A DNA stretch of 55,727 nucleotides, filler included, from Jimgerdemannia flammicorona (taxonomy: Eukaryota): assembly GCA_003990765.1 (NCBI GenBank). It is 2 parts of 2 records of this genome, joined end to end, with 100 filler letters (N's around TTAATTAATTAA, not from the genome) between each part and the next. Parts side by side here need not be neighbours in the genome. Positions count along the whole stretch, not along the records: positions 27,915 to 55,727 come from RBNJ01000599.1; 1 more part is not named here. One strand, 5' to 3'. Every line of letters starts with the position of its first letter. Position 1 is the stretch's first letter. This document shows, piece after piece, positions 1-55,727 of this stretch. Both the position numbers and the translations under genes were made by a program. The notes under the pieces were generated by a model that was given only the letters and a program-made list of their open reading frames with translations, had not been told where the DNA came from and ran no database searches.

Positions 1-259
1 TTTATTATTACTTAGCCACCCTCTCATAGCTAGCAAACTTGTATAAATAACCCAGTATCTTCGAGTGAATAAACCTCAGATCGAAATAGTTCAAAGCAAA
101 GAGATAGCAAAGGAACTAGTAAGCCCGCGGGCAGATACACTTCGAACTCACCCACCCTTCCCCTGCCACTTCAAGAGACTCTGCGAGAGTCAGAACAGTC
201 AAGTTTTCAAGATACAGAAATCCGACGTACTTTCAAGAGTAAGCGTCCGCTACGTTACA
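1..259 (+). mobile_element. 3' end of an LTR (partial, window edge), apparently inserted into the Harbinger relic
   Basis: TATAAATA near 42, AATAAA near 68, ends ...CGTTACA at 259. CpG-rich, with an abrupt switch to CpG-free AT-rich DNA after 259. Confidence 0.55.
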
Positions 260-499
260 ATATGTAGTTCTACAAGTATATGAGAATTATCTATTCTATA
301 TTTGATCTTTTACTCTATATAATTATATCTCATCTCAAGTACTCTAGTCTCAGTTCTAGTAAGTTATCTATTTCTCCACCAGTCTAGCTTATAATTGCTA
401 TTTGGATTTTAGTAACTAGTGAGATATAATAAGCTATAATATATCAGAAAAACTACTATAATACAAATTATATAAAATATCTGTAAGTTGTTAGTTAAT

Positions 500-1010
500 C
501 TATTTAAAAATATATTATTATATCTATAGTCAAAAGTAGATAGCAAATAGAGAGAGATTTTGAGTGGATTCTTTACTATCTTTAAGTATCTAAGTATTGT
601 TAGAACTGTAGATAGATATTATATTATAATTACAAAACCACCATATAGTGAGGCTATATTAAACTCTCAAAAATAGTTTTATACTATTATTCTATAGGAT
701 ATTGTAGCTAGACTTTTTTGAGATATTATCATTGGATACCAGAATGGTATAAGTGATCAAAGAATATAGAATAAATCTGATATTTATCAGATAAATATAG
801 ACTATAATTACTTTATTTTAGAGAGTACTATCTTTGTTAGTAATAAGATCTATACTATTTCTCCTATAATGATATTACTATATAAAAACTATAATAATAG
901 TAATCTCATATATGTATAATGTTATTATAATAAACAGTATATCTATATCTATATCTTAATTGAGATTATATTTAAAAAACTGAAAGAGTGCTTTTAATGT
1001 TTAAATACAA
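500..1010 (+). pseudogene. PIF/Harbinger DDE transposase (DDE_Tnp_4-like) relic
   Basis: Manual translation: GFFTIFKYLSIVRTVDRYYIIITKPP..NSQK*FYTIIL*DIV..LF*DIIIGYQ..SDQRI*NKS..SNKIY..ILLY..YNKQ..IE..FKKLKECF. This fits the Harbinger consensus GAIDGxHIxIxxP..NRKxFHSIxLQ..FxDVxxGxPG..DxRI..GDxAY..TPY..IExxFGxLKxRF after G->A/C->T changes. Confidence 0.7.
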
Positions 1011-2289
1011 CTTTATTATATAATATTTCTTTTATATTAATACTGGTTTATATATATATTATTTTTCTAATCTTTATATTATGTAGAATAATCTCTTATA
1101 AGATGAGGAGTAAATGGACTTTTGGTGATAAAAGAAGAAGTATAGTGAAGAGGAATTTATAGAGATACTAGATGAGTATAGAGATATATATTTAGCAGCT
1201 AGCACAGTATTCACCAGAAGCTAGTAATATTATAGCTTTTCTAAATACTTCACTTGTCTAGTTAAGAGATATTTTCATAGACCTTTTTATAAATAAGACT
1301 ATATAGATAGAGATTATAATACAAAATTATAATATAATAATAAGGAATAATTAAATAGAGAGATATCAGGGTTATTGTAATCTATAAATAACTATAGATA
1401 TCAGAAAATACTATTATATAAAATCTTGTAGTATCTACAAATAACTATAATAATATCAAACTATATTATTTTTATTTATTCTAAATAGTTATTCATATTA
1501 TGAGGTCTTTTTATATCTCTTCCAGATATTGAGCAAGTAGTGTTAATGTCAGTATTTGTTTTATCATTTTTATTAATATTTGAGTTTATAGAAAGAGATA
1601 CTGGATAATATAATATATTAATTATAAATAGTTCTCCTAGACTAATAATAAGCTATATAATAATAAGCTATATACCTATATTTATATTTTAGTTAATAGC
1701 TATAATCTCACTATTATTCATTATTGCTAGTATATTAATCCTACTATCTACATACATCTCACTATCTATATATATCTCACTACTTATATATATATATCTC
1801 ATTTATCATCCCACTTACTATTAATCTATTATCTATAATACTATCTACCAATGATAGAGGTACCAGTACTTGCTGTACTACTAAGAGATAGAACAACTTA
1901 TTAAAGATATTTATTTATTCTTGTAAGACTTTGTCAAAGAGATGTATGAGAGTAGTAGTTATATTAAGTTAATTAGTATTATACTTCTTCTATATCTACT
2001 TTACTTTCTTATAGCTATTCATATTTACTAGCTGAATATCATCTAATATGACAGATTTGATATCTTTGATCTCCTCTCTTCTCTCCAGCATTAATTCCTA
2101 TATCACTTTTTTCTATATCTGACAAATCAACTTCTTCAGACACTAAACTGAGTAAAGAAGAGTTCAGAACAGAATAGTCATCAAGACTATCAAGATGAGA
2201 TAGAAGGATATCTTTATTGTTATCATCATTATTGTCAATTAAATACTTTTATTTTCTACTATTAATTAAGATAAAGATAAAAGAAAAAC

Positions 2290-2600
2290 TAGTAAAGATT
2301 GTAGATTTTTCATTCAAAATATTTTTCATGATATTGAAATATAGGAGAAACTCTTCTCTTTTAGTACCAGAGTTCTTATAGAAGCTTTGGTATTTCACAA
2401 TAGTTAAATAGATGATTTTGAATTTAGTTTGAATAGCTGTAATAGTTAAGCCTTCTATAGAGTAAGGAGGAAGTTCCTCTTATATATATAATATGACCTT
2501 CATCTATATATTAGACTGCTTATTACAATCTTTAAAGCTATTCTTCAGCTCTAGATATAGTTTGAACATTGTAGTAGTTGTTTCATTATTTCAATAGAAG
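2290..2600 (-). pseudogene. Myb/SANT (trihelix)-like DNA-binding ORF relic, the Harbinger partner protein
   Basis: Minus strand reads NNETTTMFKLYLELKNSFKDCNKQSNI*MKV..TITAIQTKFK..KYQSFYKNSGTKREEFLLYFNIMKNIL. It is convergent with the transposase relic, as expected for a two-ORF Harbinger. Confidence 0.55.
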
Positions 2601-3436
2601 TAACTTTTATTTTCTCTTTTTTATACTGATAATGAGATTAAGATAGTATTGAAGGAGAATGATAATAAGACTTTATATATCTGAGTCTAATTGTGAGTCT
2701 GTTTACAAGATGTTATCTACTTTGATAGTATTATGGAATAAGAATAGATAGGGTGAGAAGAGATAAAGAATGATAAATAGTGAGTTAATAATAATAAATA
2801 GTATAATATATACTGTCTATTATATATCTGTTGTGAGATATCTGCTATTGTGATCTACTGTTGTGGGTGAATTTTTCTGAAAATCACACTCTTGACCAGA
2901 GGTTTTCAGTTTCTTATTAAAATATAGCTTTATCCTAAAATATCCTTATCAAGTTACATATCTGACTAGAACTATTCTAAAGGGCTGGATTTTTCCAGAT
3001 TTTTGAAATTTCTTCTCAGAAAATCTATATCTAATTATACTCAATATAGAATATTGAGTCAATCAATGAATACTAATTCAATACTTATTTGAATACTTAC
3101 TAATAATAATAACTATACTCTCCAGTAATAATATATAATATCTATAGCTCAGATAGAGATAGTTACTATATTTTTTATAGAAACAGTTACTAAGTTCTAG
3201 TATACTCTAAAAAAATATCTAATAATCTGAGAAAATAGATTTTAAATTTATAGTCAAAATATAACAATATCTGATTAGAATAAAATAACTATAATGTAGA
3301 CTTAGAACTCAAGAATTTTCTATTGTATAAGTTCTAAAATATAGTCTATATTTAAGAAATCTAGAATAAGCTAGTATAGTATCTCTTTTACTATCATTTT
3401 AAGCTCTAGAAAATTTATTAAGATCATCTAGTAGAG

Positions 3437-3921
3437 GAAGAAGACCCAGTAGAAGCCAGGGGCATAAATCCAGAACTATGGTTAAAGTGAATAGAAGATA
3501 TATAGAAGAGCATATATAAGAGAGATAAATAAAGAAATGCATCAGCTATTTATTGCTATATAAAAGTATAGTTCTTATATATAAAATATGAGATCTCAAA
3601 AGAGAAGATGCACTACAATATAAAAGTAACTAAATTAGAAACCACATAACTATTAGAGATAAGTAGAGATAAAGAGAGAGCCAATCCTAGTTATAGAATA
3701 AAAATTACAAATAAATACAAACAAAACAAATCCAAATTGAGATTAAAAAATATCTACAGATTCTAGAGAGATGAGCATAAGTAAGGGGTGAGGCTGAAAT
3801 AGAGCAAGCTATAGTGAGCCTGAGCAAAGTGAGGAGCCAAAGGCAGTAGAGGGGAGTAGAGTGAAGATCAAGACCCTGGAGCAAGTGTAAGACTCCAAAG
3901 GGGGTAAGGATGTTTTTTAAT
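3437..3921. repeat. PLE pseudo-LTR, 3' copy (direct repeat of 20766-21251)
   Basis: About 485 bp aligns by eye with 20766-21251; differences are nearly all transitions. Confidence 0.9.
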
Positions 3922-3999
3922 TCTCTTTAGAAGAACCAGAGATACTAAAAGGTGATAAAAATACAAAATAAGAGTGATGGATTAAAGAGAAAACAGAAG

Positions 4000-5640
4000 G
4001 AAGATACATGAGTAATTAGAGAATATTAGAGAAGAGATAAAAGTTCATAGTATGAAAGAGAAGAGTGCAGGACAGTATCAGAGTATTGTGCAACCCAGTG
4101 AGCATAATCAAATGGTATAATAAGAATTGAGAGTGGAAAGAAAGAGAGGGTATAGAGTAAGTAAGAGAGAAGAGAGAGGAGAAAAGAGGAGTAAAGGAGA
4201 GAGAGGAGGAAAGAGTGAACAATAGACCATTCAACAGAAACAAGCAGATTGCAAATAATAGAAATAGGATAAGTATGGCAATGAACCACAAAATTACCAA
4301 GAACCTGAACTACAGACACCTAGTCAGAGTGATAGGAGCAGTAGAGTACAAGATGACAAACTTTACTATAAATATATTTAAGAAGAATATGATGAGAATA
4401 ATTGGAATGGAAGTCAGAAAACTATTGGGAATAGGGAAAATAAGAATAAACAATAGTTCAGAAAGAAGAAAGAGAAATAGAAAGGTCTAAAAAAGAAATA
4501 CTGATCATACTATACACCTATGTAATAAAATGATAGAGAGAGTAGATACTATGAAACATACTAGAGATATTGATACCAGCAATAGTAAGGACAATAAAGT
4601 CATTGATATATCAGTGAAAGAAGATATTCCCAGCCTAAAATATGATGAAAAGAGGTGAAAAAGAATTATATATTATATGATATTTATGGGCTAAACTAAT
4701 AAGATTAGTAAGAGTAGGGATATAATTCATTTCCATAGTAATATCAGAAGTCTGGTGAAAGGAGCTAAGGGCTGACTCAAAATAGTTGAAGCCATAGATG
4801 AGGAGTATAAGCTTGATAATAGAAGCTAATGAAAGCAGAGAGTCTAAAGAGAAAACAATAGAACTTAGAAATTGAAGACAATTATTGATCTTATCAAAAC
4901 AAATAGCAGTATAGAAGAAGGAGAAATTACTAGAAGCTAAATAAAAAAAATGATAAACAGATGCAATAGTAGAACAAAGGAGAGCAAGCTCCTGAGTATT
5001 ATAAAGAATAGTATACTCAGTCCTAAGACAGTATTGAAGAAGTACTATCTAAGAGAGGAAGAAGCAGGATAACTACTTTGAAATCTCAGTAGTAGATAAA
5101 CTAAAAGCAGCCATAATGAGATGCCAGGCCAAAGTAGGCTTGTGAACTTTAAGAAGAAAATAAAACACCAGAAGACAAATATTCAGTAAGGACAAAGAGT
5201 TCTAAAAGAAGTTAAAAATGAGATTTGCAAACAGAGAGTTCAAAAGTAATCTGATGTGAGCCAGAGAAACCTGAAGAGTGAGAATCTCATTCAATTCAAG
5301 GGCACTAAGCTCATAAACCATGGCTTAAAGGAGAGCAGAAAGGCCATCAAGGTAGAGAAACTTAGAAATAAGTACAAAACTCTGATTCTTATTAGTAACT
5401 ATAAGTAAATATAAAGGTAATTACTTAACTGATTTAAGTATGATATGTATATGGTATAGTCTGAAATCAAGCAAGAGCAAATATATCTAAGAACAGATAG
5501 TAAGCAAGCTATGTTAAAGAATATACAGTATGAAGAGACATTGAAGGTAGGACCTAATTACTTAAAACAAAGTAGTGAGAGGGTATCTCACCATAATCTT
5601 CAAAGAAAATGATAAGGTCAAGAGTATGATGAAAACATAT
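4000..5640 (-). pseudogene. Penelope-type reverse transcriptase plus thumb domain (degenerate)
   Basis: Minus-strand motifs in order: LGPTF; VTNKNQSF (~ADKNLG); FYFLLKVHKPTLAWHLI (~FYxLPKxHK..RPI); NFSFFYTAI (~DFxSLYTxI); FHQTSDITMEM (~YxQxxGxAMG); FFH*YIND (~RYIDD); FLDLSI; CSYHSD; HTYP (~RGYP). Confidence 0.75.
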
Positions 5641-5647
5641 AAGATGA

Positions 5648-6044
5648 TGTAATATTTTAGTGTAGTTTACTTCTTTTTCTTTATCTTTCCTCAATATTCT
5701 ACAATCTTTCAGTATTTTCTGAATACTTAGAAATCCGTTCTTGGTGCTGAGCATCCACTAGTACTTATTTAGCTAGTTACTGAATGTCCTGAAAGCTTGT
5801 AGAACTTCATTTGTCATCCTTGTCAAGAACTTTCCTCTTGGCATTTTTCTTTGATTTCTCAGATCTTTCTGGATCCTTCTTTCAGATCTTGTATAAATAT
5901 CTCCTTTGTTCTCATGAATAAAGTCTCAGAATGTTTTCTTCTAGAAATTCTTCAAGAATACTTGAATCCTTAAGTATCTTTTCAAGCTACTTAGAACTAC
6001 CAGAACTAGTCACTTCCTCATTTAGAAAAACTAGAACCATTACA
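5648..6044 (+). repeat. 5' LTR (397 bp)
   Basis: TGTAATATT...CATTACA. Contains TATAAATA and AATAAA and aligns with 16874-17268. Confidence 0.95.
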
Positions 6045-6046
6045 CT

Positions 6047-6064
6047 TGGTAGCAGTGGGTGGTT
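6047..6064 (+). promoter_or_regulatory. Primer binding site, tRNA-iMet-like
   Basis: TGGTAGCAGTGGGTGGTT, 2 nt after the LTR; resembles the complement of eukaryotic initiator tRNA-Met 3' ends (TGGTAGCAGAGGATGGTT type). Confidence 0.75.
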
Positions 6065-6159
6065 ACACCTAGCCTTATCAAGACATCTCTCAAGATATCA
6101 GTCACAACACTATGGAGGACAATGAGTGGAACCCTTCATACAGTACCTATAGTCCAGGT

Positions 6160-6690
6160 AATGCCTCATATAATTGGTAAGAAGAAGAGAAACAGCAAAA
6201 CCCTACTCAGTCAACTGGGGCCATTGAGAGTCTTTTGCAGACTACATTAGCTCAGATTGCTCAACTTTAAGAATGCATAAAAAGAAAGAAAAGCAAGGCC
6301 CCTACTCATACCTCTGCATCTCTACTGATATCAATATACCTGACAACAGTTACCATTAAGCCTCAGAAGTCTGACACTTTTGATGGTCAAAGAGGAAGAC
6401 TGTCTACTGATGCCTGGCTTTTCCGATTGGAGCAATATAGAGAACTGACTAATTTGGAAGAAGCAACACTAGTTCAATTTACTGCTACACTTCTCTGAGA
6501 GAATACTACAATCTGGTGGTGAAACCATATCCAGAATACCAGATTTGCTGACTGAATCAGGACCTGGAATAAATTCTCTGATACCATTCAAGGCCAATTC
6601 AAACCAGTCAACAGTACTAAGGCTATGTGAGACTGTCTGGCAAATGTCAAACAACTCAAGTCTGTATAAGTATACAATGCACAATTCCTA
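6160..6690 (+). pseudogene. gag, 5' part (capsid-like), interrupted by LINE
   Basis: KPQKSDTFDGQRG..DAWLFRLEQY..LVQFTATLL*ENTTIWW..TWNKFSDTIQGQFKP..*DCLANVKQLKSV*VYNAQFL, typical of Ty3 gag. Confidence 0.75.
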
Positions 6691-9600
6691 TCAATCCCCA
6701 TAGGGGAGCCCCTTCTCACTTCCTTATGAATAAAGATCACCCTCTCACCAATGACTCCAACTCTCCTGCCACTCTGTCCATAGATTTTCTCCACCAAGCA
6801 GTGCCTCTGACCACCCTACAGCCCCCAACCAAGCTACCAGCCTGTTAAGGTGTCTTCTATAAGATTCTGCCACTATAACAACCAGCTCTCCAAGCTCTGT
6901 CTCCTCTCATCCTCAAAAACAAATAGCCAGTGACTGGCCAGCCCCACCCAAATGGCCAACACCCAGCCTAAGGTAAGCCATTCCTTTCCTACCCCCCCAA
7001 CCAATTGATCTCTCAAGTCTGCCCACCTCTTCCATACCTCACCTCTGCTACACCTCACCCCCAAGTGGGCCCCAATAGCCCACCAAAAGTCCCTCAACAC
7101 CTTGCACTCTCCTAGCCAATATTCTGGCATCTGTATAAAGCCCCCTTCCTGCCCTACATTATGACACTCCTCATAGTCAAAGCAATCCCCTATGATAAGG
7201 TACTCTGAGCAGAAGTTGAGCATTACATTCCTCCTCAGCATGTGCCACCAGACCACTCAGTACTTCGGCAGTATCCACTTATGCATTGTAGCACTCTAGG
7301 TCCAAATACTCTGCTAGTTCTACTCTTCTCCAATTCCAACTCCTTGCCAACTGCTAGGCCACAGATCCTGGCCTGGTCTCCTTTGGTACTCCATTCTATC
7401 ATCAATGTCGAACTCAATTAAAGGAACACTACCTAGCAATATACTATCCCATCTCTACATCGCTGAGTCCCAAGCCACCTCCCTCTCATTCTCCTGCCAG
7501 CGAATACTAATGCGGTGTGCCCCCTCCACTATCCCCTATCAGAATCCTTTATATCACAATTGTTCAGTATTCTGAAGTCTAACCAATGAGAAGAGATTGC
7601 CAGTTGAGCCTCTCGGCAATATCTGCCTCTCCCAGATCTTCTGCAGCAGGGGAACCCAATTACCCCCTCGCAACTCCACCACCCTCTTTAGCCACCATAC
7701 CCTCAAGCAGTATAGTCATTTGGAAAAGTCCACCAGCCCAAGACCACCTCTCATCACCAGTAGGGACAAAGTCTCCCAACCAATCTGACTCCGTCTGCCA
7801 GCCCAAATCCATCCCTTTGCTATCTTCATTAATCTCTTCACCACCCAGGCTGGGAAGTCCAGATGATAAGCCAAATACCACAGCTTTGGCAGCTAATATA
7901 TATTCAAAATTGAGACCCACCCTACCAGAGAAAAGTGTCTTCCCCCCCAACCCCACAGGTCCTTCTCCCAGATTTCAATTCTCTGCTCCCACCAAAGCCT
8001 GGGCAGAACTGACCCATAGACTGACAAATAGATGCCCAAGTACCACACTGCCTCACCAGTGGGGAAAATTGTTCCAATAACTTCTCCTCCCACCAGGCCA
8101 TTGCCTAGTACCATTGTTTTACATTTGTGCTAATTCAACTTAGCCCCAGAGTTCTCCTCATACCACTCCACTGTCTTCTTGAGCTCCTCAACATCAGCAA
8201 TCGATCCCAAACCAACCACCATGTCATCTGCAAAGGCCCCAACTTTCCACCCAATTTCATAGATAGAGAGCCCCACTATCCTCTGCCTAATTCTGTCTAT
8301 TAGGGGTTCCAGGGAAAGGGCATACAAAATGGGAGACAGTGGGTCCCCCTGGGGCACCCCCCTACCCAGGGGGAATGCTACCCCTCTATGTCTATTACAT
8401 ATGAGTGTAGCCCTACTCCCTTCCAGTAGGCTGACCATTGCTGACCAAAATTGGCACAGAACCCCCATTCTATCTAATATCTTCGCCAGCCAGACTTGTC
8501 ACATCTGGTCATAAGCCTTCTCCTGGTCCAAGAAGACTAGATACCCATCCAGTCCACAGGCTCTTGCCTCTTCAATAACTCCATATACTTAGGCTGTGCC
8601 ATCCCTAATGAGCCAACCACCCACAAATCCCCTCTGCTCAACACCTATGACTTACTGGGCTACCTTCTGTAGCCTTGCAACCACCACCTTAGTCACCAAC
8701 TTTCTGTCCATATCTAGCAACATTATCGGCTACCAGTTCTTCCAATCCTCTCACCTTTCTTTATTCTTATAAAGTAGTATCACTAGCCCAAGATCCTGCT
8801 CCCCCACCCATCTCCCTGTCTGTAATATATAGTCACATAATGCCATCATCTCTCCCATCACACCTAGAACTCCAACCATTCGCTTCCAGAAGTCCCAGAG
8901 CAGACCATCCTCCCCAGGTGCCATACCTGGAGTTGTTGCAGCAAGAACCTGGTGGATCTCATCCTCCTTCATAGGCATTACCAGATCACCTAGCCCCTCT
9001 ACCTGTGGTGGGTGCCAATCCTCCAATGTTTGGTCAATGGCAGCAGCATCCACCCCACCCTCCTCCTCACTCCACAATCTACTCCATCGCTCCTTCAATG
9101 ATCCAAGAATGTCCTGCACCCCATGCATTAGCATACCATCCAAGTTAAGTACCCCTTCCCACCATTGCTGTATCCTTCTTGCCTTAAGGGCCCTTGTGAG
9201 AAATTTGGAAGACCTCTCCCCTTCCTCCAGCACCTGCCAATGAAGTCATGCTGCCAAGCTTTGCACCCTTACCTCTTTCTCTTCCAACAGCACCTGTTGT
9301 AGTTCTCCAATCTCCATCTTTGCCCTCATTACTCTCCAATCTTCTTCTCCTTCCAATATCGCCAGTCTTGCCTACTCCTCCAGAAGCCTAGTCAATCTAG
9401 TAGAAGTCCACTGCATTCTTTGCCTTCTCTGCTTCCCTGCTTCCTTGCCAGCCTCACTCCAGTAAATCCTGGCCATCTCTTTCATCCTCATCCACTAAAC
9501 CCCAATTGAGGCACCTTCCTGTTGCCAGTTCTCCACCCTCAACTAAATGTCTTTAGCCCACTCATCTCACCAGGACTTGTCATCTAACAAAGAGGAATTT

Positions 9601-12400
9601 AGATGCTAATATCCAGACCCATCCCCACTTCCCCCAAAGCACCCCTGTCCCAAAAGGCCCCAGTGATCTGACCATGGGCACCATTCCACCTCCAGCAACT
9701 TCCAAACATCTTGGCCCCAGCAGCTGGCCATCAGAATCCAGTCAATCCTTGTCCCCAGGCCCCCAGCCCAATGTGTATAAATCCTCCTATCTCCCCAGTA
9801 CTCCCTGCTAGCATCTACTAGCACACTAAATCTTTCTACTTCCTCCTATATCACCAGTCCCCTACTCCTGCTCTCAGCACCCCATCCTCTATCTGTTCTA
9901 TCTATCAGCATATTCCGAACCATATTGAAATCTCCCCCAAGTATATCCACCCCAGCCTCTGCAAGGATCCCACTCTCCTGGAGATCCTTCACCCAATCTA
10001 TATGCTCACTCTGTATGGCAGGGCAGTAATAGGAGCCAACTGTAACTGGCTCCCAGCCTACATGAATCCACTCACCCCAGACCAGTCTCTTTCCCCAGCT
10101 CCTCACATCTCTTATCTCCCCTCTGCCCTTTCAAACCAGAATCCCAACTTTGCCTTTCCAAATTGCTATGCCTCTCCATTCCTTTGTCCATTCCATCCTA
10201 TCAGAATCATCCTCACACCTGACATCCTGCAAGAGGAAGAGATCAGCCTCTAATCCCTTCAGCTAAGTAAAAATGTTCCTATATCTAATAGCACCCCGTA
10301 ACCCATTCACATTCAGAGAAAAAATGTTGGTTGTACTGTTCATAATGAAATACATTTTGTTATCAGTCGATCTCTACTGCTCCATGTTCATCACCTCCTG
10401 TACCATGTCCAGATTATGTTCTGCCATCACCTCCTCCTCTTTAGCTCTCTGAGCCTCCAATCCAGCCAACAGCTCATTCATCTCCCCATCTGTCTTCTTC
10501 TCAAACTCCTCCTGGTACTCAATATAAGCCTCCTGCCAAAGCTGCAATCTATGATGCTTATTCCAGCAGTATTCAGCCCTCTCCCCAGCAACAACTACCA
10601 TCTCTGCCTCCCGCTCCTTATCCACTTTATACCCTTCCTCCTTCAGATACACCGCAAGAATTTCTGCCTTCAGTGCCATCATTACTCCATCCCTCTACAA
10701 TATCTGCACCTAGTGCTCATCACCCATCATTCACAAGTCTACCTCCCTCAACTCTTCTACTGCCAGGTTATTTATCATCCTGCACATCCAAAGTAGGTTC
10801 CCCACCTCCTTCCCTCCAGGGGTCACCAGCCTCCCTCCATCCAGTATTGTGGTGTCAGCTCCAGCACTTGCAGTCTCATCCCACACCTCCAGGACATCCA
10901 CCAGTTCCTCCTCACCAGCTGCTATCCCATGTCCCCCATCGGTCACCTCTGGAACTCCAAATTTCACCCAATTGGCCCCCAGCATTGTCACATCCTCCAC
11001 TATCTTGTTTCTGGAAGCTGGGCCTCATCTGATAAGAGGAGAAGGAGTGGGAGAGTCCTCCCAGGCCTCCTCCCAAACCTCAAAGGTACTATCAGCATAT
11101 GGGTTATTAACCTTTGCCTCCTTCTCCTTCCCAGTCTCCTTCCCAGCATTCCCACCCCTCTCGCTAGCCCAGACACTCACTTTGGCCCCCTCCATGTCTG
11201 TCATCTTGCTCGCATCCTCCAGTGGTCTACCTCTCAGTTTAGCCAGCAGATTCTTCTGTCTCTTACACCCCTGAGCCCTTTCCTACTGTACCTTGTCCAC
11301 TCAAATCCACTTTCCATCCACTACCTCCAAGTGTGTCAACTCCACAAAGGCCTTCCAAGCCTCTGCTCACTGCTTCACAGCACCACTCAATTCTTCAAGT
11401 GCTTCCAATAAATCCTCTTCCTCCTCCTCACTTCCCTTCACCCTCATCACCTTATACAGAATCGCTCTCCAGACTATCACCAAAGGCCAGTCTCTCATCT
11501 TCCTGGTAGCTTCTTTTCCAGCCAGCTGAATCCTCACATCCATATCACCAGTCCTGAGCGAGGTCCCTTCCCAGACCCTGAATCTGATATCCACCACCTC
11601 TCCATATTCTGCCATGACTTCCTCAACTCTCTTTCTCATCTCCCCCGCTGTCACCATGGGCACTCCTTTCACCAGTAGTTGGACCACCCTTGGATCCCAT
11701 TTCAGGCACCATGCCATCGGAACACACACCTCCCCAACTATCAACCCAATCTTCAGTGTCTCCTCCAGTAGCTCAGCTTTCTCAAAACCCACCTCCACAC
11801 CCTCCAGTCCCTTCAAAAACTTCACTGATGTGGCTCCTGCCACCTGCTTAGCTATAAGCTCCAGCACCATTTTCGCTATCACCACTAAGCCCTGGAAGCA
11901 CAGTGTAACTGCGAATGCCAAGATTGATTTTTTGAGTAACAGAGCCACTGCCAGGCCCATCACACCATCCACCAAATCTCCTTGTCTTCTAAGCCTCAAC
12001 TACTCAGCCTCACCATCTGCCATCACATCTGGATTTTTTTCCAGATTGGCAGTCCCATTGCCATCAGCAGTTACACTCCTCTCAGCCGCTACTCCTCCAG
12101 CTCTACTGCCCCCCCTTCCAAGGGCTACTCCCCCATGCACTACTGCCTTCTCGGTCTCCTTGCCCTTTCTCAGCCAGCCCTCCAGCCCTGATGCCTGCTA
12201 TCTCCCCTTCACTGTCTCCACAAAGCTCACTCTTCTAGACTCTTGGCCTCTACCATTACCACCACCCCTTCCATGTCCTCCCACCAGCAGTCCCCTCATG
12301 GCCCCCCCTAGGCCCGGGCCCCTCCTCACCTGCTGTCATTCAAAAGCACTTAGGCCACCCTACTTAGTATATACCTCAGATTATCTGTTGGTCACTATGT
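6690..12400 (-). mobile_element. Non-LTR retrotransposon (LINE, L1/Tx1-like: ORF1 + APE-RT-zf ORF2), degenerate, 3' end missing
   Basis: ORF2 starts MNSTTNIFSLNVNGL (~10344). APE motifs GGDFN, RIDW, SDHW; RT motifs APGEDG, LDQEKAYD, GVPQGDPLSPILY, AFADD; C-terminal Cys/His region. ORF1 at ~12300-10370. No poly(A) tail at the left junction. Confidence 0.9.
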
Positions 12401-12439
12401 TCTTAGTCTCTTTTCTCCAAAAACGATATTGTAAGTACC

Positions 12440-12732
12440 TTCTAAAGATTGTATAACCTAAATAGTACTAGAGAAAGATGAAGAGACTGCCTTTCAATGA
12501 CAACCACAAAAGAGAGGAACCCAAAGTCAGAACTGTTGGACCTGCCCCCATGGACCTAGATACCATCAACAAGAGTAAGAAAGGCAAGCTTACACCCGAG
12601 GAAAAGGAGCATTTCAAGAAGACTGGAGCCTGCTTCTTTTGCTATCAGCCTGGTCACATTGCAACCAAATGTTCCAAAAAAACTGCTGAACCAAAGAGGA
12701 TTCTGGTCCTATCCAAAGACACTCAAGGTTAA
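12440..12732 (+). pseudogene. gag, 3' part with CCHC zinc knuckle
   Basis: PAPMDLD motif and CFFCYQPGHIATKC. Confidence 0.85.
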
Positions 12733-12759
12733 CCAGTTGAACAAGAAGTTGTACTCAAT

Positions 12760-13165
12760 TTCATATGAGTCAACCCCAAGGCCCAGATCCCTCAAGCATA
12801 GTCAGAAGGAGCCATTGGTTTGGACCTTCAAGTAGTATAACAAGTCACTATTCTGGTATATGAAAGAAGGCTCATTCCAACTGGCCTTTCAGTCGAAATC
12901 CCCAAGGAACATTATGCAAGGATTGCACCAAGATCTGGCCTCAGTTTCAAGCACTCATTAGATATTGATACTGGAGTCATTGACCCTGACTTCTGAGGCG
13001 AAATGCAAGTCCTGCTAGTCAACCACAAGAACCAACCATATACCATCAATGAAGGTGACAGAATTGCACAGCTCATTCTGGAGCGAGCCACTCTACTAGT
13101 CATCAAAGAAGTCACCAAGCTGTCTCTAACCAAGTGAGATCAGAAAGGCTTTGGCAGTACTGACA
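12760..13165 (+). pseudogene. dUTPase domain of the retrotransposon
   Basis: All five trimeric dUTPase motifs: AIGLDL, IAPRSG, GVIDPDF*G, GDRIAQLI, K*DQKGFGST. Confidence 0.92.
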
Positions 13166-13199
13166 AAGTTGCAAGCATAGCCAAGAACCAAGCCAATTC

Positions 13200-16100
13200 A
13201 ATGCTCATTTTCAAAGGTCTAGTCAAGGGACAAGAACTAGATGTTCTCATAGACAGTGGAGCTGTTGAGAACTTCATCAACAAGAACCTCATTAACAAGC
13301 TCAAGATTCTCACCAAACTAGCTGGCAAGAATGGTAGAGTTGTTACTGCAGATAGTACTACCTTACTAATCAACTCAATTGCTGCTAAACTCCCTCTCAA
13401 GATCCAGAAGTACTGGGAACATTTAGATTTTGAGATAGCACCACTAAGAGACCATAATCTGATCCTAGGCAAACTCTGGCTTACATGACATAATCCACAG
13501 ATTAATTGGATCAAGAATGAAGTCACCCTGATTCAGGATAGAACCAACATTACCATCAAGCCAGAAAAGACTCAGACAAGAACTCCAATTGCTACCCTTT
13601 TGGCAATTCAGTTCAAGAAGGCCCTCAAGAAAGCTACCTGTGCCTTTGTGGTACTGATCTGACTAAAGAAAGAAGACAAGAAGCTATTAATTAGTGAAAG
13701 TGTCAAGTTACTGCTGAACAAGTACAAGGATGTCTTCCTGGACAAACTACCTGGCCTACCACCTTCAAGAGACCATGATCATGAAATAAAGTTGGTACCT
13801 GATACAGCTATACCTAAGAAGAAAATGTACTACATGTCTCCACTCAAAATTGAAGCAGTCAAGAAGGAACTCAATGAACTCATTGAGCAAGGAGCTATTC
13901 AGCCAAGCAAGTCACCCTTTGGCTCCCCAGTCCTATTTGTTAAGAAAAAGGATAATACTCTGCAAATGTGCATAGACTACCAAGTACTCAACAAGATCAC
14001 AGTCAAGAACCATTATCCACTACCACTCATAGATCAAATCTTTGATACTCTTAAAAATACAAAGTACTTCACCAAGATTGATCTCACCTCTGAGTATCAC
14101 CAAATTTGAATCAAGTCAGAAGACATACCCAAGACTGCCTTCATGATACCTTTTAGACTTTATGAATTTCTAGTCATGGCCTTTGGTCTCACCAATGTAC
14201 CAGCAATCTTTCAAGATCTCATGCAAACTGTCTTTAAGGATCAGCTCTATATCTTTGTACTTGTATATATTGATGACATCCTGATCTTCAGTAGTACTGA
14301 AGAAGAACATCTCAAGCACATTGAACAAGTCCTCAAGATCCTCTGTAAGAACAAGCTCTATATAAAGCTCAAGAAATGTGAATTTTTTAAAGGTCAAGTC
14401 AAATACCTTGGACACATTATATTAGTCAAAGGAATTCAAGTAGACCCAAGGAAAATACAAGCCATTGAACAGTGGCCTGTACCAGCAAACCTCACTGAAC
14501 TTAGGTTCTTCCTTGGTCTGGCTGGATACTACTATCAATTTGTCAAGAACTTCTCTGGCATTACAGAATCTTTGACAAACCTCCTGTGAAAGGAACTCAA
14601 CTCTGATCTCTATGTCCCCTACATCTGAGATGCTTTCTGTCAACAAGCTTTTCAAGAACTCAAGAACTACCTGACCCATGCACCAGTCCTTAGAAATATG
14701 GACCCAAACTTGAAGTTCACAGTTACTATAGATGCATCCAACTTTGCCATTAGTGCAGTCATTTCTCAAGATGATGGTCAAGAACACCAATCTATTACCT
14801 TTGAGTCAAGAAAATTGTCTCCAGCAGAACAAAAGCTGGCTACTCACAAAAAGGAACTCCTGGCAATTATGCATGCCCTCAAGACTTGGTGACACTATCT
14901 AGAAGGAGTTGAGTTTGACATAATCACTGATCACAGGTCCCTTCAGTATATCAATACTCAACCAACCCTTTCTTGCCAACAAGCCAAGTAGAGTCAACTA
15001 CTTTAGACCTTTACCCTAAATATCATCTATAAGCCTAGTAAAACTCTAGTTGTACCAGATACACTTTCAAAGAGACCTGACCTTGCTGCAATTTTACAAG
15101 TTACTGTGGCACCTGAATTCCTCAATCAGATCAAGAAGACATATGAACAAGACTCTCTGGTTCTACAAAGGAATACCAAGGAATTCAAGGAAAAGTATAC
15201 TATCAAGGATAATCTCATATACTATTAAGACAAAGTATATATTCCTACCAACCCTGAACTATAGTATAAGATTCTTCATAAACATCATGACTCCCCACTA
15301 GCTGGTCACCTTGGAACTGAGAAGACTATCAAAAATATCCAACAAGACTACTACTGGTCAAACATGCTCAAGGAAATTAAAGAGTATGTCCAAAGCTATG
15401 ATCTTTACCAAAGAAACAAGTCAAGCAACCAAGCACTCACTGATCTTCTACAACTTTTGCCAATTCTAACCAAGAAGTTCAAACAAGTTACAATGGACTT
15501 TATTGTGCAACTCCCATGAACCAAAACAGGCTATGATACTATTGTTGTATTTGTGGATCATCTCACCAAGATTACAATCGCCAAGCCAACCATAATCAAT
15601 ACCACTGCCCTAGAAATTGCAAGAATCTTCTTCAAGACTGTCTTCCACCATTATGGACTTCCCTGAGTAATTATCAGCAACTACAACCCCAAGTTCACAA
15701 GCCACTTCTAGCAAGCACTCTTCAAGACCCTTGGAACTCAAATTGCTATGTCTACTGCCTTCCACCCTCAAACTAATGGACAAACTGAGCGAATGAACAG
15801 AACACTTGAATAAATGCTCAGAAACTATATGTCTTATAAGCAAGATGATTGGGACCACTATCTGACCTATGCCAAGTTCACCTACAATAACACCACCCAA
15901 TCATCAACTAGCCTTTCTCCATTTCAGCTACTTCACAGTCAAAACCCCAAGACCCCTGCAAGCCTAGTCTCATTTTAGCAATCCAGTCATACATAAGTCT
16001 CCACAGCTCAGAACCTTATTGACAAAATAGATTCCCTTCTCAAGATCGCCACTATGAACCTGCAAAAGGCTCAGCAACATTAAGCTAAGTATGTAGATAA

Positions 16101-16560
16101 GAAGCAGCAAGATATCATATACAATATTGATAATATAGTTCTACTCAAAGCTGACAACATCAAGGCTCAATCTCAAGTCAACTACCAGTCAGCCAAATTC
16201 CAGCCCAAGTATCTGGGCCCCTTTGAGATCACTGAGCAAGTCTCCACCTGATCTTACTGTCTCAACTTGCTAACAACTATGCATATACATCCAGTATTCC
16301 ATATATCACAACTCAAGGCCTGGAACCAGTCACCTCCATATCCTAGCTGAATTCCAACACCATCAGCACCAGTGATAGTTGAAGACCACATTGAGTATGA
16401 AGTTGAGAAAATCTTAGACAAATAAGTCTGGTACTGTTGCACAGAATACCTAGTCAAGTGGATGGATTACCCTGAATATGATGCCACCTGGGAACCTGCC
16501 ACCAATCTCAAGAACTCTCAAGACCTCATCCAAGAGTTTGAGCAAAAAGGAACTCATTAA
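13200..16560 (+). pseudogene. pol: aspartic protease, RT, RNase H, integrase, chromodomain
   Basis: [108 protein letters not shown] (16390-16560). Confidence 0.95.
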
Positions 16561-16860
16561 CTGTCCATGAGATTCTCCCCTTGGATAGTAGACAACATAC
16601 TGTGTTGATCAGGCACATTAAGCATCAGGGCACTCTAAAAGATATAGCATCAGAAACAAGAGATATAGGAGAACTCTATAAATCTTGCAACCAATGAGGT
16701 TCAAACCAGTTCTCATCTGATCAAGATGATACTTTGGCTCTCACCTTATACAAGGATGGCCAGTCCTTGCCAATGAGCCAATATATTTTATTTAAAGTTT
16801 CTTTTAGTCTTATTTTTTATTATATATAACTTTGAGAATTCAACAAGGATGTTGATTCTT

Positions 16861-17268
16861 AAGGAGGGGGAGATGTAATATTTTAGCATAGTTTACATCT
16901 TTTTCTTTATCTTTCCTCAATATTCTATGACCTTCCAGTACTTTCTGAACACTTAGAAATCCTTTCTTGGTACCAAGCATCCACTAGTACTTATTTAGCT
17001 AGTTATTGAATATCCTGGAAGCTTGTAGAACTTCATTTGTCATCCTTGCTGAGAACTTTCCTCTTGGCATTTTCCTTTGATTTCTCAGATCCTTCTGGAT
17101 CCTTCTTTCAGATCTTGTATAAATATCCCCTTTGTTCTCATGAATAAAGTCTCAGAATGTTTTCTTCCAGAAATCCTTCAAGAACACTTGAATCCTTAAG
17201 TATCTCTTCAAGCTACTTAGAACTACCAGAACTAGTCACTTCCTCATTTAGAAACTAGAACTGTTACA
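16861..17268 (+). repeat. Polypurine tract (16861-16873) and 3' LTR (16874-17268)
   Basis: AAGGAGGGGGAGA followed by TGTAATATT...CTGTTACA and then the TSD GATGA. Confidence 0.95.
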
Positions 17269-18547
17269 GATGAGCTAAATTGATAAAGGAGAATTGAGAG
17301 AGAGTTATGGGAAAGAAAAAGCAAAGACTCAGGGATAAGGTAAAGACTTGAAGAGGAGAAAGAGAATAGTCAGCTGAAGAAAAAGGAGAAGATAAAAGAG
17401 CAATAAAAAAAGAATAAACTCAAAAGTTTGAGACTAGCAACTGGGAAAGACAAAGAGGGATAATATGAGAAACTACTCTGAGTATATCAGAAGTGATGAT
17501 GGAATCTGAGAAGAGACAGAGATACTGGAGGAGAACTATACTAGAGGGAAATTTAAGAGCAGAAGGCCTTCCTTTTCTCTTGGACTTTTTTTGAAGGGAG
17601 TGAGATAGACAATCTTGAGCAAACCCCATTGGAGTGCCAGACCTTGTGACCATAGGCCTTTGTATAGCCCTTGCATTCAGGAGCATAGGGAGAGAGAGAG
17701 GCAGAGGAACTATTAGAGATAGAGGGGGAAGCAAGTAGTAGAAAGAGTCATGAAATGAGAAATACCACCATAGAGGTAGACCAACTTAGCCAGATACCAG
17801 TAGGTATGGTGGAGGTGACTGGAGCAGACAGCATATGGCCAAGCCTCAACAGGGTGAAAACCAAGAGTATGGCCATGCTTGGGGGCAGAAAGGACTGAGA
17901 AGGAGGTCTTGGTGGGGGGGAGTGATCAAGAAGAGGCTGATAAAGCCTTGTTTGACTTAGTACAGATCTTGGTGGGGTCTTGATGATAGTAGTGGTAAAG
18001 GAGCAAACTTTGGTACAGTGGTGGTACAAGCCTCAGTATGAATAGTCTCAGAGATCAAAACCTTGGAGAAGGCAGGCAGGGGAGCAGTAGTGGTAGCACA
18101 AGTAGTGATAGCAGTATATGACCTTTTCTACTCATAGAGATAAGTGACAAACAAGATACTAGTAAGGAGAAAATAATAAATAGTATCAATATTAGCAGTA
18201 GTAGAGGGAATGTCAAGAATATCAAAGCTATAGAAGGGAGCAACATCTAGAAGGCAAAAGGAGACAAGGGTTACAAAGGAGATATAAGTATATTGGAAGA
18301 AAGTAGAAGCAGTAGCAGCAGTAGCAGTAGTAGTATTGGTAGCAATAATCTTGGTAGCAATAGAGATAGTATAAATTTCTTCAGAGAGGACTTAACAATA
18401 AGCCTCAGGAAGAACAGAGTAGTAAATAGCAGATGGAGCAATAATGTTGATGTTCCAGCAGAGATGAGCCTCCTTGGTAGAGAGAGCAAGGACTAACCAG
18501 AACTAAGAAAAGAGTAGATGATCAGAGAGATGAAGGTCCAAAAGAAG

Positions 18548-20619
18548 TGTAAGAGGGTTACTTTTTAGGGTAACCTTTACGTAGTTCTGGAAGGGTTTAC
18601 TGGATATTCTGGATGTTCTGGAAGACCGTTTTCTTATGGTCAAGATCAATTTCGTATGGAGTATGTCCTCTACACTTATTGATTTCAAGATCGGGTTGAC
18701 GTCTCAACCAAAGTCCTTTTTTGGACTAGTTCTGGATGTTCAGGATTTTCTGTATTTCAGGAAGTTCAAGAAACTAAGACCAGCTTAGTTGAATCGGCAT
18801 ATCGCTGCAGACAATACCCAATTAGGAAATTTCGTGACGGGGTTAGGAGTAGGACCTAACAGAGAGCGGATTTACTTAAGAGTGGTTTGTGGGTTATGAA
18901 ATAGGTTTATTCGCTATTCATGATATTGCTATACTAGGAGTAGTTGTGTGAAGGGATATTGTGGGGAAGTATTCAGGAATGTTCTTGTGTGTTTGATTCT
19001 GTTCGAGTCTGAGATTCTGAGGTCTGGGGGAGGGGGTATTTATACTAGTGAGGGGCTATCTGGACTAGGCTAGATATGGATGTAGCACTTAAGTGCTTTG
19101 CTGAGTCGGAATGTAGTCACGTAGTACAAGTGTGATCTGACATGTCAAGAGATCGTCTGACTGCTGAGTCAGTTCACAGTCACGTCGTACAAGGCTAATC
19201 TATCTATACTATGACTGCTAGACTATTTATGGTTTAGGCACTATCTGGGTAGTCTTCGATGACATCACCATCGATTGTATCATCTCTGATGAAGTAGTCG
19301 TCTAGGAAGAGTGGTTTGCGGATTACTTCTCCTTGTTGGCTGAGATAATAATACATTGGAACTTCATCTCCATCCCACAGGATAGCATCATCTGTTTTGT
19401 ATGCTGGATAAGGTGTTGCTGGGCGAAGGATGGGTGTACTGTCTTCGCTTTCATCGGATTCGCTATCTGCGTACCTTCTATAGGTTATAGCACTATGAGT
19501 CGTGGGGTTGTAGTAAGCTGGCGGCTGTGGTTCAAGTTGCTTGTACTCAGGTGGTGGTGTTGTTGGTTCAATCTCGAGGGTTGTCTGGAGGTACAGGTTG
19601 TGTTCTCCGGTCTCTTCATTGTAGTTGAAGTAGTCGGGGGTGAACGCGGGTTGGTATTCGTGCCAGTGGTCATTGTCCCAATAAGTCTCATATGTGGTTA
19701 TGAACTGTTGTAAGTTCATCGGCAAGGTTGGCGGAGTGATCAGAGTTGGCAGAGATCCTTGGCTAGAGGTCATGTCGGCGTCAGAGGGATCATTGTCTTC
19801 TGCTTCATCTTCATCGAAGTGGATTATATCGTAGACGTCCTTCATGGCATATCCGACTTGAGGCATTTGCAGGATATGGTCATCGGGGTGCAGGAAGGTT
19901 CTGTCTGTGGTTTCGACATACTCGAGATACTTGTGGTTGATTTCTTGTATCATGTCATCGATTTGGCCGTAGGACAGGGTAGCAACCATTTCGCTGGTAG
20001 TGACTCGGAGGCGGGGAATAAAGGTATTGTACTCATAGAAGAGCTCTCGATGTTTGCGGGTGATGAGCTTCTGGTGTTGAGACATCTGGGTAATGTCTGT
20101 ATTATGGTGGTGTTCGACCATGTCTTCCAGGAGGCAGCCGATCTGGTAGTAGCTTGAGATTTGTCCGATTCGGTGGGCCTCACTAAGCATATTCAGGGCA
20201 TTCCATCGGGCTTCCACGAAGTAGAGGGGTGCCAGGCTATGGATGTTCATGAGGGGCAGAGGGGGTGTGGCTCGGTTGATAATGGCATTCCAAATGTCAG
20301 CGCGGATGCGGTTGTAGATCTCAGTGGTCATGTTTGTGTGTTTGGAAGTTGTGGTTGTTATTTGTTTTGGTTCTCTGACTTGACGCGTCTCGGTGCTCAG
20401 TATATATCCATTTGGTCCTGATTGGTAAGGTTCCGTTTGTATAGATCTTGTGTTCCATGACTTCATATTGACTCAGCTTTGTGCGCTGTGACTTCGGTTT
20501 GACTCAGCTTTGTGATCAAGCAGGTGATTTCCAGATTTGTTTGGAGGTCGTGTGTGATTTCAGTGGCTTGTTCAGAGGGTGACGTATAATTTCGGTGGCT
20601 TGGAGGTTGTGCGCTTACA
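18548..20619 (-). mobile_element. Solo-LTR-like insertion (2072 bp) carrying an ORF
   Basis: Termini TGTAAG...CTTACA with 5-bp TSD AGAAG (18543-18547 and 20620-20624). Minus-strand TATAAATA (19037-19044) and AATAAA (18906-18911). No internal repeat, gag or pol. CpG-rich, unlike its flanks. Confidence 0.85.
19234..20466 (-). CDS. Intact orphan ORF (410 aa; ~365 aa if the start is the Met at 20331) in the U3 region of the solo LTR
   Basis: Longest uninterrupted ORF in the window. Helical-looking N-terminal half (YYQIGCLLE..RKHRELF..IPRLRVTT) and an acidic, Pro/Tyr-rich C-terminal half. Confidence 0.7.
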   Translation of the reverse strand: MKSWNTRSIQTEPYQSGPNGYILSTETRQVREPKQITTTTSKHTNMTTEIYNRIRADIWNAIINRATPPLPLMNIHSLAPLYFVEARWNALNMLSEAHRIGQISSYYQIGCLLEDMVEHHHNTDITQMSQHQKLITRKHRELFYEYNTFIPRLRVTTSEMVATLSYGQIDDMIQEINHKYLEYVETTDRTFLHPDDHILQMPQVGYAMKDVYDIIHFDEDEAEDNDPSDADMTSSQGSLPTLITPPTLPMNLQQFITTYETYWDNDHWHEYQPAFTPDYFNYNEETGEHNLYLQTTLEIEPTTPPPEYKQLEPQPPAYYNPTTHSAITYRRYADSESDESEDSTPILRPATPYPAYKTDDAILWDGDEVPMYYYLSQQGEVIRKPLFLDDYFIRDDTIDGDVIEDYPDSA

Positions 20620-20765
20620 AGAAGGGAGAGAATGGTAGATAAGATATAAGTCTCAAACAAGATTATAGTAGAGACAAAAGCAGAGAGAGGAAGAGGAGAC
20701 AAAATCTCATCTATAATCTCATCAATAGAGATAGAGGCCCTGAGGACAGATAGAATAACAGTAAA

Positions 20766-21560
20766 GAAAGAAGGCCCAGTAAGAGCCAGGAGCATAAACT
20801 CAGATCTGTAGTCAAAACAAATAGAAGATATATAGAAGAGTATATATAAGAGAGATGAACAAAGAAATACATTAGCCATTTATTGCTATACAAAAAGTAT
20901 AGTCTTTATATATAAAATATGAGATCCCAAAAGAAAAGATGTACTATAATATAGGAGTAACTGAATTAGAAATTACATGACTACTAGAGATAAGTAGAGA
21001 TAAAGAGAAAGCCAATCTCAGTTGCAGGATAAAAATCATAAATAAATACCAATAAACAAATCCAAATCAAGATTAAAAAACATCTACAGACTCCAGAGGG
21101 GTGAGCACAAGTAAGGGGTGAGACCAAAATAGAATAAGCCATAGTGAGCCTGAGCAAAGCAAGGGGTCAAAAGCAGTAGAGAGGAGTAGAGTAAAGGCTG
21201 AGACCCCAGAGCAAGCATGAGATCTCAGAGGAAATAAGAATGTTTTTTAATCTTAATTTAGATTTATTTTGTTTGTATTTATTTATAATTTTTATCCTAT
21301 AACTAGAATTGACTCTCTCTTTATCTCTGCTTATCTTCAGCAGTCATATGGTTTCTAATTTAGTTATCTCTATATTGTAGTGTGTCTTCTCTTTTGGGAT
21401 CTCATATTTTATATATAAGGACTATGTTTTTGCATAGCAATAAATAGCTAATACATTTCTTTATTTGTTCTCCTTATACATGCTCTTCTATATATCTTCT
21501 ATTCACTTTGACTATAGCTCTGAATTCATGCCCCTGGCTCTCACTGGACCTTCTTTCTCT
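20766..21560. repeat. PLE 5' pseudo-LTR forming a palindrome: arm 20766-21084, loop ~155 bp, inverted arm 21239-21560
   Basis: 21239-21560 is the reverse complement of 20766-21084 and of 3437-3753, e.g. GATTAAAAAACA versus TGTTTTTTAATC. Confidence 0.9.
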
Positions 21561-22904
21561 ATGACTTAATAAAAAAGAGTCTCATTACTAACTTTCTAGT
21601 TTTAGTAGCTAATATTATTTCCTCTTTTCTTTTATTTTTTATACTAATTAACTACTAGTTATTCTTTTTTTACTTTTAATATTTTTCTTAACTACTGATC
21701 TAGTTCTAGAATTTCTGATTATATCTCTCTATCTCTGATCTATATTCATCATCTGATCAGTTATCTAACTCTCTCTTTTATCAATACTATATATACTCCT
21801 CTCTTTATTACTAAAGATCTAGCAATCTCTCTCTTTTTCTCTATTACTATATATGTATTAATCTCTACTTTCTCTGTATTTCTCTACTCTTTTTAGTATT
21901 TTCAATACTCACTATAATCATATATTTCTTAAAAAAGTCTAATCTAAGACTTTTTCTTACTAATCTCTCTAAACTAGATAATTTCTAACTTATTATACTC
22001 TTAAAACTAGTTGAAAGTAAAATAAAGTAATATATATTAATCAAAAGTTCAATTTACTCTAAATTTAATATATCTAAGTAAATAAAGTAAAAACTATTTT
22101 CTAATCAATCTTATAGTTAATATTAAATCTAATTATAAAATTATTAATACTAGATCTAACTATAGAATTATTAATATTAAATTTAATTTTAAAGATTAAT
22201 GAGATAAAAAAAACTAATATAAAAAATTAAAAAAATTTATCTAAATTTTAAAGATCAGAAGAAGAGTATAAAATATAGTAAAAAAAGATATAATAAAGTA
22301 TTAAAATAAAAGATAAAATATTAAAATGAGCAATATAGAGTAATATTATAAAATGAGATATTAAAGTAAGTAGTAGAAGAAAATATATAAAAATAGATAA
22401 TATAGCGAGATATATTAAAATAGATAATAGAATTAAGATGGGTAATAAGACAAATTTTCAGAAAATGGCAATGAAATAAGCAGCAGAATAAGGCTTTAGA
22501 ATAAGCAATGAAATACTCCTGAAATCAGCACAGTAAACTAACATAAAGTACTAAAAAAAAAAAATTCTAAATTTAACATAAGGATAAATAGGTTTCATAA
22601 CAAAACACACTGAAATGGGCGCATGTTGGAATAAGTGGTGAGGTTAGAATGAGCGGTAAGGTTAGAATGAGCAGTGAGGCAAGGTGTCAGAAACGAGCAA
22701 TGGAATGAGCGGCCAGGTGAGGCCAATGATGCTATTAGCCGAAGAAATGTGCGCCACATTTACCACCACCTTTGTCAGTATGTCATGCAGCGGATGTAAG
22801 CGATATGAACATTCCGACAGATTCTGAAATGTACTGCAAATCTTCGCTTGCCGGAGTGGACGGAAAAGGCCGACTGTTAGCGAGAAGCAATGAGCTCCTG
22901 TTAA

Positions 22905-23185
22905 GGAGGCTTGCCGCTGATGAATCCTCATTCTTGTTGATGGAGGCTCATGATGAAAGCTTGTTGCTGATGGATTCTTGTTGATGGAGGCTCGTCTATG
23001 ATGGATCTTCGTCGCTGATGAATCCTCGTCGATGGAGGCTTGTTGCTGATGAATTCTCGTTGATAGAGGTTCATTGATAGAAGCTCGTCACTGATGGACC
23101 TCATCAATAGAGGCTCGTCAATGATGGATCCTCGTCATTGGATCCTCATCACTGTTGATGAAGGCTTATCGCTGATTAAAGCTCA
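22905..23185. repeat. Degenerate minisatellite of mixed 14/17-bp units (GATGGAGGCTCGTC / GCTGATGAATCCTCGTC)
   Basis: Repeated units are visible directly. Confidence 0.75.
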
Positions 23186-23770
23186 TCAAAGCTGAGTCCT
23201 CTGTTTATGTTCAGATAAAGGTATTTTATAAAAAAAATATATACTATCATTTTATTTGCAACAAATACTGATAATGACCTCTACTCAAACTTATAAAAAC
23301 TCATTACTACTAGAAACAATAAGTATTCTCTATAACTGCTCTACTTTGAAACCAAATAATATAATAACAAATAGCCTATTATTAACTATGATTCTGAAAT
23401 TCTATATATAAGATTATCTCAAGATAACAAGCTCACCTATATATTAGACAAATAAATAAACATTCACGTAGATCTATAAAAAGCAAAAACAAGTCTATAA
23501 ACACTGAGCAGAGTCTTGCTTTTTGTCTTGTTTGAAAATTTCACCTACAAAATACTAACTTTCTTCCACAACAATGAAAATCCCGTCCGTGTTTATATTT
23601 TATCATCATCTCATCTACCACAATCATTGGCTGATTTCACCTTTGACCAGCAAATCCAATTAGCTGGAGATTTCTCGAGAACTCACCCAGCCCAATAACA
23701 AATTTTCGGCAAATGCACTGTACCATAGATGCCAATGTTGAAAATATACGATATTTTATTAAATGCATAA

Positions 23771-26712
23771 CTATTGATGGAGTGCTTCTTCAATTTTCGT
23801 CACAACCTCTTGGGCGGCAAGCGGAATTCTCGTACCTGTTATAAGAATAGGTTCGAAGACAAAGGAACGTGTGTAAGATCAAGCCTGCGCTTCCTTGTTG
23901 GCCAGCTCCATGAATTAACAAAAGGCCTCGCTCACCCGGTCCAAACACCGACGTCACACCAGCTTCTTTCAGGAAGGAGTAATCCTGGGCTGGAATCACA
24001 CCACCGCAGATGACGAGCTTGTCGCCAGCGCCAAGTTTACGAAGCTCGTTAATCAGCGCCGGTACTAGTGTCTTATGCCCAGCGGCTTGCGACGAGACAC
24101 CGACAACGTGAACGTCAGCGTCGATGGCCTGGCGGGCGACTTCTTCAGGAGTCTGAACATGATTTTTAGGTAGAGTTGAGACAAAATGGTAACGGTTACA
24201 TGTTTCACAAAAGTCTTGCAAATTGATGGAAGAATAGTGCAACAGGACGCACCTGGAACAACGGCCCAACGTCGACATCAAAACCCAGATCCGCAAAGCC
24301 GGAAGCGATGACCTTTGCGCCGCGGTCATGACCGTCTTGACCCATCTTCGCAACAAGAAGACGAGGTCGACGACCTTGATTTTTTGTGAATTGCTCGACG
24401 AGGTCGAGTGTGCGCCTGACTTCGTCGCGGTCGCCATATTCGGACCTGTATGCACCCGAAACAACACGCGAAGTTGGTTGATGACGACCCCAGATCTTTG
24501 TAAGCAAGAGGATGATATAAGATCGAGAAAGCAATCCAAAATTAGATAGATCGAGATACCGCAACGAATTGCGTTGAGTAATAATGAAATCCAATTCACA
24601 ATTACCTTCTCTAGCGAGTACGAAATCTCACCAACAGTGCACCGCGCTTTAGCAGCCTATTCATGCACGCCAAATGATTACGGAAACGTGCGAGACCGAG
24701 CAAAGTAAGTTCACGTAACAGAATAACATAACATCGTAATGGTAAAGGTGCTTACCTCAATGGAAAGGGCCAATAGATTGCCGTTGCCAGTTTTTGCGCT
24801 CTCAGTAAGCGCGTTGAGACATTCCTGAGCCTAACTCAAATATAAGATGGTGGTGATATCAGGAATTGCCGCATGTGTGAGATATCCATTCGTGCGGAAA
24901 TGGGGTATATTTTCAAGGCGAAACGCCAAAAAGAAAGAGGAAGGGAATAGTAAACATCGGGGGAGAAACAGATAAAGAACACAAACCTTAGCCTCATCAC
25001 GGTTCGCCTTCACCCCTGTGATCCTCTTAATCTATAGATATATAACATTGGATAAATAGACATAAAAAGCAAGCACTTGAAAATGACAATCTAAGTGAGG
25101 ATAACGTCATAAGCAGTTCAATCTTACTTGGGAGTCCCGCACGGCCGTGTTATCGATGGCAAGGACTTCAACGTTTTCTTCCTTCTCCAGGCGGTATTTG
25201 TTCACACCAACAATGGTTTCTACGGTGTCGTTTTCAAAAATGGGCATCACTCGTCAATGGGTGATTCACACCATCCCTAGTGGAGCCATGGCCGCTGTAT
25301 CCACCCTCAAAAGTATATATATATATATATATCTGCCCACAAAGCATTAGTCGTCCTAAGTGCAATTTACTCACGAAAAATACATACCCTGTTCGGAATC
25401 AATCCTAGCCTGACGCTTCGCCGCGGACTCCTCGATCTTCAACTTGGGCATCCCCGTTGCGACTGCCTTAGCCATTCCGCCCATCTGCTCGATTTCGTCG
25501 ATCAGTTCCTTGGCAGCATCGTGGATCTCGGCCGTCAGCGACTCCATCATGTAAGAACCCCCCCATGGATCGGCAACCTACGGAACAGAGAAAAGGGAAA
25601 TGGAATCAGGGGATTCGCTGGCGACTTCTTTCACCTCCGCTCCGCTTGGGTCGTGCAATAATTATTAATGATGTCTCCTTCTCTATCACTTTAGAACATG
25701 GCAGCGGATCAGTGACAAGAGCTCGGAGCATCCAGCGGACATTGCCACTCTACCTTGGGAATCCCTGCCTCCTCTTGTAGAATCAGTTGGGTATTCCTCG
25801 CAATTCTGGCCGAAGATTCAGTCGGTAGGCCAATGGCTTCATCGAACGAGTTAGTATGCAATGACTGGGTGCCGCCAAGAGTGGCCGCCATGGCCTCAAC
25901 TGTGGTGCGAATGATGTTGTTGTACGGCTGCTGTTCTGTGAGTGACCAACCAGAGGTCTGACAATGCGTGCGTAGAAGAAGCGATTTCTGAGACTTTGCT
26001 TGGAAATTTTCTTTGATGAGAGTTGCCCAAAGCTTGCGCGCAGCTCGCATTTTTGCAATTTCCTGATGAGTTGGAGGGAAAAATTGATCAGATATTGTCA
26101 ACACGGCATCGGTTGGGTCTTTTTAAACCAAAACGTGAGGGTTACGTCACGATCATTCATTCAATGGAACAATCGAGACATACCATGTAGAAGTTCATGC
26201 CAATAGCCCAGAAGAACGACAAACGTGGTGCAAATTCGTCGACTGGCATGCCTGCCTTTATTCCTATAAGGATGTATGGAGTAACGAAGTGAGTACCGCT
26301 CACACCATACATCGGTGAATGTCATAACTATTTACTCTCCGTCCGAAAGTCTCATAAAAGAGTAAACATGACATTGATATGTCTCGCGGCCGCTATGTAC
26401 ACACCTGTTCGTACATACTCAAGCCCATCTGCAATGGTAAATGCCAGCTCGAGCACGGCATCCGCGCCAGCCTCTTGCATGTGGTAACCTGAAATGGAGA
26501 TCGAGTTGTATTTGGGCATGTTCTACACAAGTAAGTGGGATGAAATTAGAGCTACGCCAACGATCGTCTTCAGCGTTGAGGGAGTTACATAAACAATTGT
26601 CTAGGCTTTATGCCACATGAGCAAAAAATTTCCACTCACTTTCGACGTGAAGGAGAAGATATCTCCAATGAGACGCATGCTGGGCTCCGGAGGGTAGATG
26701 AACGTGTTTCGA

Positions 26713-26744
<32 letters not shown>

Positions 26745-27780
26745 TGTGCCCGCAAGCTCCTTCAAGTCGGCGCCTTGCTCGAGACCGGCAACAATATACA
26801 TGGCGAGGATGGGCAGCACGGCGCCATTCATGGTCATGGAAACAGACATCTTGTTCAGCGGGATGCCTTCGAATAGGATCTTCATGTCCTCGACGGTATC
26901 GATAGCTACGCCGGCCATGCCCACATCGCCCACCACGCGTGGGTGGTCCGAATCGTAGCTGCGCCACATAATTGCATTGGCAATAACGACGAGTTAAGTC
27001 GGCAGGATCCTTATATATAACTCAAACCCCCCACGCTCGGAATCCGTAAAAAACAAGGACGAATAATGTTCTTACCCACGATGTGTGGCCAAATCGAACG
27101 CAACCGAGAGACCCTGCTGTCCGGCCGCCAAATTCCTCCGATAGAAATGATTGGATTCCTCGACAGTACTGAACCCAGCGTACTAGAGTCACGAACGTGG
27201 TTTGCGTTGAATGAGCGGGAACATACCACCAACGTCAACCTCGAATCACTAAGCCAAGAAAATGAATTTGGGTAACGCACCTGACGAATTGTCCATGGCC
27301 GAGCGGTGTACATGGAGGCGTATGGTCCACGCGTAAACGGGAACTTGCCCGGTATCTCGTCGTCAATTTCCCCAACGTCGGCCTTCGTATACACGGGCTT
27401 AATGTCGAGGCCCTATAATACACAGCAAAGCGGCACGTATATGATGGTTCAGAACACGCATAGTGATCGGCGACCAAGCAAGGGATACGGTACACGTACC
27501 TCGGCGGTATGCCACGTCAAGACTTTCACAGGGTCTTTGCCTTTCAGCTCCTTTGAGGCCATAGCGGCCCATTCCGGATGAAGTGACACCTTGGGGCCCT
27601 TGGCTGTTGCAAAAGCCTGGCAAGGTCCCGGGGATTCGTGACAAAGTGCTGTTAGAAAGGTGTTGTATCGGGACTGCGTCGGGTTGAACAGGTTGGGCTG
27701 TAACATACCCTTCCGTACACGCTCGCATATCTGTTGAGAGTGCGAAGCGAATGTTTCTTCACAGCAGTAAGGTATTGCAT
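23771..27780 (-). CDS. MUT: Methylmalonyl-CoA mutase, adenosylcobalamin-dependent, mitochondrial; 16 exons, apparently intact
   Basis: Spliced protein [30 protein letters not shown].. with [90 protein letters not shown] and the B12-binding [10 protein letters not shown]. It ends GTRIP..EEALHQ* (stop 23771-23773). Fifteen GT-AG introns traced. Confidence 0.97.
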
Positions 27781-27814
27781 AACGGAACGGAAGCAAAGCG
27801 AAGAGGGGTGGGGG

Positions 27815-27914
27815 NNNNNNNNNNNNNNNNNNNNNNNNNNNNNNNNNNNNNNNNNNNNTTAATTAATTAANNNNNNNNNNNNNNNNNNNNNNNNNNNNNN
27901 NNNNNNNNNNNNNN
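27815..27914. other. Artificial scaffold linker: 44 N + TTAATTAATTAA + 44 N
   Basis: Six-frame-stop spacer centred in a 100-bp N run. Confidence 0.97.
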
Positions 27915-29779
27915 TTTTTTTTAATTGAGGGAATTGGGGGAGAACAAACGATACGTACCCATTTTGTGCTAGGTATGGATTCCGTGAACCATCGTCACGT
28001 CTGGTCATTTATTGAGACCTTCAAAAGGATAGGGAGAGGAATGAGAGGTCGGTTGCCCTGGGTTGAACAACAAATGAGATAAGAGACGACTATCGGGGCT
28101 GAGGGTGGAGTTTGTGTTTTGACCTTCCCTCCCCCAATTCCAGGCACAAGCACCGCCAAATGCGCGGCCGCCGTGGTGATTCTCCCGGACCGCAAGCTTC
28201 TCGGGATGAACCGCACGCTCCCCGCGATCCCCTCGCCTGTGGGGAAGGGACATAATGCCGTCACCTTGCATGATGTTCCCTGCGTGGCATCGCTGAGTCT
28301 CTCCGTTTCTATTTCGCGTCGCTTAGTAATATGCTTTATACCATGCGGCACCAGGCTCTTGGGAATCCTACGACGGATCATAAGCTACACTTGCGGTACG
28401 AAAAGGGTGGGTAGGACGATTAGGAATTGGTAGTTTATCGGTATCCTTTAACGTGTTAATTAATCCCTGCCCAATCCCACAACGACAGCTACAAGATTGA
28501 CGGCATCACTCTCCATGGCGCTCTCGCCACGTTTAGGGTTCCACAGGATTGACGCGTGCATCTCTCGCTCTCCTGTGTTTCGTTATTTGTACATCATCCT
28601 CCCGTGCTTACATTTCTCCACCCCCTCCAACAAACCCTCCCCCAGACCGATCGAGTCTACCTTCCACAGCCTCAAAAACTTGCTCGGGCACTTCCACCGG
28701 TCCTTCTACTTCCTCTCTGACTCAGAGCTGCTATGTCTCCGTCGGTATATACCCCTGTCATATTGTTTGCATGTAGCTTGGTGTTTGATATATCCTTTGA
28801 ATGATGACAGGTTTGGTGGCTTGTGATGCTTTTCGGTGCCGGAGATTGTGTTTATTCTATCATTCTATCGCCCATTTCCTTATTTATTCTTAACAACCAT
28901 AACACTCCCTCATCCTCTGGAGCTCCTCCACGATCCCTGTCGCCACTGGGCCCTCGAACTCTGAGCAGGAGAAAGACGCTAGACCGCAAGACCTGTTCCC
29001 GTACTCAACCTTGCGCCAGCTTTTGCTATCCTGGTCCTCGCGCACGCGGCGGGGTGTTAGTGTTCTTCGCCATAAGGCCCACATTTAGGGTTTGGGGATG
29101 GATGTGGGTGGGGTTTGATGTTAATTTCGAATATTCCTTCCCTCCCTCCCTCTCAGCCCACATTCACAACTCACACAGGCCATCGTCCTCAAACTCAATA
29201 TATTCATCCTCATTTCACCTCCATCACCTCCACCATCCTGATCTGCCCGGCCGCCATGATCTCCGCCATGTCCAACAGTGCCTGGAGTGTCCTCAAATCA
29301 CTCAGCTTGGCTTATGCTGCCATGAGAATCATTGTCATTTGTACTACAATCTTCAGCCTCTTCATTATCACCACCTTAATTGTTACCCTCCAGTTCTTCG
29401 CCAGGCCCTCAAGGAGAAATGTGATCAATCTCACATCTCTGCAATATATAAAAAGAAAGAATACTAAGCTGACTGATAATTTCAATGATAATCTCAAACA
29501 CAAGCTCTCTATAAAGTAGTAAAAAAATAATCTCAACCTCTGAAGACTGATAGTGAATTATAAAAAATTACTATATAAAATAAGATAATCAAAAATATAA
29601 AACAGTGCAAAATAGAGAACTGGTAAAAAAAGATCAGAACAAGGAGTATGTTAAGATAGTTGAAGATAAAATTATTTTTCGATATATCTAGCAAACTTTT
29701 AATAATTCATATATTATATCTTTAATACATATCCATGGTTACAAATTCTTATTAAGGATAAACTCTTTATCATGAGATT

Positions 29780-32040
29780 CCAATTAGATAATAAATATCA
29801 TTGGGTTCACAGATTTTCCCACCCACAGGGTCTGATTCAACGTCAAACGTATAGAACCTCCAGGGATTCCCCCTCCACCGCTTGATATCATTAGCGACCT
29901 CCCACCCGCGAGGCCCTCTCGGCACACTGCTCGACGCGGTGCACCACACTTGTTTAATTCCTGACAGAGGCGAGATCCACCAACGGCAACAGTACCCTCC
30001 GACGCCACTGCCTGGCCTTCTCGCCAAGTTCTTTCTGCCTTTGCCGCTGGAATCCGCTCCTCTTGGTTGTTGTTGTTACGCCCAAGTTGATGTCTCCAGC
30101 GGGATCGACTGCGAGACATAACCTGGTAGGGCGGGGAACCACCTTTTGACGATTTCTGTTCCGATACTTCTCGTCGAGTTTCTTCACCCAACCGATGCTC
30201 ATTCTAATCAGTGGGAGAATTTCGGCATCGATTGGGTCCCTCCGGCCTTCTTCTTTCCATTTCCGATCGAGCGCCCAGACTCCCAAATCGAAAGGAGTGG
30301 GGAGGTGCTGGGCGTTCGCGCAATAAAAGGCAATCGGCATGTTGCCACTTAGGTCAAGGAGGTGGTCGGAGGGAGTAGGGAGGTGCTGAGCATTCTTGCA
30401 ATGGAAGTCGAGTGGCGTATTGTCACTGATATCAAGGAGGAGGTAGGAAGAAAAGTTCGCCAATTGTTGGGCTGTTTCTATGGCATTAATCTGGGCTGAT
30501 GAAATTAACCCGTCATTGAATACTGCGATCGATGTTGGAGAGCACAACCAACTTCGCCGGATCGTTACGTCTTATCTTGTTCTCGAGTTTCTTCACCCAA
30601 CCGATGCTCGTTCTAATCAGTAGGAGTATTTCGGTATCAATTGGGTTCCTCCTGCCTTCTTCTTTCCATTTCCGATCGAGCGCCCAGACTCCCAAATCGA
30701 ACGGAGTAGGGAGGCGCTGGGCGTTCGCACAATAAAAGTCGATCGACATGTTGCCACTTATATCGACGAGGAGGTCGGAGAAGGTCGCCATAGTTTTTGC
30801 CGTTTCCAGTGCGCTATCTGCAATGATAAAGTTTACCGGTCGGCGTAGAGTTCGGGGAATGTTGGTGGGCACGTTCACAGGCTCGGCGTATTGTTCCTCG
30901 TCGTCAAGTTCCGGGCGCCTTCGTTCTATTGATGACAGCACTTGAGAGCGCGCCACGTAAGGTCGCTGAAAATCTGAGGCGACGTCAGGGTGACGTGCCA
31001 TTCTCCAAGCCCACTGTAAGCCATCTGCCTAGGAGAAAGAAGTTTGGTCCTCCGGGGTTTTGGTTATCATAGTGTAGTTGACATTTTGGCTAAACATTGG
31101 CCCCTGGGTTCACGGGTTTCTCCCACCCACAGGGAGGGGTAAACTGAAGATTCAACGTCAAACGTATAAAACTTCCAGAGGTTATCCCCCATTCCTGCTT
31201 TATGTCAGCCAGCGACCTTCCGCTCGCGAGACCCACCGCCAGGATCCTGATTAATGCACTCCTCTCGGCACACTGCTCGACGTAGTGCATTACGCTCGTT
31301 TCGTTCCTGACGGTGGCGAGGTTCACCAAAGGTGATAGCGCCCTCCGGCGCCACTGCCTGGCTTTCTCTCTAAGTTCTTTCTGAATATTTCGCTGAAATC
31401 CGCCCCTCTTGATTATGGTCACGCCCAAGTTAATGTCTCCAGTGGGACTGACTGCGAGACACACTTTGGTAGGGTGGACAACAGCTTTTTGGTGATCTCT
31501 TAAGGATGAGTATACTCCGAAAATTCTACGTCGAAAGTGTAAAGCCTTCATAGGTTACCCCTCCAGTCCTGCTTTATATCAGCCAGAGATCTCTCATCCG
31601 CCAGACCTACTGCCAGGATCCTAATCAAAGTACTCCTTCTGCACACTGCTCAATCTGGTTCATTACGTTGGATCTACTCTTTATGGGCATGAAGTCGACC
31701 AAAGGTAAATAACGCACTTCGCCATCCCCTGGCTCTCACGCCAAGCGGTTTCCGCTTTTCGTTTAGACTTTTGGGTCCGTCCAACTTGGTGGTGGTCACC
31801 CCTAGGTTAATCTCCTCAGAGGGGCCTCACCTTGGTTGTGCGGACAACCAACTTTTGGGTTCGTTGGTTCTTTCTGCCTTCTCTGGAAGTCCTTTTCCGT
31901 ACGTCAGACGTATCCCTCGACGATGGTGGAACGTGGTGGTCTTGGTTGGAATTATTCCTTCCTCCTGCGCGTTGGCTATGAGGGCAATGGCGGCCTTGAC
32001 GTCGAGCGGGTATTCGTCGTAGTTGGGGTGGGCCATGGCG
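29780..32040 (-). pseudogene. Three tandem degenerate copies of a putative zinc-dependent deaminase-like domain, plus a duplicated N-terminal module
   Basis: Copies at ~29790-30200, ~31090-31500 and ~31550-31900 share CLAVxPxGDINLGVT..ARQWRR..EQCAE(RS)..LIRILAVGLA..DIKQ..FYTFDVES..PCG. The module DLLxDxSGNM..NAQxLPTPFDLGVWALDRKW occurs at 30180-30370 and 30585-30785. Confidence 0.5.
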
Positions 32041-32469
32041 ATTGGGGGGGGGGGGCGGCGAATTGTGTCATCGCTGCAGATACTGATGCTTCTGAGTCTG
32101 CTGCAAACTTGACGTTTCATTATGAATGGCGCCTTGTTTTGTAGGAGGGCGATCACGGCGTCCCTTGCTTGCAGCGAGTTCTCCTTGTTCTTGTAATGAT
32201 GCCAGTGTAGTCGTATGGTTGTCTTGCTACCAGCGCGGCGGCTGTGATGATCCTGAGGCCTCCTTGCATTCTTGCTTGTCGGAGAGGTTTTCCTCTCATT
32301 CTTGTTCGTCGGAATTGGTTTCTTACGTTCTTGATGAACCCTCTTTGACCGGTGACCCAGTTTCTTATTTCTTCGATCTGTTCTGAGAGTTTGATCTCGT
32401 CGACGCTAATTTGCTTCTATTTAATGACCGAAGGGATGGGTTCCTCCCCCCTCGAAGCTGAACCAGTCG

Positions 32470-35400
32470 GCGTTCTAGAAAGTCAATCGGCTAGGCGTTG
32501 TCTTTGCCCTTGACGTAGTGAAAGTGGGTCCTGAATCCCATGATGACCAAAATACGTCGGAGAGTGCCCACAGTTGTATGTCTGGCTTTCTGTCTATGGT
32601 CATCAGGCTTGATTGTCCGTGTAGACATGAATTCGTTGGCCTCGTAGGAAGTCTTGATTTTTTTTCGAGGGGTTCGTAAAGGGCGTCGAACTCGGCATTC
32701 GGCCACATTTCCACTTTGTGGAACATGATAAGTTTACGAAAGGCCTTGGATCCGATTGTCACCATTTGCTATTCTTGGGTAATGAACCATCTGTTTCGAT
32801 GCGGAAATCCACGCCGGGTCGGACAGGCGCGAGTGGAATGTAGTGAATAAATGGCGTTCTTGAGCTGTTGGAAGGTCATTTCATGTTGATTTCCGCGATG
32901 ACTTTTTGCTGTTGACCTCGGTTTTTAACTGCTCCGAGGAGCGTCATTGTCTGGGGTAAAGGCATTTGGACGAGTCCTTGGATTCGTACCTGATTGATGC
33001 TGATACCCTAGTGGCTGACGAGGTAACCGAGCACGTCGGTTACATGGACCCAAGCGAGGAACTTCTTTTGAAGTCGTGGCTGGTTCCGATTTTTAAAATT
33101 TCTTCAAGAAGGTGCTCGTACTCTTGTCTGGTTTTTCCTCCTCCGTTAGCATCGTCGATATATAACTTTGCCAGTTGAATGGTCAACATGCATTGTCCCA
33201 GTCGATTGCCGGGATTAGGTTAAATGCTGCCACGATGTTCGCTTGAAGCAACCATTTTAGTTGCATATCTGCCAATTGGCGGACGATTTCGTGTGCTGAC
33301 GGCATGTCATACCCCGTATATTGCGTTGCTTCGTTTACTAGTCGGTAGTAGTCTGTTGCCGGGCGAACCTTTGGTCGGGCGATCGCTTGTCCTTCCACAA
33401 GTGCCTCCGTTTTTCCGCTGTGAACGATGAATTGTCGGCAATGTCATCGATTCTTGAACGGGGATGTATCGTCTTTCTTTTATTTTTTTTTCTTGTACTT
33501 CAAGCTACGTGTTATTTTTCGTCCTTGGCAATTATATGACCAGGATACAGGATTGAGCAGTGGTGCGTACGGTGGGTACGTTGTAATTGCCGGTAGATAT
33601 TTGAGAGCTTTCTTGTTGACGAAGCAAGACTTGTATTTGAGGAAAATATTTGCCGCTTATTGATCCGGTGGTGGGATCTTGAAGAGCTGAAAGAATTCTT
33701 GATTCTTCTTTCTGGTGCAGTCGGTTTCCACTTGCTTGGTTGGGTAGTTCGGTTTAAATCTTACAAGCGTTGTACAGCACCATTTTTTTCCCAAGGTGCA
33801 TCGTAGGCGGCGGTTTGTCTTCGGTTCTTTGTTTCTTGTCCTTGTGGGATGAATCGTCAATTCCGCCGAATACCTTCGCTTGCGATTCCATGTCGTTGAT
33901 CTATTATTGGGCGAGCGAATATTCTTTTTCAACAAAGTGGAGGCCGATTTGTGCTTGAATTCTTTTGTCCGTTGGTGCGGGTAGCGGAACGTTTTGCTTG
34001 CGGTGGTAGGCTTTGTCGTAAATGCTCAAATAGAGTGCGTTGACTTGGATGCTGGAATGGGACCAGTCCTTGGTCCCGATTATGATGGCGCGGGCCTTGT
34101 TGCTTACTTGATAGGATATATTTTGAATGACGAAGGATTGTCCCTTAATCCCTACGAAGCGCAACTTGTGCCTAGTTCCTTGAAGGCTGATGCTGATGTC
34201 TACCAATGGACGTATTGAAAGAGACCGCGACTTCTTCCTTTATGGTCATTGCTTCCATCAGAACGCGTCGTTGTCGCTGTTGCCTGACGTTCTCTTGCTT
34301 TTTGCTTTTGCAGCGATCCCTTTTGTCCTTGCCGCGATCGTTTTCTCGGGTTTCCGAACTTGAGATCGTGTTTGATATGCGGCTGGCAGTTCCATCTGAA
34401 CTGGGGCGACCTCGATTGTTGCTTGGACTGGCAGGGTCCAACTGCCGTCTTCTTGGGGGTCCCAGTGCGGTCCAAGGGGTGTTATGTCTGTGACTTCTTT
34501 CCAGGGGAGGTCGGCGTCGGAATCGTGCGAGACATCGGTGACATCGATGTTGTAGTCGCAACCTTGTGGCTGCGATTTGTTGCTCGCAATTTGTTGCGAG
34601 GTACTGGTCCCCGTCACGTTCCTTTCTCCAATTGGGTTGGGAGAGGTCCTGGGATGAGGGTCCATTCCTTGTTTTAGAGTCTTTTACTATTCCGTAGGCT
34701 TGCGCTCCTTCTTGGTTCCATAATGTTTCTACGTTGTTGCCGTTGCTTTCGATGAGCCATTCTTGTAAGGAATCTTACTTCACCGTGACCAGCTAGTACG
34801 ATGCAGTGAAGTATGTAAGTGATACCGTTATTGGTGAATTCTATCCCATTTAGTCTGCCGATGACGTAAAGTGTTGTCGATTTCTGGAACCAACTCGTGT
34901 CGAAGATTGAGTTGATCGAGTACCGTTTCATTGATGACATTTGCGCCTACTCCGGTGTCGATTTTTGCTTGGAACGTGTTTACTCCTCGTCGGAGTACCG
35001 TGGTTAATTGTCCTACTTGATGTCTTGGGGGTGTTTTGACTCCGCGGCGTTCAGGCCTTCCTTGACCATTGGATTTACCAGACTGAGCACGTCGATCTTG
35101 ACATCGTCTGGGGATGTTTTGCGTACTTCGTCAATTTCCATTCTTGTGCGTCTGGTACGTCCTCTGGATGATATTGCGAGCGCGAGCGTTCGTTTGATCT
35201 TGACGAGCTTCTTCCACGCGTGGGGGACTTGCCATTGAAGGGTACTCTTCATCGCTGCTTGAGTTCATCAATTTGTTGGTATAGCTGATCGATTTTTGCT
35301 TGGTCAGCTTCGTTTTTTTATCGGGCAATGTCCACCTGATGAATCGGAACTCCTTTCTGTTTATAGTATTCCGTCATTTCCGCTTCTACTTTACTTGTCG

Positions 35401-36300
35401 ATGATTGCCAAAGTTGGCAGGCGTATTCGTTGTGCCGTCTGACTTGCTACTTCCTGGTCATGACGGCGGCTATGTACCTTCCCACAATGAAATTACGGAT
35501 CTTGATTGTTGCTTCTTCCAGGGTTGTGTATTTCTGCATCTCGAGGTCCTCATAAAACTTTGCGAAGACCCATTCTTGATAATGTCCGACGAATTCCTTG
35601 ATCGGGAATTCCGGTTGGTTATTGATGTAGCCGGTGTCGATGACTTGTTGTTGCAGTTTGACTGTGAAGAAGTTGAATTCGTCCATGTCGTTTCCGCGGA
35701 ACTCCATTTCTTGAAGCTTGATGAGATTGGTGGTGAACACGACTAGTGTTCACTATTTCTTGGGGATTCGGCATGTTCTTCGATGACTACTTGGCAGTTT
35801 CGTGGTCGGTTTGTTGAACCAGGTCGTCTGTGTTCATTTGTCGAAAAGTGTGCCCGAGGTCAGCCCGTGCGATAATCCATACTATATTTGCAATGATTCA
35901 TATTTTTCATGCTTTGTCGATGTCATCCTTCCATGTCCAGTTGGCTGCGACAATAATCTCAGCTTCTTGGTCGATACGCCCGTTTCGCGGTAATTTGATC
36001 TTGAAAGGTGAGCTTGGTTCAGGATCAGGTTGGTCGTCGATTGTTGGCATATTTTCATTGTCGTCCAAGTTGTTACGATGCTAGCTAAAGGCGGTCCACT
36101 GGCTCTGCTGCGATTCCCTTGACTTAGGTCGGTGGTTTTGGGATGGATCCGTAATGGCGTCGCGCCCACCGTGTTACTTGAAGAACGCCACCAGTCCAGA
36201 GTGAGGCTTTGTCGCATTGCACACACATCTTTGTAGATTGACGATGTCGTCGACATTTGTACTCGTCATTTGTGAAGCGTACATCTTCTAGTCCCCAAAG
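32470..36300 (-). mobile_element. Frameshifted Ty3/Gypsy-like gag-protease-RT-RNase H remnant; no integrase or LTR found
   Basis: gag-like (QEMEFRGNDMDEF..YTTLEEA, 35447-35740); protease AKIDTGVGANVI (~34940-34970); RT VRPATDYYRLVNEAT..YDMP and KLYIDD (~33155-33170); RNase H FRIETDGS and HYVKGKDN (~32500). Confidence 0.75.
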
Positions 36301-39300
36301 TGATTTCGGGGTGAGTGTCTCCGTCCATCGTATTACTAGGAGAAGTTAAATGTTCCTGGCACCCCGGTAGCCTTATGCAGCAAAATCAGTGATGCGGAGG
36401 TTAAAAAACTGCCTACATATTTTGACAACCTTTCAATAGACATCGCTTTTGTGATGCGAAGAGCCACTAGGGTCACACTGTGACATGTCAAAATTCCGAA
36501 AAGATGCTTTCATACGGACCTAAACTTCGTCGACAATTAGGATCGTCCAAATAAAAATATATATCCACAAACTGCTTTCAAGTGGTACGCCTTAGTGTCG
36601 CTGGAAATAAGAGAAGGTCTTTATGAATGCCGCGACTTGGAGTGACTACAAATGTGGTTTGGATGAATTGAGAGACATGAGAAGGTTTAGAGACATAATT
36701 ATGACCGCCAAAGCACCATGTGTTTACTGAATGGAAGAGATGTCAGTTACCACAAAGCTTCATCAGCATTGGAACAGGAATAGGTCGAATTCGAAAGCGG
36801 ATAGCCTACCCTTGATGGAAATTACATGGATGGCACGCGTTTGTTGTGCCATTGGTAAGAGGGCGGAGATGAGGGGTCTTATGGAAGGAATGTGAGAGAA
36901 ATGATAGAAAAGAGTTAGAGACGGATCGAAGTTTGAGGTCGACGGTGACTTGGGTGTAATTATATATTTATAATCCCCATTATAAACTTGTGGGTGGCTT
37001 ACCTGACTGCTTTACCTGCACGTTAGTGGATTGTGGTTGGCAGGAGGGAAAGATATGAAACGAATTTTCCTTCTCGAAATAAGTTTATAGAAGATCGCAG
37101 TAGTGAGTAGCTTACTTTACCTGCACATGAATAAATTGTTATTGGCGAAAAGAGTGGATATGAATGACGACGGTCAGTTTTCGCCGTAACTGGTGACGTC
37201 ACCCAGCAATGGAATAATGTGACCGCGGTGGGGAAAACATTGGTGGGACAGAGAAACGCGTATATATGTACCGCGAAATCAGAAGGTTGAGCGGATTGAG
37301 AAGGCGGGTGAAAGCGCTCAAAAGGCTTGAAGAGGTAGGTAGGGGCGGTGCTATTCAATTGGACGGTTATGAATGGTAGTGAAAAGGCTGATTTGTTGTT
37401 GGTTGCCAAACGCAATGAGTCGAATATTGTATAGTCAATGTTTGCATGCGTTCTCCGTTTCCGTACTCGCAGTTTTATTCGTCAGCCGTTGCAATACTTA
37501 CCAGAGTCGCGGTGTTGTTTACTTCGACGCCGCTCATTACTGCCACCGCCACGAAACTTTGCTGTGGAATTCACCACATTCGAACGCTTTACCAGCATTT
37601 CCGCCGGCCTGGGTTTGTCGTATTAGTTTAGTGAGAATTTGGGGGAGAGAAAATGAAAATATAAAAAAGCAACGTGAGGCTCACGCAACGATAACTTATC
37701 ACGCTACCATATTTCTGTAGGATAAGCAACAGCAGGGGATGGTAGACTAGATACCTAGTACGAGAAGTGAGGGGAGGAGGAAAGGAGGTGACGCTTCGCT
37801 TAGAAGAAAAAAAGAGAGAGAAAACAAGCGTCACATGATGAATTTCATCATGTCGTCATTGAGTGGGCTCGTTCGAGACCACAGGTCAATGAATGCATGA
37901 ATGTTCTTGGCGCCGATGTTTCTGGCGCCAAACGCCTTGTCTTTGTTTCGGGCGTTGCTTGTTTCGCTCAGTTTTCATTAGTGGACGTATATTTCCCTTT
38001 TTGGCAATCAAGGTTATGCATGCTTTATTCTTGGGTTTTTACTTTCTCTATATGCTACTCTTCGAACTTCTACATTCACTCATCTTTGTGTACATTCATA
38101 CTTGCTTTTATTCATATTACAATTGTTATCCACATAACTAATTCATATGGTGCTTGCTGTCAACTCTTGTTCTTTGTATTGATATGATCCTTTTAACATA
38201 TCAAAAGGGCAATATTTGTTAGATTCTGCAGTCTGCTTCTTCTACTATAATATTCTCTTCATTGAATGGGTGGCAAGATGACCCCAATTAGTGCTCTGAA
38301 TGGATGCAATTTATCTGGATGGGATTCAATTCAGATTCATCATGTGATGGATTTAAATCAACTTGGATTAGTCTTGTGATCTGATCTGGATTGATCTATC
38401 TAGATTGATCACATAAAATCTTTGATGATATGTATCACCCTTTCTTTTATTCATTTTTCACTTTGTTTTTTTTTTCTACCACACTTTGGTGACATCACTC
38501 TTTCTTTTGTTCCTTCCCTTCTTTTGTTCTTTCTTTGTTCTTTTTCTTTATTCTTTTTCTTTCTTGTTACATCATAAGTAAACAAAACAGTAGTTCTTAA
38601 TTATATATTGGTCAGTCTACTCATTTTTTTACCCTATAATGATTATCAAAAAAGAGAGTATTTGAAGTAGAAACATACTTTCTGCTGACAATGTTAGATT
38701 CTTTCTCATATGGGTAGTATATAAGCTACTCATCAAGAGTGGTGGCAGTAGTAATGGTAATGGCAATGGTGGGGATGAGGGAGAATTCCAGTAATAACTC
38801 ATGGTGGCCCTTCAGATCTCAGAATTTACAGACCTCATAGCTATATATGTAGTAGTCTTTTTGGAGTAGCTGATAGTAGATGTAGGTTGCTCTTTTCTAC
38901 TGCTATTTGTTTAAATTCCCCCAGCATGATCTAATTTACCTTATACTCTTCTTAGGGTCCACAGCTTGCTACTTATTTAAATTCCCTCAGCACGACCCAA
39001 TTCACCTTACCTCATACTTTTCTTAGGGTCCACAGCTCTATGGTGAGATCTGCCAACTTTATTCACAATATCTGGTCAAGATGAAGAAAGGCTGGAGGAT
39101 ATTGCAGGATATGCCTTTAGTGACTAAGCTATTGAGTCAATGCATTATATGACAGAGGTCTCAAAAGGAATAGAAGTAAGCCTTTATGAGAAATCTTGTG
39201 CAACTCATCAGCATGCAACTCATTCACATATGCTCTTTTCTGAAAATACCCATCTCTGTATTTTATTTAACTTTATTTTTATATAGTCTCTCTTAAAAAC

Positions 39301-40919
39301 TCCTACATGATATCCACATACAACCCATCCACATATAACCTGTCTGCATACAACCTGTCTGCATATAACTCAGCTCCTCAGATCAGGGCTCAGTTTTATT
39401 AAAAGAGAGAATTCAAAGTTACCTGAGTTTAACCATATCTAGCATTTGATCAAATAGAGAATTTTGAGAGCAAGATGTTCAGAATAAGCAGTATCAGTAT
39501 TACCATCAAGGCTAGGGGGTCTATATTTGAATTAGAGCTAATTGTTCTTGACCAAGAGGTCCATTAGCTAGCAGGAGTATTCAACAATAAAGAGAATATA
39601 TCATTATTAATAATCATGGAGAGGTGGTTGCAATAGTAGTAAGAAATCTCTATAGTGACAAGCTTTGCTACCATATCAACAAGATTTATAATAATTGTGT
39701 CAAATACCAGATGGCAGGAAAGAGGGAGTAAAAAAAGCAAGGAGGGGTTTGAATAGAGATTGAGTATACTGCAATCCTGGTGAAGGGTGGGTTCTGGAGT
39801 TCTGAAATCTCCTGTACTTATCTCCCTTTTTTTTTTTTTTTTTTTTTTTCTCTCCAGATAATTATTCTCTCACTGACATACTCTTTTTGATACAATTCCA
39901 GAGATATATAAGATTCTGTACCCCTACCAGAACTTTAGAAGTGCTGTTGAAGAGCAAACTATGTATGAGCATGATATGGTCTATACAGTAATAGTGGCTA
40001 TAATCTGGAGTTCTTTGAGCAGGTTGGTAGAGTATATAGCAGACCAGCTTGGTGGTGATCTCAATACAGCTATACATATATTCTTAGCACTATTTAGTAT
40101 GCCATATGAGATGAAGAGCTTCACTTTTTTGAGTGCAGTCTGGGGTTTCTGCCCTCTGTATATAAAAAGGACTGACTAGATACTGTCTGTTTTGGACAGA
40201 TTTCTAAGCTGGGGCTCTCAGGGCTTGATGAAGAGCAGATATCCTTTAGCACTATCTGGCAGTATGAAGTCCTGGGCCAAGGGTTCACCCAACTATATAC
40301 TTGGGTCACATCAGAATATATTGTTACATTTTAGAAAGAAAGGGCCCAACTTGGGAGAATAGTGGCAGAGTCTGGTACAACCTCATCTATGGTTTCAGAA
40401 TCCTGTTTGTAGTCAACATGGTCATTCTATTCCAACCACATGACCACCACAGTATCATTGCCTTCAAGGAGAGCTTGGACACAATAGTCATTATACTCAC
40501 AACAGATGACAGACTCATCAATGCCTGGGACTGGTAGATGGAGCAGATTTTGTGAGAGTTAGACAATCTTTTGTAAGGGTTCAGCAGTCATTTTGTATAG
40601 GTTGAGTAGTCTTTTTGAGGGGGGTTGGGCTGGTAGCCAGATGTCTCTTTCTGTAGTACTAGTATAGCTATTATGTCAGGCCCTATCAGTCCCTTGGCTC
40701 TGCTCTTATAGTGCCATTAGTGCAGCACTATAGTGCAGGGCCAGAGTGCCCATGAGATCCAAACTAGTGACAGAACCCAAATCTATAGTGGACTTCAACC
40801 ATGAGAAGTACCCTCGAGTACTCTCCAATAGCCAGAAATGTCCTTTAACCACCAGAAGTACTCTCCAACTGCCAGAAGTACCCTCTGATCTAGACTTGGA
40901 CTCTTTGGTGACTTGGGGT

Positions 40920-41250
40920 TGCTTCTTTGCTGCTAGCAGAGGGCCACAAATTTTGCATGCTCTCTCTACCAATCCCACCAACTCCCCAGCCTGAGCATAG
41001 GCTGCTTGGAGGTACTCTATGCTGCTGGCAGAGGGCCATAAATTTTGTGCACTCCCCCTGCCTTTTCTGCCCCCTCTGCCAACCCACCCCACTCCAGATA
41101 CTTGTGGCTTAGAGCTACTTCTTGCTGCCAGCAGAGGGCCACAAATTTTGTATGCTTCCTCCACCAATCCCACCCACTGACCTGAGCACTGACAGTATGG
41201 AGCTACTCCTTACTACTAGTGGAGGGCTGCAAATTTTGTATGCTCCCTTC
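40920..41250. repeat. Four degenerate tandem units containing TGCTxGCAGAGGGCCACAAATTTTGxATGC
   Basis: Motif seen at ~40930, ~41023, ~41143 and ~41212. Confidence 0.7.
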
Positions 41251-41415
41251 ACTGCTACTAACTCTGCTGACCACTGTCTCACTCAGACCACAAACTCTGA
41301 GCTAAGTTCTTGGTTTTTTTTTTCCTTTTTATTTTAAAAAACTTAATAATCCACAAGGCCAATTAACTTATCTACAAATCCCAGGACCTGTCAAAATTTA
41401 GTGGCTCATACCCTA

Positions 41416-41620
41416 TTAAGATTTCAGGTACATATATGTCCAGATTGTCTCAGTATTCAGTGCACACCTCTTAGAAGCAATGAGATCCATCCCACCTGAG
41501 AACATCTGCTCAATGGGAGTGCTGGTGGCAGGAATTGCCAGATAGTCCCAAGCCATACCATACAGGCTGAAGAAGTCCATTTGATGTAGCTGTGGCCACA
41601 TGTCCTAGTAGGTAGAGTAG
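41416..41620 (-). pseudogene. hAT transposase C-terminal dimerisation domain fragment
   Basis: MAWDYLAIPATSTPIEQMFSGG..KRCALNTETI matches the hATC consensus MARDYLAIPATSxxxERxFS. Confidence 0.85.
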
Positions 41621-41939
41621 TGGTTAGAATGGTGGTTAGATTGGTGGATTAAATTGGCCAAATGCAACCAATTGTCTGATAACTCACCTTCCATCAGTTG
41701 AGTACCTCCACACCCTCCAGCAGAATCATGTGGTCACTGGTAAGGTAAATGGTAAGTTTGTCTATTGATGGCAGCTCTTCTACTGATGGCTCCCTCTTCC
41801 TCTTTCTGCTGAAGTAATGTGGGACAGGAGGGATCTCTCAGCATATTTGTCCAGACTTTGGCCAGAACCTTGCAGTGATACATAGTTTTTTCAGTATGTT
41901 TCAATTATGGCCTGCTGGATTCCCTCAATATAGTGCTGC

Positions 41940-44900
41940 TTTTTTTTTATTTTTATTTTTTTATTTTTTATTTTTTTATGTCACTCAGACTTCTATTTAT
42001 TACTACTAAATCTATAAATAATAATATACATGTACCCACAACCCTCAGCCATTGCCCCTTGGATCCCCCTCCCCACTCTCCAACCCTCTCCACTGAAGGA
42101 CAACTCAACCACCTACTATCTGAACCCTCTCTCTACTCTTCTTACAAATACAATTCACTAGAGTCTGATGGCCCCACCCACCTGATCCCCACCCTCTCCA
42201 CCAATCATTCAAAATGTCAAGTATTAACTATTCTCAATATGCTACTCTAGCTCCAACTGCAACCCACTGGCCCTTCTCAAAGACATGAAGCCAATAACTG
42301 GCCAGCTCTACTCAAATTGCCAGGGCCCATCCCAAGGTCAACCATTCATCCCCAACCCCACCCATTAACCTATGCCGGAGGTCCCCCCATCTCCCTCCTT
42401 CCTCCGCCATCAGGGGCTGCAATCCCAGTCTACTAGTAATACTGTGCCAAAACTCCCCCAAAACTTCACACTCCCTTAGCCAATGTTCAAGCATTTGTAC
42501 CACTCCCCCCTTCTGGTGAATGTCTATGCATTCCTTACACTCAAATATGCTGTCTGCTATCAAGTGCCCTGACTGATAGTTCAGCATCACATTCCGCCTT
42601 AGAAACCTCCACCATACCACCCAGAACTTAGGGGGAAGCCACTGCATCACCTGCTTGCTCCAAAGCCAAACATCATTCCAGTCCCACTCCTCACCAATCC
42701 CCACCCTTTGTCATGCTTCTGGCCACACATCCCTCCTGAGCCCCTGCATATATTCCACTCCATTGCCAAGCAAAAAATCCTCCACCAATATATCTCCCAG
42801 CAGTAGCTAGTCCCATCTCCACATCTATGGTCCCCAGTCCTTCTCTCTCTCATCACTCCTCTACTGAAGTCCAATTCTCCTTATACTATCTACCACTCTC
42901 TACCAGAAGCCTTTGTAATATATCCTCCTGCTCCTATCTATGGCCACCATTATAAGCAGATCACCAGTTGCTCCACAAGGGGAGTACTGGACTTTCCACA
43001 CCCTCTGTATGAGTGGCACCCACTCCTGGCCCCTTAACTCACTTGCTCTCTTCAGCCTCCATGCTCTCAGACAATATAGGTACTTAGCAAAGTCTACTAA
43101 GCCCAGCCCACCTCTGTCAACAGGTAGAGTCAGAACCTCCCAGCCTATCTGACTATGCCACCCAACCCAAATTCATGATCTTGCTATCATTAGAAGTCAC
43201 CTGACCACCCACACTAGAAAGTCCAGATAATACTCCACATATCATAGCTTTGGTAGCCAATACACATTCAGCACCATCACCCTTCCTGCCAAGGATATAT
43301 ACCAACTGCCCCACCTCAGAAGAACATTCCCCCATACTAGTAGCTGCTGTTTCCACTATGTATGGGGCATAAGGGACCCATACACTGAAAAGTAGATCTC
43401 CAAGTACTGGACTCATTCTCCTACCAGAACCACTGTTCCAATCACATTGCTGCCAACTATTCTGCCACCTAGTATCAGAGTTTCACATTTGTGTCAGTTG
43501 AGTTTAGCACCTGAGCCCCTCTCATACCATTCCACAGTCCTTCATAATTCCTCCACATCCTCTAATGAACCCAGTCTAACCACCATATCATCTGCAAAAG
43601 CCCCCACCTTCCAGTTAATTCCCAAAATATCCATACCCCCAATATGATGCTAGATCCTATCCAATAGAGGCTCCAAGGAAAGGGTATATAGGATGGGTGA
43701 CAAAGGATCTCCTTGCAGCACTCCATGATCTAGCAGAAAGGTCACACTCCTGTACTCATTCACCACTAATGCTGCTTGACTGTTTTCCAATAGACTGATC
43801 AATGACCTCAGAAACTCTGGGGGTACTTCCACATATTTCAGCACTCTCTCAAGCCAAACTCTCCTCACTCTGTCATACACCTTCTCCTGATTCAGAAACA
43901 CTAACTGGCCATCAATCCCAGCTACCTGAGCCCCTTCAATCACTTTATGGACCCAGGCAGTTTTATCTCAAATCAACCAACCTCTAACAAATCTCCTCTG
44001 CTTCACTCCTAGTACCTGCTGAGCAATTCTCTGCAGTCTAGTCACTAAGATCTTTATCACCAGCTTGTGGTCAATGTCAAGGAGCATGATTGGTCACCAG
44101 TTCTTCCAATTTTCTCTTCTCCTCTTATCCTTTTAGAGCAAGGAGACCAGCCCTAGATGCTGGCCCCCAATCCAAGTTCCAGATTGAAGTATCTCATCAC
44201 ACAACATCATCATTTCTTCCAGAACCACTGCCACTCCAGCCATCTTCTTCTAAAAATCCCAGAGTAGCCCATCCTCTCCTGGAGCAGTCCCCTTACTTGT
44301 CAAAGCCAAGACCTTGCACACCTCCTCCCCCCTCACCAGATCACCCAGTATTTCTAGGCCCAGAGCTGGGTCTGGATGCTAATTTTCCAACTGCCACTCA
44401 ATGATCCGGGCATCCTCACCCCCATTGTCATTACTCCATAAGTTCTCTCAGTAAGTCTTCCACAATCCCAAAATCACAGGAGTCTCCACCACTATCTCCC
44501 CATCCTCATCTAGAATACCATCCCACTGTTGTTTAGTTCTCTATACTTAGAGCAAGTATGATAGAAATCTAGTGGGCCTCTCCCCCTCCTCCAACCCCTG
44601 CCACCACAACCTTGCCACTATCCCCTTCAGCTTAACCTCTTCCTCCATTCATAGCACTTTCATAAGCTCATCAACCTTCTTTGAATCCACAGAATCTGCC
44701 AGTTGGCCACCTCCCAATCCTCTAGTGACCCAACCCACCTCCCCAGGAGTGCTGCCAATTGCTGTGATGCCCATTGCACTTGCTATCACTGCTGAGCACT
44801 CCTTCCTTTCTCTGCCTCCCTTCAGTATCTCTGAGTACTTGATTTTAGCCTCTGCCAGTAATCCCCAATCCCCAGTCCCTGTTCTTACCACCACCAATCT

Positions 44901-46250
44901 TCACAATAGCTTCTACCTCCCAGTCTATTCATAGGGAATCATTCTCAATAAAGAAGAATTCAGTCACCAATGTCCAGGCTCATCCCCACTTCCCCCAAAT
45001 CTCCTGCTCTCTATTAGACCCCAGTGATCTGACCATGGGCACCAAACCACCTCCAGTGTGTCCCAGACATTCACTCTCCAGTACTCTGCCATCAACACCC
45101 AGTCAATCCTGGAGTCCAGCCCTGCCACCCAGTGAGTATAAATTTGTTGATCCTCTCAAAACTATCACTCTGAGTCAACCAAGGAACTCAACCTCTCCAT
45201 CTCCATCCAATTGTCCAACCTGCTACTTCTGCCCCTCATTCCTCTCCCACCATCAGTCCTGTCCACCACATTATTATATACCATGTTAAAGTCACCCCCC
45301 AGGCAGTCAATCCCTGCCTCCCTCATAACACCAGCCTCTCTCAAGCCTCGGATCCAATCTATACATTCCCCCCTCTCTGCTGGGCAATAATATGACCCAA
45401 TAGTCAAAGAGTTCCACTCAGGCCTCTTCTATGTATACTCCCTACATCAATCTACTCCCCCAATGTCCAATATCCCCAATGTCCTCCATCCCCTTTCTAA
45501 TTAGAATGCCCACCCATCCAGTCTACATAGCTGCTCTACCCCATTCTCTAGTCCAATCCTGTAAGTCCACATCTACCTCATACTGCACATCCTGCAGTAA
45601 GAAAAGATCTACATCCAGTCTCTTTAACCAAACAAATATATTCCTCTACTATACCACTCCCCTCAACCCATTTATATTCAAAGAGAAGATTCTAGTTGTA
45701 CTGTTCATAATGAATAATGTTTGATAATGAAAGCCCATCCTAGTATTCCATACTCATCTCATCTCCAGCCAGATCCAAGTGCTGCTCTGCTTCCAAATCA
45801 TCTTCCCTTACAGCCTGAGTATCCAGTGCTTCCAAGATTTCCTGGCACTCCACCCCATCCACCATCTCTATTTCTGCCTGATAGTCTGTGCACACCACTC
45901 TTCACTTCTCCAATCCCTCAAACCCCACAAGTATGCTACCCAGTCATTTGCAATTACTCAAAGTTTCTTCTCCCTCTGATCATCCACTTGTTATTCAACT
46001 GATTCCAAGAGCACCACCAGGATCTCATTTCTAACCTTCCTTGGCCATGAAGAATTTCCTCCCAATGCCTATCACCCATAACCCAGAAGTCCTCCCCCCC
46101 CAGCTCCTCAGCTGCCACCCCCTCCAGAGTCTTCCACAGCCACTTCTCCTCATCCACTGCCTCTGTAACACCCTGGGTGATCCCTTCTGCCCCCCACTCT
46201 GTTTATTGCTAGTACAGCCCCAGATGTACTTATGTAGTATCTCTGTTATG
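41940..46250 (-). mobile_element. Second LINE of the same family as 6690-12400; 5'-truncated, with poly(A) tail
   Basis: T-rich run at 41940-41980 (poly(A) on the minus strand). ORF2 start MNSTTRIFSLNINGL (~45708), GGDFN, SDHW, GVLQGDPLSPILY, AFADD. Confidence 0.9.
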
Positions 46251-46520
46251 CCTTCTATTTCTCGCATTCCCCACCAATCCCGATACCCCTCTTTTCACAT
46301 GCTCTGCGAGCCACACCTTCTCCCGGGACTACCTTGTCCATCATCTTTGATCTTTGCTTCTGCAGATTGGTCTTAATCCAATTCTCTTCACTGGGCATAG
46401 CTTTCATATTGGGGCTACGTCTGATGCCACTGCAGCAGGTCTTTCAGACTATGAAATCCAAATGCTTGGGTGGTGGTCTAGTGCGGCATTTCAAGGGTAC
46501 ACTCACATGCCCATATCCCG
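46250..46520 (+). pseudogene. Tyrosine recombinase C-terminus (DIRS/Ngaro or Crypton type)
   Basis: FTGHSFHIGATSDATAAGLSDYEIQMLGWWSSAAFQGY matches GHSFRIGAAT..IxxLGRWxSxAxxxY; the catalytic Arg appears lost through a CpG transition. Confidence 0.85.
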
Positions 46521-46559
46521 CATCTGTCATCTCCACACTTCTCTCTCTCAGCCTTCAAC

Positions 46560-46880
46560 ATTCTCTGCGGGCTATCCTAACCACTTGTCCATGACATCGG
46601 TTGGTCATTGAGGACTTCTCCTCCTCAGTTTTTCTTGTTGGCCTGCATCAACAGCCTTCTGTTTACACACTGCATACGTCCACCATAACTTCAGTTTCGC
46701 ATTGCTCACTTTTCTCTCTCTGGCAACTATATTCTCTGCTGGCCGTCCTAACCACTTGTCCACGACATCGGTTAGTCGTTGAGGTCTTCTCTTCGGTCTT
46801 TCTTATTATTGGCCCGTGTTAATAGCCTTTTTGGTCACACGCCGCGCGCGTCCACCACACTTTCAGTTTCGCGTTGCGTG
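46560..46880 (+). repeat. Two ~172-bp direct repeats downstream of the recombinase
   Basis: TCCTAACCACTTGTCCAxGACATCGGTT..TTCAGTTTCGCxTTGC occurs twice (~46575 and ~46746). Confidence 0.8.
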
Positions 46881-49009
46881 TGTTACTACCTTCTTCGCTT
46901 CCTTCCTTCTCCCGATAACCTATTTTGCATCTTCGCCCCTCTTTTGGGTGCCCTCTTTCTCCTCCTCTTCTCCTTACACCATGAGGCATAACTACTATTT
47001 GGGCCGGTTTTCTACTGTGTGTTTCACCCAAATACATATTTTTACATTTTGTGTGCTTTTCGGGTCCTCTTGCGTGTTCCAGGTTGTTTGGGTTCATCGG
47101 TCATCATATCTAGACATTAACGGGTCCTCTTGCGCGGTCTGGTCTGTTTTTCGTTTGGACATTATAGCTAGACATTGACCACCTGCGAAATTTACATATT
47201 CTGCAATTCAGTTATGCGATGTTAAATAGGGGGAATGCCCGATCAAATGACATCGGAAATTGTTTTCGGTGCTGATGGATCACTTTATAACCAACCTAAA
47301 AATAAAAATAAAAATAAAAAAACAATTTTGTAAAATGATGCTCCGACGATAAATACCATAGCATAAAAGGCCATCTGGTAAGCACACGGCTTTGGATATC
47401 CGGTCAATCACATGCACCGAATAGTCTGTCGTTGTTTCTCCATCCTTCCAACTCTATGTTTCCTCCGGAGGTTCGCTTGAGAAGAGCTAATGATGGGGGA
47501 GTGGAGTATGCCCAATACATAATATGACCATATATTCCTTTCCGCTATGTCTATCCGCTGAGTTATGTGGAGTGATGGATGACTCCGCATTAATGGCAGT
47601 ATGAATCTTACCAAGACATCTGATGGGTCACTGTACGTGCATATAGAGCGCAAGTGATGGTACTGATGCTCAGATGATACCTCCGACTAATGTAATCGTT
47701 CTTACGCAATTTCATAAATCGGTTTATTCAAAATCAAACCCTCAGTAGATACATGAATCCATATATTTAACAGTAAAAGAATATGAAAAGAATAGGGTTT
47801 CTAGACAAAAATATTAACATAAACAATGACTATTGGCGGAACGATACTTGTAAGCTAGAAATTTCAATTTGAACCACCGCTTCAAAATTATTGCAGTTGA
47901 TACCTCTTCCCAACAAAATATGCCTCATACACATATTGTACGGTGTAATCGTGGCATTACTTCCCACCGCCATCACCTACTCCTCCCGCATGGCCACAAC
48001 CATGCCAATATCAAATCCATTCCTCTCAGTAGATCTACTCGAGGTACATATCGCGGAGCACCAATGTGGTCCATGACAGCGGCGGCTTCATATTCAGGCA
48101 GCACGACGGGCAATGGTCGCTTGACATTTTCTGATCCACACACGGCACTGAATGACCCAATAATTGAAAGACACATGTATCTTCACGTCTTCGATATTCA
48201 ACTTCCCAAATCTTCTGACGAAATTGGTTAGGGTTCGATATTTGTCGCAATTTTTATTTTATTTTTATTTTTTTTTTTTTTTGAAAGGGGGGGGGGGGCA
48301 TGTGTAACTAATATCGCCCTTTACGTTGCAGTGCGGCGTCGCGTGGAGTTGCAATGGCAGTGGATAGGATCTGTAAATCCTTTGTGCTATTCATCTGTCT
48401 TTTGCACCTTTGCACCATCTTAAATGTATAAATTTTTGCTTGTAGCGCTCATGCACTGGCATGCATTATGCTTGGTTTATTCTCACTGCAACCATGTACG
48501 GAAACACTATACGAGAATAAAGGGAAATAAAAGCCCCTTTTATCGAGCAGTAATGAGACGAAGAGAAGATTTGCAATGTCGTGGCACGAACTCAAGCGAA
48601 ATCGCTCAACTTCCTCCTTGTCCAGTGAATACTGACACAATCTATCCTTTTTTTCATGTGATAACAGAAATCAATGACCAGAACCCATAACTCCTCCCAC
48701 TTTCCAACATATGTGATTAAAATGCTCCCCAAATCCCAGACATCCCGTCTTTCCCATAACCATCCTCCACACCCACCACAATCCGTTGGATGTGCACTCA
48801 GACCGCCTGACAGACATGCTAACGTCTTGCCAAGCTGAGGGTTCTTATTCGCGACAAGATGAAGTACTGCGATGAGATGAACGTGACGAGTTAATAATAC
48901 ACATCAACAGAATGTTCATACACAAAAATTCGAACCACTCAAATTCTCGAATGCACAAGCGCATTCGGCAGTGAACTGAAAGTAGCACGATATCTCTTGA
49001 CAGCCGAAT

Positions 49010-49674
49010 CAGTCCTGCGACGTCAAGGGCCAGAGGAAGATGCCCAAGCTCCTCAACGAGGTCATGCGCAGCAGAGTCTACACTAGAAGTGGTAGCGACT
49101 TCCGAGCGGAACAGAATCGTCAGCGAGTCGTCGGTTCTCATTTTCATCTCGTCAATGTTGATAACTAGCTTCACGAAGTTGGGGATGCAATTGCGGGTTG
49201 TCATGATGGTGTCTCCGTTGCCAATTTTGGGCAAATGATTGGGCTTTAGTGAGGAGTCGTTGTCCGCGATATCGAACATCAAAAGCCATCGCTTCGTTGC
49301 CGTTTGGAGCCATTGAATTACGATCTTGACGAGTTTTTCAGTGTCCTTGAAAGAGATATTGAGCAGCCTGGCTACGCCGACGAAACTTGAATGTATTGTC
49401 AAATCGAAATCCGAGATCAGCCGAGTAACTGCTCTTGTATCGGTAGCAGTACTCAAACGCGATCTGGGTCTTGCCAATGCCGCCGAGGCCGGTGAGAGCG
49501 ATGCGCCTACAGCTGCGAATATCCTTATTCAGCAAGTTAAGTTCTCGATTTTCAAAACCATCTTGACGTCCAACGAATCGGCTATTTCTTACCTCCGGCA
49601 CATGGACCACGGTGCCCGGTGGTGGCGACAAAGGAATTATGTAGTTGATTGCTAGGAAAATAAAAAAAATGAAT

Positions 49675-49710
<36 letters not shown>

Positions 49711-49800
49711 ATAAATCGGTTTCTATACAGAATTGTACTTACAGAAGTCTGCGTTATCACCAGTCTGTACAGGCCCGTTAAAAATGTTGCTATGCTTCAT
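49010..49800 (-). pseudogene. NLR-like NB-ARC protein with N-terminal RHIM-like exon; frameshifted and truncated
   Basis: RNSRFVGR, P-loop GLGGIGKTQIA, Walker B WLLMFDIAD, IMTTRN and LGHLPLALDVAG. Frameshift near 49400. No TPR/ANK/WD repeats recognised downstream. Confidence 0.85.
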
Positions 49801-51061
49801 TTGGAATGTCTTAGCATAGTTTACATGTGCGGCGTCAGGATGGGACACGATTTCCGGTGATGGTAACGAACTTTTTGGTTGCTATGAAACACGAATAAAA
49901 TAAAAAACATCAAATAAATGCATTGAGTTATTGAGAAGGCATTTCTATATAGTGCTGTACTTATAAAAGTTGGTATTATCACCGGTCCGCACAGGCCCGT
50001 TGAACATGTTCCCATTCTCCATTTGGATTGTCCCAGCATAGTTTGTCACCCCGTACGGCATCAGGAGGTGATGTCGAGCCCGAATTCATGTTAAGGCTTC
50101 GTGTTCAGAATTTAAATGTGATGGACATTGCTTCTGTCCCTCTTATGTATTGAAATCCGACTTGCTGACCTGCGGCATGAAGTCTGAAAACCCAAGGGCA
50201 TTATTTTCTGGAATCCTAGTCCCGCTTGTGCGTCACGCAGCCATAATCGGCATATTATAATAAGGTGGTGTTATGTTCTGCAGATCTATCGGAATTTTCC
50301 CATTGTAGCCACATTGTCGGCATGCTGCGGTTCAGGTGGAACATCGAATATTCCGAATATAGTTACAGGCGACGTTGTCACTTCACCTGAGCCACCCAAA
50401 AGAGGATAATGAGGGAGGACGGGTTGGCAGCGTGGGAACATACTGGACTTACGGAAGCATGTACCACTTGCCTATAATTGCTATATACATCATTGTTGTG
50501 AACCGGATTGACTTAATTCTCAATCACATAAAAAAAGATGCGTGTCATGCCCCGCCAATCGACAAGTATGTATCCCATAATTAAAATGTAGCGTAGAAAG
50601 TCGAAATATAGACAACACATTGCAATTGATGAAGTTTGTCGCGAGCGTACTAGATAGGGAAGATTATAGAGAGGTTGGTGCGAACCGAGCTGCTCGTTGT
50701 TCGTTGCTCGTTGCGAGTGAAGAGAATGAAAGAAGGAATAATATAAGCGGAAAAGGGTAACGGAATTTGACCCCTCACACACGCGAACACGGTTAAATGT
50801 TACAATGTTACCCCCGTTCACATATATCCTGGGGTGGCTCACGAATTAAACGAGTCGCAACCCTCTACCCCTTGAACATGCAAGAAATTCTTTGCCACCA
50901 ACGCTGTTCCACAGCTCCTATATTTAGCATCTGGGACGGGAATGCTTACGGCCGCTCGATTCAGGAGAATTTGAGAATGAAATTGTAGAAAACCAACGCT
51001 TTCGCATAGTTCAGCTCCAAGCAAAAAGCAAAACTCCTTTCATACCCACCGATACACAGAA

Positions 51062-51290
51062 ATGTTGGCACGCTCTATTCTCATGCTTGTGGTCCTGGCC
51101 GCAAACAAATCAATGCGTGGTTCATCGATGGTTCCACAGACAAATACATTCTTACATCGCGCTACTACAGCGATACCAAATCCCTCCCGAAAAGGGTTAA
51201 ACATTACAAAGTACCGAACTCGAAATCCACTCGAATTCGAACTCGACTTCCCCTCTAACACTCATAGAATAGAAATTAGAGCATAGTTAT
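51062..51290 (+). pseudogene. Deleted paralogue of the small secreted protein gene
   Basis: Starts MLARSILMLVVLAA, then frameshifts and lacks the central exon/intron segment. Confidence 0.75.
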
Positions 51291-52290
51291 GAGCAACTTA
51301 AACTCGTCAATGCTTGCGACTGACTTTATATGAAAGCAGATTCATATATATATGTGTGTAGTATCATTATTTAACCATTTTTTCAATATAAATATATAGT
51401 TGACGAAAATACCAAGCATTGAAAATGTGCGCTTGCAATCCGCATTTCATTTAAGAGGTGGGACTTAGATGTTTATCATCAAACGTGCGTCTATCTGCTG
51501 GTTTGTGTTAGGACCGTGTCACTGAGACGTTCAAAAATGTTATGCGAGGAAATAGAAATATAAGGAAAGAGGAAATAAATTTTAAAAATATAGCTAAGAG
51601 AGTCGACAAGCGAGGGAAAAGAGAAAATAGAAATATAAGGAAAGAGGAAATAAACTTTAAAAAATAGAGAAGGGAGTCGACAAGCGAGGGAAAAGAAATT
51701 CAGAAGTAGAATTTCAGTTACCTTAGTGACTAATTTCTGGTAGAACACGATTACCCACAAGCCACTAACCCGATCGTCACACCAAATTTCGACGTGCCCA
51801 CGCCACTATCGACAAGTATGTATCCGATAATTAAATGCAGCGCAGCAAGGCGGAATATGCAATTGATGAAGTCCGTCGCAGGCGCACCGGATAGGGAAGA
51901 TTAAAGGGAGGTTGAGGGGTGCGAACAGAGCTGCTCGTTGCCCGTTGCGAGCGAAGAGAATAAAGGAATTGATCTGCGGAAAAGGTTACACGGGATTTGG
52001 CTGATCCGCAGCAAGCACGCGAACACAGTTCAATGTTACAATTTTACACCCGTTCCCATATCCTAGGGGTGGCCCTTGAACTCACTGAGTCGCAACCCTC
52101 TACCCCTTGAACACGCCGAATTATCGAAGAAATTTTTTGCGACCAACGCTGTTCCACAGCTCCCACTGATTCACTAAATTTAGCGTCTGGGGCGGCAACG
52201 CTTACGGCCGCTCGAATTGTATAAAATTCAACGCTTGCACATAGTTCAGCTTCAAGCAAAAACTCCTCTGATACCCACCGATACACAGAA

Positions 52291-52811
52291 ATGTTGGTAC
52301 GCTCTATTCTCATGCTTGTGGTCCTAGCCGCAATGGCTACGATGGTGACGGCCAAACAAATCAATGTGTGGTTCATCGACAATTTCACAAACAAATATGT
52401 CTCCGTCATTGCGAAATACAAAGTCTGCTACTACCCCATCAGTAAGTTTTGAGCTAGCATTGATTCGAGCATTGTATAACCCTTCACGCTACCCGACAAT
52501 ACTGACATTCCCCTTTCCTTCAACTCCTAGCCGAGGTCGTCACCACCGAGATCCAAACCAACAACAAGAACGCCAACATTGTTTTCTACTCCCAGTCTGG
52601 CTGCCGAAAGGCGGAATACTACGTACACGGAAAGGATATCAAAATCACCAAGAGCTTTAGCTACAGATCGTGGCGCTACTACAGCGATAGCAAATCCCTC
52701 CCGAAAGGGATTAAGCATTACAAAGCACCGAACTCGGAAATCCACTCGAATTCGAATTCGACTTCCCCTCTGACACTCGTAGAATCGAAATTAGAGCGTA
52801 GTTATGAATAA
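52291..52811 (+). CDS. Small secreted protein, 143 aa, two exons (52291-52441, 52531-52811)
   Basis: TATAAAA ~70 bp upstream. Signal peptide MLVRSILMLVVLAAMATMVTA. Intron GTAAGT..CTGAC..CTAG restores an open frame: KQINVWFIDNFTNKYVSVIAKYKVCYYPITEVV..IVFYSQSGCRK..SYRSWRYY..RSYE*. Confidence 0.8.
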
Positions 52812-53809
52812 CTAGATGAAAGCGGATTGCAGTTCTTTCCATATATATGTGTGTGTAGTATCATTATTTAACTGCTTTTAAATATAAATATATATTTGAC
52901 GAAAATACCAAGTGTTGAAAATGTGCGCTTGTTTCATTTACGAGGTGACTTTGATGCTTATCATCGAACGTCCATTCCGGTGTCTATCTGCTGATTTATG
53001 TTAAGATCGTGTCACCGAGACGTTTAAAAATGTTATGAGAGGAAATTGAAATATTTAAGGAAAGAGGAAAGAAACTTTAAGAATAGGAGGGAGAGGGATG
53101 GAATTTAGGTTGGTGTGTGACGATCAGATCCGTGTCACGGTCCGCTACATCTATTGTATTTGAAGGCAATGAATGAAAGTAGAAAGTTCCAGCCGCCAAA
53201 CTTTAATATGCAATCTCTTGTTGACCGAAGGAAGACGGAATGCAGTGGAAATGCGCGAGAGGATTTTAAGAAGCAGCGCATATGTGGTATACCTTGACCG
53301 TCGATTAAATTGTGCCCAACTAATAAATCACGCTTCTAAGGCTTGGCTTCGTCCCGTTCCGGATGGCTGGTTAGGAAGTGCTGCCTCGAAACTTTCTTCT
53401 AAACTTGTTTTTGCCGAATTCTTATTCCCAAGCCGTTTCGAAAAATCTTGAGAGACTGCCGGCTGGCTCAACCTTACGACGTGGTTAATGAGGTACCAAT
53501 GGGGCTGGTGATGGTGAAAAAGTGTTGGGAGCAGAGCACACTGACACCAGGGCGTCAAAAAACCAAGAACAAAGCCGCCAGATGAGCAAGGAGCCGGGGG
53601 AGAAGCAAATGCCAAGGTGAATGAATACATAGCAGCAGGCTTAACAGCCAAAAATTTAGCCATATTTCTACATGTCCTTTTATTTAATTTACCCTAGGGC
53701 GTGTTTGTCGTTACAACGTGCTCAGTTATTCTGGCGAATTTAGTTTATCATTTATCAGTGTTCTTGGTTGATATACGACGCGAAAGAATGTGATGAGTCG
53801 TACTAACGT

Positions 53810-55619
53810 CTAAGCAGTGCATTGCGTCGACCGAGGGCTCCCGCTGTTGCTGCCCTCGTTCGTCAGGAACACGTTAGCTGGCAAACCGACTACGCCCGTG
53901 TTACGTTGAAGGATGTCGCGGAACGAGGTTTTCTTGATCGATGAGATCTCCTCAGAGAAGAAGTAGTATTTGTTCTCGTAGAAGAATCGGTCACCGTCAC
54001 CTAAATTAAAGATGGAGATCCGTTATGCACATGTATATCCATGTTTTCTTGTTATATACGAATTGATTGACTTACGCTTTCGGGTGAGTTCATTGGCAAT
54101 GATTCCAACTGTGGTGGGGCCGAGATACGCTCCTGCAGATGCAAGACGTAATCGCGGTGTTAAGTAATCGCATTGTCACGCATGTCAAACTACGAATAAC
54201 AACTGGCTCACCCACCATTCAGATCTTCGGCTATCATCCCCACTATCGCATCAACCTTGTTGACCTTGCCGTACAAGTTCTTAAGCTGAGCTGCGACGGT
54301 TTTGTTGGAGGTCAGGATGGCCCAGCAGGCGTCACAATCCACGGTGGCGGTCAAGTCGCAGGCATGGTTGTTGTAAATACTCCCTTGCGAATGATAGTGG
54401 GTACGGAGGGTGTTGTAGTTGGGCAGGCCGTTGTTCCTGCCTCGGAAGATGTCAATGGAAAATAGGTCGACATTTCCGGGGATGTTGCGGAGCGTGTTGG
54501 GGAACAAGGTGTCGAACCTTGCCGTCCTCTGCCTGACTAGGGAGCTGATGAGATTGTCCAAGCCGTCGCCGTGACGTCCTGCCATCAGAGCGAGGATGCG
54601 CGCAGGTGTGTAGTCCAAACCGGGGTTGCCAGGGACGCCGAGGACGAAGATCTGACCCTGGAAGAACAAGCGGGTCGGGTTGGCCTGCAAAGCGGTCGGG
54701 TTATCGTACATGGAGAGCAACGAATCGCCGTTCGGGCTGCAGCCGTCGTACATCTCCCAGTCCCGGGCGACGGTGTGTCCGTAGCGGAAAGCGCCCGTAG
54801 CGAAGGCGGTGGATGTCTCGGTGACAACGCTACTGTCGTAACCCTTGTACGGCGGGAGCGGCCGACGGAGGATGACAGGGAGAAATTCCTCGTACACGAC
54901 CTTCTGGAACTCGGCGATTGTGTAGCGCCTCGCCAATTGGAAGAGCTGCTCGTCTGTGGCGCTCGGGAAGAGAGTTCGGTAGCGCGTAGCCTGGTAGTTG
55001 TGTTCACGGACCCACACCGTATGCATGATGGTCAGCGGGATATCCTGGGAAGCCCTCATATCGCCCGAGACCATTAGGTCTTGAGGGTTTATCGCAAAGC
55101 CAATGTCGCCATTGACAACTGAGTCGGTGTCTGCCAGGCTGATGAGCAAGTTCTTGATCGTGGTTGTGAAGTTGGCGTATACACCACCGTCAGCAGTCCA
55201 GTCTTTCAGCCGAAGCAACCCATCCTTGTGGGTGCGCAGGGCGTCGGATTGGGTTGTCTGGGAACAAGGAAAACATGGAAAATATGCAATGTCAGAAACA
55301 AGCTCTACCAGATGTGCACGGTCATTTTTTATCGTGAAGTAAATTGTGCGAAATAAACTGACTCACATTTTCCGAATAGATGGTGGAAAGATCCACCCAT
55401 GCATTGTTATCGTTGATGACCTCGAACTGACCATTCACGACATCACCCAAGCTCTTCCTGCTCCTCTGAAAACAGTCGTTGAAGGGGTTGAAGGGGTTGG
55501 AGTTGTTGGTGCCCGGGGGAGTGCAGCGGAACACTGGGTCGTCGGTTACATTGGCAATAGCTACGACGTCGGAGAGGGAGGGGAGTTTGTTGTTCTCCAA
55601 GTCGTGGTTGAGAAATTGT
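53810..55619 (-). CDS. Animal-type heme peroxidase (peroxidase-cyclooxygenase superfamily); 5' part outside the window; four visible exons
   Basis: (G)QFLNHD distal His, INDNNAWVDLSTIYS, GDMR, HTVWVREHN, DEQLFQLAR, AFRYGH proximal His, DIFRGRNNGLPNYN, VDAIVGMIAE, GDRFFYEN. Stop at 53810-53812. Confidence 0.92.
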
Positions 55620-55727
55620 CTTTTACGGTTTCATTGTGAGACAACCGTTTTAGCCATGCGGAGGAGTTAGTTGGAGCGCGAGACGTATTTTCCACGCCCC
55701 CGCCCCCCTCAAAAAAAAAAGAAAAAA

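Follow-up and report, generated by a model that had tools for sequence, protein, structure and literature searches.

The window analysed here is a stretch of 55,727 nt from the genome of Jimgerdemannia flammicorona (GCA_003990765.1), an early-diverging fungus of soil and roots. It contains a discrete 2,072-bp repeat unit (18548..20619, minus strand), delimited by its ends, by contig depth and by its CpG observed/expected ratio, which we read as a solo LTR. The unit starts with TGTAAG (18548-18553) and ends with CTTACA (20614-20619), forming a 6-bp terminal inverted repeat, and a perfect 5-bp target-site duplication, AGAAG, directly abuts both edges (18543..18547 and 20620..20624). Two hallmarks of an LTR, TG..CA ends and a target duplication of 4-6 bp, are present at 18548-20619, so that the termini and duplication described in an earlier, sequence-only reading of this locus are borne out. 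Terminal direct repeats joining the two ends were absent (seed 8, minimum length 12). The unit is therefore not itself a small two-LTR element, which rules out a non-autonomous element of the TRIM or LARD kind. Neither a repeat finder nor blastn at word size 7 nor tblastn revealed a second copy or relative of the unit in the window.

At a distance of 1.3 kb lies a decayed Ty3/gypsy element (5646-17268) with 399-bp LTRs that are 92.5% identical. Its ends are TGTAAT..GTTACA, its target duplication is GATGA, and it contains a PBS-like TGGTAGCAG, a purine tract AAGGAGGGGGAGA and, in this order, CCHC, protease, RT, RNase H and integrase domains. Its LTRs, 7.5% diverged, contain 1 and 0 CpG, and transitions account for 26 of the 28 substitutions between them. 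This element resembles the unit in its TGTAA..TTACA termini and 5-bp target duplication, and its ends imply that an integrase using such ends exists in this genome. In contrast to the unit, its LTRs are only 399 bp long, non-coding and stripped of CpG, and the two share no sequence similarity.

The minus strand of the unit carries the longest ORF of the window (19234-20466), with 410 codons when counted from the first ATG and 412 between the flanking stops. The longest ORF in 500 mononucleotide shuffles of the element did not exceed 242 codons. The earlier observation as a whole, a discrete 2,072-bp insertion with a real minus-strand ORF, is confirmed. Upstream, the frame is closed by a TGA in phase (20475-20473) that lies within the LTR, 144 nt from its edge. 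Codons 1-45 (20332..20466) lie upstream of or across a TATATA box, and all four listed variants within them are non-synonymous. Met46 (20331) is the first AUG past this box, and a metagenomic homologue, P0002 (93% identity), begins at Met46. The true conserved start is thus Met46 and not Met1. The conserved coding region extends from Met46 to TAA (19234..20331, 365 aa), as delineated by homologues, variants and shuffles, and the in-frame extension upstream of it is probably untranslated. The intact protein proposed before is maintained as a gene, with its start moved from Met1 to Met46.

The 365-aa protein is strongly acidic (pI 4.39, net charge about −41). In the numbering of the 410-aa form, helices are predicted from approx. 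residue 48 to 186, and Tyr, Pro and Asp are abundant in the C-terminal half. An obvious membrane anchor was not seen. A second metagenomic homologue, the fragment P0001, aligns over 247 aa at 66% identity, with two in-frame gaps only, and shares the C-terminus. No homologues beyond the fragments P0001 and P0002 were found among 1.84 billion representatives in near, shorter and all-length searches, and an exact look-up in the protein collection retrieved neither form of the window protein. The ORF protein matched no Pfam family at E≤1 and nothing in PHROGs or NCBIfam; a search of the ESM Atlas gave no usable match, and the top match of a PDB profile search was an unrelated kinetochore protein (E=0.2). 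Structure predictions consisted mostly of helices and disorder, and the AlphaFold2 models of the whole protein (pLDDT 32.6) and of residues 46-200 (pLDDT 51.8) were both poor. The latter region had been singled out earlier for structure prediction and gave no lead, as Foldseek returned no match at E≤0.001, a result that is uninformative with a model of such low confidence. RNA genes were found neither by Rfam (18000-21200) nor by a tRNA scan, and the RNA fold of 18640-18980 does not stand out, with z values of −0.9 (minus strand) and −2.1 (plus strand).

Comparison between copies revealed that the coding region is under constraint. Our tallies cover the listed differences and indels, i.e. 40 of 419 and 12 of 27, respectively. 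Between Met46 and the stop, 18 of the 28 listed variants are synonymous and the codon positions are hit in a ratio of 9:1:18 (chi-square p=4e-4); the rough pN/pS is approx. 0.15. Among the transitions in this region, 16 of 23 listed are synonymous compared with an expected fraction of 0.33 (binomial p=3e-4). Seven of the nine listed indels within the unit fall outside the ORF; the remaining two are a +1/−1 pair 3 nt apart in a single contig. The constraint spans lineages 13% apart in nucleotides, as measured in a contig of the RNA data set X19 (44 differences in 329 nt), and 34% apart in amino acids, as measured with P0001. Purifying selection keeps this 365-aa orphan protein across diverged subfamilies. 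The ORF conservation on which the sequence-only reading depended is thus established by these variants and by the retained C-terminus of P0001.

An orphan protein in a repeat might also come from a fragment of a host gene, or from a gene captured by one LTR subfamily, and be useless to the element, its constraint merely inherited from the recent common ancestry of the copies. The orphan status itself agrees with such an origin, as does DNA depth in the soil metagenome X1, which at 18648-18971 is approx. 2.4 times that of the ORF bins (ORF bins approx. 40%), so that LTR relatives lacking the ORF segment may exist. We nevertheless regard a useless gene of such origin as improbable, since frame and stop are kept across the 13% nucleotide and 34% amino-acid divergence, the gene has its own TATA box and first-AUG geometry within the unit, and a host paralogue is absent among the 1.84 billion representatives.

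Two similarly arranged sets of promoter motifs are found on the minus strand. The TATATA box at 20401..20406 lies approx. 70 nt upstream of Met46 without an intervening ATG and corresponds to the separate TATA-like box previously noted near 20400. Approximately 45 nt further upstream, a 31-nt motif built around TGACTCA is found twice in tandem (20448..20509), and TTGACTCAGCTTTGTG is present at both 20468-20483 and 20499-20514. This duplication had been recognized before, with coordinates that were off by 1. Downstream of the ORF, a TATAAA box (19039..19044), the candidate LTR promoter, is preceded at approx. 55 nt by a second motif pair (TGCTGAGTC..GTCACGT..ACAAG; 19099..19201) and followed by the hexamers AATAAA (18906..18911) and AATAAG (18675..18680), the latter near the end of an RNA-abundant segment. 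A TATA box and a poly(A) signal downstream of the ORF had also been noted earlier and ascribed to the LTR. TGA[CG]TCA cores are located at 20469, 20500 and 19165; we take these motifs to be AP-1/Gcn4-like. The second pair is inverted relative to the first, which could suggest a nested DNA transposon bounded by inverted motif pairs. We rejected this possibility because the arms are just 30-34 nt long and 70-74% complementary. Judged by their sequence, inverted motif pairs with conserved bZIP-like cores read better as promoter elements.

RNA abundance is concentrated immediately downstream of the TATAAA box on the minus strand. In bins 324 nt wide and from contigs that give no strand, the summed X19 depth reached 4393 at 18648-18971, a candidate R region, compared with 0-19 over the ORF/U3 bins and 47-211 across a spliced MCM gene. 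A 2,788-nt MCM contig matched the window without mismatches and with 14 CT..AC introns (GT-AG on the minus strand) removed; therefore, X19 represents RNA of the window's organism. Transcription of the ORF itself, which had been suggested as a check, left some signal, but its depth was low (0-19) and came from diverged copies only. Four RNA contigs run past 18548 without a clear common continuation (consensus agreement 0.57), and as they disagree no dominant internal neighbour is visible. If full elements with this U3 were actively transcribed, each of their genomic RNAs would finish in U3. The scarcity of U3 RNA counts against the solo-LTR reading, and the abundant RNA would represent short LTR-internal transcripts or relatives sharing only 18648-18971.

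From the TATA boxes and the RNA depth we infer a minus orientation of the unit, with U3 from approx. 20619 to 19010 and R-U5 from approx. 19010 to 18548; orientation and borders are deduced from the hexamers and from 324-nt bins of strandless contigs. With a solo LTR in plus orientation, or one with another start site, the ORF would run antisense to LTR transcription or lie downstream of it, and would not be a U3 gene. The strandless contigs are compatible with this arrangement, the box at 19037-19044 reads TATTTATA on the plus strand, and no comparable RNA is found on either side of the RNA-abundant segment. In that case, however, the segment would begin just approx. 100 nt from the LTR edge, and the plus strand of the unit has a single TATAWA, the palindromic box at 20401, approx. 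1.4 kb downstream of the segment. Moreover, a plus orientation implies a U5 of approx. 1.6 kb, which would be atypical, whereas the minus-strand order of motif pair, TATA box and RNA-rich segment containing AATAAA and AATAAG is coherent. We therefore give the plus orientation little credence. In minus orientation, the unit encloses the ORF (20331-19234) and its upstream stop (20475-20473), both of which precede the candidate LTR TATA box. The placement of the gene in U3 is deduced from this box and the coarse RNA depth, with an approximate U3/R border.

The unit belongs to a large family. On the whole stretch, X1 provided 3764 contigs, with a summed depth of 996-2747 across the six bins inside the unit, compared with 0.29 in the left flank and, moving outwards in the right flank, 24 and then 4. 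X4 followed the same pattern, high within the unit and dropping at both edges; at the resolution of 324-nt bins, all six in-unit bins were deep and the flank bins near zero in both data sets. As soil-metagenome contigs are stacked precisely over the unit and fall away beyond its ends, it represents a high-copy family. The raw reads X24 (organism A) contributed only 17 partial reads on the stretch and no junction reads. A full-length element with two such LTRs, or a PBS/PPT partner, was found in none of the metagenome, viral and prokaryote contigs. Searches for related loci yielded one pattern with 74 stretches in metagenome contigs with a three-sequence alignment as query, 36 stretches in the same contigs with a single protein, 13 in viral contigs and 10 in prokaryote genome contigs, none of which was confirmed. 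The collections searched exclude this eukaryote and failed parent searches thus carry little weight. The solo-LTR claim stands as far as a discrete insertion of the integrase type, high copy number and exact boundaries are concerned, while the full-length element was not seen.

The same observations could be explained by a complete small mobile element, either a non-autonomous one that depends on an integrase (LTR-type or Ginger-like) supplied in trans or a new TIR transposon with the ORF as its only gene. Only solitary 2-kb blocks with sharp family boundaries were seen here, the ends combine a 6-bp terminal inverted repeat with a 5-bp duplication, and a single maintained ORF is aboard. The absence of a full-length parent from the metagenome, viral and prokaryote contigs and an RNA signal mostly over one sub-segment, without a U3-R pattern, point in the same direction. 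We still consider such an element unlikely. With a pI of 4.39, helices and disorder, and no match to a DDE domain, an integrase or any other Pfam family, the protein is a poor transposase candidate. Integrase-ready cDNA usually carries an LTR at either end, and the unit is devoid of terminal direct repeats. Its ends agree with those of the gypsy LTRs nearby, and the parent searches count for little in collections without this eukaryote. A TIR DNA transposon with a recognizable transposase of its own was rejected, as the protein has no Pfam, NCBIfam or PHROG match and a pI of 4.39 and the TIR measures just 6 bp; a wholly new transposase retains a small probability. Weighing these readings, we consider it probable, at somewhat better than even chances, that the unit is a young solo LTR in minus orientation from a high-copy, probably Ty3/gypsy-like LTR-retrotransposon family with a selected gene in U3. 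The interpretation offered by the sequence-only reading is supported in part.

The youth of this copy is suggested by its CpG content. The unit contains 72 CpG (observed/expected 0.73), compared with 0 in the left and 1 in the right 2 kb, as had been pointed out earlier. Across the window, observed/expected ratios are approx. 0.9-1.25 in genic parts and 0-0.17 in TE blocks. In the Glomeromycotina, relatives of these early-diverging fungi, CG methylation is reported at most, not all, TE loci (PMC8647823). Compared with the window copy, other copies showed C>T or G>A changes at 114 of 153 places in X19, 191 of 316 in X4 and 159 of 263 in X1, and the reverse changes numbered 25, 82 and 76, respectively. 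CpG sites of the window copy, which make up 7% of sites, were hit by 9 of 38 listed variant places. C-to-T decay is thus present in other copies, including expressed ones from the window's organism. An APOBEC-like strand bias was discarded, as the plus-strand excess of G>A over C>T matches the G-over-C composition of the unit. The earlier suggestion that recent insertion alone could explain CpG retention is favoured by these substitutions, which suggest that retention in the window copy reflects youth rather than family-wide protection.

According to the solo-LTR reading, a retroviral-type integrase, whose signature is evident in the TG..CA ends and the 5-bp duplication, would have inserted the parent element, and LTR-LTR recombination would then have deleted its internal part. 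The unit would comprise two similarly built promoters, each with a TGA(C/G)TCA motif pair approx. 50 nt upstream of its TATA box. The downstream promoter (TATAAA, 19044-19039) would give rise to the abundant R-region RNA from a putative start site, and the upstream promoter (TATATA, 20406-20401) would drive a self-contained gene wholly upstream of the LTR promoter, i.e. in U3. Such a gene would occur twice per full element and outlast solo-LTR formation.

What the protein does can be addressed only tentatively. Its pI of 4.39 and the lack of a Pfam domain speak against a transposase, an integrase or a nucleocapsid, and it might be a trans-acting accessory helper of the family instead of a transposition enzyme. 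At a net charge of approx. −41, binding to proteins or chromatin, as an activator or anti-silencing factor, may be likelier than binding to DNA or RNA. This putative transactivator or anti-silencing role is deduced from two properties, acidity and predicted helices. The complete scenario, a fungal LTR family with a self-promoted, selected gene inside the LTR whose acidic product acts in trans on the two similar promoters of the family or on silencing by the host, is a possibility to which we assign somewhat less than even chances.

The usual view holds that retrotransposon LTRs are non-coding control regions and solo LTRs dead scars, and an LTR gene would alter both. If true, a sag-like arrangement would exist beyond retroviruses, with two gene copies per full element, and the solo LTRs, which probably number in the hundreds, would each still be a potentially live gene. 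Gene dosage would track the number of LTRs and not that of intact elements, and the gene would outlive element deletion and escape annotation through repeat masking. For early-diverging fungi, it would also provide a tractable candidate for a regulator, or a factor that counters silencing, encoded by a retrotransposon. Should the unit not be an LTR, it would be a small mobile element of unknown type and no less interesting.

The classic 'LTR ORF' is sag of mouse mammary tumour virus (MMTV), a superantigen encoded in U3 of the LTR. As would hold for the gene described here, sag is a complete ORF of 300-400 codons within the LTR, upstream of the LTR promoter and hence doubled per provirus. In contrast, MMTV is an infectious retrovirus, and the unit would derive from an endogenous LTR retrotransposon of a fungus; the unit's protein is acidic without an obvious membrane anchor, and a sequence relationship is absent (no Pfam family at E≤1). 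Homology to Sag or retroviral accessory proteins was likewise not detected in the PDB (best E=0.2) or by Foldseek with the low-confidence model. Spumaretrovirus tas/bet and HIV/SIV nef are accessory genes at the 3′ end that reach into U3. These ORFs begin in the internal region and just overlap with U3, whereas the gene of the unit is wholly inside, and they show no homology to its protein. The accessory genes of foamy viruses have a second promoter and share regulation with the LTR promoter, a two-promoter scheme paralleled by the two similarly built promoter modules of the unit. Each LTR of the Cassandra TRIM elements harbours a 5S RNA gene that is transcribed independently, so that these elements also combine a separate, self-promoted gene with the LTR of a non-viral LTR retrotransposon. 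Their cargo is a Pol III RNA gene, whereas the unit has a Pol II-type protein gene and is empty in Rfam (18000-21200). Genes encoded in U3, like any LTR-borne protein gene, are unusual among LTR retrotransposons. Crude full-text phrase matching of the literature, with subscription journals outside its reach, retrieved protein ORFs inside LTRs from retroviruses only, MMTV among them. Additional ORFs between pol and the 3′ LTR are described in some LTR retrotransposons, for example those of bdelloid rotifers (PMC5408684). In contrast to the gene of the unit, the extra ORF is placed there beside ORF1/ORF2 in the internal region, outside the LTR; what both have in common is a lineage-specific extra ORF of unclear function.

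The 2,072-bp unit at 18548-20619, read as lying in minus orientation, starts with TGTAAG and ends with CTTACA, and direct reading of 18300-20900 places the target-site duplication AGAAG (18543-18547 and 20620-20624) against both ends. Its termini, duplication, open reading frame, motifs and CpG contrast are as described in the sequence-only reading, the motifs being displaced by at most 1 nt. When four runs were aligned to 18000-27700, 3764 contigs of a soil metagenome (X1) were placed. Their summed depth was 996-2747 across six bins within the unit; on the left the flank bin had 0.29, and on the right successive flank bins had 24 and 4. A second contig set, X4, gave a profile of the same shape (43-151 inside the unit, 0-1 outside), and the raw reads of X24 contributed just 17 partial reads. 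Soil metagenomes contain parts of the unit, which is a high-copy family sharing these boundaries; summed contig depth is not copy number, and 'hundreds of copies' is a rough impression.

The ORF (19234-20466, minus strand) has 410 codons when counted from its first ATG and 412 between stops. No other frame in the 55.7-kb window is as long, and 500 shufflings of the unit gave no frame above 242 codons. Searches of 1.84 billion cluster representatives and a 5.8-billion-protein word index returned two relatives of its product, both protein fragments. P0002 (128 aa, 93% identity) starts exactly at Met46 and ends at residue 173 of the 410-aa frame, while P0001 (247 aa, 66% identity, two in-frame gaps) has the same C-terminal end position as the window protein. 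Of the 419 places at which aligned contigs depart from this copy, 40 were listed and classified, 38 of them within the unit. Among these listed differences, 18 of 28 from Met46 to the stop are synonymous (codon positions 9:1:18; skew p=4e-4), and all four in codons 1-45 are non-synonymous. With transition bias allowed for, 16 of the 23 listed transitions are synonymous against an expected fraction of 0.33 (binomial p=3e-4). The rough pN/pS of ~0.15 (229 synonymous and 866 non-synonymous sites) and the synonymous counts, coming from listed differences, are indicative and short of a full dN/dS. Nine of the 12 listed indels (27 in total) fall in the unit: seven lie within the 686 bp outside the ORF, and the other two, a +1 and a -1 in a single contig with 3 nt between them, together restore the frame. 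An expressed contig from the same organism (record 10 of the RNA contigs X19) differs from this copy at 44 of 329 positions, and 15 of its 20 listed differences are synonymous. On these data the ORF is a maintained gene with its start at Met46.

The Met46 start codon (20331, minus strand, context ACAAACATGA) is the first ATG after a TATATA box (20406-20401, minus). A TGA in the same frame (20475-20473, minus) ends it 144 nt before the unit edge, so the entire gene lies within the unit. The TATATA box is preceded, at a distance of about 45 nt, by a pair of 31-nt motifs (20448-20509) built around TGACTCA and presumably 'AP-1/Gcn4-like'. A second, inverted pair of the 31-nt motif (19099-19201) precedes a TATAAA box (19044-19039, minus) by about 55 nt. 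We read the two modules of motif pair and TATA as putative promoters of similar design.

X19 includes a 2,788-nt contig of the methylmalonyl-CoA mutase gene, free of mismatches across its listed exon pieces and with 14 introns spliced out (CT..AC, i.e. GT-AG on the minus strand), which identifies X19 as RNA of the window's organism or of a near-identical strain. Its summed depth reaches 4393 over 18648-18971, 47-211 over the mutase gene and 0-19 in the ORF bins. On the minus strand the RNA-abundant segment directly follows the TATAAA box, which supports transcription from an LTR-type promoter, and contains AATAAA (18911-18906) and AATAAG (18680-18675), both on the minus strand. As for a transcript of the ORF itself, which the sequence-only reading made a point to be checked, RNA contigs do cover it (X19 records 9-11), but at a low depth of 3-19 and only from copies diverging by 8-13% from this one.

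That the unit is a solo LTR with a gene in its U3 is, in our view, moderately probable. In favour are its termini and duplication, a repeat search that showed no terminal direct repeats within it, and its layout of a promoter followed by a transcribed segment. A further point in favour is that self-mobilisation of the unit is implausible, since the ORF protein is acidic (pI 4.39, net charge ~-41) and a Pfam search found no transposase or integrase signature in it. Against the solo LTR, the U3/ORF part is almost missing from RNA compared with the abundant putative R, X1 DNA depth is ~2.4x higher over the putative R segment, and four RNA contigs exit the unit at 18548 without a clear common continuation (agreement 0.57). 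Related LTR subfamilies with R-U5 in common and different U3 regions would be consistent with the depth pattern, as would short LTR-internal transcripts. A full-length element carrying two such LTRs was found neither in the window itself nor in metagenome, viral and prokaryote contigs, collections without this eukaryote.

The decayed Ty3/gypsy element at 5646-17268 (plus strand) has LTRs of 399 bp and 92.5% identity, a target-site duplication GATGA, a PBS-like site TGGTAGCAG and a purine tract AAGGAGGGGGAGA. Its domains follow the order CCHC (Gag, ~12.6 kb), then protease, RT, RNase H and integrase (13.1-15.5 kb). Its LTR ends, TGTAAT..GTTACA, count in favour of the solo-LTR reading, since they show that this genome has integrases acting on TGTAA..TTACA ends. 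The ~6 kb between its 5' LTR and gag (~6.1-12.4 kb) differ strongly in composition (GC ~0.49, with GC skew as low as -0.5) and are probably a nested insertion.

The unit has 72 CpGs (o/e 0.73); the adjoining 2 kb hold none on the left and one on the right. Across the window, CpG o/e is ~0.9-1.25 in gene-like parts and 0-0.17 in transposon blocks (1-22 kb, 38-46 kb), where TpG and CpA are elevated. This mosaic would fit the bimodal CG methylation on most, not all, TE loci described for Rhizophagus irregularis (PMC8647823), if the organism behaves alike. C>T and G>A account for 114 of 153 places at which X19 differs from this copy (T>C and A>G, 25), 159 of 263 in X1 (76) and 191 of 316 in X4 (82). 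CpGs of this copy, 7% of its sites, are struck at 9 of 38 listed variant places, and loose ends of X19 contigs at 20471 and 20511 can still be recognised as this sequence altered by G>A and C>T. Because other copies are changed mainly in this way, the family evidently erodes even in the window's organism, and this copy is little eroded. The gypsy element has 7.5% LTR divergence, one CpG left and transitions at 26 of 28 LTR substitutions. The unit must be much younger, as would be expected from its perfect duplication and open frame. The earlier suggestion that recent insertion alone could explain CpG retention is thus the favoured reading: youth suffices, and protection from methylation is not needed.

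Pfam, PHROGs, NCBIfam, PDB profile, ESM Atlas, AlphaFold2 and Foldseek gave no family match, confident fold or atlas match for the ORF protein. Of the proposed 'helical domain plus acidic tail', the helices are borne out by prediction (residues ~48-186). Conservation with P0001 is at least as high in the C-terminal half, e.g. around LQQFITTYETYW and YQPAFTPDYFNYNE, which makes that half more than an acidic tail. From its composition, our guess is a trans-acting accessory protein whose partner would be protein or chromatin rather than nucleic acid; an activator or anti-silencing role is one possibility, held with low confidence.

The window further contains the mutase gene, interrupted by many short introns, together with remnants of reverse transcriptase and a haem peroxidase. 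The mutase gene (23279-27617, minus strand; 14 introns of 87-176 nt, confirmed by one spliced RNA contig) is not fully matched by that contig, which has 15 extra nt behind 23619 and lacks 1 nt at 23295, in or near the 3' end of the gene. Directly upstream of the gene is an N run from 27814 onward (88 N in all), taken for an assembly gap or masking, and between the gene and the CpG-free block lies an imperfect GATGRA-based array (22952-23198; period 14-17 nt, 9 overlapping 42-nt copies). The animal-type peroxidase has a long exon at 54208-55362 (minus strand; Pfam An_peroxidase, E=1e-52), with Glomeromycota proteins as closest named relatives (43-45% identity). Such gene content, along with the presence of parts of the unit in soil metagenomes, is that of a eukaryote, taken to be an early-diverging fungus living in soil or with roots. 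An old CpG-free repeat (3414-3921, 20760-21251 and 21240-21573; 83-86% alike) forms an inverted pair adjoining the putative solo LTR, inserted ~140 bp away, with the third copy 17 kb to the left. Another family, C-rich on the plus strand (9586-10349 and 44947-45714; 71-79% alike), sits in blocks of strongly negative GC skew (7-12.5 kb and 42-47 kb); its long ORFs gave no Pfam match. At 50621-52931, direct repeats of 51-77 nt (84-95% identity, spacing 1229-1515 nt) suggest a tandem duplication of a ~1.2-1.5 kb unit with normal CpG content.

Crude phrase matching of open-access full text returned no LTR-internal protein ORFs outside retroviruses, and the novelty of the arrangement is conditional on the LTR status of the unit. 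In Cassandra elements, the LTRs contain a 5S gene. The unit's gene is partly paralleled by nef and by spumavirus tas/bet with its internal promoter. The nearest known arrangement is that of MMTV sag, in which the entire ORF lies within U3.

Follow-up and report, generated by a model that had tools for sequence, protein, structure and literature searches.

NLR-tied amyloid signalling motifs have been reported from Ascomycota and Basidiomycota, from multicellular bacteria and, in the form of the RHIM, from animals. The core tetrad of the RHIM is given as (V/I)-Q-(V/I/L/C)-G in the accessible part of its description (PMC9444067), and the RHIM, the fungal PP motif and the bacterial BASS3 motif share a central G-Φ-Q-Φ-G according to the available portions of two preprints (bioRxiv 10.1101/2020.01.06.895854, 10.1101/2020.07.22.215483). 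PP itself is a pseudo-palindrome, N-x-G-x-Q-x-G-x-N, and published surveys, in their available text, find amyloid motifs in short NLR N-termini like the one described below (PMC9815663); the motif table of that survey, as far as it is accessible, names no major taxa outside Ascomycota and Basidiomycota. In HRAM systems, of which HET-s/NWD2 is an example, one repeat is reported on the NLR and two on the effector (bioRxiv 10.1101/2020.01.06.895854, accessible part). Mucoromycotina are described as NLR-poor in the available parts of two studies (PMC9119436, PMC7928374), and the accessible portions of the literature searched report no NLR-linked amyloid motif for this group. The supplements of PMC9815663, covered except for two or three large files each time, gave no relevant match to motif strings, to Jimgerdemannia or to six accessions; alignment gaps break such strings, and the motif may already be present, unnoticed, in that data set.

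Here we describe a decayed NB-ARC NLR gene from Jimgerdemannia flammicorona whose 5′ end encodes a short G/N/Q/D-rich tag in two copies. In intact relatives this tag is most likely an NLR-side amyloid signalling motif, a reading that we believe about as much as we doubt; the tag would probably be a novel version of such motifs, found here on a pseudogene and with a putative function.

The locus and the state of the gene

The NLR locus lies on the minus strand of the stretch of DNA that was analysed (55,727 bp, hereafter the window) and matches protein models of J. flammicorona (Endogonales, Mucoromycota). It is flanked by retroelement remains and a tandem repeat of ~1.5 kb. The early-diverging fungal host suspected in the sequence-only reading of this DNA is borne out by the 52-aa frame of motif copy 1, which is 100% identical to a J. 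flammicorona model over the aligned 81%, and by the exon join, which reproduces a model in full: joining the P0002-type exons in silico gives P0002, letter for letter. P0002 and P0001, both NCBI models of J. flammicorona, read ...NADF and then SINYIIP... over the exon 1/exon 2 junction, which is thus independently supported by two predicted gene models. The features of the locus, all on the minus strand, are the following.

49013..49422, minus strand: remaining NB-ARC in the other frame, with Walker B WLLMFDIADN, IMTTRN and GHLPLALDVAG (tblastn frame -2, P0003 residues 88-232)
49423..49651, minus strand: exon 2 start to frameshift, with Walker A (GLGGIGKTQIAFEYCYRYKSSY) after the linker (INYIIPLSPPPG..RFVGRQD) (aligned to P0003 residues 15-83 in tblastn frame -1)
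49640..50083, minus strand: pair of tandem units of 222 bp, both comprising a portion of exon 1, the intron and the exon 2 start
49652..49742, minus strand: intron 1, 91 nt, phase 1, GTAAGT...CTAG (junction used by P0002 and P0001)
49743..49800, minus strand: motif copy 1, with which the 5′ coding exon ends (final 58 nt; from sequence; same residues in P0002 and P0001)
49801..49870, minus strand: linker between the motif copies (NSLPSPEIVSHPDAAHVNYAKTFQ), open in frame within a 52-aa open frame, 49723-49881
49871..49964, minus strand: duplicated intron copy (from sequence and gene models)
49966..50022, minus strand: motif copy 2, MENGNMFNGPVRTGDNTNF (from sequence; in frame within P0001, the other strain's model)
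50023..50089, minus strand: upstream leader with an ATG (50089) that is used in P0001 and P0002

The peptide directly precedes the NB-ARC, and the NLR has no other N-terminal domain. Hallmarks of the NB-ARC are present, namely GLGGIGKT for Walker A, the Walker B segment listed above and a GLPLAL-type segment (GHLPLALDVAG), and an exhaustive HMMER search with the NB-ARC frame found 951 homologues (E <= 1e-3), headed by P0003 at 1e-25. A search of longer proteins with the 227-aa NB-ARC frame had earlier given 4647 candidates and none at E <= 1e-3, and the Pfam NB-ARC profile stayed below threshold on the broken NB-ARC pieces.

Close intact relatives (P0003, P0011, P0035) consist of an NB-ARC, a DUF7779 and TPR or ANK repeats. 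At this locus a frameshift occurs near 49421 (between 49422 and 49420), where ~4 residues are missing, and homology to intact NLRs ends at ~49013, equivalent to residue 232 of the 932 in P0003, so that DUF7779 and the TPR/ANK repeats are absent; no further NLR piece was found in the window at E < 0.1. Models from two strains terminate at an identical stop. Judged from the sequence, the NLR copy is a dead fragment, or pseudogene, in both strains, in agreement with the pseudogenisation proposed earlier, and it is therefore uninformative on activity. An unrecognised intron was considered as the cause of the break in the NB-ARC and excluded, because one frame overlaps the other within 3 nt and the loss amounts to just ~4 residues, which leaves no room for an intron.

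The 5′ exon and its in-frame duplication

Copy 1 starts with an ATG (49800-49798), continues for 19 codons (MKHSNIFNGPVQTGDNADF) and ends with a single base T (49743) of a split codon. Exon 2 begins at 49651, where T joined to CA gives Ser, which makes intron 1 phase 1; the intron runs from GTAAGTAC to TTTCCTAG and has a (TA)n microsatellite inside. The joined frame, ...DF-S-INYIIPLSPPPG...GLGGIGKTQIAFEY, is stop-free up to Walker A. A small 5′ exon (49743-49800) that can be spliced in phase 1 and in frame to the NB-ARC had been proposed from the sequence, and both the sequence and the junction of P0002 and P0001 agree with it. The same reading called it a shufflable exon; a conserved intron after the N-terminal peptide is indeed seen in this NLR clade, but the shuffling is speculation. 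Tags of this kind are easily lost from gene models because they are encoded on a mini-exon.

Searched in six frames over the 55,727-bp window, the strict pattern N.F.G.V[QR].G.N has two matches, copies 1 and 2, and the relaxed PP-like pattern N...Q.G.N has one, copy 1; a third motif copy is not found in any frame of the window. Copy 2 lies upstream of copy 1, their starts being spaced exactly 222 bp apart. This second copy had been recognised before, but at ~49964-50020, which is 2 nt off. It continues as T followed by ATAAGTAC, and the donor homologous to the GTAAGT of intron 1 begins with AT, forming the hexamer ATAAGT (49964-49959), which confirms the donor mutation described earlier. The acceptor on the copy 2 side that is homologous to that of intron 1 is TTTCATAG, CATAG, with its AG at 49883-49882. 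An alternative in-frame intron pair of 90 nt, GTACAG (49960) with AAAAG (49872-49871), is implied by P0001, and P0002 takes the donor GTGATA at 49982 together with this same acceptor.

What had been described as a duplicated exon is better understood as an internal tandem duplication that keeps the frame and takes in the intron together with part of exon 1 and the exon 2 start, and the linker between the two copies consists of the duplicated exon 2 start and the duplicated leader. A gapless 103-nt core is 79% identical (49720-49822 vs 49942-50044), and the MAFFT alignment of the tandem units, of ~260 nt, contains 163 columns of identity, 47 with a transition, 30 with a transversion and 44 with a gap. 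The leader ATG at 50089 is out of frame with copy 2 in the window and in frame with it in P0001, the model of the other strain; an indel in the leader distinguishes the two strains.

Being in frame, the duplication could give a two-repeat N-terminus, with a period of 44 residues in the two-copy reading. This recalls HET-s/NWD2 (HRAM) in that copies of a short amyloid-type motif are repeated and joined by a flexible linker, but the doubling here would be on the NLR side and there is no sequence likeness to HRAM. To our knowledge, a two-repeat HET-s-like N-terminus on the receptor side is a layout that has not been described for NLRs.

Constraint on the peptide and its relatives

Over the 19 codons the two copies differ by 6.5 synonymous changes in 10.8 sites and 7.5 non-synonymous changes in 46.2 sites (ratio 0.27), and over the motif proper, N5 to F19, by 6 synonymous and 4 non-synonymous changes (ratio 0.18, Fisher p = 0.003). 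The peptide has been under purifying selection.

An independent homologue, P0157, is a JGI/IMG record of 228 aa that carries MFVGSVQTGDHTDF. Its motif is followed by a 33-residue stretch opening with C-K-C, then by NYIIP... and by an NB-ARC that runs without frameshift to the contig end. P0157 appears to read through the equivalent of intron 1, C-K-C being the expected read-through of GTAAGT as seen from the protein alone. Its identity to the window is 9/14 in the motif, 25/51 in the linker and 18/47 in the NB-ARC after Walker A. Among the NLR models of J. flammicorona, P0155 and P0173-P0175 read ..NNGP[VI]TMFGGTPNLNF..NNYSPLS.., which aligns with motif and linker; these paralogues retain NGP[VI]...NF...NY..PLS and represent a diverged type with T in place of the central Q. 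The motif had been expected on other NLRs, and it is present there in a close version (P0157) and a diverged one (P0155, P0173-P0175). Other sister N-termini in the clade, FEREITADNGDTVNAGNQWEI in P0008, P0154 and P0156, differ from each other.

The mostly synonymous differences, the version in P0157 and the diverged version heading other J. flammicorona NLRs together argue that the motif is not an accident. It could otherwise be supposed that a functionless peptide in a decaying, repeat-rich region resembles signalling motifs by chance and that its two copies are alike through recent duplication, given a dead, truncated gene that is bordered by retroelement remains and the ~1.5-kb tandem repeat and shows the leader indel between two strains. 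We consider this very improbable: the duplication is old, with 21-32% DNA divergence between the copies, yet the motif differences are mainly synonymous, P0157 retains 9/14 motif residues against 18/47 in its NB-ARC after Walker A, and the paralogues have kept the residues given above.

A metagenome scan with the NLR alignment gave at least 606 matching stretches, at least 563 of them encoding a relative. The best 80 were kept and represent 79 loci, all of them generic NB-ARC genes no more than 44% identical, and the contig of P0157 is not among these 79. Within the same 79 loci the pattern F[NVK]G[PS][VI] matched five times, never on the NB-ARC strand, and four other patterns had 0 matches. 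As a separate observation, several of the paralogue models appear to be without the 5′ exon or to run into the intron.

Comparison with RHIM, PP and cyanobacterial tags

The sequence-only reading had called the motif RHIM-like and strikingly RIPK3-like, which the comparison does not sustain. Set against the RHIM tetrad in its accessible description, copy 1 and P0157 have V-Q-T-G (three of four positions) and copy 2 has V-R-T-G (two of four). In place of the central G-Φ-Q-Φ-G, as given in the available text, copy 1 reads G-P-V-Q-T-G, copy 2 G-P-V-R-T-G and P0157 G-S-V-Q-T-G, with an additional residue behind the first G and a T at the second hydrophobic position. What is common to the tag and the metazoan RHIM (RIPK1, RIPK3, ZBP1, TRIF) is the V-Q-x-G core followed by D-N, and the tag is presumed, like the RHIM, to act as a homotypic amyloid interaction motif of a cell-death pathway. 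The Jimgerdemannia tag differs in the T at the third tetrad position, in having no G directly before the tetrad and in being carried by an NLR and not a kinase, and no sequence search matched it to a RHIM.

With fungal PP, represented by HELLP/PNT1 of Podospora anserina and CgHELLP/CgPNT1/CgSBP of Chaetomium globosum, the tag has in common a short N/G/Q-rich N-terminal position on an NB-ARC/TPR-type NLR and, in copy 1, N, Q, G and N at PP spacing (N...Q.G.N). Four of the five fixed positions of PP, in its accessible definition, are occupied in copy 1 (N8, Q12, G14, N16), with G at Q-3 and not at Q-2, where there is a P, and with T and not a hydrophobic residue after Q; in copy 2 three of the five are occupied. 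Templating of an effector tail, as in PP, would be expected by analogy. Unlike the PP genes, the Jimgerdemannia locus is without an adjacent effector gene, its tag stands on a 5′ exon of its own, and it belongs to Mucoromycota.

Database searches with the peptide were negative. With phmmer, the 20-residue exon peptide gave 0 matches at E <= 10 among 177,635 PDB sequences, and a PDB sequence search with P0002 returned six P-loop matches and no RHIM chain. Hmmscan against Pfam-A at E <= 10 placed no family on the peptide in P0001, P0002, P0157, P0124, P0175, P0154 or P0176, and the exon-1 open frames had no amyloid-motif Pfam family at E <= 1, in runs where the HMMER filters drop most weak matches and which were made without a positive control for such short models. 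For P0002 residues 58-95 the ESM Atlas gave no usable match by features, and its structural rows were all at TM < 0.4. A predicted complex of four copies of P0002 residues 56-92 had a score of 0.02 and a mark of 0.32.

It is rather unlikely, in our judgement, that the tag belongs to RHIM/PP/BASS3 by descent and is directly comparable to the RHIM of RIPK1/RIPK3. V-Q-x-G with its following D-N, the four PP positions and a place that PP and BASS3 also occupy, at the N-terminus of NB-ARC/TPR-type NLRs (bioRxiv 10.1101/2020.07.22.215483, 10.1101/2020.01.06.895854, available portions), would favour such a descent. The altered G-Φ-Q-Φ-G, the incomplete tetrad and the lack of any Pfam-A amyloid-motif family or PDB match at E <= 10 speak against it, and motifs of this length are too short to tell homology from convergence.

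The 5′ coding exon ends in a peptide of ~15 residues, [IM]-F-[NVK]-G-[PS]-V-[QR]-T-G-D-[NH]-[AT]-[DN]-F, a signature that marks the N-termini of one subgroup among the Endogonales-type NB-ARC-TPR/ANK receptors; a conserved phase-1 intron sets it off from the NB-ARC exon, and here the 222-bp in-frame tandem duplication doubled it. Under the reading that we prefer, an NLR-side amyloid motif in intact relatives, the peptide would belong, as a beta-arch motif, to the class of the fungal PP, the metazoan RHIM and the BASS motifs of bacteria. Once a ligand drives the NB-ARC to oligomerise, the N-terminal tags would be gathered, the gathered tags would nucleate a cross-beta fold, and this fold would template the same tag, carried at its C-terminus by an executioner protein encoded separately. 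Amyloid formation, such a partner and a cell-death output are what we infer. In favour of this reading are the place of the peptide next to the NB-ARC of an NLR with no other N-terminal domain, the partial agreement with PP and the RHIM tetrad, the constraint on the peptide, its versions in P0157 and the paralogues, and the cyanobacterial analogue described below. If true, a conserved and selected amyloid-type tag on Endogonales NB-ARC receptors would bridge the bacterial and dikaryan systems and would offer a concrete peptide for fibril and cross-seeding tests.

An effector with the same motif had been expected elsewhere, and none was found in the 55.7-kb window or, by a search of low sensitivity, in predicted proteomes. 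HeLo, HELL, SesA/B, patatin and PNP_UDP are all missing from the 15 Pfam-matching ORFs of the window (139 ORFs of >= 85 aa scanned), and a word-based search across 5.8 billion proteins yielded two candidates, both of them the locus's own models, and overlooked P0157, which marks its low sensitivity. The missing partner, the altered G-Φ-Q-Φ-G, the negative Pfam and PDB searches, the nominal likeness to the cyanobacterial tag and a proline within the putative core are counted against the amyloid reading. So is the start codon: should translation truly begin at the models' upstream ATG, the motif would lie ~30-60 residues in and not at positions 5-9.

A somewhat unlikely alternative is a non-amyloid role for the peptide as a conserved element at the N-terminus of this NLR clade: it might serve as a short segment for oligomerisation, regulation or targeting, or as a degron, and no separate effector would then be templated. 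Conservation and purifying selection show constraint and not its kind, the same missing partner and search results fit such an element, and the differing sister N-termini (P0008, P0154, P0156) would suit an N-terminus that is a variable leader. This alternative is opposed by the composition and length of the peptide, which are as in known NLR-side amyloid motifs (PMC9815663, accessible part), by the four PP positions and by the similar tag that a cyanobacterium has on both an effector tail and an NLR head.

In that cyanobacterial locus (L128), which came from a whole-genome look-up only, a 146-aa protein (1488-1928) stands immediately upstream of an NB-ARC protein (32-1468). The C-terminus of the former bears the same tag as the head of the NLR, with a local score of 95 between effector tail and NLR head, and this layout of a gene pair is the one by which bacterial amyloid signalling is defined in the available part of its description (bioRxiv 10.1101/2020.01.06.895854). 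Both the NLR of this pair and the cyanobacterial P0124 begin ..N[YF]Q[IT]QTG[RK]DNTNF... Compared with the BASS motifs of Bell/NLR gene pairs (BASS3 being the RHIM-like one) and with L128, the fungal tag is alike in having ..Q-T-G-(x)-D-N-[TA]-[ND]-F some 10-20 residues into the protein, with a linker of ~25 residues behind it and then a ..RN..F[VT]GR entry to the NB-ARC. It differs in that the cyanobacterial tag is paired with the C-terminus of its neighbour, whereas no partner was found for the fungal one.

Between fungal and cyanobacterial tags, composition-preserving shuffles scored at least as high as the observed alignment in 28 to 2098 of 5000 cases, depending on the pair; P0124 was chosen by eye among 150 matches, and the best value, 0.006, fails after correction. 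We take the cross-kingdom likeness of the tags as nominal, with weak statistical support. A regex for QTG/DN-type tags over 48 cyanobacterial and other loci found only one tag beside an NLR, of IQIG type (L048).

Taken jointly, these comparisons could be read to mean that NLR-linked amyloid signalling dates to early-diverging fungi, that a conserved 5′ mini-exon gives the NB-ARC receptors of Endogonales a distinct QTG-DN-type tag, that this tag has a relative in filamentous cyanobacteria, present there both on a small helical killer-type protein and on the NLR adjacent to it, and that the internal in-frame duplication seen here would produce a two-repeat, HET-s-like prion-forming N-terminus on a receptor. 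The whole of this chain is unlikely to hold. The N-terminus of the 146-aa protein of L128 weakly resembles that of a small protein beside another cyanobacterial NLR (BLASTP E 3e-4).

The motif exon and its tandem copy

The peptide at the 5′ end of the NLR fragment occurs twice on the minus strand.

Motif elements of the NLR fragment (all minus strand)
49800-49743: motif copy 1, ATG at 49800, 19 codons MKHSNIFNGPVQTGDNADF plus one further base
49742-49652: intron 1, 91 nt, GTAAGT...TTTCCTAG, containing a (TA)n run
49651: start of exon 2
50022-49966: motif copy 2, MENGNMFNGPVRTGDNTNF, exactly 222 bp upstream of copy 1

Joining 49743 to 49651 yields the split codon T|CA (Ser), which makes intron 1 a phase 1 intron, and the frame joined in script runs SINYIIPLSPPPG...RFVGRQD...GLGGIGKTQIAFEY, the last being the Walker A motif. 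Over all six frames of the whole window, the strict pattern N.F.G.V[QR].G.N matched twice, at copies 1 and 2, and the looser N...Q.G.N once. A word-based protein search with the 52-aa frame around copy 1 gave two candidates, P0002 and P0001 (182 and 178 aa), both of them models from Jimgerdemannia flammicorona (Endogonales, Mucoromycota) with different locus-tag series. P0002 is reproduced exactly by P0002-type exons joined in script from the window. The junction ...NADF|SINY... proposed in the sequence-only reading is crossed by both gene models, and its motif observation was likewise correct, with copy 2 placed 2 nt off.

At copy 2, ATAAGT stands where copy 1 has its donor, and the acceptor corresponding to that of copy 1, CATAG, is retained. 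The 222-bp units align from ~45 nt before each ATG to ~55 nt beyond each acceptor, so what was duplicated is some of exon 1 together with the intron and the beginning of exon 2; the duplication proposed earlier stands, with a larger unit than the exon alone. The duplication is in frame. In P0001, an upstream ATG (MNSG...) reads through copy 2, splices ...NTNFY|NSLPSPEIV..., and then runs through HPDAAHVNYAKTFQ into copy 1. The window allows an equivalent join: starting from M50022 and splicing out 90 nt between the donor at 49960 (GTACAG) and the acceptor at 49872-49871 (AAAAG), the frame stays open and carries both tags, spaced by 44 residues. In P0002, the model of the window itself, a small indel in the leader relative to the other strain puts copy 2 out of frame.

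The two copies are old, their core being 79% identical (68% over the ungapped columns of a gapped alignment). Within the motif (N5-F19) they differ by six synonymous and four non-synonymous changes (ratio 0.18, Fisher p = 0.003), and the four codons preceding it are without synonymous bias. Both copies were thus translated during much of their existence.

A decayed NLR and its surroundings

With the 227-aa frame 48845-49528 as query, exhaustive HMMER searching gave 951 proteins at E ≤ 1e-3, 20 of them at E ≤ 1e-10. The top match, P0003 (E 1e-25), is 932 aa long and combines NB-ARC, DUF7779 and TPR domains. When twelve relatives were compared with the window by tblastn, P0003 residues 15-83 matched 49625-49422 and residues 88-232 matched 49420-49013 in a different frame, with a frame shift and the loss of about four residues between the blocks. 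Past 49013 tblastn found no likeness in the window to the remaining 700 residues of P0003, and a relaxed search of the window found no other NLR piece at E < 0.1. P0001 and P0002 end at one and the same out-of-frame stop, ...QYLFQGH, so the break is older than the split of the strains. The NLR gene in the window is a pseudogene, as had been suspected: it combines the frame shift, the missing residues, the end of homology and the shared premature stop. The RFVGRQD region, too, is incomplete in P0001, the model of the other strain, a hint that decay went further there.

Retroelement remains (RVT_1 at 43653-43967 and the repeats at 45016-45714) flank the fragment on one side, and a ~1.5-kb tandem repeat at 51.0-53.1 kb flanks it on the other.

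Other features of the window
8133-8498: reverse-transcriptase remnant
13138-14889 (+): decayed Ty3/gypsy-type pol gene, with RVP_2, RVT_1 and RNase H over several frames
23793-27412 (-): multi-exon methylmalonyl-CoA mutase gene, matching MM_CoA_mutase and B12-binding
27815-27858 and 27871-27914: 44-N runs just upstream of the mutase gene, both inside the joining filler
43653-43967: RVT_1 remnant beside the NLR fragment
45016-45714: repeats matching 9655-10349 at 71-73% identity
51030-53054: direct repeat of ~1.2-1.5 kb (families D12-D15, identity 89-95%), immediately upstream of the NLR fragment
54211-55630 (-): animal-type haem peroxidase gene (An_peroxidase E 1e-52); no other intact-looking gene lies closer to the NLR fragment

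A methylmalonyl-CoA mutase with a B12-binding domain fits a non-dikaryan fungus. Two stretches, 6000-12000 and 42000-47000, show a strong C-over-G skew on the plus strand (GC skew -0.34 to -0.49), hold long Ser/Pro-rich open frames without Pfam match, share the repeats at 9655-10349 and 45016-45714, and are adjoined by the two reverse-transcriptase remnants. They are probably one retroelement family.

The peptide in related NLRs

With the paralogue P0008 as query, 22 proteins among 852 candidates matched at E ≤ 1e-5. One of these, P0157 (a JGI/IMG protein of 228 aa on a 1055-bp contig), reads ...AGGPMFVGSVQTGDHTDF, CKCYIIISFLFAYSLNISVHYNKKMSSTFPATK, then NYIIPSIPSAF...FVGRDD...GLGGIGKTQIALEY...WLLVFDNADD. 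The expected presence of the motif in other NLRs is thereby borne out, as P0157 carries a close version ahead of an NB-ARC that is unbroken up to the contig end. Its identity to the window is 9/14 in the motif (either copy), 25/51 in the linker and 18/47 in the NB-ARC past Walker A. The C-K-C of P0157 is the expected read-through of T|GTAAGTGC, the middle stretch is composed like a translated AT-rich intron, and an intron of 90 nt at this position would keep the frame; we infer, from the protein rather than the DNA, that P0157 shares this intron at the corresponding position.

Among the J. flammicorona NLR models, P0155 and P0173-P0175 have an N/G/T-rich start ending ...GLNNGP[VI]TMFGGTPNLNFGAVHNNYSPLS, which aligns with ...IFNGPVQTGDNADFSINYIIPLS, and P0008, P0154, P0156 and P0176 have another N-terminal type, FEREITADNGDTVNAGNQWEI.... 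P0008 and P0154 differ by a retained segment directly after the FEREITADNGDTVNAGNQWEI peptide, suggesting an intron at the corresponding position. It seems characteristic of the NLR clade that the N-terminal peptide has a 5′ exon to itself; calling this exon "shufflable" goes beyond the data. The peptide is an N-terminal element, conserved and under selection, of one NLR clade of Endogonales.

The models of four further relatives (P0018, P0023, P0012 and P0035) seem to begin within or just past the 5′ intron (compare ..ILFLLPSACGDINVESS.. with MDVNVESS..), so their true first exons may be absent from the gene calls. In P0141, a 974-aa NB-ARC/ANK protein of Calcarisporiella thermophila (Mucoromycota), residues 15-58 are G/N/S-rich and apparently internally repeated (..IHADNQGVILAGNTRGNVSF..SGNVSIGAGAF..), a further candidate for an amyloid-type tag.

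Likeness to amyloid signalling motifs

The RHIM tetrad is (V/I)-Q-(V/I/L/C)-G (PMC9444067), a G-Φ-Q-Φ-G core is common to RHIM, PP and BASS3 (bioRxiv 10.1101/2020.07.22.215483, 10.1101/2020.01.06.895854), and the PP motif is NxGxQxGxN (PMC9815663). Copy 1 agrees with PP at four of five positions (N8, Q12, G14 and N16, at PP spacing) but differs in having G at Q-3, P at Q-2 and T after Q. It has three of the four tetrad positions and lacks the G-Φ-Q-Φ-G signature; copy 2 has R in place of Q. Seven proteins with these N-termini gave no amyloid-motif family in Pfam at E ≤ 10, and a PDB sequence search gave no RHIM chain. The description "RHIM-like" is not upheld by these comparisons. In appearance the motif resembles the NLR-side amyloid class, as it would in mode of action, and membership of RHIM or PP is not established.

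No third copy of the tag was found in the window. Its 141 open frames of at least 85 aa were scanned with Pfam, 139 together and the two NLR frames separately. Matches in 15 of the 139 were all to retroelement, methylmalonyl-CoA mutase/B12, Gaa1 or haem peroxidase families, none being a known NLR-partner effector domain. Neither the window nor the word-based protein search yielded a partner protein; the latter overlooks diverged tags, as its failure to return P0157 shows.

Mucoromycotina are described as NLR-poor (PMC9119436, PMC7928374), and in proteomes of Mucoromycota the count can fall to a single NLR per species (PMC12258605). The major taxa named in the motif table of PMC9815663 are all groups of Ascomycota or Basidiomycota, and no mention of an amyloid motif linked to an NLR was found for Mucoromycota in the literature searched, part of that paper's supplements included.

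P0124, whose relatives occur in filamentous cyanobacteria, has the N-terminus ..GTNYQIQTGRDNTNFMGG.. and was picked by eye among the 150 NB-ARC matches listed. A cyanobacterial gene pair, L128 (G001:C61), lies on contig C61 of the genome that contains L001.

Genes of the L128 pair (both minus strand)
1488-1928: small protein, 146 aa, ending ..GTVYQTTTGDDNTNFFGGTHNH
32-1468: NB-ARC protein directly downstream of the 146-aa gene, starting MNQHNSGGENFQTQTGKDNTNFFGGVHHH / ..GGENFQTQTGKDNTNFFGGVHHH

The effector-type tail and the NLR head of this pair align locally with a score of 95, and the N-terminus of the 146-aa protein weakly resembles that of a small protein adjoining another cyanobacterial NLR (BLASTP E 3e-4). 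The pair has the effector/NLR gene layout that defines bacterial amyloid signalling (bioRxiv 10.1101/2020.01.06.895854). Like the cyanobacterial tag, the fungal one has ..QTG-DN[AT][DN]F, at equal distance to the NB-ARC entry ..RN..F[VT]GR. Of 5000 composition-preserving shuffles per pair, between 28 (copy 2 against P0124) and 2098 (copy 1 against the effector tail) scored at least as high as the real sequences, counts to be read with the choice of P0124 after viewing 150 proteins. The cyanobacterial likeness, statistically weak, is a lead that fits the amyloid reading, short of proof of homology. Amyloid signalling is the best-fitting mechanism for the peptide, and we consider it about evenly balanced whether it applies.

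A second cyanobacterial pair, L024, has a different shared tag: a small protein at 9321-9842 (+) ends ..GGDLKIGDITQKQ, and an NB-ARC/TPR protein at 9887-12127 (+) has ..VAGNLTIGDVTQTV near its start.
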